DNA from: Alphaproteobacteria bacterium
GTDB taxonomy: Bacteria > Pseudomonadota > Alphaproteobacteria > UBA6615
Assembly (NCBI GenBank): GCA_965261975.1
Contig: CBDHEC010000056.1
Span: forward strand, 105,572-169,571
Reading direction: 5' to 3'
Length of the DNA stretch: 64,000 nucleotides
The position numbers were made by a program, and so were the translations under genes. Below, piece after piece: positions 1 through 64,000 of this stretch. The number at the start of each line of letters is the position of its first letter. The first letter of the stretch is position 1. The notes beneath the pieces were generated by a model. It was not told the DNA's origin. It saw only the letters and a list, made by a program, of their open reading frames with translations, and ran no database searches.

Positions 1-45
1 TATCCAGAGTAGGTCGTATTCGAGCTCCCACCAACCCAAATTCCT

Positions 46-156
46 CTAGCGAAAAGTGCTGCATCGGGCGTCGGCTGCGAGCGTCTCAGCCAATTCGATA
101 CCGGACACGAGGGCGCCGAAGGGGCCGTCTGGCGGATCGACGGAGAGCTTGCTCAT
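46..156 (-). pseudogene. Possible N-terminal stub of a TauD/TfdA-like dioxygenase (36 aa)
   Basis: Manual translation MSKLSVDPPDGPFGALVSGIELAETLAADAR..., resembling the TauD N-terminus (GAxVxGxDL). It stops at TAG as the sequence becomes less GC-rich. Confidence 0.3.
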
Positions 157-290
157 ACACCGATACTAACACCGACAGACACCGCCGGTTCGCCCCCCGA
201 ACTTCAACCTGTCGCCGGGCGTTTCCCTGTGTGGGGTGGTCGCGGTAGTCTGGTGCCAACAAACAAGATTACCTCCCGGGAGTAAAGTTG

Positions 291-1661
291 ATGGCGCGCA
301 CATTGATCAAGGGCGGCTGGGTCGTGTCGATGGACGATGCGATCGGCGATATTCGCGGCGGCGACGTGCTGATCGAGGACGACCGGATCGTCGAGGTCGG
401 CCGCAACATCGACGCCGGCGATGCGGAAGTGATCGACGCGTCCAACATGATCGTCAGCCCCGGCATCGTGAATGCGCACGAGCACACCTGGCAGACCGGG
501 GTGCGCGGGGTCGTCGCCGACTGGACGATGTTCGAATACTCCACCCTGATGCACGCGACGTCGGTGCCTCACTTCACGCCCGACGACATCCGCCTGGCGA
601 ACCTCTGCGGCGCGCTGAACCAGATCAACTGCGGCAGCACCACGCTGTTCGACTGGCATCACTGCAACGCCACGACGGATCACACGGACGCCGCGATCGA
701 CGCGCTGGAGGAATCGGGCATCCGCGCCGTCTATGGTCATGGCCAGACCAAGACCGCGTCCAAGCCCGGTGAGCCGCCGTTCAACGAGACCCCGCACTCG
801 CGCGAACGGGTCGAGCGGCTCCGCAAGGGGCGGCTCGCTTCGGACGACGGGCTGATCACCATGGCCATATGCATCCAGGGGATGGGTTTCTCGGTCTGGG
901 AATGCTTCGAGCACGACGTTCGTCTGGCCCGGGACATGGGCCTCTACTGGTCGAACCACACGGGTGCACAGGGAATTCCGCTGTTCTCCGAGGGTTCGGT
1001 GCACAAGCTGAATGATCTCGGCCTGCTCGGTCCGGATGCCGACTTCGTCCATGCGACCAACCTGACCGACGACGAGATGAAGATGATCATCGATGCCGGC
1101 GGCTCGATCACCGTCGCGGCCGAGTGCGAGAGCAACTTCGGCCATGGCAACCCGGTGACCGGCCGGGTGCTCGGTTTCGGCGGTACGCCGGCCTTCGGGG
1201 TGGATCTGCAGTCGAACGTCTCCGGCGACATGTTCTCGGTCGTGCGTTATGCGCTGCAGTTCGAGCGAGCCATGTACACGGACGATCGGCCGCGCCCGAC
1301 CAAGGCGATGCCCGAGCATCTGAAAACGCGTGTCGCGCTTGAATGGGCGACGATCGACAACGCCCGGGCGCTCGGGCTTGACGACCGGATCGGCTCGCTG
1401 ACGCCCGGCAAGCAGGCGGACGTGATCCTCGTGCGTGGCGACGACCTCAACACCTGCCCGGTGCATGACCCGGTCCAGACGCTGATCTTCATGGCCACGC
1501 CGTCGAACGTGGACACGGTCTTCGTCAACGGCGAGGTGAAGAAACGCGACGGCAAGCTGGTCTACCCGGAAGCCGCGCTGCGTGAGACCCTGGGCAAGCT
1601 CGCCGAGTCCGGCCGCCGTATCCTCGATGCCGCCGGTGTGATGCAAGCGGCGGCGGAATAG
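291..1661 (+). CDS. Amidohydrolase family protein (chlorohydrolase/deaminase-like)
   Basis: TLIKGGWVVSMD N-terminus, PGIVNAHEH metal-binding HxH, VHAT, GVD, C-terminal GSLTPGKQAD; GGAG RBS upstream. Confidence 0.88.
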   Translation: MARTLIKGGWVVSMDDAIGDIRGGDVLIEDDRIVEVGRNIDAGDAEVIDASNMIVSPGIVNAHEHTWQTGVRGVVADWTMFEYSTLMHATSVPHFTPDDIRLANLCGALNQINCGSTTLFDWHHCNATTDHTDAAIDALEESGIRAVYGHGQTKTASKPGEPPFNETPHSRERVERLRKGRLASDDGLITMAICIQGMGFSVWECFEHDVRLARDMGLYWSNHTGAQGIPLFSEGSVHKLNDLGLLGPDADFVHATNLTDDEMKMIIDAGGSITVAAECESNFGHGNPVTGRVLGFGGTPAFGVDLQSNVSGDMFSVVRYALQFERAMYTDDRPRPTKAMPEHLKTRVALEWATIDNARALGLDDRIGSLTPGKQADVILVRGDDLNTCPVHDPVQTLIFMATPSNVDTVFVNGEVKKRDGKLVYPEAALRETLGKLAESGRRILDAAGVMQAAAE

Positions 1662-1684
1662 GTGCGGGGCAGGGTCGAAACATC

Positions 1685-2851
1685 GTGACCGCCAACCGAT
1701 GGATGGTGCTTGGTGCGCTTTTCCTGGCGCGCTCGGCGCTGGGCTATCACTTCCAGTCCGTCGCGTCGGTCTCGCCGCTGCTGGTCGAGGACCTTGGTAT
1801 CGACTTCACCGCAGTTGGTACCCTGATCGGTCTTTTCAGCCTGCTCGGGGTTCTGACGGCCCTGCCGTCGGGCTTCCTCGCCCAGCGCTTTGGCGAGCGC
1901 CGGGTATGCCTGTCCGGCCTCGCGATGATGACGGCGGGCGGCTTCGTGATGTGGCTGGGCGACGACTTCGCCACGATCAGTGTCGGCCGGATGATCGCCG
2001 GCACCGGTGGGGTGGTGATCACGGTCGTCATGGTGAAGATCGTCGGCGACTTGTTCGAAGGTAAGGAAGTGGTCACCGCCATGGCCATCCTGATGAACAG
2101 CTGGCCGGTGGGTATCGCCATCGGCCTCTACACCCAGGGCGCCATGGCCGAAGCCTGGGGCTGGCAGGCGGTTTTCCTGACGGCGGGTATCGGCTCTCTC
2201 GTCGGCATGTTGCTGGTCGCCATCCTGTACCGGCCGGCGGCACGTAACGTCTCGCGGCCTCTGCAGCGCCTGGCGATCACCCGGGCCGAGGCCACCAGGG
2301 TCTCGCTCGCGGGGATCGTCTGGGTGCTCTACAACGCCGGTTACCTGATGGTGCTGTCCTTCGGGCCCGCCATGCTGGTGTTGCGCGGCATGGATGTCGT
2401 GGCGGCGGGCCTGCTGCTTGCCAACGCCACCTTTGTCTACATGTTCGCGATTCCGCTGGGGGGCTGGGTATCCGAGAAGCTGGCACGGCCGAACCTGGTC
2501 ATGGTGGCCTGCTTTGCGCTCGGGGCGTTGATGGTCGCCCTCGTGCCCCTCGTCGACGCACCTCTGCTGCTGTTCATCATGGCGGCGATCTTCATCGGCA
2601 TACCCACCGGCAACGTGATGGCGCTGACCGTCGAGACGGTACGGGCCGAGCACCGCAACACGGGCACCGGCCTGTATCACACCTGGAACCATGCGGGCCT
2701 GTTCGTCGGGCCGGCGCTCGCGGGTTGGATCGTCACCCGGACCGGTGACCCGGCGACGGCCATGTTCTTTGGTGGCGTGACAATGGTCCTCGCCATCGTC
2801 GCGCTGGGGGCGCTGCGGTTCTTGCAATGGCGCGAAGCCCGTGCCGTCTGA
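1685..2851 (+). CDS. MFS transporter
   Basis: About 12 hydrophobic segments; MFS motif-A-like GFLAQRFGERR; overlaps the next gene. Confidence 0.85.
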   Translation: MTANRWMVLGALFLARSALGYHFQSVASVSPLLVEDLGIDFTAVGTLIGLFSLLGVLTALPSGFLAQRFGERRVCLSGLAMMTAGGFVMWLGDDFATISVGRMIAGTGGVVITVVMVKIVGDLFEGKEVVTAMAILMNSWPVGIAIGLYTQGAMAEAWGWQAVFLTAGIGSLVGMLLVAILYRPAARNVSRPLQRLAITRAEATRVSLAGIVWVLYNAGYLMVLSFGPAMLVLRGMDVVAAGLLLANATFVYMFAIPLGGWVSEKLARPNLVMVACFALGALMVALVPLVDAPLLLFIMAAIFIGIPTGNVMALTVETVRAEHRNTGTGLYHTWNHAGLFVGPALAGWIVTRTGDPATAMFFGGVTMVLAIVALGALRFLQWREARAV

Positions 2852-3527
2852 ACCGAGCCTCGGTGTCGTCATTCCCGCGTTGAATGTGGGGGCGGGCCTC
2901 GCGCGTACGCTCGAAGGCCTGGCGGCGGCGCGGGACATCTTCGATCTGGACATCCTGGTGGTGGATGGCGGCTCCGATGACGACACGGTCGCGGTGGCCA
3001 AATCTCTGGGCGCGCGGGTGATCGAGGCGCCGAGAGGCCGCGGCACCCAGCTGGCCGCCGGGGCCGACCAGGTGCGTGGCGACTGGCTGTTGTTCCTGCA
3101 TGCCGACACGGTTCTCGGGGCGGGCTGGGCGGTCGAGCTGGCGGCGTTCATGATCGCCGAGCGCCACCGCGCCGCCTATTTCCGCTTCCGGCTCGACGAT
3201 GATGCGCCCGGCGCGCGACGGATCGAGCGGCTGGTGGCGTGGCGTTGCCGGGTGCTGGGCCTGCCCTATGGCGATCAGGGCCTGGCGATCCCGCGCGATC
3301 TCTACACGGCGTTCGGCGGCTATCCCGACCAACCGCTGATGGAGGATGTCTATCTTGCGCGTAGGATGGGCCGCAGCCGGCTGGCGGGGCTGGAAACGGC
3401 GGCGTTGACGTCCGCCGTGCGTTATCGCGAAGGTGGCTACTGGCGCCGCCCATCGCGGAACCTGTTCTGCCTGTTTCTGTATCTCATGGGCATGCCGGCG
3501 CGGATGATTGACCAGATCTACAGATGA
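2841..3527 (+). CDS. GT2 glycosyltransferase, TIGR04283-like (rSAM/selenodomain-associated, arsenosugar-type)
   Basis: VVIPALN, VVDGGSDD, GRGTQL, FLHADT, PYGDQG, PLMEDV, TSAVRY motifs. Confidence 0.88.
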   Translation: MPSEPSLGVVIPALNVGAGLARTLEGLAAARDIFDLDILVVDGGSDDDTVAVAKSLGARVIEAPRGRGTQLAAGADQVRGDWLLFLHADTVLGAGWAVELAAFMIAERHRAAYFRFRLDDDAPGARRIERLVAWRCRVLGLPYGDQGLAIPRDLYTAFGGYPDQPLMEDVYLARRMGRSRLAGLETAALTSAVRYREGGYWRRPSRNLFCLFLYLMGMPARMIDQIYR

Positions 3528-4132
3528 AGCCCCATCTCGTCATCTTTGCCCGCGCGCCCCGGCGCGGCGCGGTCAAGCGGCGGCTGGCCGCGGATATCGG
3601 GGATGGTCCCGCGCTCGCCTTCTATCGCCGGACCCTGCATGACGTGACGCGGCGGCTGGGCAGCGATCCGCGCTGGCGTACCTGGCTGGCGGTCACGCCG
3701 GATGGAGATGCCCTGCGGCCAGGCCTTTGGCCAGCCGTGCCCGGGGTCGGATTGATCCCGCAGGGCCAGGGTGATCTGGGTGCACGCATGGCCCGGCCGA
3801 TGACGATGCTCCCCCCGGGCCCGGTGATCGTCGTCGGCACGGACATCCCCGACATTTCGGCAGACCATATCGCCGACGGGTTTGCGGCACTCGGCAACCA
3901 TGAGTTTGTCTTCGGTCCGGCAGCCGATGGCGGTTACTGGTTGGTCGGCGCACGCCGGCGCCCGGCGATGTCCGGAAGGATATTCCGCGACGTCCGCTGG
4001 AGCACCGAGCATGCCCTGGCCGATACCCTCGCGGGTCTGCCGGGGAAGGCCCGCGTGGCGATGCTGGATGAGCTCGATGATGTGGACGATGGCGCGGCCT
4101 GGGCCGCGTGGCGTGCACGCCGCCGCCCGTGA
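3524..4132 (+). CDS. DUF2064/TIGR04282-like transferase (GT-A/CofC-like fold)
   Basis: IFARAP..G.VKRRLA, QGQGDLGARM, VGTDIP, FGPAADGGYWLVG, VRWST, LDDVDD; ATGA overlap with the upstream gene. Confidence 0.88.
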   Translation: MKPHLVIFARAPRRGAVKRRLAADIGDGPALAFYRRTLHDVTRRLGSDPRWRTWLAVTPDGDALRPGLWPAVPGVGLIPQGQGDLGARMARPMTMLPPGPVIVVGTDIPDISADHIADGFAALGNHEFVFGPAADGGYWLVGARRRPAMSGRIFRDVRWSTEHALADTLAGLPGKARVAMLDELDDVDDGAAWAAWRARRRP

Positions 4133-4222
4133 CGAAATAGTTGTCAACAAACCGTGACGTGACTTCCGGTCTGTTCCGTACGACATGGTGACCGCTACAA
4201 TCGCGGTCCCAGCGGGGAAAGC

Positions 4223-5263
4223 ATGGAATCGATCTACTACGTCATCTCGTGGCTCTGCCACCGGCGCTGTGCGCATTGCTACGACACGCGCTTTCGCCCC
4301 TATGTGCGCGATGAACGCGACGCCGTGGTGGGCGAGGCGGTGACGAACCATGCGAAGATCGTGGCCAATCTGCCCGACCGCATGACCTATCGCGAAAGCG
4401 ATGACGGCCCGGAGAAACCGGGGCGTGTCATCCTGTCAGGGGGCGAGGTGCTGCTCGACGAGATTCGCGAGCCGGTGCTCTATCCGGTGATGGACATGCT
4501 GCGCGAGAAGTACGCCGACGCGGGCGGGGTGCGGGTGGTGGTGCAGACGACCGGCGATCTGGTCACCGCGGAAATTCTCGACGAGCTGCTGGCCCACGGC
4601 CTGTGGCAACTCTCGATCACGGGTATGGACGATTTCCATGTTGGCCATGAAGGCGACAAGCGCGTGCCCCTGATGGAACATCTGACGGGTCTGGTCGAGG
4701 CGGCGGGCTTGTTGCCGACGGGTCGGCGCCATGACGGCACCGACGGGCGGGGTAGCGAGACGCCTGTCTATTCCTTCATGGGGGCGAACCCGGAAGAGTG
4801 GATCGGGCCGATCTGGCCGCGCGGGCGGGCCTGGGAGAACGAACTCTCAAGCGCGACCCTCGACGATAATTTCTGCAACCGCTGGTCGGGCGGGCTCAAC
4901 TTCATGAACCATGGAAAGATCGGTTCCGAGGTGTCGATCGAGCCCAACGGCAATGTCTATCCCTGCTGCCTCAAGACCAAGGCGCCGCTCGGCAACCTCA
5001 CCGAGGAACCGCTCACGGAGATTCTGGACAGCCTCGTCGGCCACCCGGCGTTCGAGGCGCTCAATGACGGCGCGCCGGAACGCATGGGCCTGGCCTTTGG
5101 CTGGGACGAGGACACCTTCCGCAAGAACAGCGAAACCAAGACGCCTTCGGGCGAGACCTACCGCAACCTTTGTATCGGCTGCGATCGGTTCCACGATCAG
5201 GTACTTGGCCCGCTCATCGAAGGCCTGCGCCAGGCGCGTCTGAGCCGGCGGACGGCCGCATGA
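4223..5263 (+). CDS. Radical SAM protein with SPASM/twitch-like domain
   Basis: C12-x3-C16-x2-C19 (CHRRCAHC), LSGGE motif, C-terminal FCNRW...IEPNGNVYPCC...LGNL...CIGC. Confidence 0.88.
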   Translation: MESIYYVISWLCHRRCAHCYDTRFRPYVRDERDAVVGEAVTNHAKIVANLPDRMTYRESDDGPEKPGRVILSGGEVLLDEIREPVLYPVMDMLREKYADAGGVRVVVQTTGDLVTAEILDELLAHGLWQLSITGMDDFHVGHEGDKRVPLMEHLTGLVEAAGLLPTGRRHDGTDGRGSETPVYSFMGANPEEWIGPIWPRGRAWENELSSATLDDNFCNRWSGGLNFMNHGKIGSEVSIEPNGNVYPCCLKTKAPLGNLTEEPLTEILDSLVGHPAFEALNDGAPERMGLAFGWDEDTFRKNSETKTPSGETYRNLCIGCDRFHDQVLGPLIEGLRQARLSRRTAA

Positions 5264-6336
5264 GCCGCCGGATAGAAGGCGTGTGTGGGGCCCTGGCCCA
5301 GCGTCTCGGCGTGCCGGTCACGGATCTACACCCTTTGCCGGATACGGGCCTCGCCCATGATCATGTCCGGATCGGCGATACGGGCACCCTGGCGCGGGTG
5401 CCCAAGCAGAGCCAGCTCGGCCTCGCAGCGGCGGAGAATCTAGATTATCAGGCCGCCTGTTTCGCACGTGCCTCGGCGAGCGGGCATGTGCCCCATCTGC
5501 ATGAAAAGTTATCGCCCGACGGCGCACTGCCCATGGGCGCATTGATCGTCGATCTGATCGACGGACGGCCGCTGTCTCTGCCGGGCGATTTGGCGGCGAT
5601 GGCCGAATGCCTGGCGGCGATCCATGGGATGCCCCTACCGGAAGTGGATGGCCGCGCGCCGTTGAAGGATCCGGTCGATCCGATGGCCGATACGTTCACG
5701 GAAATCATGACCCAGGCGGCTTATGTCGCGGCGGCGGAACTGCACCCGGATGCCGAATCCCAGATTCGCGAGGAGTTGCAGGTGGCCGGCGCGACCCTGG
5801 CCCGCGACGCCCGCCCGCCCCGGACGCTCATCGCGTTCGACGCCCATCCGGGAAACTACCTGATGACGTCGGGGGAGCTGGGGGATGACCGCGCGGTTCT
5901 GGTCGATCTGGAGAAGGCGCGGTATGGCGCGGCGGGTTTCGATCTGGCCCACGCCACCCTCTACACCTCGACCACCTGGGACGTGGACAGCCATGCGGTG
6001 CTGGACCGCGGCCAGGTGGATGATTTTCATGGGGCGTGGCTCGACGCTGTGCCCGGAGAACTCGCCACGGCGACCGAACCGTGGCTGCAGCCGCTGCGCC
6101 GCATGATGTGGCTCTGGTCCGTGACCTGGTGTGCCAAATGGCGTGTCGAGTCCCGCGAGACCGTGGCGACCGAACCGAAAGAAAATGAGTCTACCGAGAA
6201 CTGGTCGGCCGAACTCAGCGAAGACGCGCTCGTCGCCCATGTGGCCGGCCGCGTCGCCGATTATCTCGACCCCGACACCATCACCCGCGTTCGCGCCGAC
6301 TGGGCGCCAACGGCACCGGCCGCCGTTGCGGTCTAA
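5260..6336 (+). CDS. APH/choline kinase-like phosphotransferase
   Basis: LAAIH, AFDAHPGNYL (Brenner-like motif), LVDLEK, GFDLA; ATGA overlap with the rSAM stop. Confidence 0.78.
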   Translation: MSRRIEGVCGALAQRLGVPVTDLHPLPDTGLAHDHVRIGDTGTLARVPKQSQLGLAAAENLDYQAACFARASASGHVPHLHEKLSPDGALPMGALIVDLIDGRPLSLPGDLAAMAECLAAIHGMPLPEVDGRAPLKDPVDPMADTFTEIMTQAAYVAAAELHPDAESQIREELQVAGATLARDARPPRTLIAFDAHPGNYLMTSGELGDDRAVLVDLEKARYGAAGFDLAHATLYTSTTWDVDSHAVLDRGQVDDFHGAWLDAVPGELATATEPWLQPLRRMMWLWSVTWCAKWRVESRETVATEPKENESTENWSAELSEDALVAHVAGRVADYLDPDTITRVRADWAPTAPAAVAV

Positions 6337-6358
6337 CCAACATGAAAGAGGACCACAG

Positions 6359-7561
6359 ATGCGTATCCTGACAGCGGCATTGGCCGGTTTCCTGGCGCTC
6401 GCGCCGCTCACCGCAAGCTCGGCGATGGCCCAGAGCTGGAACGAGGTGGTCGACAAGGCGCGCGGGCAGCTCGTGTTCTGGAACGCCTGGGGCGGCGATG
6501 AACGTATCAACGCCTACATTGCCTGGGCGGGTGACCAGGTGCAGGCCCGCTACGGCGTGACGGTGCAGCATGTGAAGCTCGCCGATACGGCCGAGGCGGT
6601 AGCCCGGGTCGTGGCGGAGAAGGCCGCTGGCCGCAATGACGGCGGTTCGGTCGATCTCATCTGGATCAATGGCGAGAATTTCGCGGCGATGAAGCGAAAC
6701 AACCTGCTGTTCGGCCCGTGGACGCAGAATGCGCCGAACTATCGTTTCGTCGATACGGAGAACAAGAAGACCACGACCGTGGACTTCACGGTGCCGGTAG
6801 ACAATTTGGAGGCGCCCTGGGGCATGGCGCAGTTCGTGTTCATGCACGACACGGCGAATGTCGAAACGCCGCCGGACTCCATCCTGGGCCTGCTGGAGTG
6901 GGCGAAAAACAACCCTGGTCGTTTCACCTATCCCCAGCCGCCGAATTTCCTCGGCACCACTTTCCTCAAGCAGGCGCTGATCGAGCTCGTCGTCAGTCCG
7001 TCTGCACTCCAGGCGCCGGCGGCGAATGTGGCCGAGAACACGGCGCCGCTGTGGGCCTATCTCGATGCGCTGCATCCGCTGATGTGGCGGCGCGGCGAGG
7101 TCTATCCGCAGAACGGCCCGGCCCTGCTGCGGCTCCTCGACGATGGCGAAATCTCGATCGCGCTGTCGTTCGAGCCGGCCGAGGCGTCGGGCCTGATCGC
7201 CCAGGGTAAGCTACCCGACACGGTACGTACCTTCGTGCTCAACAACGGGACCATCGGCAACACGAATTTCGTTGCCATTCCCTTCAACGCCAACGCCAAG
7301 GAAGGGGCGATGGTGATGGCCAACTTCCTGATGTCACCCGAGGCCCAGGCCCACAAACAGAATCCTGAAGTGTGGGGCAGCTTCACGGTGCTCGATGTAA
7401 ACCGGCTGCCGGAGGACTCGAAGGCGGCGTTCCAGGATCTCGAGCTCGGGGTCGCGACCCTGTCGCCGGGAGAGCTCGGCATCACCCAGCTGGAGCCGCA
7501 TCCGTCCTGGGTTGCCGCGCTCGAGGCCGAGTGGGCCAAGCGCTACGCCAGCGGGAAATAG
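6359..7561 (+). CDS. ABC transporter substrate-binding protein, YnjB-like
   Basis: Signal peptide; V.WNAWGG, SVDLIWINGENF, GRFTYPQPPNFLGTTFLKQ, GTIGNTNFVAIPFNA, EPHPSW. Confidence 0.88.
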   Translation: MRILTAALAGFLALAPLTASSAMAQSWNEVVDKARGQLVFWNAWGGDERINAYIAWAGDQVQARYGVTVQHVKLADTAEAVARVVAEKAAGRNDGGSVDLIWINGENFAAMKRNNLLFGPWTQNAPNYRFVDTENKKTTTVDFTVPVDNLEAPWGMAQFVFMHDTANVETPPDSILGLLEWAKNNPGRFTYPQPPNFLGTTFLKQALIELVVSPSALQAPAANVAENTAPLWAYLDALHPLMWRRGEVYPQNGPALLRLLDDGEISIALSFEPAEASGLIAQGKLPDTVRTFVLNNGTIGNTNFVAIPFNANAKEGAMVMANFLMSPEAQAHKQNPEVWGSFTVLDVNRLPEDSKAAFQDLELGVATLSPGELGITQLEPHPSWVAALEAEWAKRYASGK

Positions 7562-7566
7562 CCGCG

Positions 7567-9264
7567 ATGGGGGCGTCCTCGCCTTTGCGTTGGGTGCCCG
7601 TGGTGACCCTGCTGTTGCTGCTGGGGCCGGTGGTAGCCGGCCTGCTCGGCACGCTGTTTCCCGCCTTCGGCTATCTGCCCGCGTTGGGCCGCACGACGTT
7701 CAGCCTGGAGCCGTGGCGGGCGCTGTTTGCGGCACCCGGCGTGGCGGAATCGATCCGGCTGTCCTTCGTGACCGGGCTGGCCGTCACGGTCGTATCGTTT
7801 GCCGTGGTCATCCTGTTCGTCGCCGGCTGGCACGGCACGCGTTCCTTCGCGCGGGTCCAGAAGCTGCTCTCGCCGCTGCTTTCGGTACCCCATGTGACCG
7901 TCGCGTTCGGGCTGGCGTTTCTGTTGGCCCCGTCGGGCTGGATCTTCCGCCTGACCTCGCCCTGGCTGACCGGTTATGACCGGCCGCCGGATTTGATTAT
8001 CGTCCAGGACCCGGACGGTCTGGCGCTGATCGCCGGGCTGGTCGTGAAGGAAATCCCGTTTCTTTTTTTGATGACCCTGGCCGCGATCGGGCAGGTGGAT
8101 GCCGCCCGGGTTCGGACCATGGCCCGCACCCTGGGTTACGGCACTATCGCGGCCTGGCTGAAGGCGGTGTTTCCGCTGGTCTATCGCCAGATACGCCTGC
8201 CGGTCTTCGCCGTCCTGGCGTTTGCCGCCTCGGTGGTGGATGTCTCGGTGGTGCTCGCCCCCTCGACCCCGCCGCCGTTCGCCGTTCAGCTGGTGCGCTG
8301 GTTCAATGATCCAGACCTGGCGCTGCGATTCGTGGCGTCGGCGGGGGCGCTGGTTCAGCTCGGCCTCGTGGTCGCGGCGATCTTCGTCTGGTGGCTGGGT
8401 GAACGCGTGGTGGCCTGTCTCGGCCGTGTCTGGATCCGCGCGGGCAGCCGCGGGCGGCGCGATTTCCCACTGCGCGTTGCCGCCGCCACAGCATTGACGG
8501 CGAGTTTCCTGGCGGCGTTCCTCGGTCTGGCAAGCATGGCGCTGTGGTCGATCGCCGGGCGCTGGCGGTTCCCCGATCCGCTGCCGTCGACCCTTTCGCT
8601 CGACGCCTGGACGACCAACGCCGACCGGCTGACAAATGCCACATTGAACACCGCGACCATCGGGATCGCCGCCGCACTGGTGGGGCTGGCGCTTACGGTG
8701 GGTTGTCTGGAGAACGAGGCACGGTTCGGCAAACGCGCCACGAACCGGGCGTTGTGGCTGCTCTATGTGCCATTGCTGGTGCCCCAGATCGCCTTCCTGT
8801 TCGGCACCCAGATCCTGCTGGTGATGAGCGATCTGGACGGCGCCTGGATCGCGGTCGCCTGGGCCCATCTGGTGTTCGTGCTGCCCTATGTCTTTCTGTC
8901 GCTCGCCGATCCCTACCGGGCCTGGGATGCACGTTACGCCCGGGCGGCGTTGTGTCTGGGCGCGTCACCGCTGCGGGTGTTCTGCCGGGTCAAGCTGCCG
9001 ATGCTGTTGCGGCCAATCCTGATCGCCGCCGCCGTCGGGTTCACGGTCTCGATGGGTCAGTATCTGCCGACATTGTTCGCCGGCGCGGGGCGCGTCGACA
9101 CGTTGACCACGGAAGCGGTATCCCTGGCGTCGGGAGCCGACAGGCGCGCCATCGGCGCCTACGCGCTGCTGCAGATGATCCTGCCGTTTATCGCCTTCGG
9201 GCTGGCGGCGGCCGCGCCGGCATGGCTGTTCCGCAACCGGCGCGGCCTGACGGTTACGGCCTGA
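7567..9264 (+). CDS. ABC transporter double-domain permease, YnjC-like
   Basis: Hydrophobic with two permease halves; LLSVPH, KEIPF, QYLPTLFAGAGR, TLTTEAV. Confidence 0.86.
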   Translation: MGASSPLRWVPVVTLLLLLGPVVAGLLGTLFPAFGYLPALGRTTFSLEPWRALFAAPGVAESIRLSFVTGLAVTVVSFAVVILFVAGWHGTRSFARVQKLLSPLLSVPHVTVAFGLAFLLAPSGWIFRLTSPWLTGYDRPPDLIIVQDPDGLALIAGLVVKEIPFLFLMTLAAIGQVDAARVRTMARTLGYGTIAAWLKAVFPLVYRQIRLPVFAVLAFAASVVDVSVVLAPSTPPPFAVQLVRWFNDPDLALRFVASAGALVQLGLVVAAIFVWWLGERVVACLGRVWIRAGSRGRRDFPLRVAAATALTASFLAAFLGLASMALWSIAGRWRFPDPLPSTLSLDAWTTNADRLTNATLNTATIGIAAALVGLALTVGCLENEARFGKRATNRALWLLYVPLLVPQIAFLFGTQILLVMSDLDGAWIAVAWAHLVFVLPYVFLSLADPYRAWDARYARAALCLGASPLRVFCRVKLPMLLRPILIAAAVGFTVSMGQYLPTLFAGAGRVDTLTTEAVSLASGADRRAIGAYALLQMILPFIAFGLAAAAPAWLFRNRRGLTVTA

Positions 9265-9341
9265 TGCTCGTGGCTTGACAGGCTGGCCTCCGAACGGGCC
9301 CACTGCGGCCAACAACAGACGATCATCCCCGGGGAGAAATC

Positions 9342-9995
9342 ATGAAGTTATTCGGCTACTGGCGCTCACTCGCCGCGTTTCGAGTACGTATCGCGCTCAA
9401 CCTCAAGGGCCAGCCCTTCGAGGTCGTCTCGACCGACCTGATCAAGGGCGAGCAGTTCGACCCGGAATATCTCAAGATCAACCCCCAGGGCGTTGTGCCG
9501 GCGCTGGTGACCGATGACGGGAACGCGCTGACCCAGTCGATGGCGATCCTCGAATATCTCGACGAGACCTATCCCGAGCCGGCCCTGCTGCCGACCGATG
9601 CCATGGCCCGTGCGCGGGTCCGGTCGCTGTGCATGATCCTGGTGGCGGACATGCACCCGCTGGTGGTGCCGCGGATCCGCAAATACATCACCCAGGATTG
9701 GGGCCATAGCGAGGAAGAACTCGCCGCGTGGATCGGCAACTGGACCAAGCTCGGGCTTGCCGCGATCGAGAAGCACCTGGTCGAAGACGGTACGTCGGGC
9801 AAATATTGTGAAGGCGATCAGGTGACCCTGGCCGACCTCTGCCTGGTGCCCCAGGTGGGTGCGGCGACCCTGTTCAAGATCCCGCTGGACGACTATCCGA
9901 ACTGCGTGCGCATCTTCAAGACATGCATGGAGAACCCGGCCTTCTTCGACGCGCGGCCGCAGGCCCAGCCGGACTTCCCCGAGGACATGAAGTAG
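9342..9995 (+). CDS. maiA: Maleylacetoacetate/maleylpyruvate isomerase (GST zeta class)
   Basis: LFGYWRSLAAFRVRIALNLKG, INPQGVVPAL, LTQSMAILEYL, C-terminal P..QPD. Confidence 0.85.
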   Translation: MKLFGYWRSLAAFRVRIALNLKGQPFEVVSTDLIKGEQFDPEYLKINPQGVVPALVTDDGNALTQSMAILEYLDETYPEPALLPTDAMARARVRSLCMILVADMHPLVVPRIRKYITQDWGHSEEELAAWIGNWTKLGLAAIEKHLVEDGTSGKYCEGDQVTLADLCLVPQVGAATLFKIPLDDYPNCVRIFKTCMENPAFFDARPQAQPDFPEDMK

Positions 9996-10007
9996 AAAAC
10001 GGAAACC

Positions 10008-10029
10008 GGGCGGCTCAGCCGCCCTTTTT
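10008..10029 (+). terminator. Putative intrinsic terminator of maiA
   Basis: GGGCGGC-TCA-GCCGCCC stem-loop followed by TTTTT. Confidence 0.55.
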
Positions 10030-10638
10030 CTGAGCCCCCGCCGCGTCCATCAGCTGTTCCAGCACCTCGTAGGGCTGGGCGCCGACGACGCCCTTGGCGT
10101 CGGCTACATAGGTCGGAACGCCGGTCACACCATACTGGCGGGATTTTTCCCAGTCCGCGTCGATCGCGGCCTCGAAGGTGCGTTTCTCCAGCACCTCGCG
10201 CGCGGCGGCACCATCGAGCCCGACCCCTTCGGCGATCTCCACCAGGAGATCGGCATCGCCGATGTTCTTGGCGTCGACGAAATAGGCCTCGTAGAGCTTC
10301 ATGTGGATGGCATCGCCGCCCGGCTGGGTGTCGGCCCACTTGCCGAGCTCCTGGGCCAGCCGGCTGTTGTAGGTGTGGGTGCGCTTGCCGTAGGGCAGGC
10401 CTTCCTCGTCCATCCGCGCCTTCATGTTCTGGTACATGGCGTCGAGATCGACATCGCGGCCGGCGAAAAGCTGTTCCAGCGACTGGCCGTCGGCCGGCGT
10501 GTCGGGATGCAGCGGGAAGTGAACGGTCTGGATGTCGACGTCGTAGGCCTGGCGGAGTTTTTCAACACGCACGGTGCTGAGGTAACACCAGGGTCAAACG
10601 TAGTCGGCGAAGACCTCAAGGGTCACGGGATCGGACAT
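10015..10638 (-). CDS. DsbA/FrnE-like thiol oxidoreductase, predicted selenoprotein (U15-P-W-C18)
   Basis: ATG at 10638 with AAGGA RBS. Reads MSDPVTLEVFADYV-TGA-PWCYLSTVRVEK in frame with the 10015..10572 ORF, which carries FPLHPDTP, GVTGVPT and GAQP. Confidence 0.88.
10562..10580 (-). promoter_or_regulatory. Candidate bacterial SECIS hairpin
   Basis: UCAGCAC-CGUGC-GUGUUGA, a 7-bp stem whose loop starts 20 nt after the UGA and has G at its second position. Confidence 0.6.
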
Positions 10639-10733
10639 GGTTGGATTCCTTCGTGTGAGACGGCCTGCACCATAGCAGAGACAGGGCCGGGCGCGATAAC
10701 ATTGCCGGGACCTCTCACACCCCGGAGCCCGAT

Positions 10734-11177
10734 ATGACCGACCACACGATCCCGTCCCGCAAGCTCACCCATGATGGCATCCGTGCCCTAATTGATGCTG
10801 CCGTGGCCAAGGCCGACGAGATGGGGGTGCCCATGGGCATCGCCGTGGCCAATGACGGCGCGCGGATCGTCGGCTATCTCCTGATGGACGGCGCGCGCGT
10901 GCTGGCCCAGGACTCCGCCAGCGCCAAGGCGATGACGGCGGCGAGCCACCGCATGCCGACCCACGCCATCGATTACAATATCGGCATGGGCCTGTCGGTC
11001 TCGACGCAAGGCAAGGTGCTGCCGCTGCGCGGCGGCGTGCCGATCATCATCGACGGCTATTGCGTCGGCGGCATCGGCTGCGGCTCGGGCACGGGCGAAG
11101 AGGACCTCGTGGTGGCCAAGGCCGCGCTGGCGGCGATCGGCGCGGAGATTCCCGACGACGACGCCAGCGAGGGCTAG
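10734..11177 (+). CDS. GlcG/HbpS family heme-binding protein
   Basis: AAVAKA.EMGVPMGIAV, MDGA, KAMTA, GGVPIIIDG..VGGIG.GSG...ED. Confidence 0.85.
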   Translation: MTDHTIPSRKLTHDGIRALIDAAVAKADEMGVPMGIAVANDGARIVGYLLMDGARVLAQDSASAKAMTAASHRMPTHAIDYNIGMGLSVSTQGKVLPLRGGVPIIIDGYCVGGIGCGSGTGEEDLVVAKAALAAIGAEIPDDDASEG

Positions 11178-12359
11178 GCGGCGTCGCGCCGGACCATCAC
11201 CACGAAGAAAAGCCAGGACAGGGTGGTGCAGCCGAGCATCAGCAGGCCGAGCTGCAGGAAAGAGGTCTGGACGAGGCTGGCCACCGCCAGGGTGCTCGCG
11301 AAACCGGCGCTCATCTGAATGAAGCCGCCCAGCGCCGCGGCGGAACCGGCGGTTGGAGGTGCGACCGCCGTGAGGGCGCCCGCCAGGCTGTTCGGCACCA
11401 GGAAGCCCGAGCCCCAGGAGTAGATGAACATCGGCACGATCAACGTGTAGGGCGTGTCGAGACCCATGAGCGCCAGCACCACCGTCGCGCCCGTTCCGGC
11501 AATCGCCAGGAGGCCGCCGATCGAGATCATCCGGGCCCGCGAGACCCGCTGCGCCAGCCGGCTGGAGATATAGTTGCCGATGATGTAGCCGGCCGGCGTC
11601 GACAGGATGAAGAAACCGAACGCCTCGGGGGGTGACGCCCATGACCACGATGAAGGCGATGGGAGTCCCGGCGATGAAGGCCTGGAAGGTGGCGCCCATC
11701 GCGCCGGTGCTCAGGCTGTAGCCCATGAAACGGGTCATGCGCGCGAGGCGCAGATAGGTCAGCGCGAGAGCGCCGGGACGGGTGTATTTGCGGGCCTCGG
11801 GCGGCAATGTTTCGCGCAGCGTCATCAGTGTCGCGAGCAGCACGCCGGCGCCGAGCAGCGCGGTGGCCAGGAAATTCGACTGCCAGCCGAAACGCACCTC
11901 GAGCTGCCCGCCGATCAGCGGCGCGACCATGGGGGCAACCGCGAGGGACATGCCCAGATAGGCCATGGCCCGCGTGGCGGCGGGCCCGTCGGTGGTGTCG
12001 CGCACGATGGCACGCGAAATGACGATGCAGGTGCAGCCACCGATTGCCTGAACCACCCGGGCGGCAATGAGGAAGGTGATGTTCGGCGCCAGCGCGCAGG
12101 CCAGGCCGCCGAGGGTGAAAAGGACCAGACCCGTGATCAGCGGCCGGCGCCGTCCGATCGCATCGGACAGCGGGCCGACCACCAGCTGCGCCAGCGCGAA
12201 GGCGCCGAGATAGACAGACACGGTCATCTGGGCGAGCGCCTGGCTGGTGTCGAGATGTTCCGCGATGGACGGCAGGGACGGCAAGAAGATCGTGATGGCC
12301 ACCTGGCTGGCCACCATCAGCGACACCAGCAGGGCGATCGGGGCAGGCTGATCCGTCAT
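11174..12359 (-). pseudogene. Bcr/CflA family MFS efflux transporter, frameshifted
   Basis: IFLPSLPSIA, GPLSDAIGRR, ARVVQAIGG. The frame breaks at a G6 run (11627-11632); removing one base restores VTPEAFGFFIL and joins the 11174..11530 ORF. Confidence 0.8.
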
Positions 12360-12473
12360 GGATATTGATGTCCCGGCTGGGATGTCGCGAGGGGCGGTTG
12401 ATGGCCCGAGTTGACCATTGCACTCGGCTGTCTTACCCCGCAGGGTAATGCCAAACGGGGGAGAAGAGGAACC

Positions 12474-13664
12474 ATGTCCAACGCAACCGACCAATGCGAT
12501 ACACGCACACGCTCCGGGCCCTTGGTGGGCCTCAAGGTGGTGGAACTGGCGGGGATCGGCCCCGGGCCCTTCGCGGCGATGCTGCTGGCCGACCTGGGCG
12601 CCGACGTCATCAAGATCGACCGCCCGGCCGATGCGGGCCTCGGGGTACCACGGGGTGCGGAGTTCGATCTGGCGACCCGCTCGCGACCTTCTGTTGCCGT
12701 CGATCTGAAGAACCCCGACGGCGTCGAGACCGTGCTGCGGCTGGTCGAGAGCGCCGACGTGCTGATCGAGCCCTATCGCCCGGGCGTGACCGAGAAACTC
12801 GGCCTCGGCCCGGACGAGTGCATGGCCCGCAACCCGAAGCTGGTCTATGCGCGCATGACCGGGTTCGGCGGGACGGGCACCCTGGCCAAGGCGGCGGGCC
12901 ATGACATCAACTACATCTCGCTATCGGGCGCGCTGCACGCGATCGGCGGCAAGGACAAGCCGACCCCGCCGCTCAACCTGATCGGCGATTATGGCGGGGG
13001 CGCGCTGTATCTCGCCTTCGGCGTCATGGCGGCGGTCTATGAGGCGCGCAGCAGCGGCGAGGGCCAGGTTGTGGATGTGGGCATGGTCGACGGCGCGGCG
13101 AGCCTGATGATCCCGGTGATCGGGTTGCACGCGTCGGGTTACTTCACCGACGAGCGCGCCTCGAACATCCTCGATGGCGGGGCACCCTTCTATGACGCAT
13201 TCGAATGCGCCGACGGGAAGTTCGTCTCCATCGGTTCCATCGAGAAAAAATTCTACGCCATCCTGCTCGACAAGCTCGGCCTTGCCGACGCGGACCTGCC
13301 GGACCAGATGGACCGGGAACGCTGGCCCGAACTCAAGGCACGCTTTGCCAAGGTGATCGCGACCAAGACCCGCGACGAATGGGTCGAGATCATGGAGGGG
13401 ACCGATGTTTGTTTCGCGCCGGTGATGTCCATGACCGAGGCGCATACACATCCCCACAACGTGGCCCGCGGCAACTTCGTCGAGGTGGCGGGAATCACCC
13501 AGCCGGGGGCGGCGCCGAAGTTTTCGCGCACACCCGGCAAGATCCACTCGCCGCCGTCGGTGCCCGGCGAGCATACCGAGGAGGCGCTCGCCGCCTGGGG
13601 GCTGCCGGCGGACGACATCGCGACGCTGAAGGCCGCGGGCGCGATTGGGCGAAAAGAGAGCTAG
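12474..13664 (+). CDS. CaiB/BaiF CoA-transferase (alpha-methylacyl-CoA racemase-like)
   Basis: GLKVVELAGIGPGPFAAMLLADLGADV, AGHDINY, NLIGDYGGG, LDGGAPFY. Confidence 0.9.
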   Translation: MSNATDQCDTRTRSGPLVGLKVVELAGIGPGPFAAMLLADLGADVIKIDRPADAGLGVPRGAEFDLATRSRPSVAVDLKNPDGVETVLRLVESADVLIEPYRPGVTEKLGLGPDECMARNPKLVYARMTGFGGTGTLAKAAGHDINYISLSGALHAIGGKDKPTPPLNLIGDYGGGALYLAFGVMAAVYEARSSGEGQVVDVGMVDGAASLMIPVIGLHASGYFTDERASNILDGGAPFYDAFECADGKFVSIGSIEKKFYAILLDKLGLADADLPDQMDRERWPELKARFAKVIATKTRDEWVEIMEGTDVCFAPVMSMTEAHTHPHNVARGNFVEVAGITQPGAAPKFSRTPGKIHSPPSVPGEHTEEALAAWGLPADDIATLKAAGAIGRKES

Positions 13665-13668
13665 CCTC

Positions 13669-14558
13669 GTGGCCACGAAGATTCCCTACAACCGCGAACT
13701 CGACTTCGAATATGGCCGGGTGGACGAACTCACCCCGCTGATCCGCCGGGTGATCGCCAACAACCCCAGCGCCTTCACGTTCCACGGCACCGGCACCTAT
13801 ATCGTCGGGCATGGCCAGGTGGCGATCGTCGACCCGGGCCCGGACCTGGCCGAGCATGTGGACGCGCTGCTGGCTGCGATCCGCGGCGAGACGGTGAGCC
13901 ATATCCTCGTGACCCACACCCACAACGACCACTCGCCCGCCGTGAAGGCTGTGCAGGCCGCGACGGGCGCGCCGAGCTACGCCTATGGCCCCCATGGCAC
14001 CCGGCCCGAGGACGGGGCGAGCGAGGGGGGCGCCGACTATGACTTCGCACCTGATCACGTGATCAGCGATGGCGATACGGTCACGGGCAACGGCTGGTCG
14101 GTCGAGGCGGTGCACACGCCCGGCCACTGCTCGAACCATCTGTGCTTTGCCCTGCAGGAGGAATCGACGCTCCTGTGCGGCGACCATGTGATGGGCTGGT
14201 CCACCTCCATCGTCTCGCCGCCCGACGGCGACATGGCAGCCTATATGGCCTCACTGGAGAAGGTGGGCCGGCACGAATCGCGGCCCGCTACTTCCCGACC
14301 CATGGCGCGCCGATCGATGACCCCAAGCCCTATGTGAAGGCCCTGCTGGCCCACCGCCACGAGCGCGAAGACCAGATCATGGCCGAGCTGGCGTCAGGCC
14401 CCGCGACCATCGAAGAGATGGTGCCGCGCATGTATGCCGACGTCGACCCGAAGCTCTACCCGGCGGCCGCGCGCTCGGTGCTGGCCCACCTGATCCACAT
14501 GGTGGAGACGGGGCGGGTGAAGGCGGACGGGGACGTGTACCGGTTGTTCGGTAACTAG
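13669..14558 (+). pseudogene. MBL-fold metallo-hydrolase (LACTB2-like), frameshifted
   Basis: ANNPSAFTFHGTGTY, THTHNDH, TPGH, GDHVM in one frame; YFPTHG...AAARSVLAHL in another; switch near 14262-14285. Confidence 0.8.
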
Positions 14559-14567
14559 GCTTCGCCT

Positions 14568-15209
14568 CTACTCCGGCGTGATGAAGTACTGGCCGCGCAG
14601 GAAGCGTGAGAGCGGCACCGGTCGCTCCGGGTCGGGCTTTGGCGGGTTGTGGATGTGCCGCTCGGCCTCGGCCATCGCGATGCGGGTGATGCCGGCCACG
14701 TCGAGCAGGCGGGACTCATCGAAACTCCGGAACGCCAGGTCGACCAGCTCGCCGTCGCCCGCCAGTTTGCCGTTTGCCTTGTCCGCCTCCACCAGGAAGA
14801 AGCGCGCATCGAACCGGCGCGTGCGGCCGGGCGGGGTGATGGCCCGGAAGAAATAGTCGAGGCCGTCCAGGTGCGGGTGCAGCACGCCGTCCTCGGCGTC
14901 TCCGATCAGCAGGCCTGTTTCCTCCCAGGTCTCGCGCACGGCTGCCGATGCGATGGCGCGCGCACGGGTCGGGTTGGCGGCAGCACGCTCCAGCCGGGCC
15001 TGCACGTCGGCGGGCAGCGGCGTCTCCGGCTTCAGCCGCCCGTCGTTCGTCTCCACCCGGCCGCCGGGAAACACATAGGCGTGGGGCATGAAGACATGGT
15101 TGTGGTGGCGACGCCCCATCAGCACCTCGACGGTGCCCCGGCGGCGGCGCCAGACAACCATGGTCGCGGCGTCGACGGGGCGGCGTGAACGTTGAGGTTT
15201 CTCGGCCAT
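14568..15209 (-). CDS. NUDIX hydrolase
   Basis: DAAT, VLMGRR, FPGG, AVRETWEETG, TPPG..RRFDARFF. Confidence 0.87.
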   Translation of the reverse strand: MAEKPQRSRRPVDAATMVVWRRRRGTVEVLMGRRHHNHVFMPHAYVFPGGRVETNDGRLKPETPLPADVQARLERAAANPTRARAIASAAVRETWEETGLLIGDAEDGVLHPHLDGLDYFFRAITPPGRTRRFDARFFLVEADKANGKLAGDGELVDLAFRSFDESRLLDVAGITRIAMAEAERHIHNPPKPDPERPVPLSRFLRGQYFITPE

Positions 15210-15229
15210 GCCTGGCGAATCCCGGGACG

Positions 15230-15883
15230 CTATTTGACCGTCGAGAAGGAGGTCGGCACCAGGTAGCGGTTCTGCTGGTCGATCACCCGGTGGCCGTTGG
15301 CGGCCTGGTAGAGCGGCCAGCGCGGGTCGGCGACGGCCTTGGCCTGGCGTTCCTCGCGGTCACCCTGGCTGTCCCAGTACCAGAGATGCACCACCTGGTT
15401 GATCTTGCCCGTGATCGACGAGAAATAGCCGATCAGCTGCCAGCCCGCGTCATCGATGACAGGTTTGGCCAGCGCCTTGGTGACTTCCACATAGTTGGGC
15501 ACTTGCGTATAGGCGATGGTGTAGGTGCGCTCGTCCACGAAGCCCTTGGGGCTGCCGTTGCCCATGAAGGCGAACGGCTCGACCACGTCGGTCGCCTGCA
15601 GAAGCCGGTTGAACTGGGAGACCAGCTTGTCGGAGCTTCCCTGGCGGTACTCGGTCCATTCCGGGTCGTTGTAGAGCGACGCCCGGCAGTCCTGGCGGAC
15701 TTGCGCGTTCTCCCACTTCCAGTAGTGGACGACCGAATTGATCTCGCCGGTCTCGACCGTGTAGTAGCCGGCCGGTTCGAACCCGTGCTTGCGCTGAAGT
15801 GGTTGTCCGACCTCCTCGACATTCTTCAGGAATGCCGGCATCTGGCCCGGCTTGATGGCGTAGCGGCGCGCGTCGACGATCAT
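15230..15883 (-). CDS. Tandem NIPSNAP domain protein
   Basis: Two repeats of R.Y...GY..TG.IN.VVH.W.W...R...DP.W. Confidence 0.8.
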   Translation of the reverse strand: MIVDARRYAIKPGQMPAFLKNVEEVGQPLQRKHGFEPAGYYTVETGEINSVVHYWKWENAQVRQDCRASLYNDPEWTEYRQGSSDKLVSQFNRLLQATDVVEPFAFMGNGSPKGFVDERTYTIAYTQVPNYVEVTKALAKPVIDDAGWQLIGYFSSITGKINQVVHLWYWDSQGDREERQAKAVADPRWPLYQAANGHRVIDQQNRYLVPTSFSTVK

Positions 15884-15993
15884 GCGCTTGTCTCCCCCGA
15901 TCTTGTCTGGCCGCGTGCGATTGCCGCCGGGCCTTATCGGTGTATCGTGACATTCTTTGCGGGCGGTTGAAAGCCACGGCCCATGGGGAGCAG

Positions 15994-16917
15994 ATGATGG
16001 AAGAGGCAAAGATTTTGCAGGTCATAGAGATCGGGGCGACCCTCGGGGAGAGCCCTGTCTGGTCGCCGGACGAGGGGGTGCTCTGGTGGCTCGATATCAA
16101 GGCGCCGGCGCTGCATCGCCACGACCCCCGGACGGGCGTCGACGACAGCTGGCCGCTGCCCCAGGAGACGGGCTCGATTGTTCTGCGCGAAGGCGGCGGA
16201 TTGGTGGGCGCGTTGCGGGGCGGGTTCGCGTTTCTCGACCTGGGGGCGCCGGGCGAGATGATTCGGCCGGACTGGATCGGCGACCCGGAGCCCGACCGGC
16301 CGGTCAACCGGCTGAACGATGGCCGCGCCGATCGTCAGGGCCGCTTCTGGGCCGGGTCGATGCACGACCCCGATGGTCCCCCCCAGACATATTTCGAGCG
16401 CGAGCCGGTCGGTGCGTTTCATCGACTGGATGCGGACGGGTCCATGCACCGGATGATCGACGGGATACTGGTGTCCAACGGGCTGTGCTGGTCACCCGAT
16501 GGGACAACCATGTACACGGCGAATTCCCCGACCCGCGAAATGCATGCCTGGGACTATGACCCGGCGACCGGCGATATCGCGAACGAGCGCGTTTTCGCGA
16601 CATTCCCCGAGGAAGACGGACGCGGCACCCCGGACGGGGCGATCGTCGATGCCGAGGGTGGAGTCTGGGTGGCGGAGTTTCGCGCGGGCCGTGTCACGAG
16701 GCTGACCCCCGATGGTGATGTCGATCGAATGATCGCGCTGCCGGTGAGCCGGGTGACCTGTCCGATGTTCGGCGGGCCCGATCTCGAGACGCTCTATGTC
16801 ACCACCGCGCGGATCATGCTGACCCCCGACGAACTGGCGCGCGAACCCCTCGCCGGCGCTCTCTTCGCTCTCGATGCCGGGGTCAGCGGGCTACCCGAGG
16901 CGGCATTCCCCGGATAA
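15994..16917 (+). CDS. SMP-30/gluconolactonase/LRE family protein
   Basis: LGESPVW, NRLNDG, SNGLCWSPDG, PDGAIVDAEG, FGGPDL.TLYVTTA. Confidence 0.9.
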   Translation: MMEEAKILQVIEIGATLGESPVWSPDEGVLWWLDIKAPALHRHDPRTGVDDSWPLPQETGSIVLREGGGLVGALRGGFAFLDLGAPGEMIRPDWIGDPEPDRPVNRLNDGRADRQGRFWAGSMHDPDGPPQTYFEREPVGAFHRLDADGSMHRMIDGILVSNGLCWSPDGTTMYTANSPTREMHAWDYDPATGDIANERVFATFPEEDGRGTPDGAIVDAEGGVWVAEFRAGRVTRLTPDGDVDRMIALPVSRVTCPMFGGPDLETLYVTTARIMLTPDELAREPLAGALFALDAGVSGLPEAAFPG

Positions 16918-17025
16918 CCCTCCGAAACCCGTGCCGCGATCGGCATGGAATTGCCTCAATCCCGACACCCGACAGCCCAGTTGCGCCGTCAGCCTTCAAT
17001 CAGCCCTGTCAGGGAGGAGCGACGG

Positions 17026-17424
17026 ATGCGCGGGTTAACGGTGGTTGCATGGGTCATTGGCGGTTTGCCAGTTGTGGCGTTTGCCGCGACGCTCGCCTTG
17101 ACCGACGGCGCACCGATACGCGCACCGTCCGCAGGGTCAGGGATGCCGGCCGCGGCACGCGCGGCGCCGGACTGGCTAGGGCAACCGGCCCTCGCGACGC
17201 CCGCCGGCATCCCTACTCGTGCCTGGGACCAAGCGCCCCGGACGGTCGTGAGCTGGAAACCGCCGCCCGCGGCCGAGTTTCGACATGACCGTACCCGGGC
17301 GGGGTGGGACCAGCTGCGGCGGCTCGCCGAGTCCGGCGACCGGGACGCGATGGTGTTTCTCACATTGATGCGGGCCGGTGCGATCCCCGGCGCGGGACAC
17401 GGGACCAGCCTGCCGGCACCTTGA
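17026..17424 (+). CDS. Hypothetical protein with N-terminal hydrophobic segment
   Basis: GGAGGAG RBS before ATG; hydrophobic N-terminus; no family recognised. Confidence 0.45.
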   Translation: MRGLTVVAWVIGGLPVVAFAATLALTDGAPIRAPSAGSGMPAAARAAPDWLGQPALATPAGIPTRAWDQAPRTVVSWKPPPAAEFRHDRTRAGWDQLRRLAESGDRDAMVFLTLMRAGAIPGAGHGTSLPAP

Positions 17425-17447
17425 AATTTGCCGTTTCGAAACCATTT
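17420..17447 (+). promoter_or_regulatory. Sigma32 (RpoH)-like promoter
   Basis: CTTGAA-N16-CCATTT upstream of the Hsp20 gene. Confidence 0.65.
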
Positions 17448-17503
17448 AATGTCTACGCTGTGAGGCTCATGCGAGCGCATGGCGATCGAAATCAGGGGTG
17501 CCG

Positions 17504-17595
17504 TAATCGGGCCCCAAGGACCGTGATGCCGGCGGAGACTATGAAACCGGCTGGTGTCGCGGCCCGGAACTCGCTCGAAAGGAGGAGTGACGGCA
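17504..17595 (+). promoter_or_regulatory. ROSE-like RNA thermometer in the hsp20 5' UTR
   Basis: Two GC-rich hairpins, then ACUC-G-CUC/GAAAG/GAG-GAGU (17569-17588) in which the UCGCU motif sequesters the SD with a bulged G. Confidence 0.62.
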
Positions 17596-18048
17596 ATGCC
17601 ACGTTTGTCCCCGCTCAACAGCCCGTTGATGCTTGGATTCGATGAGTTCGAACGCACGCTCGAACGTATCTCCAAGGCCTCTTCGGACGGCTATCCCCCT
17701 TACAATATCGAACGCATCGGCGAGAATTTGCTGCGGATCACCCTCGCGGTGGCCGGATTTGCGCGCGACGATCTCGATATTGAACTCGAAGACAGCCAGC
17801 TCACGGTGCGCGGCCGCCAGGCCGAGCAGGAGGCGCGGGAGTATCTGCATCGCGGGATCGCCACGCGCATGTTTCAGCGCAGTTTCGTGCTGGCAGACGG
17901 TGTCGAGGTGACGGCGGCGTCGCTCGACAATGGCCTGCTGCATATCGATGTGTCGCTGCCGCGGCCCGAACGCAATGTGCGCAAGATCGAGATCGAAGGC
18001 GAGGGTTCGCCAGCCCTCGATATGGAGACGAAAGGACAGGCATCATGA
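17596..18048 (+). CDS. Small heat shock protein Hsp20 (IbpA-like)
   Basis: GYPPYNIE, ITLAVAGF, YLHRGIA.R.F.R.F.LA, NGLLHI. Confidence 0.92.
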   Translation: MPRLSPLNSPLMLGFDEFERTLERISKASSDGYPPYNIERIGENLLRITLAVAGFARDDLDIELEDSQLTVRGRQAEQEAREYLHRGIATRMFQRSFVLADGVEVTAASLDNGLLHIDVSLPRPERNVRKIEIEGEGSPALDMETKGQAS

Positions 18049-18254
18049 TCATGAATGATGAAAAATTCAGCCCCGATCAATTTGCGGCGCTGGGCGTCGA
18101 TCGTGTTGCCTATGTGCGCCCGGCAGTGGTCGATGGCCGCACCGTCTATGCGATCCACAATGCCGACGGGAATGAAATGGGCATGATGGCCGAGCGCGAC
18201 ATCGCGTTCGCGGCGGTCAAGCAGCATGACATGGAGCCTGTCAGCGTTCACTAA
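18045..18254 (+). CDS. DUF1150 family protein
   Basis: FAALG...AYVR, YAIH.ADG, C-terminal VSVH; usual Hsp20 neighbour. Confidence 0.8.
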   Translation: MIMNDEKFSPDQFAALGVDRVAYVRPAVVDGRTVYAIHNADGNEMGMMAERDIAFAAVKQHDMEPVSVH

Positions 18255-18279
18255 GTGGGCGCGCTGACGGCGCGCGGAC

Positions 18280-18762
18280 TTAGCTGGCGGCGCGAAGCGT
18301 CTCGGTGGCGGTAAAGCCGGTCTCGATCAACAAGGCGTAGATGGCATCCGGGCTGTCGGAACCACGCAGCTTGTCGCAAAAGGCCCGGTCGCGCATGATT
18401 CGCGAGACCCGCGCGAGCGCCTTCAGGTGGTCGGCGCCGGCACCCTCTGGGGCAAGCAGCAGAAACACCAGATCCACCGGCTCATCGTCGATCGCATCGA
18501 AATCCACGGGCTTCTCGAGACGTGCGAACACGCCCTGCAAATGGCCGAGCCCGGGCAGTTTGCCATGGGGTATCGCAAGGCCGGCGCCCACACCGGTCGA
18601 GCCCAGGCGTTCGCGTTCGACCAGGATATCGAACACCCGGCGCGCATCGGTTTTGAGGATTTCGCCCGCGGCTTTCGACAGTTCCTGCAGGACCTGTTTC
18701 TTGCTGGTCGCATGCAGGTCGGCGATGACGCTGCCCGGTTCGAGAATGTCTTCGATATTCAT
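18280..18762 (-). CDS. ptsN: PTS IIA-like nitrogen regulatory protein
   Basis: SKKQVL, RERLGSTG.G.G.AIPH, HLKALARVSR; follows hpf/rpoN. Confidence 0.93.
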   Translation of the reverse strand: MNIEDILEPGSVIADLHATSKKQVLQELSKAAGEILKTDARRVFDILVERERLGSTGVGAGLAIPHGKLPGLGHLQGVFARLEKPVDFDAIDDEPVDLVFLLLAPEGAGADHLKALARVSRIMRDRAFCDKLRGSDSPDAIYALLIETGFTATETLRAAS

Positions 18763-18772
18763 GAGCTGTCCG

Positions 18773-19366
18773 TTAGGCCTCATTGTCCGGGCTGTCCGGC
18801 GCATCGATCCAGCCGACATTGCCGTCTGCGCGGCGGAAAACCACGCTCATGCCGCCATGTTTGGCATTGCGGAAAACCAGCGCGTGTCCGTCCGCCAGGT
18901 CCATGCGCATCACGGCCTCCGAGACCGTCAGGCTTTCGACCGAGGTCTGGTTCTCGGCGATGATCACCGGATTGTCGTCGGTCGGGACGTCATCGGACAT
19001 ATCCTCGTCGCCGGCATAGGGCGCGATGACATATTCGGGCATCGTCGGGGTGCTGATCGTTTCGCGATCCTGGTGATGATCGCGCAGGCGTCGCTTGTGG
19101 CGCCGCAGCCGTTTGGCCAGATGCGCCAGGGCCACGTCGAAGGCCGCGTAGGGATCATCGGCTTCCTCATGGGCGCGCACGTGAATGCCGCGGCCTACAT
19201 GCATGTTGATGTTGGCGCGGATTCGATAGGCTTCGCGCGACAACACCACGCTCGCGTCGACGGCGTCGGCGAAATACTTGTCCGTCGTATCGGTGATCGC
19301 GTCCTCGATATGGGAACGCAACGCGTCGCCCACATCGATCTGCTGTCCTGTCACATTGATTTGCAC
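18773..19366 (-). CDS. hpf: Ribosome hibernation promoting factor (long HPF/RaiA)
   Basis: MQINVTG..IDVG.ALR, KRLRRHKRRL, C-terminal VFRRADGNVGWID. Confidence 0.92.
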   Translation of the reverse strand: MQINVTGQQIDVGDALRSHIEDAITDTTDKYFADAVDASVVLSREAYRIRANINMHVGRGIHVRAHEEADDPYAAFDVALAHLAKRLRRHKRRLRDHHQDRETISTPTMPEYVIAPYAGDEDMSDDVPTDDNPVIIAENQTSVESLTVSEAVMRMDLADGHALVFRNAKHGGMSVVFRRADGNVGWIDAPDSPDNEA

Positions 19367-19542
19367 GGTTTGGAACGCCGTCTGTCGTTAGAAAAACTAG
19401 TCTCGGGGCCGCCATTGGGTGGCCTCGTTATTCAACGCTTCGTTTCTTGTTGTACGTGTGACCTGCATCAATGCTGGTCGCGACGCTGCTTGTCTTTTGT
19501 TCGTACCGACCGTCTATCGCGCGGTCTCGCTTTGCGGCGCGG

Positions 19543-19571
19543 AACTTAGTCAGGCGCCGGGTGAGTGTCAA
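19543..19571 (-). promoter_or_regulatory. Sigma70-like promoter for hpf-ptsN
   Basis: TTGACA-N17-TAAGTT on the minus strand. Confidence 0.5.
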
Positions 19572-19647
19572 TACGGGCGGTAGCCTGTATCAGCGAGATG
19601 GGAAGATGGGTCGATTTTTCAAGTAACAGTCTGGGACTAAACGAGAA

Positions 19648-21123
19648 TCACCCGGCGGCCCGTTTCATGCGCCGGCGTTCGACAGAAGACGGAATCTTTA
19701 GCGAATCCCGATACTTGGCGACAGTTCGCCGGGCTATTTCCACACCCTCGCCGCGCAACATATCCACAATCTTGTCGTCGGACAGAATGGACTTGGCGGA
19801 TTCGTTGTCGATCAGCAGTTTGATCTTGTGACGTACCGATTCGGCCGAATGGGCCTCGCCGTCGGTCGTGCTGCCGATTGCCGTCGTGAAGAAATATTTG
19901 AGTTCGAACAATCCGCGCGGGGTCGCCATGTACTTGTTCGTCGTGACACGGCTGATGGTGCTTTCATGCAGGCTGACGGATTCAGCGATGTCGGCCAGGA
20001 TCAGCGGTTTCAGATGCGCCACGCCGAGACGGAAGAATGCGTCCTGCTGGCGAATGATCTCGGTCGCGACTTTCAGGATGGTGCGCGCGCGCTGGTCCAG
20101 CGCCCGTACCAGCCAGTTGGCCGCCTGGTAACGTTCCTGCACGAACTCCTTGTCGTCCCTCTCGCGCGTGACGGCGTTGATCTCGGCGTAATAGGCCCGA
20201 TTCACGAGCACCCGCGGCAGGGTGTCGTTGTTGAGCTCGATCTCCCAGCCGCCGCCTTGCTTGGGGCGCATCATCACGTCTGCCGTGATGTATTCGGTGC
20301 TCGCGTAATCGAATTCCGCTGCTGGGTTCGGGTCCAGCGTCTTCAGCTCCGCCAGCATGTCGACCAGATCTTCCTCATCCACGCCGCAGGCGCGGCGCAG
20401 GCCGGGCAGGTCGTGCTTGGTCAGGAGGTCGAGATTGTCGAGCATGGCGCGCATCGCGGGGTCGAGGCGGTCACGTTCGGCCAGCTGCAGGGCGAAACAT
20501 TCGATCAGATCACGCGCGAAGACGCCGGTCGGCTCGAAGGCCTTCAGGGTTTCGAGGACCTCGTCCACGAGCGTGATTTCACAACCGAGCTGTTCGGCCA
20601 TCTCCTCGGTCGAGGCCGTCAGGAAGCCGCGATCGTCGAGTGAATCGATCAGTGCGCGTCCGATCAGTCTGCGGGTCGGATCGGCGATCGACAGATCAAG
20701 CTGGTCGGTCAGATGCTCGCGCAGCGTCACCTCGCTGGCCATCGTCTGGTCTATCCCGGGCAATGAATCGCTGTCGCCGCGCGGTGCGGGTGCGCCGGCG
20801 CCCGCCGCGCGGAAAGGGTCGTCCTGCAGGACATTCGTGTAATCGGTATCGAGGGGGGCTTCGTCCGACCCCAGGCTGTCGCTGCTGGTCAGGGTCGCGG
20901 CGTCACCGTCGTCGCCGGAATTGGTGGCCGCTTCGGCCGGAACGCTCTCGTCTTCAATAACCGCATCTTCGCGCTCGAGGAGTGGATTCTCCTCAAGTTC
21001 GGTTTCAACGAAGGCCGCCAGTTCAAGATTTGACAGTTGCAACAGCTTGATCGCCTGCTGCAACTGCGGCGTCATGACCGGCGCCTGCGTCTGTCGGACG
21101 TCGAGACGCGTTGTCAGAGCCAT
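19648..21123 (-). CDS. rpoN: RNA polymerase sigma-54 factor
   Basis: MTPQLQQAIKLLQLS, HESTISR, RpoN box ARRTVAKYR. Confidence 0.97.
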   Translation of the reverse strand: MALTTRLDVRQTQAPVMTPQLQQAIKLLQLSNLELAAFVETELEENPLLEREDAVIEDESVPAEAATNSGDDGDAATLTSSDSLGSDEAPLDTDYTNVLQDDPFRAAGAGAPAPRGDSDSLPGIDQTMASEVTLREHLTDQLDLSIADPTRRLIGRALIDSLDDRGFLTASTEEMAEQLGCEITLVDEVLETLKAFEPTGVFARDLIECFALQLAERDRLDPAMRAMLDNLDLLTKHDLPGLRRACGVDEEDLVDMLAELKTLDPNPAAEFDYASTEYITADVMMRPKQGGGWEIELNNDTLPRVLVNRAYYAEINAVTRERDDKEFVQERYQAANWLVRALDQRARTILKVATEIIRQQDAFFRLGVAHLKPLILADIAESVSLHESTISRVTTNKYMATPRGLFELKYFFTTAIGSTTDGEAHSAESVRHKIKLLIDNESAKSILSDDKIVDMLRGEGVEIARRTVAKYRDSLKIPSSVERRRMKRAAG

Positions 21124-21135
21124 GGTTAACGTCTT

Positions 21136-21921
21136 CTACAGACTGAATCTTTCGCCAAGGTAAACACGTCTTACATCGGCATGGGATACGATTTCGGACG
21201 GTGCGCCGCTCATCAGAACGGTGCCCTCATGCAAGATATATGCCCGATCGACGATATCCAAGGTCTCACGTACATTATGATCGGTAATTAATACACCGAT
21301 ACCGCGGTCCTTGAGGTGGCTGACGAGGTCGCGGATGTCGGCCACCGCGATGGGATCGATGCCGGCGAGGGGCTCATCAAGCAGGATGAAATGCGGCTGG
21401 CTGGCCAGCGCGCGGGCGATCTCGACGCGTCGGCGTTCACCGCCCGACAGGGCCAGCGCCGGCGTGCGGCGCAGGTGGCTGATCGAGAATTCGGCCAGCA
21501 GGTCGTCGAGCATGGCCTCGCGCCGGTCGCGCTCGGGTTCGATCACTTCGAGGACCGAGCGGATATTCTGCTCGACCGACAGACCCCGGAAAATGGACGC
21601 TTCCTGCGGCAGATAGCCCACGCCAAGGCGTGCGCGCCGGTACATCGGGAGTTCGGTGATGTTGTGCCCGTCGAGGGAGATCGAGCCCGCGTCGGCGGTG
21701 AGGAGGCCGGTGATAATGTAGAAGCAGGTCGTCTTGCCCGCGCCGTTCGGCCCCAGCAGACCCACCGCTTCGCCCTGTTTGACGACCAGCGACACATCCC
21801 TGATGACCGGGCGCTTGCGGAAACGCTTGCCGATATTGCGGACGACCAGCCCCTCATTGCTGGAGACCAGCCGCGGCTTTCCGTCGGCGCCGATGTCACG
21901 TGGGGATGTTTGGTCCGTCAT
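21136..21921 (-). CDS. lptB: LPS export ABC transporter ATP-binding protein
   Basis: GPNGAGKTT, YLPQEASIFR, LSGGERRR, DHNVRETL. Confidence 0.96.
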   Translation of the reverse strand: MTDQTSPRDIGADGKPRLVSSNEGLVVRNIGKRFRKRPVIRDVSLVVKQGEAVGLLGPNGAGKTTCFYIITGLLTADAGSISLDGHNITELPMYRRARLGVGYLPQEASIFRGLSVEQNIRSVLEVIEPERDRREAMLDDLLAEFSISHLRRTPALALSGGERRRVEIARALASQPHFILLDEPLAGIDPIAVADIRDLVSHLKDRGIGVLITDHNVRETLDIVDRAYILHEGTVLMSGAPSEIVSHADVRRVYLGERFSL

Positions 21922-22748
21922 TGGTTTCCACTTGATCCCGGGTTGAACGGGCTTTTGGCCTTGGGAAGAAAAAGTCCGCGCACCCTTTCGCCCGACGGCG
22001 AAGAGAGCAGACGACTCTCACCCGTCTCCAAATTAACCTCTGCGCGCTCACCGTTCAATTGGGTGTCTCCGCGGGTGATCTTGACATTGCCCGTCACCGT
22101 GGCGATGCCCCGTGCGGGATCATAGTCGCCTTTCTCGGCGCGCACGATATCGGTCGGGGTCGAAACCAGGACATTGCCCACAGCATCAATGCGGTTCATC
22201 TCGGCCTGCTGGTTGCCCTCGCCGAAATGCGCGGTCAGCACGTCGGCGCGCACCCGACGATCGCCTCGAACGGCCAGCGCATCACCCCGCGCGACGGCCA
22301 GTTGCTGCGTCTCGTGATACTCCAGGCTGTCTCGCGCGGTGATGGTGTCTTCCGCGGTATCCAGTCGGATGTTGTCTCCGGTCATTACCAAAACGCCGCT
22401 GTCGATGTCGTAGACCGCCTTGTCGGATCGCGCGACCTCGTTCGTCGAGAAGATGCGCACGTTTCCATTGGCATCGATGCGGTAAATCTCGTTCTCGCCC
22501 GCAGCGTTGGGTCGATAGAAGGCGATCAGTTCGTCACCCTCGACCGTCACGTCCCCCTGGCGCGCACGTGCGTTCCCGCGTGCGACATAGAGTCGGTTGG
22601 CCCGCTGCCATTCGATCCCGTCATCCGCCTCGATCTGGATCGGTCCGTCACCGCCCCGGCTGAAGCCGAGGGACTGGGCGTCAGCGGTTGCGGGTGCCAT
22701 GAACCACAACAAGGCCGCGAGGGTCAGAATGTGATGTGTCCGGATCAT
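21918..22748 (-). CDS. lptA: LptA/OstA family LPS transport protein (two OstA-like halves)
   Basis: Signal peptide; PI.IEAD, GNVKITRG..L.G; position between lptC and lptB. Confidence 0.85.
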   Translation of the reverse strand: MIRTHHILTLAALLWFMAPATADAQSLGFSRGGDGPIQIEADDGIEWQRANRLYVARGNARARQGDVTVEGDELIAFYRPNAAGENEIYRIDANGNVRIFSTNEVARSDKAVYDIDSGVLVMTGDNIRLDTAEDTITARDSLEYHETQQLAVARGDALAVRGDRRVRADVLTAHFGEGNQQAEMNRIDAVGNVLVSTPTDIVRAEKGDYDPARGIATVTGNVKITRGDTQLNGERAEVNLETGESRLLSSPSGERVRGLFLPKAKSPFNPGSSGNQ

Positions 22749-23449
22749 TTCGGTGGTGTCGCTCCCTCGAAGACGGTCAGGCGTGCCGGGCCGAGAAACA
22801 GGACCCGCGCCCCCGAATCGAGCACCCGGAAACCCTCCGCATCGAGGATCCCGAATGGGCCCTGGCCCTGGACCGGATCATCGCCCGCTGCGGTGCTCGT
22901 TACCAGATCGACCCGGGCGGTGGTGGTTTGAAACTCGTAACCCTGGTCGTGGAACAGGTTCACGTCACCAGAGAGGTGGAGAGTGTTGGTGTTGGCCTCG
23001 AAACGGCCGTCGATGGCCGTAAGCGCTACCCAGGACCCGTCGGCCAGTACGATGTCGGCCTTGGGGTTGGTCAGGTCATAAATTTCGCCGCCATCCTTGC
23101 CATCTCCGCGGGCGCCGAAATCGGCGGTGACCTGAAACGGCCGGGCGGCCGAGTAAATTCCCTGCAGGCGCGGATTGAGCACCTGGGGTTTGGCCCCGCC
23201 GGCCGGGCCAACGGCTTCCAGGTCGATCCGAAAGCTGTCCTCGTCGGGTGAAAGGCGCGGCCAGACGGCGACCAGAACCAGCAGCGCAAAGGCGATGCCG
23301 GGCAGCAGGTACTTCATTGTCGAGACAATGCGCGAACGACCGAACCCGCTGCGCCGTCGTCGCGGTGCGGCACCCATACGGGTCTGGCGTTGCCGGCGTG
23401 TTTCGCCGGGTGTTCCGGTCCGTGGGGCCGTGTTTCCCGCGTCGCTCAT
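22745..23449 (-). CDS. lptC: LPS export periplasmic protein LptC
   Basis: Single N-terminal TM; NPRL.G, L.L.GDV.LFHD.GY; synteny. Confidence 0.82.
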   Translation of the reverse strand: MSDAGNTAPRTGTPGETRRQRQTRMGAAPRRRRSGFGRSRIVSTMKYLLPGIAFALLVLVAVWPRLSPDEDSFRIDLEAVGPAGGAKPQVLNPRLQGIYSAARPFQVTADFGARGDGKDGGEIYDLTNPKADIVLADGSWVALTAIDGRFEANTNTLHLSGDVNLFHDQGYEFQTTTARVDLVTSTAAGDDPVQGQGPFGILDAEGFRVLDSGARVLFLGPARLTVFEGATPPK

Positions 23450-23456
23450 GCCGTGT

Positions 23457-24449
23457 TCAGGCGATTCCTGCGCGCAGGCAGTCATGAATATGCAGGATTC
23501 CCACCGGCTGCCGGTCCTCGGCCACGAACAGACTGGTGATCTGTGTCGCGTTCATCAGGCCGAGTGCCTCGGAGGCCAGCGCCTGGGCGCGGATGGTTTT
23601 GGGGTCAGGTGTCATGACGTGACCGCAAGTTAGCTGCAGCAATGTGTCTGACATATGGCGCCGCAGATCGCCGTCCGTGATGATCCCCGTGAGCTGGCCC
23701 TGATCGTCAATTACCCCCGCGCAGCCAAAACCCTTGTTGGTCATCTCCAGAATGGCATCGCCGACGGAGGCATTTGCGTCGAGCAGCGGCAATGCTTCTT
23801 CGCTATGCATAAGGTCGCCGACGCGCAACAGGTTCTGCCCCAGTTGACCGCCCGGATGCAGGACCTGGAAGTCTTCGGCCGTGAATCCGCGCCGGTCGAG
23901 AAGAGCAATGGCCAGCGCGTCACCCACCGCAAGCATGGCGGTGGTCGACGTCGTGGGGGCCAAACCCATCGGGCAGGCTTCGGCGACGGCCGGCAGGAGC
24001 AATGTGCAATCCGCGTTCTCGGCCAGGGACGAGCCGTCGCGACCGGTGATGGCGATCAGCGGCACATTGAAACGGCGGCAATAGTTGATCACATCGCTCA
24101 GCTCCGGCGTCTCGCCGGAATTGGAAAGTGCGACCACCACATCGTCATGCGCGATCATGCCGAGATCGCCATGGCTGGCTTCACCTGGATGAACGTAGAA
24201 AGACGGTGTGCCGGTACTCGATAGGGTGGACGAAATCTTGCGGGCGATATGACCGCTTTTCCCCATACCGGTGACGACGGTACGGCCGGTGGCACGATGG
24301 ACAAGATCGACCGCCATGACGAAGCGCTCATCCAGAGATTCGCCCATCACCCGCAACGCATCCGCTTCAAGCCGAAAAACGCGCTGCGCCGCGTCGATGT
24401 CTCGCGACGCTTCGGTTGAATTCGAATCTGTTTTGGCGGTCCCGGTCAC
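23457..24449 (-). CDS. kdsD: KpsF/GutQ arabinose-5-phosphate isomerase
   Basis: TGMGKSGHI, HPGEASHGDLG, APTTST, HPGG, CBS pair. Confidence 0.93.
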   Translation of the reverse strand: MTGTAKTDSNSTEASRDIDAAQRVFRLEADALRVMGESLDERFVMAVDLVHRATGRTVVTGMGKSGHIARKISSTLSSTGTPSFYVHPGEASHGDLGMIAHDDVVVALSNSGETPELSDVINYCRRFNVPLIAITGRDGSSLAENADCTLLLPAVAEACPMGLAPTTSTTAMLAVGDALAIALLDRRGFTAEDFQVLHPGGQLGQNLLRVGDLMHSEEALPLLDANASVGDAILEMTNKGFGCAGVIDDQGQLTGIITDGDLRRHMSDTLLQLTCGHVMTPDPKTIRAQALASEALGLMNATQITSLFVAEDRQPVGILHIHDCLRAGIA

Positions 24450-24597
24450 GGTTGGGTCAATCGGATCTTTTCAAACGGTGGATCGATCCGGGTAACAAGC
24501 AAGAAATCCCCGTGAATCAATCGGTTGCAGTATGAGTTGTACGTTATGAATCGTCAAATCCGCCACCGGAATCCGACCGTTGGGACGACGCGACCCG

Positions 24598-25221
24598 TTA
24601 ATTATGGGCGAGCAGGTCGATTTCCGGCCAGCCGGCCAGATCCAGGGCGGCACGCGCGGGGAGGAAATCGAAGCAGGACTGGGCCAGGCCTGCGCGGTCG
24701 TGGCGTTCGAGCATCGCATCCAGCCGCAGCTTGAGCTCGTGCAGGAAAAACACATCGTTTGCGGCATATTCGAGCTGCTCCCGGCTGAGCTCGTCGGCGC
24801 CCCAGTCCGAGGATTGCTGTTGTTTCGAGATATCGACGCCGAGCAATTCGCGGCACAGATCCTTGAGGCCATGCCGGTCGGTGTAGGTGCGCACCAGCCG
24901 TGATGCGGTGCGTGTGCAATAAACCGGGCTGGCATCGACGCCGAGATACTGGCTGATGGCGGCGAGATCGAAGCGGGCGAAGTGATAAAGCTTCAAACGA
25001 TTGCGGTCGGCCAGGAGGGCCTTGAGGTTTGGCGCGTCGTAAGCGTCACCCGCATTGGCCGGAAACTGGACCAGATGCGCCACCCCGTCGCCCGCCGACA
25101 ATTGCACCAGGCACAGCCGGTCGCGCAGCGAATTGAGCCCCATCGTCTCGGTATCGACGGCGATCACATCGCCCAGGGCGATGCCATCCGGCAGGTCGTT
25201 TTGGTGCAGCTCAATATCCAT
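24598..25221 (-). CDS. rnd: Ribonuclease D-like 3'-5' exonuclease
   Basis: AVDTETMGL, RLCLVQL, HFARFD, SKQQQSSDW, YAA.DV. Confidence 0.88.
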   Translation of the reverse strand: MDIELHQNDLPDGIALGDVIAVDTETMGLNSLRDRLCLVQLSAGDGVAHLVQFPANAGDAYDAPNLKALLADRNRLKLYHFARFDLAAISQYLGVDASPVYCTRTASRLVRTYTDRHGLKDLCRELLGVDISKQQQSSDWGADELSREQLEYAANDVFFLHELKLRLDAMLERHDRAGLAQSCFDFLPARAALDLAGWPEIDLLAHN

Positions 25222-25376
25222 GGTGAAGTCCCGATGTTGATGGGGCGCCATGTCGCGCCAAGCGGGCGGTTGCTAAACCTCGATGTCACAGCTGTCAACT
25301 GAGCTTGGCAGAATGCGCGGCCCGGCGCTATACAGCGGTTGAGTCCGCAATCGCGGAACATCAGCGGAGCGAAGAG

Positions 25377-26330
25377 ATGGCGTTACGTCGGGTGACGGTA
25401 TTTGGCGGGTCGGGGTTTCTCGGCCGATATGTGGTCGAGCGGCTGGCAGATCGCGATCTGATCGTGCAGGTCGCCGTTCGTGATCCGGAGGCCGCCAAGC
25501 ATCTGCGCACGCTGGGTCAAGTGGGGCAGGTCACGCCCTTTGCGTGCGATGTGACCGATGCCGCCGCCGTGGCCCGCGCGGTCGACGGCGCGGATGGGGT
25601 GATCAGTCTTGTCGGGATCCTGGCCGAACGCGGCCGTCAGACATTCAAATCCGTGCATGTGGATGCGCCGGCCGCGATCGCGATCGCGGCGGCGAGTGCC
25701 AAGGTGGAATCCGTCGTGCATGTATCGGCAATTGGCGCGGCGCCCAACGCGCTGTCGGAATACTCCCGGTCGAAGGCGGCCGGTGAGGATGCAGTGCGCG
25801 GCGCATTTCCCGACGCGGTGATCATGCGTCCGTCCGTGATCTTTGGACCGGAGGACGGCTTCTTCAACCTGTTTGCCGGGCTCGCCCGCATGTCACCGGC
25901 CTTGCCGTTGTTCGGCGGGGGCAATACACGCTTCCAGCCGGTTTACGTGGCCGATGTCGCCGATGCGGTGGTGGCGGGCCTGACCGACACCGCGGCCCGG
26001 GGCAAAACATACGAGCTGGGGGGCCCGAGAGTCGCCAGCTTCGCCGAGTTGATGACATTGATGCTCGACCAGATCCGCCGTAAGCGTCTCTTGTTGTCGA
26101 TCCCGTTCTTTGTCGGCGATATTCAGGCGACCTTTGCCGGCCTCCTGCCGAACCCGCCGGTGACGCGTGACCAGATGAAGTCCCTGCGTGCAGACAACGT
26201 CGTGAGTTCGGACGCGGCAACGCTGGAAGATTTGGGAATATCGGCCACCGCGATGGAAGCAATTCTGCCGACATATTTGCACCGATACCGGCGCGGCGGA
26301 CGGTTTGGTCGAACGTCGATGGCGCAGTAG
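25377..26330 (+). CDS. Complex I NDUFA9-like NAD(P)-binding protein
   Basis: VFGGSGFLGRYVV, G.VGQ, YSRSK, RPSVIFGPED.FFN. Confidence 0.9.
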   Translation: MALRRVTVFGGSGFLGRYVVERLADRDLIVQVAVRDPEAAKHLRTLGQVGQVTPFACDVTDAAAVARAVDGADGVISLVGILAERGRQTFKSVHVDAPAAIAIAAASAKVESVVHVSAIGAAPNALSEYSRSKAAGEDAVRGAFPDAVIMRPSVIFGPEDGFFNLFAGLARMSPALPLFGGGNTRFQPVYVADVADAVVAGLTDTAARGKTYELGGPRVASFAELMTLMLDQIRRKRLLLSIPFFVGDIQATFAGLLPNPPVTRDQMKSLRADNVVSSDAATLEDLGISATAMEAILPTYLHRYRRGGRFGRTSMAQ

Positions 26331-26346
26331 AAGCGCGCGGCGGTTG

Positions 26347-27150
26347 CTAGAAGGCGCCGTACACCCAGCCCAGGATCAGCGCGCCCAGCGCCAGGCGGTA
26401 GATCGCGAACGGCCCGAATCCACCAAACCGCAGCCACCGCAGGAACAGCGTGATCGCAAGCAGTGCGGCGACGAACGACAAGCCTGCGGCGATCAGCGCG
26501 TCTCGGGTTAGTACGGCGTTGCCCGTTTCGATCAGCTGGAGACCGATGAGCAGGCCCGCACCACCGATTGCCGGCATCGACATCAGCATCGAGAAACGTG
26601 CGGCCTCGCCACGGTCGTAACCCAGAAAACGGGCGGCGGTAATGGTGACACCCGAACGGCTGGTGCCGGGGACCAGCGCCAGCACCTGGGCGATGCCGAT
26701 CACCAGGGCGTGCGGAATGGTCAGATGATCGAGCTTCAGGATCGTCATGCCCATCCGGTCGGCCAGAAACAGAAGCACGCCGAAGCCGATCGTGGTCCAG
26801 CCGACGACTTCCAGGGTGCGCAGATGGTTCGCGATCAGGTCCTGGGCGAAGTAGCCGGCAATGATGACCGGGATGGTCGCGATCACCAGATAGCCCGCCA
26901 GCCGCGCGCCGTCATGCTTGCGTCCGCGCACGCCATCGAAGAGGCCAACGATCATGAATGCGAGGTCGCGCCAGAAATAGACCGCCACGGCAAACAATGT
27001 GCCGACGTGCACGGCCACGTCGAGGATCAGAGTGTTTTGTGACAACCCCAATGCTTCGGACGCCATGCGCAGATGGCCTGACGAACTGACCGGCAAGAAT
27101 TCCGTGATGCCCTGAATTATGGCGAGAACGGCGATTTCGAATATTGGCAT
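26347..27150 (-). CDS. uppP: Undecaprenyl-diphosphate phosphatase
   Basis: QGITEFLPVSSSGH, PGTSRSG, FAIYR. Confidence 0.95.
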   Translation of the reverse strand: MPIFEIAVLAIIQGITEFLPVSSSGHLRMASEALGLSQNTLILDVAVHVGTLFAVAVYFWRDLAFMIVGLFDGVRGRKHDGARLAGYLVIATIPVIIAGYFAQDLIANHLRTLEVVGWTTIGFGVLLFLADRMGMTILKLDHLTIPHALVIGIAQVLALVPGTSRSGVTITAARFLGYDRGEAARFSMLMSMPAIGGAGLLIGLQLIETGNAVLTRDALIAAGLSFVAALLAITLFLRWLRFGGFGPFAIYRLALGALILGWVYGAF

Positions 27151-27355
27151 GGCGCTCGGTCCCGACACTGGAAGGAGATCGCCTTATAGCACCCGGTTTC
27201 GCGCCGGGGTATGGGATTGCACATGCATGCATACCGTAATCTGCACCCTGTTTTTGGCATTCGAAACATCCGGTCCGGGCATGTTGTCCTGGCGGCCGGA
27301 GATGCTAGTGTCCGGCGATAATCTGACTCGGTAGGTATCTGAAAACGAGGGCAGC

Positions 27356-28366
27356 ATGCCGAATGACAACACGGTCAGGCCGACCGACCGCATCCATCCG
27401 CAACAAGCCGATGCGCTCAAGCGCAATGCCGAAATCGTTGCCGAAATTGGCGGCCCTGGCGAGGGCATTGAAGAAGTGCGCGCGCGCGCCGAGGCAGCGC
27501 GCGCAGTCTGGAACGAGGGTGGTCCGGAGATGGTCTTGGACGAGGCACGTGTGATCCCGGGCCCGTTTCGCGATGTGCCGGTACAGCTCTACAAGCCTTC
27601 AGACGACGGGTCGCTGCCGGTCTTCGTCTATCTTCACGGTGGTGGATTCCGGATCGGCGGACCGCTTTCAAATGACCGCCAGTTGCGCGAGATCGCCGCG
27701 ACGTGGGGTGGTGCGATCATCAGCGCCGACTATGTACATGTGCCCGAGCACACGTTTCCCGACCCGGTCGACGAGATCGTTGCCGTGCTGGAGTGGCTTG
27801 CGGACAATGGCGGCGACTGGGGCCTGGATACGGACCGAATCGCCATCGGCGGGGCATCGGCCGGCGCGAGCGTCGCGCTCGGTGCGGCGATCACCCTGCG
27901 CGACAAGGGTCGACCCGAGTTGTTGAAGGCCATCGCCTCGCTCTATGGCGTCCTTGATTACAATCTGGAATCGGATTCCATGAAGGAACTCGGTGGTGGG
28001 GATTTCATGCTGACAACCGAGTACACGCAGATGGTCTATGACGGTTATGTGCCCGACGTGGCTGACCGGTCCGATCCGCGCGCGTTCGCCGCCAAGGCGG
28101 ATCCGACAGGCCTGCCGCCGATTTTCATCGCGGCGGCCGAACTCGATCCGATCCGCGATGATTCCCTGACCTTCGCCGCAACCCTCAAGGCCGCGAAGCA
28201 TTTCTTCGTGCTCGAGGTCTATCCAGGTGTGTTGCACGCCTTCTTTGGCTATTCGGGGGTCGTCGATGAGGCCAAGCGCCTGGTCAACGACGCGTCGACG
28301 TTCCTGGGGCGCGCGCTCGGCCAGGGACAGGGCGGTCATGGCGGCACCGGCAACGGGCGGGCCTAG
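27356..28366 (+). CDS. HSL-family alpha/beta hydrolase (esterase/lipase)
   Basis: HGGG, GASAG nucleophile elbow, DP.RD, HAF. Confidence 0.88.
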   Translation: MPNDNTVRPTDRIHPQQADALKRNAEIVAEIGGPGEGIEEVRARAEAARAVWNEGGPEMVLDEARVIPGPFRDVPVQLYKPSDDGSLPVFVYLHGGGFRIGGPLSNDRQLREIAATWGGAIISADYVHVPEHTFPDPVDEIVAVLEWLADNGGDWGLDTDRIAIGGASAGASVALGAAITLRDKGRPELLKAIASLYGVLDYNLESDSMKELGGGDFMLTTEYTQMVYDGYVPDVADRSDPRAFAAKADPTGLPPIFIAAAELDPIRDDSLTFAATLKAAKHFFVLEVYPGVLHAFFGYSGVVDEAKRLVNDASTFLGRALGQGQGGHGGTGNGRA

Positions 28367-28369
28367 ATC

Positions 28370-28525
28370 ATGGGTGTTGCAATCGTCGCCCTGCTTATCT
28401 CGATCGTCCTGATCTTCGTCGTGCCGCCGGTTGGCATCGTCGCAACCCCGCTATGTGCAATCTGGGTTGTCCTGGCCTTCGTCTTCAAGGTGTTGGGCTG
28501 GGGGTTCGGCGGCGGGCGTAGCTGA
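28370..28525 (+). CDS. Small hydrophobic protein (51 aa, about two TM segments)
   Basis: Manual translation MGVAIVALLISIVLIFVVPPVGIVATPLCAIWVVLAFVFKVLGWGFGGGRS; fills the intergenic gap; absent from the ORF track. Confidence 0.5.
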   Translation: MGVAIVALLISIVLIFVVPPVGIVATPLCAIWVVLAFVFKVLGWGFGGGRS

Positions 28526-28538
28526 TCGCGTTCTGCCA

Positions 28539-29378
28539 CTATTTCGTCTTCACGGCCTTGAAGCCGCGGGTGACGGCGGGCACCGAATCCTCGATCGGGA
28601 AACGCTCTGCCGAGGACCCGCCGACATAGCCGTGCAGCTGCGGGGCGAGCTTGATGAACTCTGCAAAATGCTCTGGTGTCTCGATCGACCCGCCGTGGCA
28701 GGTGATGATCCGGTCGGCATATTTGGCGCCGAGCGCGTCGGTGCAGATGGCCACCCGCTGCGCCATGTCGTCATAGTTCATGACCGTCTCGGAGCCGATG
28801 GTGCCGCCGGAGGAGTTGCCGAAATGGACGATGATGTTGTCCACCCCGGCCTCGGCCATCGACAGGCATTCGTCGGGTGTGGTGCAGAAGGCCTTGGTGA
28901 ACAGGCCCTGGCTGCTTGCATAGCCGAGCACCTCGATCTCGCGGGCGTAGCCGGTGCCGGTCTCTTCCAGGTCCGAGCGGAATTTCCCGTCGATCAATGC
29001 GACCGTCGGGCAGTTCATCACACCGTGATAGCCCGCCGCGGCAAGCTGGTCGACGAAGCGGTTCATGTCGCGGGTCGGATCGACGCACAGGATTCCGGCG
29101 ACGACCGGGCAATCGTCTATCACGTTGAGCAGCGAGCGTTCGCCGAGCTCCAGGGTGATCGCGTTGGCGTCTCCGATGGGCAGATAGCCGGCCATCGAAC
29201 TGTGCCCCTGCATGCGGAAATAGGCGAGGATGTGGGTCGTGATCATGTCGGCGCCGCCGCGCGCGGCCATCTTCGCGGTGATCCCGGTGCCGCACAATGC
29301 GTCATAGATGGTGCGACCGGCGTCGCGTTCGGCGTTCAGGCGCTGCATGATTGTTTCGTGGGTCAGTCGGGACGCCAT
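28539..29378 (-). CDS. Phosphoenolpyruvate hydrolase-like TIM-barrel protein
   Basis: GTGITAK...GGAD, FRM.G..S.AG.LP.GDAN, GV.N.PTV, CHGG, G.SS.ER; GGAGG RBS. Confidence 0.82.
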   Translation of the reverse strand: MASRLTHETIMQRLNAERDAGRTIYDALCGTGITAKMAARGGADMITTHILAYFRMQGHSSMAGYLPIGDANAITLELGERSLLNVIDDCPVVAGILCVDPTRDMNRFVDQLAAAGYHGVMNCPTVALIDGKFRSDLEETGTGYAREIEVLGYASSQGLFTKAFCTTPDECLSMAEAGVDNIIVHFGNSSGGTIGSETVMNYDDMAQRVAICTDALGAKYADRIITCHGGSIETPEHFAEFIKLAPQLHGYVGGSSAERFPIEDSVPAVTRGFKAVKTK

Positions 29379-29501
29379 TTCCATATTCCTCCAAGCAAAG
29401 ACTGGGGAGGCAGCATAACGGCATTCGTTTCGCTTTTCTCTGCCAGAATCGCCCGTCTCCGCTTCCCTTGAATCGCGCGCCTCGTCTAGGCTGATCGCGC
29501 G

Positions 29502-30185
29502 ATGCGGACCCTCTATCACCTCTGGCTTTGCCCCTTTGCGCGCAAGGTTCGAATTGTTCTGGCAGAGAAGAAACTCCCCTTCGAACTCGAGATCGAAAAG
29601 GTCTGGGAGCGGCGCGATGAATTTCTCGCCCTGAACCCGGCCGGGGAAGTTCCGGTGTTGCTGGAAGCAAACGGCGAAGACGGGCCGCCGCTGGTGCTCT
29701 CGGACTCCACCGCCATCTGCGAATATGTCGAGGAGATATGTGCCGAGCCCGGTTTGCTTGGTCGCGAACCAGAAGCGCGCGCCGAGGCGCGCCGCCTGGT
29801 GGCCTGGTTCGATCAGAAGTTCCAGCGCGAGGTGACGGTCAATCTGGTCGACGAAAAGATCAACAAGCGTTTCCTGGGCCTTGGCGCACCTTCGTCGGCG
29901 GCGATACGCGCCGGACATGTGAACATCACCACGCATCTGTCCTATGTCGAGTATCTCATCGAGCGACGGGACTGGCTCGCAGGCCCGGATTTCTCGCTGG
30001 GCGATGTTGCCGCGGCCGCGCAGATTTCCTGTGTCGACTATGTGGGCGATGTGCCGTGGGAAGATTTCCCAGAGGCGAAGGGCTGGTATGCGCGGGTGAA
30101 GTCACGGCCCAGCATGCGTCCGATACTCGCCGATCATATCCCCGGGATTCCGCCGCCCAAGCATTACGCCAACCCGGATTTCTAG
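29502..30185 (+). CDS. fzlA: GST-like FtsZ-binding protein FzlA
   Basis: LYHLWLCPF.RKVR, FL.LNPAG.VP, WFD.KF..EV, KSRPS.RP.LAD...G..P..HY...DF C-terminus. Confidence 0.78.
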   Translation: MRTLYHLWLCPFARKVRIVLAEKKLPFELEIEKVWERRDEFLALNPAGEVPVLLEANGEDGPPLVLSDSTAICEYVEEICAEPGLLGREPEARAEARRLVAWFDQKFQREVTVNLVDEKINKRFLGLGAPSSAAIRAGHVNITTHLSYVEYLIERRDWLAGPDFSLGDVAAAAQISCVDYVGDVPWEDFPEAKGWYARVKSRPSMRPILADHIPGIPPPKHYANPDF

Positions 30186-30217
30186 CCGCAGGCACAGGCC
30201 CGGGATTGGAACTCCGC

Positions 30218-31033
30218 CTACTCGACCTTCACGTCCATCTGCTGCAGCGCCTCGCGGGCGGCAGTGCCCGCGCGTGAACCCGGTGCGAGAGACAACACCC
30301 GCAACCATGTTTTCCGCGCCGCGTCGAACTCCCCGACTCCTACCTGAACCGCGCCGAGCTCCATCAATGCGTCCGGGTTGTCTGGGTCGACCACGAGCGC
30401 ACGGGCGATGTCGTCGCGCGCCAAGTCTGGCACTTCGAGCAGACGGTAGGCTGCCGCGCGAAAGATCAGCGCGTCGAGACGTTCGGGGTCACGATCAAGC
30501 GCTGCCGAGAAATCATCGACCGCTTCCCAATATTCCCCGCCCCGCGCCAGCGCATCGCCGCGATCGATCCAGATCTCGGGGTCGGATGAATCGAGCTCGA
30601 GGGCCTGGCTGAGCACCGTATGCGCGCGGCTCAGATCGCCGACATGAAGCCAGACGCTGCCCGCCTGCGCCATGACGGCGGATTGCTCGCGGGTGGTCGC
30701 CGTCGGCATATCTGCGGCGAGTGCTTCCAGTCTTGTCGCGGCCTCGTTGAATTGTCCCAACCCGAAGAGCGCCAACGCGACGCAGTGGAGTGATGGCGCA
30801 CCGCCGCCCTCATCGCGCCAGGCGATCGCGGCTTCGAAACCTGCCTCGGGGTCACTACGTGCGCGTGCAAGGCAGTTTTGGTAGGCTTGCCCGATCGGCA
30901 TATCGGCGTAGCGCTCCTGGGCATGCGCGCCGGGTGTTGCGACGAACGACGTCGCCGTGACGAGCAGGGCGGCCAACAAAAGAGCGACAATCTTGCCATG
31001 CCTGGCGGCGGGTGGTGATGGACGGCGCAACAC
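30218..31033 (-). CDS. Tetratricopeptide repeat protein, exported
   Basis: Signal peptide-like N-terminus and helical TPR-like repeats. Confidence 0.78.
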   Translation of the reverse strand: MLRRPSPPAARHGKIVALLLAALLVTATSFVATPGAHAQERYADMPIGQAYQNCLARARSDPEAGFEAAIAWRDEGGGAPSLHCVALALFGLGQFNEAATRLEALAADMPTATTREQSAVMAQAGSVWLHVGDLSRAHTVLSQALELDSSDPEIWIDRGDALARGGEYWEAVDDFSAALDRDPERLDALIFRAAAYRLLEVPDLARDDIARALVVDPDNPDALMELGAVQVGVGEFDAARKTWLRVLSLAPGSRAGTAAREALQQMDVKVE

Positions 31034-31125
31034 GCGGGCTCCTATTCTGTCATTCTGATCTAGCAGTGCTCCGCGATCCGCGCAAAATTCTCATGCCGTG
31101 AAACGAACGAGAGCAACCGGACAAG

Positions 31126-32007
31126 GTGAGTATGACGACACGGACTTTACTGGTGTTCGGCCTGGGGTTTAGCGCCCGGGTCCTGGTGGATCGGCTCCAG
31201 CCCGCCGGCTGGACCGTGCGTGCAACCGCACGAAGCGCAGAGAAGGTTGCGGCGCTGCGGGCTGAAGGCATCGATGCGTTCCTCTTCGACGGAACGGCGC
31301 CGATCGCCGATAAAGCCAATGCGTTCGATGGGGTCAGCCACCTCCTCCTGTCGGTGCCGCCCGATGCGGACGGTGACCCCGTTCTGGCGCAGCATGGTGG
31401 CGATATTGCGGCGCTGGCGGGAGGCATCGCCTGGGCCGGCTATCTCTCGACCACCGGCGTTTATGGCGATCGCGCTGGCGGCTGGGTTGACGAGACATCC
31501 GAGCTTACGCCGGCCACCGAACGCGGACAGCGCCGGGTCGAGGCCGAGGCCGGCTGGTGCCGCCTGTGGCGCGAGTCGGGCCTACCGATTCATCTTTTCC
31601 GTCTCGCAGGTATCTACGGCCCCGGGCGCAACGCGCTGGAGACGGTGCGGTCCGGCAAGGCGCGTCGCGTGATCAAGCAGGGACAGGTGTTCAGCCGCAC
31701 CCATGTGGCCGACATCGCGACGGTCCTGGAGGCGTCGATTGCGCGCCCCAACCCGGGTGCGGCCTATAATGTCTGTGACGACGACCCCGCGCCGCCCCAG
31801 GAGGTGGTGACCTATGCCTGTGAGCTTCTGGGAGTCGATCCTCCGCCGGAAATTCGCTTCGAGGATGCCGAGATGTCGGAGATGGGCCGCAGCTTTTACG
31901 CGGAATCGAAACGCGTCTCTAACCGGCGCATCAAGGAAGAGCTCGGTGTGGCGCTGGCCTATCCCGACTATCGGGCGGGGCTGGCGGCGCTGTTGTCGGA
32001 CAGCTGA
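31126..32007 (+). CDS. Atypical SDR / NAD-dependent epimerase family protein
   Basis: FGLGFSA, YLSTTGVYGD, FRLAGIYGPGR, FSR.HV.DI, SFYAE.KRV.N. Confidence 0.88.
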   Translation: MSMTTRTLLVFGLGFSARVLVDRLQPAGWTVRATARSAEKVAALRAEGIDAFLFDGTAPIADKANAFDGVSHLLLSVPPDADGDPVLAQHGGDIAALAGGIAWAGYLSTTGVYGDRAGGWVDETSELTPATERGQRRVEAEAGWCRLWRESGLPIHLFRLAGIYGPGRNALETVRSGKARRVIKQGQVFSRTHVADIATVLEASIARPNPGAAYNVCDDDPAPPQEVVTYACELLGVDPPPEIRFEDAEMSEMGRSFYAESKRVSNRRIKEELGVALAYPDYRAGLAALLSDS

Positions 32008-32821
32008 TCGCACAGACGCTCGACCACGCCGACCATCCGTGCCAGGTCGCGCGGTTCCGAAAGGCGGTGGTCGCCGTCCTTGATCAGGATGAGTTCAACA
32101 TCGTCCGACGTCAGCGCATTCATCAGTTTCTGCGATTGTGTCCAGGGCACGTCCGGGTCTGAACTGCCGTGGATCAGCCGCACGGGAATGTCCAGCGCCA
32201 GCGGCGTTTTCAGAACGAGATGGTTGTGACCTTCTGCGAGCAAGTCGCCGGTGATCACATAGGGCTCGTCGGCATATTCCGACGGTGCCTCGTAGAACCC
32301 TGTCTCGGCGATCTGCGCCAGCGCCTGGGGGCCGAGCCTCACGGGCAGCAGGTCTTCGGTGAAATCGGCAGCGGCCGCGATGGTCACGAGCCCGGCGATG
32401 TTCTGGGTGCCGGCATCTGCGTTCAGGGCTTTTGCGACGAGGGTGGCGATCCAGCCGCCCATGGAGGAGCCGACCAGCACGAGGTTTCCACCCAGTCCCG
32501 GCACCGTGCGCCCCGCGTGGCGGATCACGGTCAGCGCGTCGTCGCGCCAGCGACCGATGGTGCCATCGCGAAACGCGCCAGCCGATGCGCCCATGGCCCG
32601 AATAGTCCAGTCGCAGAAATGCGCGGCCCGTCTCGCGTGCCCACGCCTCCAAAACGGTTGCCTTCCTGGCCGGTCATATCGGACATAAAGCCACCGAGGA
32701 ACACGACGCCGGGTGCCTGAGTAGAGGACGTTCCGCTGTCGGACGCTTGCACCGGCGTCGCGCAATATGCGAGGGCGGTACCGTCTACGGCGTCGACGAA
32801 GTGGATGTCGGCGGAAACCAT
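31968..32821 (-). pseudogene. ABHD10-like alpha/beta hydrolase with two frameshifts
   Basis: PGVVFLGGFMSDMTG, RLDYSGHG and GTIGRW..D...GSSMGG...GDHRLS lie in three successive reading segments; breaks near 32670 and 32590. Confidence 0.78.
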
Positions 32822-32841
32822 CAGGACAAGAACTTAGCTGA

Positions 32842-34099
32842 ATGAACGACGGTCCCGATTCTAACACCAAGGTTGACGACACGGCGAGTGCGGCCAGCGA
32901 AGCGGCGGCGCGCGAGACGGCGGCGCGGCTGCCGGTGGTGCTTCAGGTGTTGCCGTCGCTCGATGTCGGCGGCGGCGGGGTGGAGCGAAGCGCCATCGAC
33001 GTGGCCGAGGCGCTGGTCCTGGCGGGCAAGACCGCGATCGTCGCCTCGTCGGGCGGTCGCCAGGTCGCGGAGCTCGAGCGCCGGGGGGTGCAACATGTTG
33101 AGTTGCCGCTTGCATCGAAGAACCCCCTGATCATCCGGCGCAACATTGCGCGCCTCGCAGAGCTCATCGCGGCGTGAGCATGTGGAGCTGGTGCATGCCC
33201 GTTCCCGTGCGCCGGCCTGGAGCGCGCGTGCGGCCGCGCGTGCCGCAGGTCTGCCCTTCGTCACCACGTTCCACGGCACCTACAATTTCGGCAGCGGCAC
33301 CTTCGGCGCCCTGAAGAAGCGCTACAACGCGGTGATGGCCGACGGCGACATGGTGATCGCCAATTCGCAGTTCATCGCCGCGCATATGAAAGAGAATTAC
33401 GGGGTGCCCGATGGGCGCATCCGGACGATCCCCCGCGGCATCGACACGGCGCGTTTCGATGCCGAGGGTTTCAATCCCAACCGGATGGTCGATGTCTCAA
33501 CCCGCTGGCGCCTCGATGACGGGAATGCGGTCGTCACGCTGCCGGGACGTTTGACCCGCTGGAAGGGCCAGCTCCTGTTCGTCGAGGCCCTGGCGCGGCT
33601 CAAGGCTCGCCGCGGGTCGGAGGACTTCCGCGTGACCGGCCTGTTGGTCGGCTCCGACCAGGGGCGCGAGGCCTATCGCCAGGAACTGGAAGACCATATT
33701 TCCGAGAAGGGTCTCGGCGGCAATGTGCAGATCGTCGGCCATTGTGAAGACATGCCGGCCGCATACATGCTGTCGGACGTGGTGGTTTCGGCCTCGACCG
33801 ACCCGGAGGCGTTCGGCCGGGTGATCGCCGAAGCTCAGGCCATGGGGCGGCCCGTGGTGGTGGCAGACCATGGCGGGGCGACCGAGCAGGTCCTCGCCGG
33901 CGAGACCGGATGGCTGTTTGCCCCGGGTGACCCCGAGAGTTTTGCTGATGCGCTCGAGACCGCACTCACATTGGACACGGCGAAACGCGAGGCACTCGCC
34001 GTGAGGGCCGCCGTGCATGTGCGCGAGAATTTCTCCAAGGCCGGCATGTGCGCCGACACGTTGCGGGTCTATGCCGCCCTCCATGAGGCACGCGCCTGA
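32842..34099 (+). pseudogene. GT4 glycosyltransferase, frameshifted
   Basis: LQVLPSL..GGVER in one frame; VHARSRAPAWS...PEAFGRV..EAQAMG in the +1 frame; break near 33170. Confidence 0.82.
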
Positions 34100-35025
34100 T
34101 GAGTGCGCAACGTATTCTGGTGATCAAGCTGGGGGCCCTGGGTGACGTCGTCCAGGCGACGGGTCCGTTCGCTGCGATCCGCGCCCATCACCCCGATGCG
34201 CATATCACCTTGCTGACGTCTTCCGCCTACAGCGAATTCCTGGGGGCCTCCGAATGGTTCGACGAGGTCTGGGTCGACGACCGGCCGAGTTGGAAGAACT
34301 TCTGGGGCTGGTATCGCCTGCGGTTCCGGTTGCGGTACGGCCGCTTCGACCGGGCCTATGATCTGCAGACCTCGGACCGCTCGAGCCTCTACTATCACCT
34401 CATGGCACCGGGTCGTCGCCCGGCCTGGTCGGGCATCGCGCGCGGCGCAGCCTTGCGTCACAAGAATCCCGACCGTGACAACATGCACACGATCGACCGC
34501 CAGAGCGATCAGCTCGCCGTCGCGGGAATCGAGAAGGTGCCCGCACCCTCCCTCGACTGGGTGCAGGCCGACACGGCGCGTTTCGGTATCGCCGGTCCGT
34601 ATGTGTTGCTGGTGCCCGGCGGGTCCGCCCATCGTCCCGACAAGCGCTGGCCGGTGGGGTCGTACACCGAACTGGCGCGCCGGCTCGTGGCGCGCGGCGT
34701 GACGCCTGTGCTCATCGGCGCGGGCGCAGATGCCCACGCGACCGGCACCATCGCGTCTTTTTGCACCGACGCGATGGACCTGACGTCGGATACGAGCTTC
34801 GCCGAGATCACCGCGCTGGCCCGGGATGCGAAGGGCGCTGTGGGCAACGATACGGGCCCCATGCACGTCATTGCGACGGCGGGTTGCCCGTCGGTCGCGC
34901 TCTATTCGTTTGCCTCCGACCCCGCGCTGTGCGCCCAAAAGGGGGAGGATGTGACCATCCTGCGCCGCGACCAGCTGGCGGAACTTTCCGTCGACGAGGT
35001 TGAAGCGGCGCTCCGACTGGACTAA
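34099..35025 (+). CDS. GT9 glycosyltransferase (heptosyltransferase family)
   Basis: ILVIKLGALGD, YDLQ, KRWP, GNDTGPMH. Confidence 0.9.
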   Translation: MSAQRILVIKLGALGDVVQATGPFAAIRAHHPDAHITLLTSSAYSEFLGASEWFDEVWVDDRPSWKNFWGWYRLRFRLRYGRFDRAYDLQTSDRSSLYYHLMAPGRRPAWSGIARGAALRHKNPDRDNMHTIDRQSDQLAVAGIEKVPAPSLDWVQADTARFGIAGPYVLLVPGGSAHRPDKRWPVGSYTELARRLVARGVTPVLIGAGADAHATGTIASFCTDAMDLTSDTSFAEITALARDAKGAVGNDTGPMHVIATAGCPSVALYSFASDPALCAQKGEDVTILRRDQLAELSVDEVEAALRLD

Positions 35026-35091
35026 ATCCCGCACACGCGCTCGGTTTTGGTTAACCGGGCGTTTGGAAATTTGAGAGACAACGGAACCGAT

Positions 35092-37104
35092 ATGGCAGAC
35101 CCAGCATCCGCAAACCAGGTCACGATCACACTGCCCGATGGCAGCACGCGCGTTTTCGACGGCGCGGTGACCGGTACTGCGCTGGCCGCCGATATCGGCC
35201 CCGGTCTGGCCAAGGCGGCGCTCGCCGTCCGGGTGGGTGGCGAGATCCGCGACCTGGCGCGGCCCATCGAGGCTGATGCTGAAGTATCGATCATCACGAT
35301 CAAGGACGAGGACGCGCTCGAGCTGATCCGCCACGATGCGGCCCATGTGCTGGCAGAGGCGGTCCAGGAACTATTCCCGGGCACGCAGATCACGTTTGGT
35401 CCGGCAACGGATGACGGCTTCTATTACGACTTCCACCGGGCGGAAGCCTTTTCGTCGGACGACTTCGAGGCCATCGAGAAGAAGATGGAAGAGATCGTGT
35501 CGCGCGATGAAGAGATTATCCGCGAGGTCTGGTCGCGCGACGAGGTTCGCGCCTATTTCGAAAAGCAGGGCGAGACGTTCAAGGCCGAGTGGGTCGGTGA
35601 GCTCCCCGAGGGCGAAGACATCACGATGTACCGCCAGGGGGACTGGATCGACCTGTGCCGCGGCCCGCATCTTTCGTCGACGGGGAAACTGCCCAAGGCG
35701 TTCAAGCTGATGAAACTCGCCGGCGCCTACTGGCGTGGCGATGCGGCGAATGACCAGCTCCAGCGAATCTACGGCACGGCCTGGCGCAACGAGAAGGAAC
35801 TCAAGGCCCATCTGACGATGATCGAGGAGGCCGAGAAGCGCGACCATCGTCGCATCGGCCGCGAGATGGACCTGTTCCACATGCAGGAGGCCGCCGTCGG
35901 TTCGGTCTTCTGGCACCCCAAGGGTTGGACGCTCTACCGGGCGTGCGAGGACTATATGCGCACGCGCCTCGATGGGGCCGGCTACACGGAAGTGAAGACG
36001 CCCCAACTCGTCGATCGGGCCCTGTGGGAGCGCTCCGGGCATTGGGAGAAATTCCGCGAGCATATGTTCGTGGCCGAGGTGGACGAGAGCGATCCGGCCG
36101 CCCATGGCCACGACCATGATCACGATGCGCCCTCGACGGCAGCCAACCGGATGCTGGCGCTGAAGCCGATGAACTGCCCGTGTCACGTGCAGATTTTCAG
36201 CAACTCCGGCATGAAGAGCTATCGTGATCTGCCGATGCGCATGGCCGAGTTCGGCTCCTGCCATCGTTACGAGCCATCGGGCGCGCTGCACGGGATCATG
36301 CGGGTGCGCGCCTTCACGCAGGACGACGCCCATATCTTCTGCACCGAAGACCAGATCGTCGAAGAGACGAAATCCTTCTGCGAGCTGCTGCTGTCGGTCT
36401 ACCGGGATTTCGGTTTCGAAGAGGTGGCGGTGAAGTTCTCCGACCGCCCCGAGGTGCGCGCCGGCGAAGACGCGACCTGGGACCGTGCCGAGGCGGCGCT
36501 GATGGATGCGACCAAGGCCGCGGGGCTCGACTTCACGCTCAACCCGGGCGAGGGCGCCTTCTACGGGCCGAAGCTCGAATTCGTGCTGCGTGATGCCATC
36601 GGCCGCGACTGGCAGTGCGGTACGTTGCAGGTGGATTTCGTCCTGCCCGAGCGCCTCGATGCCAGCTACATCGACGAGAGTGGCGAGAAGGCGCGGCCGG
36701 TCATGCTGCACCGGGCGATCCTCGGCTCCTTCGAGCGGTTCCTCGGCATCCTGATCGAGAACTATGCGGGCCGTTTCCCGCTCTGGCTGGCGCCGACCCA
36801 GGTGGTGGTGGCCACGATCACCAGCGACGCCAACGATTATGCCGAGGAGGTCGCGGCGGCGTGCCGCGCCGCCGGCCTGCGTGTCGAGGCGGATCTGCGC
36901 AACGAAAAGATCAACTACAAGGTGCGCGAGCACAGCCACGCCCATGTGCCGGCGATCCTGGTTGTTGGTCGCCGCGAGGCCGAGGAGGGCACGGTCGCCG
37001 TCCGCCGCCTCGGATCGAAGGAACAGGAAGTACTTGCGTTGGGCGACGCGGTCGGCAAACTAAGCGCCGAAGCCGAAAGCCCGGCGGCGAAGCATGCCGT
37101 CTAG
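35092..37104 (+). CDS. thrS: Threonine--tRNA ligase
   Basis: TGS domain, [50 protein letters not shown]. Confidence 0.98.
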
Positions 37105-37146
37105 TGCGGCCGGCGACACGGAAACAACATTGAATGGAGAATTGTA

Positions 37147-37686
37147 ATCGCTAGACGACCAGTAGATCAGAGCCCCCCGAAGAAGGATGGGCCGCGCACC
37201 AATGAGGACATTACCGTGACCCAGGTCCGCCTCGTTGACGAGAACGGCGAACAGGTAGGCGTCGTCGATACGCCCGCCGCACTGCAGCGCGCCATGGATG
37301 TAGGGCTCGACCTGGTAGAGGTGTCACCGAACGCCGATCCGCCGGTTTGCAAGATTATCGATCACGGGAAGCTCAAATATCAGGAGCAGAAGAAGCGCAA
37401 CGAGGCGCGCAAGAAGCAGAAGACGATCGACGTCAAGGAGATCAAGCTTCGCCCCAACATCGACACCCATGACTACGACGTGAAGATGCGCAACGCCCGC
37501 CGGTTCATCGACGACGGTGACAAGGTGAAGGTGACCCTGCGCTTCCGCGGCCGCGAGATGGCCCATCAGGATCTGGGCGCCCAGGTGCTCGAGCGGGTTC
37601 GCACCGAACTCGACGAGATCGCCAAGGTCGAACAGATGCCGAAGATGGAAGGCCGCCAGATGGTGATGGTGATCTCACCGCGCTAG
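37147..37686 (+). CDS. infC: Translation initiation factor IF-3, non-AUG start (ATC inferred)
   Basis: GGAGA RBS at 37136-37140, in-frame ATC at 37147 giving (M)[15 protein letters not shown]; [23 protein letters not shown]. Confidence 0.93.
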
Positions 37687-37715
37687 GCGACCCCAATTCG
37701 CGAAATAGAATGCCG

Positions 37716-37747
37716 AAAGCCCCGCGCGGTTCCCGCACGGGGCTTTT
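37716..37747. terminator. Bidirectional intrinsic terminator between infC and the AOX gene
   Basis: AAAGCCCCG...CGGGGCTTTT hairpin between convergent genes. Confidence 0.7.
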
Positions 37748-37759
37748 GATTTGGGTTGT

Positions 37760-38437
37760 TCAGCTTGTCGGCGCCGACTGGCTGGAGCCCGTCGGCTGCT
37801 CGCCGGCGTCCATCTGGTCGGCGAACTTATGGTTTCGGTCGCGGTGGCCTGCCTCATCCTCGCGCACCACGAGCACCACGTCACGCAGGGTCGCGTCGGC
37901 CGGAAGGTTCCAATAGTCGATCGCGATCTGGGGGGCGGCCACGTTTTCCTGCCGCCCGGCGTCGATCTCGCCCAGATAATGGGTGTAGCTGATGACGGCC
38001 TCCTCCTCGAAATAGCCGACCACACGATGGGCGGTCCGGGGCGCGAAGAGATAGAGGAGGAAGTAGAAATTGTAGAAGATCGCCTGCGTGATCATCACCA
38101 CGAAACGCTCGAACGTCGTGGGCTGTGCGACCTGGACGAAGGTCATCAGGTGCATGCGCTCATTGTCGGCTTCCTCCAGCAATTCGCGGATCCAGCCCTG
38201 GTCGTCACGGATATGACGTAACGCTTTCAGATGCTGCAGCAGTCCACCGACCATGCCCGGGACGGCGGCGACGGTCTCCAGCACGATGGCGCGGTGGCCG
38301 TAGCGCCTGGCGAAGAACCAGTCTGCGAAGAAACGCAGGAACTTCACCAGAGCGAAGGCGAAGTGGTCGCTGAAGCCGTGGGGTAAGCGGTGCGGTGACG
38401 CGTACTCGGCGACCGTAACCTGGGTGTCTGCGGTCAT
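37760..38437 (-). CDS. aox: Alternative oxidase (ubiquinol oxidase)
   Basis: [36 protein letters not shown] di-iron motifs. Confidence 0.94.
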
Positions 38438-38550
38438 CTCACGTTGCTCCTGTCGGTGCCACTGGGACGAACGCAAATCTTCAATCATCAAGTGGGGTGC
38501 ACTCGACCTCTTGGCAAGGCGGGTGGTGCGGCGTGAGGTCGCGCGCGAAA

Positions 38551-39288
38551 TCATTCAATCGACGTCGCGACCTCCAGCAAAATCGCCGTCAGTTCATCGG
38601 GTGCCGACAATTGCGGCGCGTGGTCCGTGTCCAGCGTGTGGAGCGTTTCGCAGGGGGTTTCGGTGTACATGCGCTTTTGCAACTCGTTGAAGACGGACCG
38701 GTCCTGCAGTGTCTCGATGTAGATTCGCGGCACGCGCGCGAAATTTTCGTCGCCGAGGTGCAGCCTGGAGCGCCGCCCGCCTTCGGGTTGCGGTGTGAGT
38801 TGGCTGGCGGCGATCTTCGCGTCGGCCGGGTCGGCGGTGTTGTAGAACACGTTGACGGCGGATGCCGGGTCGATCATCGACAGGTGGCCGTCATCGGAAT
38901 AGCTCACCCGGGCGTGGGCGCCGGTCATCCAGTCCTCCCAGGCCCGGTCGTAGAAGTCGACGATGGATTCCCCGTCCGGCAGCAGGAAGGCGCAGAGATA
39001 GACCGCGACCGAGATGGCGTCGGGCCGCAGTTCCGAGGTTTGTGCGGCCACCGTACCTCCCATCGAATGGCCGACCAGAATCACGGGAGCGGCCGCCCCG
39101 TCGATCAACGATGCCACATGCTCGGCATACAGCATCGTGGTGACGTCGCCCGGAGCGGTGTCGTCGTGGCCGTTGCCGGGCAGGTCCACGGCAATGGCCG
39201 TATGCCCGTTGGCTTCGAGCAGCGGCACGACACGCGACCAGGCCCATGCGCCCTGCCAGGCCCCGTGCACCAGAACGAAGGTCGCCAT
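38551..39288 (-). CDS. Alpha/beta hydrolase (methylesterase/SABP2-like)
   Basis: [32 protein letters not shown]. Confidence 0.87.
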
Positions 39289-39290
39289 AC

Positions 39291-40289
39291 CTACTCGTCC
39301 GTCTCGAGACGGGTGGCCGTGTACATCGACACCCGGTAGGGGCCCGAGAAGACCGGCTCATACTTCGGCGGGTTGTCGGCGTCGGTGCAGGTCGGGATGC
39401 AGGTAATCTCGGCGTCGTAATTGGGGTGATGGAAGAACACCACCGACAGCCGGTCGCTGTTGTCGCCCGCATCCTCGGGCGGGATCGCCACGCGGTGGGG
39501 GTTGGAGACGAACCGGTCGTTGGTCCAGCGCATCATCAGGTCGCCGATATTGATCACGAAGGAATCCGCCGGCGTGGGCACGGCGATCCAGTCTCCCTCG
39601 CGCGTCTGCACCTCAAGCCCGCCGGGCCGGTCCTCGCTCAGCAGCAGGGTGAAGGTGCCGTAGTCGGTGTGGGTGCCCGCGCGCAGCTGGCCGGGCAGGG
39701 CCGCGCCGGCCAGCGGTGGGTAGCGGATGATGCGCAGCGCCCCGATCTGGCGGTCGGTGTATTTGCGGAAGAACTCATCGGGCAGATCGAGGGCGCGGGC
39801 GAAGATTTCCTCGATCGTCTGGCCGAGAATTTCCAGCCGCCGGTAATAGGCGCTGGCCGCCGCGCGGAAGTCCGCAGGTTGGTCGGGATAGACATTCTCG
39901 ATGAAATGCGCGGCCGCGGCCTCGCGCTTGAAGTAGTCCTCGTCGGGGAAATCCGGCGGCCCCATGTGGAAGACTTCCTTCAGGTCCGGCGGGGTTTCCT
40001 CCCCCGACCCGTAGGCCAGTCCCTCGTCGCCGATGGCGCGGTAACCGCGAGGAAGGGACGGGTCGGCATGATGGACCGTCGCCTTCTCGCCGGCCGGGCG
40101 CGCGAAGAAGGCCTTCGCGTTGTTTCGCAGGCTGTCGATGATCTCGGGCTCGACCCCGTGCCCGGTGATCGCGAAGAAGCCGATGCCTTCGCAGGCCTCG
40201 CGCACCGCATCGACCACGCGCGCCTGCGCCGCCGTGTCGCCTGAAATGTAGGGCGCGATATCGATGACGGGGACGCGCGTTTGAGCCAT
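39291..40289 (-). CDS. 2OG-Fe(II) oxygenase, isopenicillin N synthase family
   Basis: VPVIDI, GFF..TGHGV, HTDYG..TLL, N.GD...RWTN, HRV, RLS. Confidence 0.9.
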   Translation of the reverse strand: MAQTRVPVIDIAPYISGDTAAQARVVDAVREACEGIGFFAITGHGVEPEIIDSLRNNAKAFFARPAGEKATVHHADPSLPRGYRAIGDEGLAYGSGEETPPDLKEVFHMGPPDFPDEDYFKREAAAAHFIENVYPDQPADFRAAASAYYRRLEILGQTIEEIFARALDLPDEFFRKYTDRQIGALRIIRYPPLAGAALPGQLRAGTHTDYGTFTLLLSEDRPGGLEVQTREGDWIAVPTPADSFVINIGDLMMRWTNDRFVSNPHRVAIPPEDAGDNSDRLSVVFFHHPNYDAEITCIPTCTDADNPPKYEPVFSGPYRVSMYTATRLETDE

Positions 40290-40292
40290 GCC

Positions 40293-41075
40293 CTATCCCC
40301 GCGCCGATCTCGAATGCTGGCCGCCGTCGGCCATGATCACGGTGCCGGAGACCCAGGATGCGCGCGCGCTGGCGAGGTAGGCGGCGAGCCAACCCATTTC
40401 CTCGGGCAATCCGGGGCGCCCGCCGGGCAGCGATTTGTGGGTCTCGCGCCAGCGGGACTCGTCGCCGAATTCCATGTCGGCGTTGATCTTGGCCTGGCTG
40501 ACCAGCCGCTCAGTCTCGATCGGGCCGGGGTTGATGCCGACGACGCGTACGCCGTGATCGAGGCTTTCGGCCCCCAGTGCACGGGTGAGCTGCATCAGGG
40601 CGGCATTGCCCATGGAGCCCGCGATATAGCCCGCGCGCGGGCGCTCGCCGGCCATGCCGATGACGTTGACGATGGCGCCTGCGCCGCGCTCGCACATGCG
40701 CGGATAAATCTCGCGGATCAGGCCGACGAAGCCGAAGACCTTGAGGTCCCAGGCGTCCTTGATGGTGTTGTCGTCGAGCCGGGCGAGGTCGCCGGCGGGG
40801 ATCGCGCCGGCATTGTTGACCAGGATGTCGCTGTCACCGGCGGCTTCGGCAATTGCCTTGACCGCTTCGGGCTTCGACAGATCGAGCGCGTGGACGGTCA
40901 CCTGGGCGCCGAAACGCTCGTTCAGGTCGTCACGCAGGGTGTTGAGGTCTGCCTCGGTGCGCGAGACAAGGTGCAGCGAGCAGCCTTCCTCGGCCAGCAC
41001 CTCGGCGACGGCCTTGCCGATGCCCTTGCTGGCACCGGTCACGATTGCGGTTTTGCCGTTGAGTTCCAGGTCCAT
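40293..41075 (-). CDS. Short-chain dehydrogenase/reductase
   Basis: TGASKGIG, LVNNAG, NPG..ET.R. Confidence 0.88.
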   Translation of the reverse strand: MDLELNGKTAIVTGASKGIGKAVAEVLAEEGCSLHLVSRTEADLNTLRDDLNERFGAQVTVHALDLSKPEAVKAIAEAAGDSDILVNNAGAIPAGDLARLDDNTIKDAWDLKVFGFVGLIREIYPRMCERGAGAIVNVIGMAGERPRAGYIAGSMGNAALMQLTRALGAESLDHGVRVVGINPGPIETERLVSQAKINADMEFGDESRWRETHKSLPGGRPGLPEEMGWLAAYLASARASWVSGTVIMADGGQHSRSARG

Positions 41076-41186
41076 GGTTTTCCCCGAATTGCTTTGCTGT
41101 TGTTTTCGTTCTTCGTTGCCAACGAGGCTAGTGGGGATGCGATATCGAGGCAACGCTGTTGGGGTCGCGTTTGGGCGCCGAACCCC

Positions 41187-41215
41187 TTGCCAGCGGTGCC
41201 TTGCGCGGCTATAAC
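41187..41215 (+). promoter_or_regulatory. Sigma70-like promoter for rpmI-rplT
   Basis: TTGCCA-N17-TATAAC. Confidence 0.6.
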
Positions 41216-41314
41216 CCCGCGCATTCCGAATAGCGACGGTGCGGCAGGGCGAAATCTAACGCCCGGGGCAGCCCAGCCGTCGAGCGAAACACGCGAAATT
41301 AAAGCGAGGACAAA

Positions 41315-41521
41315 ATGCCCAAGATGAAGACCAAAGCGTCGGTCAAGAAGCGATTCCGCGTCTCGGCCTCCGGCAAAATCCGAATGAAGCCTTCGGGCAT
41401 GCGTCACGGCATGCGCAAGCGCTCCCAGTCCATGAAGCGCAAAGCGCGCAAGATCGGCAACATCGCCAAGTCGGACGAGAAGATTCTCCGGCCGATGATG
41501 CCCTATGCGAAGAGGGGCTAA
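41315..41521 (+). CDS. rpmI: 50S ribosomal protein L35
   Basis: MPKMKTK..VKKRF...SGK, RH. Confidence 0.96.
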   Translation: MPKMKTKASVKKRFRVSASGKIRMKPSGMRHGMRKRSQSMKRKARKIGNIAKSDEKILRPMMPYAKRG

Positions 41522-41524
41522 CCG

Positions 41525-41890
41525 ATGTCACGCGCAAAAAGCACCGTGCAGCGCAACGCACGCCGCAAGAAGGTTCTCAAGGCCGCCAAGGGCTACCGGG
41601 GCCGCAATTCCAAGGTCTACCGCGTCGCGAAAGAGCGGGTCGAGAAGGGCCTGCAATACGCCTATCGCGATCGCAAGGTCCGCAAGCGCAACTTCCGTTC
41701 GCTCTGGATTCAGCGCATTAACGCGGGTGCCCGCGAGCACGGCATGACCTATTCCCAGTTTATGTCCGGGATGAAGCAGGCCGGCATCGAGCTCGATCGC
41801 AAGGTCCTGTCGGACCTGGCCATCCGCGAGCCGGAAGCCTTCAAGAACCTGGTCGACCAGGCGCAGGCCGCCCTCAACGCATCCGCCTGA
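41525..41890 (+). CDS. rplT: 50S ribosomal protein L20
   Basis: [37 protein letters not shown]. Confidence 0.98.
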
Positions 41891-41936
41891 ACCGGTCCCT
41901 CAAGGGGGCACTCAGCCGGATCGAACGGGAAACGCC

Positions 41937-43025
41937 ATGACCGCGCTTGACGTCACTGAGTTGCAAGCATCCCTGCTGGCCGAAGTGGCCGCGGCGGACA
42001 GCCTCGACGCGCTCGAGGCCGTCCGGGTGTCGGCGCTTGGCAAGAAGGGCCGCATTACCGACCAGATGAAAGGCCTGGGCCAGCTCGACGGCGAGGCCCG
42101 CAAGGAGGCCGGTCAGGCCCTCAACCGGGTCAAGGACGCGGTCCAGGACGCGATCACCGCGCGCCAGGCCGACCTCGATGCCGCCGCACTCGAGGCGCGC
42201 CTCGCCCATGAGACGATCGATGTCACATTGCCGCCGCGCCCACGTTCGGGGGGGCATTTGCATCCGGTCAGCCAGGTGACGGAAGAATGCATCGCGATCT
42301 TCGGCGAGATGGGCTTCACCGTCGCCGAGGGGCCGGACATCGAGGATGATTTCCATAACTTCACGGCCCTGAACATCCCGCCCGAGCATCCGGCGCGCCA
42401 GATGCACGACACCTTCTATCTGGAAGGTGCGGACGGGGCCGCGCCACCGGTACTGCGGACCCACACCTCGCCGGTGCAGATCCGCACGATGGAAACCTCG
42501 AAACCGCCGATCCGGGTGATCGCGCCGGGGCGTACCTATCGCAGCGATTCCGATGCCACCCACACGCCCATGTTCCACCAGATCGAGGCGCTGGTCATCG
42601 ACGAGACGACCCATCTGGGCCATCTCAAGGGTTGCATCATCGATTTCTGCCGGGCCTTCTTCGATATTCCCGACCTGCCGGTGCGTTTCCGGCCGAGCCA
42701 TTTCCCCTTCACCGAACCATCCATGGAAGTCGATATCGGCTGCTCGCGCGAGGGCGGCGAGTTGCGGATCGGCAATTTCGGCGAGGGCGCGGACAATTGG
42801 CTCGAGATCATGGGGTCGGGCATGGTCCACCCCAAGGTGCTCGAATATGGCGGCATCGATTCCGCCAAGTATCAGGGTTTCGCCTTCGGCATGGGGATCG
42901 ACCGGATCGCGATGCTGAAATACGGCATCCCCGATCTGCGCACCTTCTTCGACGCCGACATCCGCTGGCTAAAGCATTACGGCTTTGTACCGCTCGCCGT
43001 GCCGTCGATGGTTCGCGGGCTGTAG
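41937..43025 (+). CDS. pheS: Phenylalanine--tRNA ligase alpha subunit
   Basis: [34 protein letters not shown]. Confidence 0.98.
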
Positions 43026-43034
43026 GGGGCGGCG

Positions 43035-45440
43035 ATGAAGTTCACCCTGTCATGGCTGAAAGACCATCTGGAGACCGACGCGTCGGTCGACGAGATCGTC
43101 GAGACGCTGATCCGCATCGGCCTCGAGGTCGACACGGTCGATGACCCGGGCGCCAAGCTGGCCGCCTTCACTGTCGCCCATGTCGTCGCCGCCGAACGCC
43201 ACCCGGACGCCGATCGCCTCCAGGTCTGCACCGTCGACACCGGCGAAGAGCAGGTCCAGGTCGTGTGCGGCGCGCCCAACGCGCGCGCCGGCATGAAGGG
43301 CGTGTTCGCACCGGCGGGCACCTATGTGCCGGGTATCGATGTCGAGCTGAAGAAGACCAAGATCCGCGGCGTCGAATCCAACGGCATGCTGGTGTCCGAG
43401 CGCGAGATGGGCCTGTCCGACGAACATGACGGGATTATCGAGCTGCCCGAAGATGCGCCCCTGGGCGAACCGTTCGCCGGCGTTCTCGGCCTCGACGATC
43501 CGGTGATCGACATCGAGCTGACCCCCAACCGCCCCGACTGCACCGGCGTACGCGGCATCGCCCGCGACCTGGCCGCCGCGGGGCTCGGTACCCTCAAGCC
43601 GTTTGATGCGGCCGCACCCGTCGCGGGCAGTTATGACAGCCCGGTCTCCTGGGCGATCGCCGACGACGGCAACGCATGTTCCTACGTGGTCGGGCGGCAT
43701 TTCCGTGGCGTCACCAACCGGCCGTCGCCCCAATGGGTGCAGGACCGGCTGCGCGCCATCGGCCTGCGGCCGATCTCGGCGCTGGTCGATGTCACCAACT
43801 ATGTGTCGATCGATCTGGGCCGGCCGCTGCATGTATTCGATGCGGGCAAGCTGAGCGGCAACACGCTCACCATGCGCCGGGCGCGCGACGGCGAGACCTT
43901 CATGTCGCTGGTCGAGCGGGAATACACGCTGGACAGCGAGATGACCGTGATCGGCGACGGCGACAAGGCCGAGGCGGCCGCCGGTGTCATGGGCGGGCTC
44001 GATTCAAGCTGCACCGAGGAGACCACCGACGTGTTCCTCGAGGTGGCGCTGTTTGACCCGATTTCAGTCGCGACCACCGGCCGCAAGCTGCAGATCGATT
44101 CCGATGCGCGCTACCGGTTCGAGCGCGGCGTGGATCCGGAATCCGCGAACTGGGGGGCGGATGTCGCCACCCGCTTGATCCTCGAATTCTGCGGCGGCGA
44201 GACCAGCGGGCATGTCACCGCCGGGGCGATGCCGGACTGGAAACAGGATATCGAACTACGCACCGACCGGGTCGCGACCCTGGGGGGCGTGGACATTCCG
44301 CCCGCGCGCCAGGCCGAGATTCTCGATGGGCTGGGTTTTGAAACGGAGACCAGCGGCGATGTCATTACCGCCGGCGTGCCGCCCTGGCGGCCGGACGTGC
44401 ATGGCGAGCCGGACCTGGTCGAGGAAATCACCCGCATTCACGGTTTCGATGAGATCGCACCGGTCTCGCTCGATCGCGACACGGCGCTGCCATCCGCCGC
44501 GATCACGCCGGCACAGCTGCGCACCAGCCGGGTGCGCCGGGCGCTCGCCGCCCAGGGCCTCGACGAGGCGGTGACCTGGTCCTTCATGGGCCGCGCCCAT
44601 GCCGAGCTTTTCGCAGACGACGCCGACATGATGGACGGCCTGATGCTGGCCAACCCGATCTCCAGCGAGCTCGATGCGATGCGGCCCTCGATCCTCGGCA
44701 ATCTGTTGCTCGCCGCCGGCCGCAACGCCGACCGTGGCTTCGCCGATCTCGGCCTGTTCGAGCTCGGGCCTGCCTATCGCGACGCCAGCCCCGACGGCCA
44801 GCTTCTGGTCGCCGCCGGCGTGCGCCATGGCAATGCCCACCCGGCCCACTGGTCGGGACAGGCGCGCGGCGCCGATGCGCTGGACGCCAAGGCCGATGCG
44901 CTGGCCGGGCTCGATGCCGCCGGCGCGCCGACCGCCAATCTTCAGGTCAGCCGCGACGCGCCTTCCTGGTATCACCCGGGCCGTTCGGGCGGGTTGCGCC
45001 TGGGCAAGAATGTGCTGGCATGGTTCGGCGAGATTCACCCCGGCGTGCTCCGCAAGCTCGACGTGCGCGGCCCCGCGATCGGATTCGAGCTGTTCCTCGA
45101 CGCGCTGCCCGAGCGCAAGGACAAGAGCGCGGCCCGTCCGCCGCTGCATCTTTCGGCGCTGCAACCGGTCCGCCGCGACTTCGCCTTCATGGTCTATACG
45201 GACGTCGAGGCCGGCAATGTTATCCGCGCCGCGCGCGGTGCCGAACGCGACCTGATTTCCGGCGTTGAACTGTTCGACATCTATGACGGCAAGAATATCG
45301 AAGACGGCAAGAAGTCGCTCGCCATTCAGGTCACCCTGCAGCCCGTCGACGCGACCCTGACCGATGACGAGATCGACAAGATCGCGGCGAAGATCGTCGC
45401 GGCTGTCGAGAAGGCGACCGGCGGAAGTTTGCGGGGGTAA
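43035..45440 (+). CDS. pheT: Phenylalanine--tRNA ligase beta subunit
   Basis: MKFTLSWL, VVCGAPN, TPNRPD, RFERGVD, RDFAF. Confidence 0.98.
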   Translation: MKFTLSWLKDHLETDASVDEIVETLIRIGLEVDTVDDPGAKLAAFTVAHVVAAERHPDADRLQVCTVDTGEEQVQVVCGAPNARAGMKGVFAPAGTYVPGIDVELKKTKIRGVESNGMLVSEREMGLSDEHDGIIELPEDAPLGEPFAGVLGLDDPVIDIELTPNRPDCTGVRGIARDLAAAGLGTLKPFDAAAPVAGSYDSPVSWAIADDGNACSYVVGRHFRGVTNRPSPQWVQDRLRAIGLRPISALVDVTNYVSIDLGRPLHVFDAGKLSGNTLTMRRARDGETFMSLVEREYTLDSEMTVIGDGDKAEAAAGVMGGLDSSCTEETTDVFLEVALFDPISVATTGRKLQIDSDARYRFERGVDPESANWGADVATRLILEFCGGETSGHVTAGAMPDWKQDIELRTDRVATLGGVDIPPARQAEILDGLGFETETSGDVITAGVPPWRPDVHGEPDLVEEITRIHGFDEIAPVSLDRDTALPSAAITPAQLRTSRVRRALAAQGLDEAVTWSFMGRAHAELFADDADMMDGLMLANPISSELDAMRPSILGNLLLAAGRNADRGFADLGLFELGPAYRDASPDGQLLVAAGVRHGNAHPAHWSGQARGADALDAKADALAGLDAAGAPTANLQVSRDAPSWYHPGRSGGLRLGKNVLAWFGEIHPGVLRKLDVRGPAIGFELFLDALPERKDKSAARPPLHLSALQPVRRDFAFMVYTDVEAGNVIRAARGAERDLISGVELFDIYDGKNIEDGKKSLAIQVTLQPVDATLTDDEIDKIAAKIVAAVEKATGGSLRG

Positions 45441-45489
45441 ATCGGTTGTTTTGGCGGTCTCCGTCGGGTCGTTTCATGAGGCGGACGAG

Positions 45490-46179
45490 ATGATTTCAGA
45501 TTCCGACGCGCGCCTTCCCACCAGATTGCTGGCCCTGACCTTTGCCGCGCTGCTGCTGAGCGCCTGTGCGGAACTGTCGTTCGAGGTTCTTTCGGACAAG
45601 CCCGCCGCGAAAAACGGCACCGAGGCTGCGACGCCCCGGCCTTCGCCGCGGGCAGATTTTGGTGTCTCGATCGAGGAACTTAACGAATATGCGGCCGGGC
45701 GCGATGTTTCATGGGAAGTCAGCTGGGCCGGCGGCGCGCGCGCGGAGTATGTTGCTGTCAGCCCGATCGGCGGGAGCGCGCGGAACGCGTTGACCGTCGC
45801 CGTGTCGGCCCGCGACGGGCAGGTGGCCAAGATCACCGGGCGGATCGGGCGGCGCTGGATCGACGAGCGCCAGTACAACCGGTTCTATGGCGAGCTCTCG
45901 AGCTTCTTCGATCATGCGCTTGCCGGCCGTACCCGCGACTTCGCGCTGGACAGATGGGTCGAGAACATCCATCTATCCAATCGGTTGGCACCGCGCGGCG
46001 CTTGGTCGTTCGTGACCGAGCGCGAAGAGGACGTCGTTGTGTCTTACGTGTTGACCGACGGCGACCTGGCGTTCGTGGCGACGGCCGATCCGAACTGCGC
46101 CGCAGAGGTAGAGAAAGGACCCGAGGTGTGGCGCTTTGGGCCGCCCGAGGGGATTTGTGGCGGTGTGTTTCCGCGTTAG
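45490..46179 (+). CDS. Hypothetical lipoprotein
   Basis: Hydrophobic signal ending in lipobox LSAC; no family recognised. Confidence 0.55.
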   Translation: MISDSDARLPTRLLALTFAALLLSACAELSFEVLSDKPAAKNGTEAATPRPSPRADFGVSIEELNEYAAGRDVSWEVSWAGGARAEYVAVSPIGGSARNALTVAVSARDGQVAKITGRIGRRWIDERQYNRFYGELSSFFDHALAGRTRDFALDRWVENIHLSNRLAPRGAWSFVTEREEDVVVSYVLTDGDLAFVATADPNCAAEVEKGPEVWRFGPPEGICGGVFPR

Positions 46180-46203
46180 TTATCCACAAAGAGTTGTGGA
46201 CAA
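46180..46203. promoter_or_regulatory. Inverted pair of DnaA-box-like sequences
   Basis: Perfect TTATCCACA (46180-46188) and inverted TGTGGACAA (46195-46203, one mismatch) in an AT-rich gap. Confidence 0.55.
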
Positions 46204-46326
46204 AATAGTGTGTGTAATCCCGCAAAACAGGGGTATTTGGGACTTATCCCCGTTTTTGATGGTATGTGAGTAACCGACCGTAGCAACCTGATTTCATGTT
46301 TCGTTCTCTTAATAGCCTGAGCCGTA

Positions 46327-48129
<1,803 letters not shown>

Positions 48130-48144
48130 GCGGCGGGCCCGCTT

Positions 48145-48465
48145 CTAGGTAAACATCCCGGTCTTGCGCCGCCGTGCGCGGAACAGCCAGCTCAGCAACA
48201 CCCCCGGCACACCGAACACGAACAGGGCGGGCCAGGTCAGCAATGTCGAGATGACCGGGTGCCAGAGCCAGGGGCCGATCACGGGAACGTGCCGCGCGAT
48301 TGCGGGCTCGGCGACCTGCAGGCTGGTCTGGTGCAGGGAGAACCACAGTTCGCCCGCGGCGATCAGGCTCAGCGATCCGGCATCGATGGACGCGAGCACG
48401 TCCCGCGCCAGCACCGCCAGTGCCGCGATCAGAAATATCCAGCCTATTAATCGGCCTACTATCAT
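48145..48465 (-). CDS. Hypothetical membrane protein
   Basis: N- and C-terminal hydrophobic segments; GELW..LH..SL....AI.R...P.LW.P. Confidence 0.6.
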   Translation of the reverse strand: MIVGRLIGWIFLIAALAVLARDVLASIDAGSLSLIAAGELWFSLHQTSLQVAEPAIARHVPVIGPWLWHPVISTLLTWPALFVFGVPGVLLSWLFRARRRKTGMFT

Positions 48466-48624
48466 GGCCCGTCGGGCCCCGCGTTTCCGTTTTTCTTGTT
48501 TAGGCTCTTGAACAATACTAACCGCAGTCGGTGCGTCGTACACAAGCCTTAGTCCCGATCAATTTTATGAAACCGCTCCGTGGTTGCCAGCGTGGGTCCG
48601 GTCGGCTATCCAGTGTCCCAGCGC

Positions 48625-48714
48625 GGAGGGGTGGCCGAGTGGCTGAAGGCGCACGCTTGGAAAGCGTGTAAACGGGCGACCGTTTCGAGGGTTCGAATCC
48701 CTCTCCCTCCGCCA
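48625..48714 (+). tRNA. tRNA-Ser (GGA)
   Basis: GGAGGGG acceptor stem, anticodon arm CACGC-TTGGAAA-GCGTG, long variable arm, GGTTCGAATCC T-arm, 3' GCCA. Confidence 0.96.
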
Positions 48715-49077
48715 CTTAACCTCCCGCAAACACCCAACGACTTACTGTTCTTCAGAGGCACCGTAATTCGTCCGTCACTTCCGTGGGTTAGCGCGATAGC
48801 GCGTGATGCAACCACCGACAGAGACGAACTTGGTGCGCCAATTGGCATCGCAATGGCGCGAAAGTCTCTTAGCGTTGTATTGGTGGTACGACAAACGCTC
48901 GCGGCAGAGATGGTGAACCCTACGAGTCAAAGTCTTGGGTGTGCGGCAGTAAGCCGTTCGATACCCACGCTATTGTGACTGGTGATGTTCAGGCGGTACT
49001 TTGTCCGCGCGTGAAATTGCACCGGTGGAAGCAAGAACGAGTGCTGACTCTGAATCAGTTGGTTCTGTAATCGGTGA

Positions 49078-49593
49078 CTACGTAATTCCGAGCAACCTAC
49101 GCTGTTCTTCCCAATCCACCGGAAGCTGCGTTCCGTTGGCGAGCTGCTTTGCGGTCAATTCTAGTGGGTAACGGTCGTTTAGGAGCGTGGTGACGATATC
49201 AGGACTGAGAAAGCTGAGCCGTAAGATTCTGGTGAAGTAGGAGCTTCCGACGCCCACTTCGGCAGCAAGTTCAGACATGGACTTTCCGCCTCCCTGCAAC
49301 AGTAACTCACGATAATTGTGGGCCTGAGCGAGAACCCGATGGAGGCTATGATCGGGCTTGCGCCGAGCGCCGCTGTCTTCTTTCTGAATCAACAGCCGGG
49401 CTTCCATGCCAGCGCGTTTGAAGCAGGTTGGCACAGACAGCACGATGCAGTCCCCATCGTCGGCGTCTGATGATGAGCGTTCCTCGGGATTGCTACCAAC
49501 CAGATCGATAGCGTTTATCCGATCGGGATGAATATGGATATTGATAGCCTCGCTTAGAACTTCTATGCGCTCGACAATTGTCAGGAGGATCCC
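49078..49593 (-). pseudogene. C-terminal fragment of a site-specific (serine) recombinase-associated protein, truncated by IS
   Basis: KR.G.E.RL, PD.SL...LA.AH, ELAAE.G...SY..R.LRL.FLSPDI, LP.DW.EQR..LG, a tail typical of alphaproteobacterial integrative-element recombinases; lower GC; 5' end replaced by IS. Confidence 0.65.
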
Positions 49594-49669
49594 GTGACCT
49601 GCTCCCCTGAATTCGGTCCAGGGAAATTGAGAGAGTCCGGCTAACCTGAACCTCGAGGAGGAGGAGACG

Positions 49670-49948
49670 ATGAGCCGGAAGCGATACACCCCAGAACAGA
49701 TTATCGGGATGCTGCGGGAGGCCGAGGTGCGCCTGTCGCAGGGCGAGACGGTCGGCGTGATCTGCCGAGGTCTGAGTATCTCGGAGCAGAGTTATTACCG
49801 CTGGCGTCGCGAGTATGGCGGATTGCGAGTGGACCAGGCGAAGCGTCTGAAGGAACTGGAGAAGGAGAACGCGCGGCTTCGGCGGGCGGTCTCTGATCTG
49901 ACGCTGGACAAGCTGATCCTGAAAGAGGTTGCGGAGGGAAACTTCTAA
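49670..49948 (+). CDS. IS3-family transposase OrfA (HTH)
   Basis: [32 protein letters not shown]; ends in the G GGA AAC slippery heptamer (49936-49942). Confidence 0.92.
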
Positions 49949-50820
49949 GCCCCGCACGCCGTCGTGCCGCGGTCGATCACGTGCAGAGCCGGTTCGATGT
50001 ATCGGAACGCCGTGCCTGTCGTGTGATTGGCCAACACCGCTCGACGCAGCGCCGCACAGCGGTCCGTCGTGACGATGAAGACGCCCTGACGGCTGCGATT
50101 GTTGATCTGGCATCCAAATATGGCCGTTACGGCTATCGCCGGGTCGCGGCGCTGCTGCGTGCCCAGGGGTGGCACGTCAACGTCAAACGGGTGTGGCGTA
50201 TCTGGCGGCGTGAGGGGCTGAAGGTGCCCTCAAAACAGCCCAAACGCGGGCGGTTGTGGCTCAATGACGGGTCGTGTGTTCGGCTCAGGCCGAGCTGGCC
50301 GAACCATGTCTGGGCCTACGACTTCGTCCAGGATCGCACGCATGACGGCCGTGCTATCCGGATGCTGACGGTGATCGACGAGTACACCCGCCAGTGCCTG
50401 GCCATCGAGGTTGCCCGCCGCCTGCGTCACGACGATGTGCTGCAGGTGCTGGCCGAGCTGTTCACGCGGCATGGGCCGCCGGATCACATCCGCTCGGACA
50501 ACGGCAGTGAGTTCACTGCCATCGCCGTGCGCGATTGGCTGCCGAGGCTTGGCGTGAAGACGCTGTTCATCGAACCCGGGTCGCCCTGGGAGAACGGCTA
50601 CAACGAGAGCTTCAATGGCAAGCTGCGCGACGAGCTGCTCAACGGCGAGATCTTCTACACGCTACAGGAGGCGACGGTGCTCATCGAACGCTGGCGCCAG
50701 CACTACAACACCGTCAGGCCGCACAGTTCGCTCGGCTACAGGCCACCCGCGCCAGTCACGGTCTTGCCGCCAATGGCCAGATCGAACTACCCTCAAACCG
50801 TCCGGACCCTCTCACAGTGA
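49945..50820 (+). CDS. IS3-family transposase OrfB (DDE), expressed by -1 frameshift
   Basis: [49 protein letters not shown]. Confidence 0.9.
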
Positions 50821-50962
50821 CTGGACCCATGATCAGGGGCAGGCCAGCATGATTTCCGCATCAGCGCTGAAGCTTATTTCGCCGCACAGGCATTTCCCGG
50901 AAAGCTTGGGCATATTCGGCTCCTGGATCGTTTCTGTTGTCGTGCGGTGATTCCCCGATGCC

Positions 50963-51796
50963 TCAGTCGTAGAACGCGATGGTCCGGGTCTCGATCGACT
51001 GGCGCGGTGCTGCGTCGGCCGGGCTCGTCGGGTCGTCGAAGGCAGTGTGTGCCGTCCAGCGGGCCCGGTCGGTCATCGTGTCGTAGCATTTGAGCAGGAT
51101 CAGCTCGTCGGGCTCCATGCGCGGGAAATACACCCAGCGGTGGTCCGGGTTGTATTTTGTGCGGTGGATCTCGCCGACCCGGTCGTCATATTTCAGGTCC
51201 ATCAGGATCATGTCGCCCTCGGCGATCGACTGGGCGTCGCAGATACCGAGCGGGGCTTCCTCGACCGCGCCGCTGATCGAACGCCAGACATTCACATAGA
51301 CATAGCGCTTCTTGAGCGCGGCCTCGGCCTCGTCGGGCGGCAACAGGTCGCGTACCCGCTGGGGCCCGGACTTGTCGGTGTAGTCGTTATGGACGACCCG
51401 CACGGGCTCGCGCAGTTTTTTGGTGGTCCGCGTCTCTTCATCGGCGACCCGCAGGGTGTGGTCGAACACGATGACCCGTGATGCGCCTGTCGCCTCGGCG
51501 ACGATCCGCTCGACCTCGGGGTTGTAGACCGTCTCGACCTGGCTCTTGTCCAGGAAATCGGTGACCGCTGTCGGCCGGTTGTGAAATTCAAACCCGTTTG
51601 TGTCGAGGGTCAGCTCTTCGGCCACGGCGCGCGCGTCATAGACCGGCACCGTGCGATGGTCCGGGGTCTCGTCGCGCTTGTTGGATTCGCCATAGGGCGA
51701 GATATAGGTGACCGGCTTGATGCCATTGTCGACCACATAGTTCATTGAGGCTTCGACGAAGGGGAGGTTTTGCGTGTCGTAGGCGGGTTGCGTCAT
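50963..51796 (-). CDS. CmcJ/NvfI family oxidoreductase
   Basis: LD..GF, TGA..V..FDH..R, VHNDYT, NVWR, PL..CD, H.W.YFP.M..DE..L.K.YD, HTAF, R.SIE.R. Confidence 0.82.
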   Translation of the reverse strand: MTQPAYDTQNLPFVEASMNYVVDNGIKPVTYISPYGESNKRDETPDHRTVPVYDARAVAEELTLDTNGFEFHNRPTAVTDFLDKSQVETVYNPEVERIVAEATGASRVIVFDHTLRVADEETRTTKKLREPVRVVHNDYTDKSGPQRVRDLLPPDEAEAALKKRYVYVNVWRSISGAVEEAPLGICDAQSIAEGDMILMDLKYDDRVGEIHRTKYNPDHRWVYFPRMEPDELILLKCYDTMTDRARWTAHTAFDDPTSPADAAPRQSIETRTIAFYD

Positions 51797-51884
51797 GAGA
51801 CGGGCCCTTTTCGCGGATGTTGTCTGGTTGCCGATATCAAATAGGTTCCGTTGGCTGCGTGTCGAGAAGAATTTGAGCGTGGCG

Positions 51885-52520
51885 CTACACTGCGGCGCTG
51901 GGGCGTGCCTTGACCGCGTCGAACCAGCGCTGGGCGTTGGCAGCGTCTTCCGGCAAGGTCAGTTTCAGCCAGCCCGCGAACTCGACGGCGACGAAAGCCA
52001 TGATGTCGGCCGCCGTGAAGGCGTCTCCGGCCAAATAATCGCGGTCGGCGAGGGTCGCGTCGAGCAGTTCGAAGAAATGCGTTGCCCGGCGCTTGCCGCG
52101 CTCGGCCAGTTCGGGGATCTGCGCGTAATTGTGCGGCCCGGTAAGCGCCCGGTCGGCCAGGCGCTTGGCCGCGTTGCGCAAGCCTTCGCCGACGGCCAGG
52201 AAGCCCTCCTGTTCCGCCCGCCAGGCCCAATCGGCGATGGCCGCTTTCTCGGCGGCGTCACGACCCAGGAGCACGGGCGTCGGATGGGTTTCTTCCAGAT
52301 AGCGCCAGCTTCCCTGGGTGGTGGTGAATCGCTGTCCGTCGTCCGTCTCCAGCACGGGGACCGTGCAGAACGGGTTGATGGCGCGGAACGCCTCGCCCAT
52401 CTGTTCCTGCTCTCCCAGATTCACCTCGACCGTCTCGATCGCATCGGTCAGGCCTTTCTCGGCGATGAACATGCGCACCAGCCGCGGACTCGGCGCGGTC
52501 GAACAGTCATAGAATTTCAT
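51885..52520 (-). CDS. Glutathione S-transferase family protein
   Basis: APSPR.VR.F.AEKG, INP...VPVL..DDG, F..ADI, RPS. Confidence 0.87.
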   Translation of the reverse strand: MKFYDCSTAPSPRLVRMFIAEKGLTDAIETVEVNLGEQEQMGEAFRAINPFCTVPVLETDDGQRFTTTQGSWRYLEETHPTPVLLGRDAAEKAAIADWAWRAEQEGFLAVGEGLRNAAKRLADRALTGPHNYAQIPELAERGKRRATHFFELLDATLADRDYLAGDAFTAADIMAFVAVEFAGWLKLTLPEDAANAQRWFDAVKARPSAAV

Positions 52521-52590
52521 CTGTCGTTCCTCGTTTGAAGTGTCTCGCACGCCAGCTTAGGCGCAACCCGGCGAGGGGTTCAATTGCCGC

Positions 52591-52980
52591 TCAAGCCTCG
52601 GTCGGCCAGTGGTCATCCACCCGCACCGCCTCGGCCTCACCCGGCCAGGGGGGCATGGTCGTCAGCACGAAGCGCAGGGGCTCGTCACCCATGGTGCGGA
52701 ACTGGAAATGCGTGCCCAGCGGGATGGTCAGCGCGGTGCCGGCCATGACGGGGGTTACCTCTTCATGGCCGTCCCGGGCCCGCCAGACTTCCCCGGACCC
52801 CGACAGGACATACCAGATCTCCTCGACCGTGCGATGGCGCACCGCCAGCGAGGTTGCGCCGACCGGCAGGGTGCAGTGGGCGAAGGTGCCGCCCGGCCGC
52901 GCGCCCAACAGGCGAATCTCCGACCCGTCCGGCGCGATCGCGTCAACGTCGTTTCCGAGCTGTGTGGTCTCGAATGCCAT
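52591..52980 (-). CDS. Cupin domain protein
   Basis: APDGSEIRLL, H.TVEEIWY.L.G.GE.WR, IP.G.HFQFR, TMPPWPG. Confidence 0.85.
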   Translation of the reverse strand: MAFETTQLGNDVDAIAPDGSEIRLLGARPGGTFAHCTLPVGATSLAVRHRTVEEIWYVLSGSGEVWRARDGHEEVTPVMAGTALTIPLGTHFQFRTMGDEPLRFVLTTMPPWPGEAEAVRVDDHWPTEA

Positions 52981-53061
52981 GGCGTATCCCCCGTGAATGG
53001 CTGGCACCGAGATGTGCAGCAGCCGGGCCGGGGGGCGTCAAGTCACGCTGCACTTCGGCGG

Positions 53062-53244
53062 TTATTCGCCGCCGATCGTGTCTTGAAGCCCGCGATCGAA
53101 GTGCCGCAGATCAAGCTGGGTTTCGCCGCCGTCTTTGGTGCCGGCACCCGCGCAAGCACCCAGTGCCAGGAGGGAGATGACGGCCACGCCAAGAACCAGT
53201 GACCGGCGGGGTTTCAGATTTTGCGTCGTCGGATTTTTCCTCAT
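53062..53244 (-). CDS. Small hypothetical lipoprotein (60 aa)
   Basis: Basic N-terminus, hydrophobic core, lipobox LGAC. Confidence 0.45.
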   Translation of the reverse strand: MRKNPTTQNLKPRRSLVLGVAVISLLALGACAGAGTKDGGETQLDLRHFDRGLQDTIGGE

Positions 53245-53458
53245 GGAGGACAGGTGGGATGGGTTGGCCGGGATAACCAACCACAGATTTGTGAGTTGGC
53301 CGGGTCACCCGCGGTATCCATGCATCAACTTGTGACAAGGCGGAACGCCTTTGTTTCCGCCGACAATCGCCATTTTTACGATAATAAACTGGACTCAGAG
53401 AATTAATGACGTAGTTATATGTTTAATATTTTAATACACAAAAACCAAGTGTGTAATT

Positions 53459-54877
53459 ATGGAAAATCTGCCGCTCTTCTTTCGTCTCCACGCTCGTCCG
53501 GTTTTGTTGGTCGGTGCCGGCGAGGCTGCTGTTGCGAAGGCGCGCCTGCTTCTCGCGGCGGGTGCAGATATCCGCATCGTCGCACCCTCCGGGCTGAAGG
53601 CGATTGCGGATTGGGCCGAAGCGGGGCGTGTTCGATGGGACCACCGCAAGTTCGATCCCGCCGATGTGACGGGTATGACACTCGCGATCGGAGCGACGGG
53701 TGATTGCGATACAGACGAAGAGGTCGCTGCCGCCGCACGCGAGGCGGCAATCCCGGTCAACATCGTCGACCGTCCCGCCTTGTCATCTTTCATTGTTCCC
53801 TCGATCGTCGATCGTTCGCCGGTCACCATCGGTATCTCGACGAATGGCACGTCGCCGGTCCTGGCCCGGCGACTGCGCGAGCAGATTGAAACGTTGTTAC
53901 CCGCCAATCTCGGGCGGCTGGCGCGTTTCCTCGATAGCTTCCGTGGGGCTGTAAAGGCGAAGTTCGATAGTTTTGATTCCCGCCGGCGGCTTTGGGAGAC
54001 CATCATCGACGGTCCCATCGCGCGTGATGTGCTGGCGGGCCGCGAGCCGGCCGCACGTGAGGCGATGCTCTCACGTATCAACCGCCGCCAGGCCGACGCG
54101 CCCGCGGCGGGTCATGTCGATATCGTCGGTGCGGGTCCCGGTGATCCGGAACTGCTTACGGTCAAAGCCCTGCGGGCGATGCAGGACGCCGACCTCGTTG
54201 TCTATGACCGTCTCATCGGCGACGGGATTCTCGATCTGGTGCGTCGCGACGCCGACCGCATCTATGTCGGCAAGGCGCGCTCCAATCACTCTGTACCCCA
54301 GGATCAGATCAACGATCTTCTGGTCGCGCACGCCCGTGCCGGGCGCCGCGTCGTACGCCTGAAGGGCGGCGACCCGTTCGTGTTCGGACGCGGCGGGGAG
54401 GAGCTCGAGCGTCTGCGCGCGGCAGGCATTAGTGCTGCGGTCATCCCGGGCATTACGGCAGCGACCGGTTGCGCGGCTTCGGCGGGGCTTCCGCTCACCC
54501 ATCGTGATCACGCATCTGCCGTGACCTTCGTGACCGGCCACGGCGTGGATGGAGATCCTGATGTCGACTGGGCAGCCCTGTCCGGTTCGCGTCACACCCT
54601 GGTCGTCTACATGGGTGTATCCCGGGCCGGCAGCCTTGCCGCGCAACTCATGGAACATGGCCGCGCACCCGACACGCCGATCGCCATTGTCGAGAACGGC
54701 ACGCGCCCGGACGAGCGGGTCCTTGTCGGGACCCTGGAGAGCGTTTTGTCTCTGGTCCGTCGCGCGCAGGTGGGTGCGCCCGCGCTGATCGTTATCGGCG
54801 AGGTGGCGGCGCTGGCCGACGCCGCGCGTGAACTCGCACTCAACACGGCAACTATCCCGAATAGCCAGGCCGTCTAG
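53459..54877 (+). CDS. cysG: Siroheme synthase
   Basis: LPLF, VN.VD.P...F..PSIVDRSP, VGAGPGDPELLT, RLKGGDP..FGRGGEE. Confidence 0.95.
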   Translation: MENLPLFFRLHARPVLLVGAGEAAVAKARLLLAAGADIRIVAPSGLKAIADWAEAGRVRWDHRKFDPADVTGMTLAIGATGDCDTDEEVAAAAREAAIPVNIVDRPALSSFIVPSIVDRSPVTIGISTNGTSPVLARRLREQIETLLPANLGRLARFLDSFRGAVKAKFDSFDSRRRLWETIIDGPIARDVLAGREPAAREAMLSRINRRQADAPAAGHVDIVGAGPGDPELLTVKALRAMQDADLVVYDRLIGDGILDLVRRDADRIYVGKARSNHSVPQDQINDLLVAHARAGRRVVRLKGGDPFVFGRGGEELERLRAAGISAAVIPGITAATGCAASAGLPLTHRDHASAVTFVTGHGVDGDPDVDWAALSGSRHTLVVYMGVSRAGSLAAQLMEHGRAPDTPIAIVENGTRPDERVLVGTLESVLSLVRRAQVGAPALIVIGEVAALADAARELALNTATIPNSQAV

Positions 54878-54889
54878 GAGAAAGAACAC

Positions 54890-55201
54890 ATGACACAGCA
54901 AGTGATTTCGGCAAATCGGCTGGGCGACGGGATTGTCGTCTATCTCACCGCGGACAACAGCTGGTCCGAGCTGATTTCCGGCAGCGTCATTGCGGCGGAT
55001 GAAGCCGCGGCGGAGGCGTTGCTCCGGGAGGCAAAACAGGCCGAGCAGGACCGGCTCGTCATCGACCCGTACCTGATCGACGTGGCCGAAGTGGACGGCG
55101 AGGTCCGCCCCATCAAGTACCGGGAATTCATTCGCGCGACCGGACCCAGTGTCCGGCCCGATCTGAGCAAGCAAAGTTACGTGCCCGAGGCGGGCGTTTA
55201 G
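54890..55201 (+). CDS. DUF2849 domain protein
   Basis: ANRL.DG.VVYL, V.DPY, RE.IRA.GPS; position in the cys operon. Confidence 0.85.
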   Translation: MTQQVISANRLGDGIVVYLTADNSWSELISGSVIAADEAAAEALLREAKQAEQDRLVIDPYLIDVAEVDGEVRPIKYREFIRATGPSVRPDLSKQSYVPEAGV

Positions 55202-55214
55202 GGGAAACAGACGC

Positions 55215-56870
55215 ATGTATATCTACGATGAAATCGACCAGACCATGGTTGATCAGCGGGTTAATCAGTTTCGCGATCAGGTCCGCCGGCGCATCGCGGG
55301 CGAGCTGAGCGAAGATGAATTCAAACCGCTTCGCCTGATGAACGGCGTTTACCTTCAGCTGCATGCCTACATGCTGCGCGTGGCGATCCCCTATGGCACC
55401 CTGTCGGCCGAACAGCTGCGCAAGCTCGCCTGGATCGCGCGCAAATATGACCGCGGCTACGGCCATTTCACCACGCGCCAGAATCTGCAGTACAACTGGC
55501 CGAAGCTCGAAGAGCTTCCCGATCTGCTCGCGGAGCTCGCCAGCGTGCAGATGCACGCGCTGCAGACCAGCGGCAATTGCATCCGCAACGTTACCGCCGA
55601 CCAGTTTGCCGGTGTCGCTGCGGACGAGGTGATCGACCCGCGCATTCACGCCGAGATCATTCGCCAATGGTCCACATTGCATCCCGAGTTCACGTTCCTG
55701 CCGCGCAAGTTCAAGATCGCGGTCACCGGCGCCGATACGGATCGTGCTGCGGTGAAGGTCCATGACATCGGCCTGATCGCGAAACGCGACGGGGCCGGTG
55801 AGCTTGGCTTCGAAGTGATCGTGGGCGGTGGCCTGGGTCGGACCCCGATGGTCGGCCCGACCATTCGTGATTTCCTGCCCGAGCGCCACCTGCTCTCCTA
55901 TCTGGAGGCGGTTTTGCGGGTCTACAACCAGCTTGGCCGTCGCGACAACATGTACAAGGCGCGGGTCAAGATTCTGGTTCATGAGACCGGGGTCGAGAAG
56001 TTTACCGAGATGGTCGAGCGCGAGTGGGAACAGATCCGTGACACCGCGGTAGATTTGCCGGCCGGCGAGCGCGAGCGTATCGCGGCCTTCTTCAATCCGC
56101 CGCTCTACGACAAGGCTGGTGATGCGGCCAAAACGCTCGCGCGTCACGTCGCCGAGGATGCGGCATTCGCCCAGTGGGTCGACACCAACGTCGCGCCGCA
56201 CAAGGCCGACGGATATGCCATCGCCAATATCTCGCTCAAACCCATCGGCGGTGTGCCCGGCGATGCGACGGCGGAGCAGATGGATGCGATCGCGGCGCTT
56301 GCCGAGCGGTTTAGTTTCTCGGAAATCCGTGTCACCCATGAGCAAAACCTGGTGCTGCCGCATGTCCGCCGGGATGAGCTGTATGCGGTCTGGCAGACCC
56401 TGAAGGCCTATGACCTGCACACCCCGAATTTGGGCCTGGTCAGCGATATGATCGCCTGCCCGGGAATGGATTACTGTGCGCTGGCCAATGCCCGTTCGAT
56501 CCCGCTGGCACAAGAGATCAGCGAGCGTTTTGCGGACCTCGACCGGCAGCATGATATCGGCGAATTGAAGCTCAAGATTTCCGGCTGCATCAATGCCTGC
56601 GGCCACCACCATGTGGGCCATATCGGCATTCTCGGCGTCGATCGGAAGGGCGAGGAGTATTACCAGATAACCCTCGGCGGTAGCGGCGCAGAGGATGCAA
56701 GCCTCGGCGATATCGTCGGGCCGGCCTTCCCCTATGACAAGGTGGTCAATGCGATCGAGACGCTGGTCGATGCCTATCTGGCCGTGCGGAGCGACGGCGA
56801 ACGTTTTCTCGACACCTATCGTCGGCTCGGTGCCGATCCGTTCAAGGAGGCCCTCTATGGCGTTAATTAG
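55215..56870 (+). CDS. cysI: Sulfite reductase hemoprotein (nitrite/sulfite reductase family)
   Basis: RL.NG.YLQLHAYMLRVAIPYG, TTRQN.Q, LPRKFKIA, ACPG.D.C, ISGC.N.CG. Confidence 0.92.
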   Translation: MYIYDEIDQTMVDQRVNQFRDQVRRRIAGELSEDEFKPLRLMNGVYLQLHAYMLRVAIPYGTLSAEQLRKLAWIARKYDRGYGHFTTRQNLQYNWPKLEELPDLLAELASVQMHALQTSGNCIRNVTADQFAGVAADEVIDPRIHAEIIRQWSTLHPEFTFLPRKFKIAVTGADTDRAAVKVHDIGLIAKRDGAGELGFEVIVGGGLGRTPMVGPTIRDFLPERHLLSYLEAVLRVYNQLGRRDNMYKARVKILVHETGVEKFTEMVEREWEQIRDTAVDLPAGERERIAAFFNPPLYDKAGDAAKTLARHVAEDAAFAQWVDTNVAPHKADGYAIANISLKPIGGVPGDATAEQMDAIAALAERFSFSEIRVTHEQNLVLPHVRRDELYAVWQTLKAYDLHTPNLGLVSDMIACPGMDYCALANARSIPLAQEISERFADLDRQHDIGELKLKISGCINACGHHHVGHIGILGVDRKGEEYYQITLGGSGAEDASLGDIVGPAFPYDKVVNAIETLVDAYLAVRSDGERFLDTYRRLGADPFKEALYGVN

Positions 56871-57378
56871 GGATCGCGAACTGTCTGAGGACAGCTGGCA
56901 GTATATCGAGGACGGCAGCCCCGTCCCGTCCGAGGGTGGGGCGATCGTATCGCTCGAACGGTGGTGGACCGAACGCGAGCAGCTGTCCGGCCGCAATGCG
57001 CCGATCGGCGTGCGGCTCGAAGTCGACACCGCCGCCGACAGCCTCGCCGTGGATATCGATCGGCTCGACCTCATTGCCGTGCCGTTCAATCAGTTCAAGG
57101 ATGGCCGGGGTTATTCGACCGCACGCCTGCTGCGCGAACGGTTCGGCTTTACCGGGGAATTGCGCGCGGTTGGCAATATTCTGCGCGATCAACTGGCGTT
57201 CCTCGAGCGGTGCGGGTTCGATAGTTTCGAGTATGAAGGCGGCACGGAAGCGGCCGAGGCGCTCAAGGCATTCGACGAGATCGACATCGTTTACCAGGCG
57301 GCCACGGATGGCCGCCAGTCGGCGGCGGCGACGCGAAATCACCCGTCGCGCGCGTTCTCTAACGGGACGAGCGGATAA
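56857..57378 (+). CDS. DUF934 domain protein
   Basis: F..F.DGRGYS.ARLLR.R.GF.GELRAVG..L.DQ..F..RCGFD. Confidence 0.9.
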   Translation: MALIRDRELSEDSWQYIEDGSPVPSEGGAIVSLERWWTEREQLSGRNAPIGVRLEVDTAADSLAVDIDRLDLIAVPFNQFKDGRGYSTARLLRERFGFTGELRAVGNILRDQLAFLERCGFDSFEYEGGTEAAEALKAFDEIDIVYQAATDGRQSAAATRNHPSRAFSNGTSG

Positions 57379-57382
57379 GGTC

Positions 57383-58123
57383 ATGCGCGGCGATTTCGAG
57401 GCCCCTTCGCAATCACATAACGCGGCGCAAATGCGCGCCGCGCGGCTGATGAACCTGGTGCCGGACGGCGCTGGCGACAAGGTGTTGCGGGCGGCGATCG
57501 AGGAGGTCTTCCCGTTTCGCGTTGCCGCACTTTCATCCTTCGGCGCAGAGTCGGCTGTCGTTTTGCACATGATTGCCGCGATCGATCCGGCGACCCCGGT
57601 GGTCTTTCTCGATTCCGGGCAACTCTTTGCCCAAACCCTCCAGTATCAGCAGGATCTCTCCGATCGCCTCGGGCTCAGCAATGTCCGGATCCAGCATCCC
57701 GATGAACGTGAGATCGCGAAGGCCGATCCGGACGGCATGTTGTGGAAGTCCGACCCCGAAGCCTGTTGCCGGCTGCGCAAGGTCATGCCGATGGAGCGGT
57801 CGCTCGAGGGGTTCGACGCCTGGATCACGGGTCGCAAGCGATTCCAGGGCGGGCGACGTGTCACCTTGCCCGTCGTCGAAGTCGAGAATAAGCGCGTGAA
57901 GATCAACCCGCTGGCAGGCTGGTCCCCCGAGGACGTGGAGGCCTATTTCGAACGCCATAATCTGCCGCGTCACCCGTTGTGGGAGTTCGGCTATCTGTCG
58001 ATCGGCTGCCATCCCTGCACCCGCCCGGTCGCGGCAGGCGAAGACCCGCGCGCGGGCCGTTGGGCCGGCTTGGACAAGACCGAGTGCGGTATCCATGGAA
58101 ACCCCTGGGGGCAGGGGACCTGA
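57383..58123 (+). CDS. cysH: APS/PAPS reductase
   Basis: SSFG, FLDSG, CC..RK, SIGC.PCT, RAGRW, KTECGIH. Confidence 0.92.
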   Translation: MRGDFEAPSQSHNAAQMRAARLMNLVPDGAGDKVLRAAIEEVFPFRVAALSSFGAESAVVLHMIAAIDPATPVVFLDSGQLFAQTLQYQQDLSDRLGLSNVRIQHPDEREIAKADPDGMLWKSDPEACCRLRKVMPMERSLEGFDAWITGRKRFQGGRRVTLPVVEVENKRVKINPLAGWSPEDVEAYFERHNLPRHPLWEFGYLSIGCHPCTRPVAAGEDPRAGRWAGLDKTECGIHGNPWGQGT

Positions 58124-58141
58124 CGACAGGCCATGAATGCA

Positions 58142-58173
58142 AAACCGGCGCCCAGGGGGCGCCGGTTTCGTTT
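58142..58173. terminator. Intrinsic terminator after cysH (likely bidirectional)
   Basis: AAACCGGCGCCC-AGG-GGGCGCCGGTTT 12-bp stem between convergent genes. Confidence 0.72.
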
Positions 58174-58190
58174 CGGGATGCCGTGTGCCT

Positions 58191-58829
58191 CTACTCGGGG
58201 ATCGGCAGGGGCTGATCGTTCTCCGGAACATTCCAGGCACGTTGCACGGCCGGACGGTCCAGCATGGTCATGTACCAACGGCGCACGTTCGGATACTCGT
58301 TCAGATCGATTTCCTGCCAGTTGTGGCGCGCGGCCCAGGGCCAACATGCCATGTCGGCAATGGAATATTCGTCGACGATGAAATCGCGGCCCTCGAGGCG
58401 CTTGTCGAGCACGCCGTACAGGCGTCGCGCCTCATCCTCGTAGCGCTTGCGGGCATACTCGGAGGCGTCGGGGTTGTATTTCGTGAAGTGATGGACCTGA
58501 CCGAGGATCGGGCCATAGCCACCCATCTGCCACATCAGCCATTCCATCGTGCGCCAATAGGCATCGCGATCGCTGGTGTTCAGAAACTGGCCGGTTTTCT
58601 CGGCGAGATACAGCAGGATCGCACCCGTCTCGAACAACGAATAGTCGTTGTTGTCACGGTCGACGATCGCCGGAATTTTGTTGTTCGGGCTGATCTTCAG
58701 AAACTCGGGGTCGAACTGCTCGTCCTTGCCGATATGGATCGTGTGGGTGTTGTACTCGATTCCCGTTTCCTCGAGCATGATCGCGACCTTGCGGCCGTTT
58801 GGCGTGAAGAAAGTGTAAAATTCGATCAT
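58191..58829 (-). CDS. GST Nu-class (YfcG/YghU-like) disulfide oxidoreductase
   Basis: TPNGRK, ISPNNKIPAIVD, FE.GAIL.YLAEK, WQMGG.GP..GQ. Confidence 0.88.
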   Translation of the reverse strand: MIEFYTFFTPNGRKVAIMLEETGIEYNTHTIHIGKDEQFDPEFLKISPNNKIPAIVDRDNNDYSLFETGAILLYLAEKTGQFLNTSDRDAYWRTMEWLMWQMGGYGPILGQVHHFTKYNPDASEYARKRYEDEARRLYGVLDKRLEGRDFIVDEYSIADMACWPWAARHNWQEIDLNEYPNVRRWYMTMLDRPAVQRAWNVPENDQPLPIPE

Positions 58830-58923
58830 CTGAGATATCTCTTCCCTGTCTTCATTGTGTGAGCGCGAGCCTATTGGCCGCATTCGGAACGGTCAATCAA
58901 CCGATTTTCACAAGTTTTGTGCG

Positions 58924-59337
58924 TTAACTCGGGCGTTTCCAGATGATGAACTGGCGGGTTGTACCGTCCGGGCCGAGGCCGGAGAAAACCATTCTCTGGC
59001 CGTCTTTCGTAATGTCACGAGACAACGACATGCCGACCATGTTCGGGTCCAGCGCATGCTGGAGCGTGTGGGTGACCGTGTCGTCCTCGAGGCTCCAGGT
59101 GCCGGAATAGTTGAAATAACTTGAGAAGGCTTCCGCGCGCTCTTCGTCGCTGGGCCGGTCGGCCGGCAAGAACCGATCTGCGAAATGGGTGATTGCCGAC
59201 ATGTATCCGTCGGGGGTGTACATGATCATCCCGCCGGCATCGCGGCCCATCGGGTGGCTGCGCGTGCCGTCTTCGCTCTCGGCGTACATCTCGTCGAGGG
59301 TCCAGGCGCCAATCAGGTCATTGTCAGTCAGGGCCAT
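58924..59337 (-). CDS. Lipocalin-like domain protein
   Basis: LIGAW.L, P.G....G.I.YT.DG.MS, Y..YSG, WKR. Confidence 0.8.
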   Translation of the reverse strand: MALTDNDLIGAWTLDEMYAESEDGTRSHPMGRDAGGMIMYTPDGYMSAITHFADRFLPADRPSDEERAEAFSSYFNYSGTWSLEDDTVTHTLQHALDPNMVGMSLSRDITKDGQRMVFSGLGPDGTTRQFIIWKRPS

Positions 59338-59483
59338 TTTTCGTGTCCGTATTCGTTTGACGCGGGAGCCTAGTGTCTTCGCTCGAAATATTGAAGCAAA
59401 TCCGTCACCGGCTGCGTTGATACGCCCCGGCGGCTCAGGCAAAGTCGAACACAACAGTCATTCGCATCGATGAGGATCAAGCC

Positions 59484-60860
59484 GTGCCCCACAACCTGAT
59501 TTCCCGGCCGCGCAAGGATACGCTCACCCTGACAGTGCTTGACGGCCACCGTCTCAATGCCTGGCGCAAGGGTCTGACGGCGGCGCAACGCGGCTGGCTT
59601 GAGCAGACAGGGTTTTCCGGACGGCCAGGCAGCTGGGCCATGCTGCCGAACCAGAAAGGCGGGATGCAAGGCGCTGTGTTCGTCACCGGTGAGGACACGG
59701 ATATGTGGTCCTGGTCGACGCTGGCCGCGCGACTCCCCAAAGGCAGCTACAAGGTTGCCGGGCGCCTTTCCAGGGCCATGGCGAACGACGCCGCGCTCGG
59801 CTGGGGCCTCGCCGCGTACGAGTTCACCCGCTATCGCACTGCGCGGATCACCCGTCCCGATCTCGTGTGGCCCGCGGGCGCGGACTCTGCTGCCATTCGC
59901 CAGATGCTCGACGCGACCACCTTGTTGCGTGACCTGATCAACACGCCCGCCGAGGACCTTGGGCCATCCGAGCTGACCTCCGAGGCGCGAAAGGTCGGCC
60001 GGAAATACAAGGCGCGGACGCGTGTGATCGCCGGCGATGCGCTGCTGGGGGCAAACTACCCGATGATCCATACGGTCGGGCGGGCTTCCGACGATGCGCC
60101 ACGGCTGATCGACATGCGCTGGGGCACGAAGGGTCCCCGGGTGACCCTCGTGGGCAAGGGTGTCTGTTTCGATACCGGCGGGCTCGACCTCAAGCCGGCG
60201 GCGGGCATGCTTCGCATGAAAAAGGATATGGGTGGAGCTGCCCATGCGCTGGCGCTCGCGCAGTTGATCATGGCGGCGAAACTCCCCGTGCGGCTGCGTG
60301 TGTTGATCGGCGCCGTGGAGAACGCCGTCGCGGGGAATGCTTATCGACCCTGGGATGTATTGCAGACCCGCAAGGGCATCACGGTCGAGAACGCAAACAC
60401 CGATGCGGAAGGGCGCCTGGTGATGGGTGATTGCCTGGCCGAGGCATGCCGGGAGAAGCCCGACATGTTGCTGGATTTCTCAACCCTGACGGGCGCGGCG
60501 CGGGTCGCCGTGGGCACCGGGCTGGCAGCGGTGTTCGCGAATGACGACAAGCTTTATGCGGATTTGGAAAAACATGGTGCGGCCGCGTCCGATCCCATGT
60601 GGCGTCTGCCGCTGCATCGGCCCTATCGCAAGCTTCTCGACAGCAAGGTGGCGGATGTTTCGAGTGCCAGTGACGGGCCGTTCGGGGGCGCCATTACCGC
60701 GGCGTTGTTCCTGCAGGAGTTCGTCGATGACGATGTGCCGTGGGCCCATTTCGACATCATGGCGTGGAACACAGGCAATTCACCCGGTCGCCCGACCGGT
60801 GGTGAGGCCCAGGGGCTGCGCGCGGCGTTCGGGGCGATCAAGGAGCGCTTCGGCAACTAG
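59484..60860 (+). CDS. Leucyl aminopeptidase family (M17)
   Basis: RDLINTP, VGKG.CFDTGG, MKKDMGGAA, NTDAEGRL, TLTGA. Confidence 0.93.
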   Translation: MPHNLISRPRKDTLTLTVLDGHRLNAWRKGLTAAQRGWLEQTGFSGRPGSWAMLPNQKGGMQGAVFVTGEDTDMWSWSTLAARLPKGSYKVAGRLSRAMANDAALGWGLAAYEFTRYRTARITRPDLVWPAGADSAAIRQMLDATTLLRDLINTPAEDLGPSELTSEARKVGRKYKARTRVIAGDALLGANYPMIHTVGRASDDAPRLIDMRWGTKGPRVTLVGKGVCFDTGGLDLKPAAGMLRMKKDMGGAAHALALAQLIMAAKLPVRLRVLIGAVENAVAGNAYRPWDVLQTRKGITVENANTDAEGRLVMGDCLAEACREKPDMLLDFSTLTGAARVAVGTGLAAVFANDDKLYADLEKHGAAASDPMWRLPLHRPYRKLLDSKVADVSSASDGPFGGAITAALFLQEFVDDDVPWAHFDIMAWNTGNSPGRPTGGEAQGLRAAFGAIKERFGN

Positions 60861-62650
60861 CGCGGGGCCGGTGACTGGTTGCCGGCTTCATAGCGGGCAA
60901 TTTCGTCTGCCAGTTCTTCGGCCAGCGGGACGAGTTGATCTGCGTATTTCAGGTGCCGCCCGAGGCCAGACTTGTTGATCGGCCGGCGCACCTGGGCGTA
61001 GCTCGCCGTCTTGATGAATCGCTTGTTCTTGTCGAATGCGAGGCAGGCGTCGTCCCATGGCAGGTCGCAGAACTCGAGCAATGCCGCGACAGTTTTCTGC
61101 GGATCCGCGATCAGGTCGTCGTAGCGCAGATCGAAACGCGGCAGGTCGAGTGTCCGGCCCCAGAACTCCATGAGACGGTCATAGTGCCGGAAATAGTGGG
61201 CGATGCTGTCGATGTCCCGGGCAAAACTGTTCTCGTTCTGAAAGTTCCGGAACAGGCAGGAAAGCGAAATGTCGAGGGGATGACGGCGGCAATGGATGAT
61301 CCGGGCATCGGGGAACATCTGCCAGATGAATCCCAGATGCTCGAAGTTGATTGGCATCTTGTCGGTGACGTAGCGCGTGTCGGCCGAGACGCCCTGCAGA
61401 GTTTCGAGAAAAGCTGCGGCGACGTCATCGAGTGAAGCTGCGGATATCTCTTGCAGCGCTGCGGGGTACCCGGTGATTTCGCGGGTTGCGAACTGGATGT
61501 CCGGTAACTCGCCGCCGCCGGCGACATCGGGGTGGCTGTCGAGGATCTGCTCGACCAATGTCGTGCCCGAACGGGGCATACCGAGAATGAACAACGGCCG
61601 TTCCGTGCGTGTGCCGGCCCGCGCGAGGTTCGGCAGATTTCCGGCGTCGAACGTTGTTTGATAGGCGTCGAACCGTGCGTCGACCTCGGCGGGGTCGTAG
61701 GTGGACGGCAGCGCGGCGTTCGCGGCCTGGCAGTATTCGAACGCACGGGCGAATTCCCCCAGCTTGTCCAGCAATCCGGAGAGGGTGAACAACAGGCCGT
61801 GCCGTTCGAAGCTGTTCGCCATGTCGTCGCCGACGCAGGCCTCGATCAGGCTCACCACGCGATCGAGCGGCAAGGTATCATCGCTCTGGTTCAGGGCTAC
61901 CTGGCCACACGCATGCGCGAACTGCGCGGATTTGTTGTGCGTATCAAGCTGTGGCAGCAGCAGTTCCCCCGCCGCACGGTTCTCTCCGGCGCGGTCGAGG
62001 ATCGTTGCCTTGCCGGCGATCGCACCGATGTCGTCGGGCGCCCTGGCGATGACCTTGTCGATGACCTCGAGGGCCTCCTCGGTAGCGCCATCGGCACTCA
62101 GGGTCTGAGCGAATATCTTCGCGATCCCGGGTTCTTCGCTGGCGGCGACATAGGCCGGGCGCATGAGTTCCACGGCCTCGGGGCGTTTTCCCGACCGGCT
62201 GAGGATCGTCGCGAAGTTCATGCGGGTCCGCACGTCGTCCGGCTTGAGCGCGATGGCCTCCCGATATATCTCGAAGGCGCGTTCAAGCTTGTCGGACAGG
62301 AAATACGCATCGCCGAGCGCCGACTTGATGTCGGTGCGTCCAGGGGCGATGGCGGTGGCCCTGGTCAGGGCTTCGATCGCATCGCCATGCCGCCCCTGTG
62401 CATGGCAGGCGCGCCCAAGGCTGAACAGGATATCGGCGTTGTCGGGTTGGGTCTTGAGGCACTCGCGCAGCAACTTTTCGCCATTGGCAAACCGCCCGAC
62501 CATCAGATTGACCACTGCGATCCGGTACTTCGCGCGAATGTCGGCGGGGTCCTTCTTGAGGATTTTCCGGTATGCCGAAATCGCCGCATCGTGACGGCCG
62601 GCGCGCACGAGATCTTCGGCTCGTTTGAATAGGTCCATCGTTGACGCCAT
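60857..62650 (-). CDS. TPR-repeat sulfotransferase
   Basis: N-terminal TPRs; FILGMPRSGTTLVEQIL..H (5'-PSB loop), DKMP.N, R.PLD...S, TAS..QVR.P. Confidence 0.9.
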   Translation of the reverse strand: MASTMDLFKRAEDLVRAGRHDAAISAYRKILKKDPADIRAKYRIAVVNLMVGRFANGEKLLRECLKTQPDNADILFSLGRACHAQGRHGDAIEALTRATAIAPGRTDIKSALGDAYFLSDKLERAFEIYREAIALKPDDVRTRMNFATILSRSGKRPEAVELMRPAYVAASEEPGIAKIFAQTLSADGATEEALEVIDKVIARAPDDIGAIAGKATILDRAGENRAAGELLLPQLDTHNKSAQFAHACGQVALNQSDDTLPLDRVVSLIEACVGDDMANSFERHGLLFTLSGLLDKLGEFARAFEYCQAANAALPSTYDPAEVDARFDAYQTTFDAGNLPNLARAGTRTERPLFILGMPRSGTTLVEQILDSHPDVAGGGELPDIQFATREITGYPAALQEISAASLDDVAAAFLETLQGVSADTRYVTDKMPINFEHLGFIWQMFPDARIIHCRRHPLDISLSCLFRNFQNENSFARDIDSIAHYFRHYDRLMEFWGRTLDLPRFDLRYDDLIADPQKTVAALLEFCDLPWDDACLAFDKNKRFIKTASYAQVRRPINKSGLGRHLKYADQLVPLAEELADEIARYEAGNQSPAPR

Positions 62651-62872
62651 GATGTGCGCAAGGCCTTGTTTAAGTGCCGGCGATGTGCGGCCTCGATTCC
62701 GGGATTATGACGAACGACGCGGCATCATGCCATGCGCACAAATCAGCTTGGACGGGTCTTTTAGTATAAATTGAAAATATGGATATCATTAGCTCACATA
62801 ATTTGTGATTGGACCAGTGAATCGCTAAAACCGAAGCAATTCACAAACATGACGACCGCCTGGGAGGCCCCG

Positions 62873-64000
62873 ATGGTTAAACCGATTCTGCAGACCTATC
62901 CGGTTATTCACGCCGAAAGCGAAGAAGAACGCGAGAAACTGCGCCCGATCGGTCGCAACAAGGAACGCTACCAGGAGACTGTCCAGGGTTGGCATGAAGT
63001 CATCATGGCAGCGGACAATCTCAACTTCTGGGGTGTGGCCACGATTGAGCATCACTTCTGGTCGGAAGGCTATGAGGTCGGCCCGGCCCCGGCGATCATG
63101 GACGCCTACTGGGCCGCGATCACGAAGAATGTCCGGGTTGGTCAGCTCGGCTATGTGATGAGCATCCAGAACCCGATCCGCGTGGCCGAGGAGACGGCGA
63201 TCATCGATCACCTGTCCCAGGGCCGCAGCTTTGTCGGTTTTGCGCGCGGGTATCAGAGCCGCTGGACCAACGTGTTCGGCCAGCACTACGGCACCACCTC
63301 GACCAAATCGCCGACGGCGGCCAAGAACAACCAGACGGCCGTCGGCGCCGGTTTCGCGCAGAGCGGGTTCACGATTTCCGACAAGGACGTCAAGAACGAC
63401 CAGCACAATCGCGACGTGTTCGAGGAGAACATCGATATCGTGCTCAAGGCCTGGACCCAGGATTCGATGAATCACAAGGGCAGCGCCTGGCAGATTCCCT
63501 ATCCGGGTGACACCGGTGTGGATGACTGGCAGCTGGCCCAGGTCGGTGTGACCCAGCGCCTGGGTGCGCTCGACGAGGTCGACGAGAACAACAATGTCGT
63601 CAATGTCAGCGTGTGCCCGTCGCTCTATCAGGACCCGCATCCGCCGGTCTTCGTATCGGGCAGCGGCAGCCCCGAGACAATCGACTACAACGCGCGGATG
63701 GGATTCATCCCGACCTACTTCACCGATATCAACACCGCAGCTCCGCTCGGCAAGCAGTATGCCGAAACGGCGGCCGCGAATGGCTTCAACTGGCTGCCGG
63801 GTCAGAACCAGAACATCGTGCGCTGGCTGCAGATCGCGGAAAGTTATGACGCCGCGGTCGACGCCGTGATGGCCCATGACTTCGACATCTGGAAGAACTT
63901 CTACGCCGCCATGGGCCGACGGAAGCTCGACGAGGCCGATGTGATCGGATCGATGCTGTCGTCCGGCCTGTACTGCATCGGCACCGCCGAATCCGTGCGC
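62873..64000 (+). CDS. LLM-class (luciferase-like) flavin-dependent oxidoreductase, partial at window end
   Basis: Manual translation from ATG after a GGAGG RBS: MVKPILQ...EHHFWSEG...T.NVRVG.LG...NPIRVAEE.A.IDHLSQGR..VG.ARGYQ...Q.PHPP; no stop before the window end. Confidence 0.87.
   Translation, partial: MVKPILQTYPVIHAESEEEREKLRPIGRNKERYQETVQGWHEVIMAADNLNFWGVATIEHHFWSEGYEVGPAPAIMDAYWAAITKNVRVGQLGYVMSIQNPIRVAEETAIIDHLSQGRSFVGFARGYQSRWTNVFGQHYGTTSTKSPTAAKNNQTAVGAGFAQSGFTISDKDVKNDQHNRDVFEENIDIVLKAWTQDSMNHKGSAWQIPYPGDTGVDDWQLAQVGVTQRLGALDEVDENNNVVNVSVCPSLYQDPHPPVFVSGSGSPETIDYNARMGFIPTYFTDINTAAPLGKQYAETAAANGFNWLPGQNQNIVRWLQIAESYDAAVDAVMAHDFDIWKNFYAAMGRRKLDEADVIGSMLSSGLYCIGTAESVR

Follow-up and report, generated by a model that had tools for sequence, protein, structure and literature searches.

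Seven same-strand genes at positions 1685 to 9264 of a 64,000-nucleotide stretch of a marine alphaproteobacterial genome (hereafter the window) raise the question of whether they encode the steps of one pathway or are unrelated neighbors. All seven were found on one strand (the forward), as a preliminary description had proposed for a same-strand set, and its overlapping junctions were also recovered: the gene for a major facilitator superfamily (MFS) transporter (1685-2851) overlaps that for a TIGR04283-family GT2 glycosyltransferase (2841-3527) by 11 nt, the latter overlaps the DUF2064 gene (3524-4132) by 4 nt, and the radical SAM gene (4223-5263) overlaps the kinase gene (5260-6336) by 4 nt (ATGA). 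Genes for a YnjB-type periplasmic solute-binding protein (6359-7561) and a YnjC-type fused double permease of an ABC importer (7567-9264) complete the set; the YnjB reading frame opens at 6131, with the start at 6359 chosen by its signal peptide, and the YnjC start was checked separately. This is a tightly packed operon that encodes an unnamed radical SAM enzyme, a YnjBC-type importer, a kinase, a nucleotidyltransferase-like protein and a glycosyltransferase, and literature searches returned no description of such an operon.

The transcribed unit is probably larger than the seven genes. An amidohydrolase gene (288-1661, forward strand), probably the first of the unit, stops 23 nt ahead of the MFS gene, and maiA (maleylacetoacetate isomerase, GST zeta; 9342-9995, forward strand) begins 77 nt after the YnjC gene. 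A scan for terminator-like hairpins detected no site in the intergenic gaps of the cluster, and the single strong hairpin, at 10008-10024 (a stem of 7 G-C pairs with a loop of 3 nt and a forward-strand T-run), was the strongest of 10 terminator-like sites found (shuffles give 4.9 ± 2.1) and probably closes a unit running from the amidohydrolase through maiA.

The radical SAM enzyme matched the SPASM profile at 32.7 bits (cut-off 21.5), a match limited to positions 7-45 of the 67-position profile, and scored 25.7 bits against the Radical_SAM profile, under Pfam's 29.5. Its CX3CX2C motif is formed by C12, C16 and C19, which together with C218, C248, C249, C317 and C320 are invariant across 59 sequences. 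The structure model (pLDDT 92.4) found its best solved fold in EpeE (Z 17.1, rmsd 3.6, 254 residues aligned, 13% identity), with BtrN also similar (Z 15.1, rmsd 3.1 over 217 residues). Both match nearly the full length of the window enzyme and share with it extra conserved cysteines after the barrel, but the window enzyme has five conserved auxiliary cysteines only, the best solved relatives are just 13-17% identical, and its neighboring partner is an importer, with no peptide-substrate gene nearby. An NCBIfam search returned no equivalog and no TIGR04167 (ArsS), a model that was not found anywhere in this genome, and a search of 1.84 billion cluster representatives with the enzyme's profile gave 444 matches at E ≤0.001. 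The enzyme is a member of a compact, closely conserved and unnamed SPASM/twitch family and of no characterized one; the refuting case named in the preliminary description, a characterized family with an unrelated role, did not arise.

The kinase had no match in Pfam or NCBIfam, even at E 10, and its profile retrieved no solved structure at E ≤0.01. Its earlier designation as "APH-like" lacks a family match of its own but stands because some homologues carry PF01636, the predicted fold agrees and the catalytic residues are invariant: D194, H196, N199 and D216 never vary, K49 is conserved in at least 90% of sequences, and the top Foldseek matches of the structure model (pLDDT 89.1) were choline kinases and APH(2'') at a TM of about 0.55, with ethanolamine kinases also among the closest structures. 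The radical SAM enzyme, like the kinase, retains its catalytic residues. In a kinase tree the window protein falls within a clade, K2 (35 rows, SH-aLRT 99), that holds every kinase adjoining this radical SAM or YnjB, as well as 4 rows with only GT2 and DUF2064 among the tracked partners; it is the derived paralogue. The second copy in the genome, 42% identical, is of type K1 and is paired with a PA0069-family radical SAM on another contig (C26). Similar blocks of K1, a PA0069-family enzyme (NF033668) and divergent GT2 and DUF2064 genes occur in other Alphaproteobacteria and resemble the window cluster in kinase family, GT2 and DUF2064, with a radical SAM gene directly after the kinase; they differ in that this radical SAM family is unrelated, the kinase is not K2, no importer is present and housekeeping genes lie around them.

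Both members of the transferase pair exceeded their curated cut-offs, as the preliminary description had expected. The GT2 protein scored 199.9 bits against TIGR04283 (cut-off 182) and 69.1 bits against Glycos_transf_2, and the DUF2064 protein, of which a single copy was found in the genome, scored 140.6 bits against TIGR04282 (cut-off 134) and 104.4 bits against the DUF2064 profile. The latter has a CofC/MobA-like nucleotidyltransferase fold: its sole other NCBIfam resemblance is to CofC, and its solved relative is 3cgx, a "putative nucleotide-diphospho-sugar transferase" (E 2.1e-14). With the pair adjoining a radical SAM gene, the cluster recalls the ArsS arsenosugar cassette, but its radical SAM enzyme is of a different family, and it adds a kinase and an ABC importer. 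The expectation that the pair usually accompanies ArsS does not hold in Alphaproteobacteria, where TIGR04282 occurs in 160 of 401 sampled genomes and ArsS in 5 of 391, the pair being ~30 times commoner. The cluster is real and uncharacterized, and it is no arsenosugar cluster of the ArsS kind.

The proposed YnjBC importer was confirmed for its binding protein and permease; the cluster contains no ABC ATPase gene. The binding protein scored 545.2 bits against the YnjB model (NF008633/PRK11622, cut-off 203), for which E. coli was the sole match among 14 control genomes, and had no solved relative at E ≤0.01. The permease (565 aa) matched BPD_transp_1 at 32.8 bits, with weak PhnV/PotC/ModB-type matches. 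The E. coli K-12 ydjXYZ-ynjABCD locus (followed by ynjE), an orphan ABC importer, shares the YnjB-type protein and the fused double permease. It differs in its adjacent ATPase gene (ynjD) and its genes for DedA, ferredoxin-like and AhpD-like proteins and a sulfurtransferase; a radical SAM, a kinase and the transferase pair are all absent from it. The best ATPase candidate in this genome lies on another contig (G000:C15:2286-2924) and shares 59% identity with a YnjD-like protein of Roseovarius.

Comparison across genomes resolves the cluster into two interleaved conserved modules, one (A) of the ChoK/APH-fold kinase, DUF2064 (TIGR04282) and GT2 (TIGR04283), and the other (B) of the SPASM/twitch radical SAM and YnjB/YnjC. 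For module A, 22 of the 43 kinase matches in 401 sampled Alphaproteobacteria lie within about 3 kb (3.2 kb) of TIGR04282, the distance for 4 more not being judgeable from the tables; most genomes with this proximity are without this radical SAM, and the kinase and transferase pair occur in three different gene orders. The preliminary description had the radical SAM and kinase together occupying the ArsS slot beside the pair. The radical SAM is indeed not ArsS, but the kinase is a regular partner of the pair with or without it, and the primary partner of the radical SAM is the importer rather than the pair. For module B, 49 of the 96 radical SAM loci (in which row L082 duplicates L006) have a YnjB gene no more than 6 kb away, and 43 have a YnjC homologue after YnjB; 27 of the 49 are beyond the window's clade, in records labeled Alpha-, Beta- or Gammaproteobacteria or Verrucomicrobiota. 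In the class sample, YnjB adjoins the radical SAM gene in 8 of 17 radical-SAM genomes (6 of 11 genera).

The two modules also come together independently elsewhere, and in other genomes the radical SAM and kinase homologues do accompany the pair and ynjBC, in several arrangements, against the refuting case named in the preliminary description. TIGR04282 is present in 15 of the 17 radical-SAM genomes (10 of 11 genera), against 160/401 overall. In L097 the transferase pair sits between radical SAM and YnjB but on the other strand, in L037 and L039 it diverges from the radical SAM gene and in L073 it is found 5 kb downstream from the ATPase gene, while in the acidobacterial L034, L052 and L067 the radical SAM gene is adjoined by a DUF2064 gene and an outer-membrane barrel gene. 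These meetings of modules A and B, in at least 4 other gene orders, make a functional link likely.

Several observations count against a single unit. The transferase pair occurs without this radical SAM in 145 of 160 genomes, and of the 15 radical-SAM genomes with the pair, 12 do not have it next to the radical SAM gene. The missing ATPase gene of the cluster and the kinase's failure to match Pfam or any solved structure also weigh on this side. A YnjB match is absent from 8 of the 17 radical-SAM genomes of the class sample and from the acidobacterial loci, in one genome (G131) YnjB sits on a different contig, and where no YnjB adjoins, the neighbors of the radical SAM gene include thiC, TauD and a chromate transporter. 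The 100%-complete relative G133 keeps GT2, DUF2064, kinase, YnjB and YnjC but has no radical SAM, so the radical step would be dispensable or optional. The supporting counts are also overstated because related genomes are non-independent samples.

On balance, we lean slightly toward the cluster being one functional unit built from the two modules, including the steps that follow. We infer their order, the direction of transport and the substrates from what was observed, namely gene order, protein families, catalytic residues, folds and linkage across lineages. The YnjB binding protein and YnjC permease would take up a scavenged small molecule, with an ATPase supplied from elsewhere in the genome, and the radical SAM enzyme would then modify it. 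Module A could act as a Kennedy/Lic-like activation line, in which the kinase would phosphorylate a hydroxyl group, the DUF2064 protein would couple the phosphate to a nucleotide and the GT2 protein would pass the activated group to an acceptor. LicA/LicC/LicD with the permease LicB, and AmgK/MurU, are such kinase-nucleotidyltransferase-transferase lines. The window cluster is comparable to them in its logic only, with a ChoK/APH-fold kinase, a nucleotidyltransferase, a transferase and an adjoining uptake system; its nucleotidyltransferase is a DUF2064 protein and its transferase a GT2, and an NCBIfam profile search found no membership in either set of families. Import, radical modification, phosphorylation, nucleotide activation and transfer, close to the route first suggested, is the most economical reading. 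Two further elements of that first suggestion, export by the MFS transporter and a sugar, metalloid or lipid head-group conjugate as the substrate, are conjecture. The same explanation, held with the same slight preference, treats the MFS transporter (MFS_1, 184.9 bits; no NCBIfam cut-off reached) and the amidohydrolase (NF006056/PRK08204 subfamily; 537.7 bits against NF006056, cut-off 391) as accessory components particular to the window's clade, since each adjoins the cluster there only (15 loci for the amidohydrolase).

The amidohydrolase also enters a different and unlikely route, in which the radical SAM enzyme, like ArsS, would place the 5'-deoxyadenosyl group of SAM on an imported As, Se, S or P nucleophile; the amidohydrolase would deaminate the adenine, the base would be removed, the kinase would, like MtnK, phosphorylate the 5-substituted ribose at C1, and DUF2064 and GT2 would make and transfer an NDP-ribose derivative. 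Of the 5 genomes in the class sample with ArsS, 4 have the transferase pair no more than 7 kb away from it (measured from TIGR04282), which makes a ribose-derived substrate for the pair plausible. The runners-up for the amidohydrolase were the 5'-deoxyadenosine deaminase (E 2e-45) and 8-oxoguanine deaminase models, each under its cut-off, and its solved relatives include the MTA/SAH deaminase 4f0r. Radical SAM neighbors of a sulfur/oxyanion type in other lineages (TauE, TauD with Sulf_transp, ChrA, AhpC-DsbD, disulfide reductase) point the same way. Against this, the enzyme has no TIGR04167 match and its fold neighbors (EpeE, BtrN, anSME and viperin) are what we take to be hydrogen-abstracting twitch/SPASM types, the cluster has no nucleosidase or phosphorylase gene, the kinase matches no NCBIfam model, MtnK included, and the amidohydrolase is confined to the window's clade.

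It is similarly improbable that two or three unrelated units (MFS-GT2-DUF2064, radical SAM-kinase and ynjBC) lie side by side through inherited order. The full seven-gene order is indeed restricted to one clade (L001-L019, L036 and L082), DUF2064 and the radical SAM gene are 90 nt apart, and elsewhere in the Alphaproteobacteria the pair and a kinase belong to a conserved block of housekeeping genes (ETF-QO, UDG, SLT, MoaB, RNase HII, CcrM), an arrangement that vertical descent alone could yield. However, every pairwise link recurs in other orders and strands and in other families and phyla, the radical SAM gene is squeezed in between those for DUF2064 and the kinase and runs into the start of the latter, and the gaps, as described above, hold no terminator-like site.

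Very unlikely is a salvage role in which the kinase family phosphorylates 5-deoxyribose, derived from the 5'-deoxyadenosine of radical SAM turnover, for disposal or reuse by the pair, with an unrelated importer. K1 and K2 do each lie directly beside a radical SAM gene, these genes being of unrelated families: of 65 kinase rows, 22 pair K1 with the PA0069-family enzyme, the second kinase of this genome among them, and 29 pair K2 with the SPASM-type enzyme. But in the other 14 rows no radical SAM gene comes within 3 kb of the kinase (the pair alone accompanies it in 8, the pair plus YnjB in 1, YnjB alone in 1 and none of the four in 4), the isomerase and aldolase genes that the 5-deoxyribose shunt includes are absent, and the tight link between the SPASM enzyme and the uptake genes would go unexplained. 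Salvage of thiamine or a precursor, with YnjBC as a ThiBPQ-like importer, a thiamine-kinase-like kinase and a radical SAM that repairs or converts the precursor, is the least probable reading: some kinase homologues are labeled "thiamine kinase-like enzyme" in their sources, one K2 kinase matches the ThiK model (E 5e-4) and two congeneric genomes (L087, L091) have the radical SAM gene divergent from thiC, but that adjacency is confined to a single lineage, the ThiK score of 19 bits is far under the cut-off of 299, and a scan for TPP riboswitches came up empty both in window positions 1-12000 (E ≤1) and at five radical SAM-YnjB loci, its two matches being on the thiC side.

Returning to the transcribed unit, its probable last gene, maiA, scored 243 bits against TIGR01262 (cut-off 171) and is possibly part of the same transcript, although its tie to the pathway is doubtful; it follows YnjC in the window's clade and G133 only.

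The cluster is best explained as a five-step route of import, modification, phosphorylation, activation, and transfer, built on an observed parts list and observed linkage among the parts, from which we infer the order of the steps and the substrate. YnjBC would take up a scavenged solute, powered by an ATPase encoded elsewhere in the genome (a candidate lies on another contig, C15), the SPASM/twitch-type radical SAM enzyme would modify this solute, and the kinase would phosphorylate the product; DUF2064 would then couple the phosphate to a nucleotide, and the small GT2 would transfer the activated group. The NCBIfam matches of DUF2064 relatives show a resemblance to CofC, and the sole solved relative is labeled a nucleotide-diphospho-sugar transferase. 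LicA/LicC/LicD and AmgK/MurU are activation lines, and the logic proposed for the cluster works alike, although the cluster itself falls outside those families.

All seven genes reported in the preliminary description lie on the forward strand within the interval it gave (MFS transporter, 1685-2851; GT2, 2841-3527; DUF2064, 3524-4132; radical SAM, 4223-5263; kinase, 5260-6336; YnjB, 6359-7561; YnjC, 7567-9264), and the overlapping junctions it pointed out are present at MFS/GT2 (11 nt), GT2/DUF2064 (4 nt), and radical SAM/kinase (4 nt, ATGA), with a gap of 90 nt between DUF2064 and the radical SAM gene. The unit probably runs beyond these seven genes, from the amidohydrolase upstream (288-1661, +; PRK08204 subfamily, 537.7 bits), which ends 23 nt before the MFS gene, to maiA (9342-9995, +), directly 3' of YnjC. 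A terminator-like hairpin, the only strong one, is found at 10008-10024, just past maiA. The MFS protein matches MFS_1 with 184.9 bits, and its direction of transport is one that we infer. Among the public sequencing runs listed as matches there was no RNA run, and the sole full match may be the source sample.

The suggestion that the radical SAM enzyme is something other than ArsS proved correct: it has no match to TIGR04167 at an E value of ≤0.001 (cutoff, 300 bits), and a search with the same model across the whole of its own genome (94.6% complete) returned no match. It carries the CX3CX2C motif and the partial TIM-barrel fold by which members of the radical SAM superfamily are recognized, scores 25.7 bits against PF04055 (Radical_SAM), under the gathering score of 29.5, and matches PF13186 (SPASM) with 32.7 bits, covering only profile positions 7 to 45 of 67. 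C12, C16, C19, and five further cysteines are shared without exception by the 59 sequences aligned, and the N terminus (MESIYYV..W.CHR.C.HCY) is conserved from Alphaproteobacteria through Acidobacteria; the five cysteines beyond the SAM motif, compared to seven in the full SPASM motif, would fit a single, twitch-like auxiliary cluster. The best solved folds matched by the AlphaFold model (pLDDT, 92.4) are the epimerase EpeE (13% identity and a Z score of 17.1 over 254 residues) and BtrN, a twitch dehydrogenase (Z score of 15.1), followed by sactipeptide and ranthipeptide enzymes, viperins, and anSME, with radical SAM structures at Z scores of 11 to 17 overall. On the strength of these matches, the predicted structure is that of a SPASM/twitch-type enzyme without a close characterized relative; by sequence, no solved relative was found at an E value of ≤1.

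More than 1,900 homologs were found at an E value of ≤0.001 among the candidates scored, named only "radical SAM/SPASM domain-containing protein," and in the Protein Atlas the enzyme falls only in unnamed "Radical SAM/SPASM" clusters. A profile search of 1.84 billion representatives clustered at 50% identity gave 444 matches at an E value of ≤0.001 and 112 at ≤1e-30, with about 5 full-length members among the best 150 matches listed, and identity within the family is 50 to 60% across phyla. These searches outline a compact family with sharp limits, and since it is also unnamed, it probably carries out one specific, undescribed reaction. The open-access literature (subscription journals being outside our coverage) yielded no description of this radical SAM family, nothing on DUF2064, and no described ligand of YnjB.

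To place the enzyme in its genomic context, we compared 96 locus rows, 80 from species genomes and 16 from the class sample, using tblastn and six-frame phmmer; one locus without a scoring ORF was dropped, and one row (L082) duplicates another (L006). Genes were called in this GC-rich DNA by homology-weighted calls and six-frame phmmer maps; greedy longest-ORF calling, which often chose antisense frames, was not relied on. YnjB was found no more than 6 kb from the radical SAM gene in 49 of the 96 rows, YnjC in 43, the kinase in 29, DUF2064 in 25, GT2 in 23, and an ABC ATPase in 20. The window's own clade accounts for 22 rows, and YnjB adjoins the radical SAM gene in 27 rows outside it, labeled Roseovarius, Roseomonas, Beijerinckiaceae, Burkholderiales/Rhodoferax, Betaproteobacteria, Gammaproteobacteria, and Verrucomicrobiota; four more loci stop right past the radical SAM gene. 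YnjB is absent from the acidobacterial loci, where the enzyme has as its neighbor a large outer-membrane barrel gene together with a DUF2064 gene (L034, L052, and L067) or else an MFS gene, an AhpC-DsbD_N protein, or a pyridine-nucleotide disulfide oxidoreductase. In one betaproteobacterial-like locus (L044), a TonB-dependent receptor stands where ynjBC would be. An uptake component beside the radical SAM gene is the constant theme of these neighborhoods.

A common upstream regulator or enzyme was considered and rejected, as the neighbors vary with lineage. The record holding L044 is titled as a Klebsiella pneumoniae MAG and has several clusters in the same order as a Rhodoferax MAG (L046); its organism label looks doubtful. 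In one subclade (L014 to L017), a gene for a TauE/SafE-type anion exporter (84 bits; e.g., L015, 11419-12177) lies between ynjB and ynjC, and in other lineages TauD with a Sulf_transp protein, a chromate transporter, MsrB, AhpC-DsbD_N, and a disulfide oxidoreductase are found beside the radical SAM gene. The neighborhoods have, loosely, a sulfur or oxyanion flavor.

YnjB itself is a confident assignment (NF008633/PRK11622, 545.2 bits against a cutoff of 203, profile positions 4 to 396 of 397), and no solved relative was found by sequence at an E value of ≤0.01. The proposed importer holds as a binding protein and a permease; a complete YnjBCD is not encoded in one place, the cluster having no ABC ATPase and YnjC being followed by maiA. 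In 20 of the 96 related loci YnjC is followed by an ATPase, and all 20 lie outside the clade of the window. The best candidate in the genome is an orphan gene on contig C15 (2286-2924, −), 59% identical to a Roseovarius YnjD-like ATPase, compared to 45% for the next-best match in the same genome; it probably supplies the ATPase that the window's YnjBC lacks. Downstream of it, with a 4-nt overlap, is an MFS gene (1057-2283, −), which we rejected as a paralog of the window's MFS gene (21% identity, E value of 0.015). One Roseovarius genome (L026) has tandem YnjB-like genes (ORFs of 445 and 419 amino acids, at ∼2400-5000) between the kinase and ynjC. All three YnjBCD parts are still annotated "putative" in E. 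coli K-12, and a conserved enzyme partner offers a concrete handle on the ligand of this importer.

Both transferases were correctly named: the GT2 is a full-length match to TIGR04283 (199.9 bits against a cutoff of 182, profile positions 1 to 221 of 221), and the DUF2064 protein matches TIGR04282 (140.6 bits against a cutoff of 134, positions 1 to 185 of 189) and PF09837 (104.4 bits). The kinase belongs with this pair. In a class sample of 401 Alphaproteobacteria genomes, the window's own included, 22 of the 43 kinase matches have a TIGR04282 match no more than ∼3.2 kb away. Of four more matches that this count leaves unassigned, the kinase of G281 also adjoins the pair, those of G150 and G384 have no pair within 3 kb, and the fourth is that of G297. 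Three arrangements recur: GT2, DUF2064, kinase (L098, L099, L114, and L115); kinase, GT2, DUF2064 (L102); and a divergent form, in which the kinase lies on the strand opposite to that of DUF2064 and GT2 (L100, L101, and L105 to L113). In the divergent form a radical SAM gene of the PA0069 family (NF033668, 503 bits) comes right after the kinase, and the whole is embedded in a housekeeping block of a TPR protein, ETF-QO, UDG family 4, a lytic transglycosylase, MoaB, RNase HII, and CcrM. Synteny across this block extends over several alphaproteobacterial families (L100, L101, L105 to L111, and L113), with TPR, ETF-QO, UDG family 4, lytic transglycosylase, MoaB, DUF2064, and GT2 followed, on the opposite strand, by kinase, PA0069 radical SAM, RNase HII, and CcrM.

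The description of the kinase as APH-like gets no backing from direct profile searches, with no Pfam or NCBIfam match even at an E value of 10, and rests on its homologs, residues, and predicted fold. More than 2,100 homologs were found, many with PF01636 in precomputed annotation. The APH/choline kinase family is marked by a catalytic D-x-x-x-x-N loop and a Mg-binding Asp; here D194, H196, N199, and D216 do not vary and K49 hardly does, and the predicted model (pLDDT, 89.1) matches choline/ethanolamine kinases and APH(2'') at a TM score of ∼0.55. A profile search against solved structures gave nothing at an E value of ≤0.01, and the single sequence gave a borderline choline kinase match (E value of 0.004) and nothing else. 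The C-terminal lobe has eight invariant tryptophans. Choline kinases use an aromatic box to bind a cationic substrate, and by analogy these tryptophans may offer a lead, and a lead only, on the substrate.

Sixty-five kinases were placed in a maximum-likelihood tree (IQ-TREE quick search with LG+G4, rooted at the midpoint only for drawing), which resolved two paralogous groups. The window's group, K2, is one clade of 35 rows (SH-aLRT, 99) that holds every kinase beside a SPASM-type radical SAM gene or YnjB and also four rows with the transferase pair alone; the PA0069 enzyme adjoins no K2 row. The remaining kinases (K1) are PA0069 linked and include a second copy in the window's own genome, on contig C26. 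At that locus (L116; C26, 25000-43000), the K1 kinase (8410-9465, −; 42% identical to the window's kinase) is directly upstream of a PA0069-family radical SAM gene (7145-8320, −; NF033668, 505 bits), and no transferase pair adjoins it, the genome's sole TIGR04282 copy being that of the window.

The preliminary description took ArsS, the arsenosugar enzyme, to be the usual companion of the pair, and this did not hold for Alphaproteobacteria, which mostly have the pair without ArsS and with a kinase. ArsS (TIGR04167) was found in 5 of 391 genomes, in four of which it lies within 7 kb of TIGR04282, and TIGR04282 in 160 of 401 (124 above the cutoff; the unpublished genome G240 is in the tally); the window's genome has one TIGR04282 and no ArsS. 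Because ArsS is rare by comparison, the NCBI label "arsenosugar biosynthesis glycosyltransferase" for both transferases looks too narrow. The window's radical SAM family occurs in 17 of the 401 genomes (11 of 308 genera), YnjB in 64, and the kinase in 39 (E value of ≤1e-30); these genomes are related and so not independent. TIGR04282 is present in 15 of the 17 radical SAM genomes, the remaining two being 74% and 80% complete, and by genus in 10 of 11 compared to 123 of 308 overall. The pair adjoins the radical SAM gene in only three of those genomes (the window's own, G286 of the same family, and G063), and YnjB is found in nine of the 17, adjacent in eight.

The same modules meet elsewhere in other arrangements. 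In G063 (L097) the radical SAM gene and ynjB are separated by the pair, which reads on the opposite strand (GT2, 214.6 bits; DUF2064, 132.8 bits), in L037 and L039 it is divergent from a radical SAM-ynjBC unit (GT2, 264.7 bits), and a gammaproteobacterial locus (L073) runs radical SAM, ynjB, ynjC, ATPase, disulfide oxidoreductase, GT2 (204.8 bits), and DUF2064 (142.3 bits). The acidobacterial DUF2064 genes adjoining the radical SAM gene score 82 to 89 bits, under the cutoff, and in L067 a TIGR04283 GT2 (203.6 bits) lies 7 kb from it. K2 and YnjB occur together without the radical SAM gene in two genomes: G133, of the window's family and 100% complete, which has GT2, DUF2064, K2, YnjB, YnjC, and maiA in that order, and G141, in which they adjoin a ModA-like ABC system. 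Since the four components are linked pairwise in different lineages, these arrangements argue for a functional connection beyond inherited order alone. A strict single pathway is harder to uphold, as the radical SAM gene is missing from G133 and from most pair-bearing genomes, and many radical SAM genes are distant from the pair.

Salvage of the by-product 5-deoxyribose would explain the cluster in part, accounting for both kinase paralogs adjoining radical SAM enzymes, but it leaves the importer link unexplained; in a test for an MtnK-type (5-methylthioribose/5-deoxyribose) kinase, the kinase matched no NCBIfam family at an E value of ≤0.001. An ArsS-like adenosylation route draws its appeal from the similarity of the amidohydrolase to 5'-deoxyadenosine and MTA deaminases; however, no base-removing enzyme is present, and the fold neighbors of the radical SAM enzyme are hydrogen abstractors. 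Thiamine salvage has no riboswitch support: an Rfam scan of window positions 1 to 12000 (E value of ≤1) gave no riboswitch, TPP or other, and a sole, chance-level match to C4 (25.5 bits against a cutoff of 45), and the riboswitches found in seven related loci are those of thiC only. In two genomes of one genus, where the radical SAM homolog is divergent from thiC, a TPP riboswitch (75 to 78 bits) lies on the thiC side of the shared intergenic region (L087, 9772-9885, −; L091, 11172-11291, +). Pure juxtaposition of genes is argued against by the independent rearrangements of the same components.

Beyond the five-step import and activation route, it is possible, though less likely than not, that the pair and kinase form a general cassette that activates and attaches the products of radical SAM enzymes, coupled over evolution to three unrelated families (ArsS, PA0069, and the compact SPASM/twitch family), with the third fed in this operon by the orphan importer YnjBCD, such that a scavenged metabolite becomes a new nucleotide-activated conjugate. 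In that case, the scavengers would be bacteria of several phyla, marine and freshwater, and the metabolite an unrecognized one from the environment, perhaps sugar-like or a compound of sulfur, selenium, or arsenic, which new radical chemistry would convert for incorporation into such a conjugate. The pathway is testable at the bench because cultured carriers exist, several Roseovarius species among them; the Roseovarius loci L023, L025, and L029 to L031 have the radical SAM gene, the kinase, and ynjBCD clustered.

The flanks, annotated up to position 37104, hold ordinary housekeeping genes and no further clue to the cluster; they include the ptsN, hpf, rpoN, lptB ... kdsD cluster (18280-24449, −), unrelated to the finding, uppP (26347-27168), thrS (35047-37104), and LPS glycosyltransferases. 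An ORF of 704 amino acids at 10788-12902 (−) matches Bcr/CflA MFS efflux models over residues 187 to 428 only, and its start was probably set too far upstream, or two features were merged.
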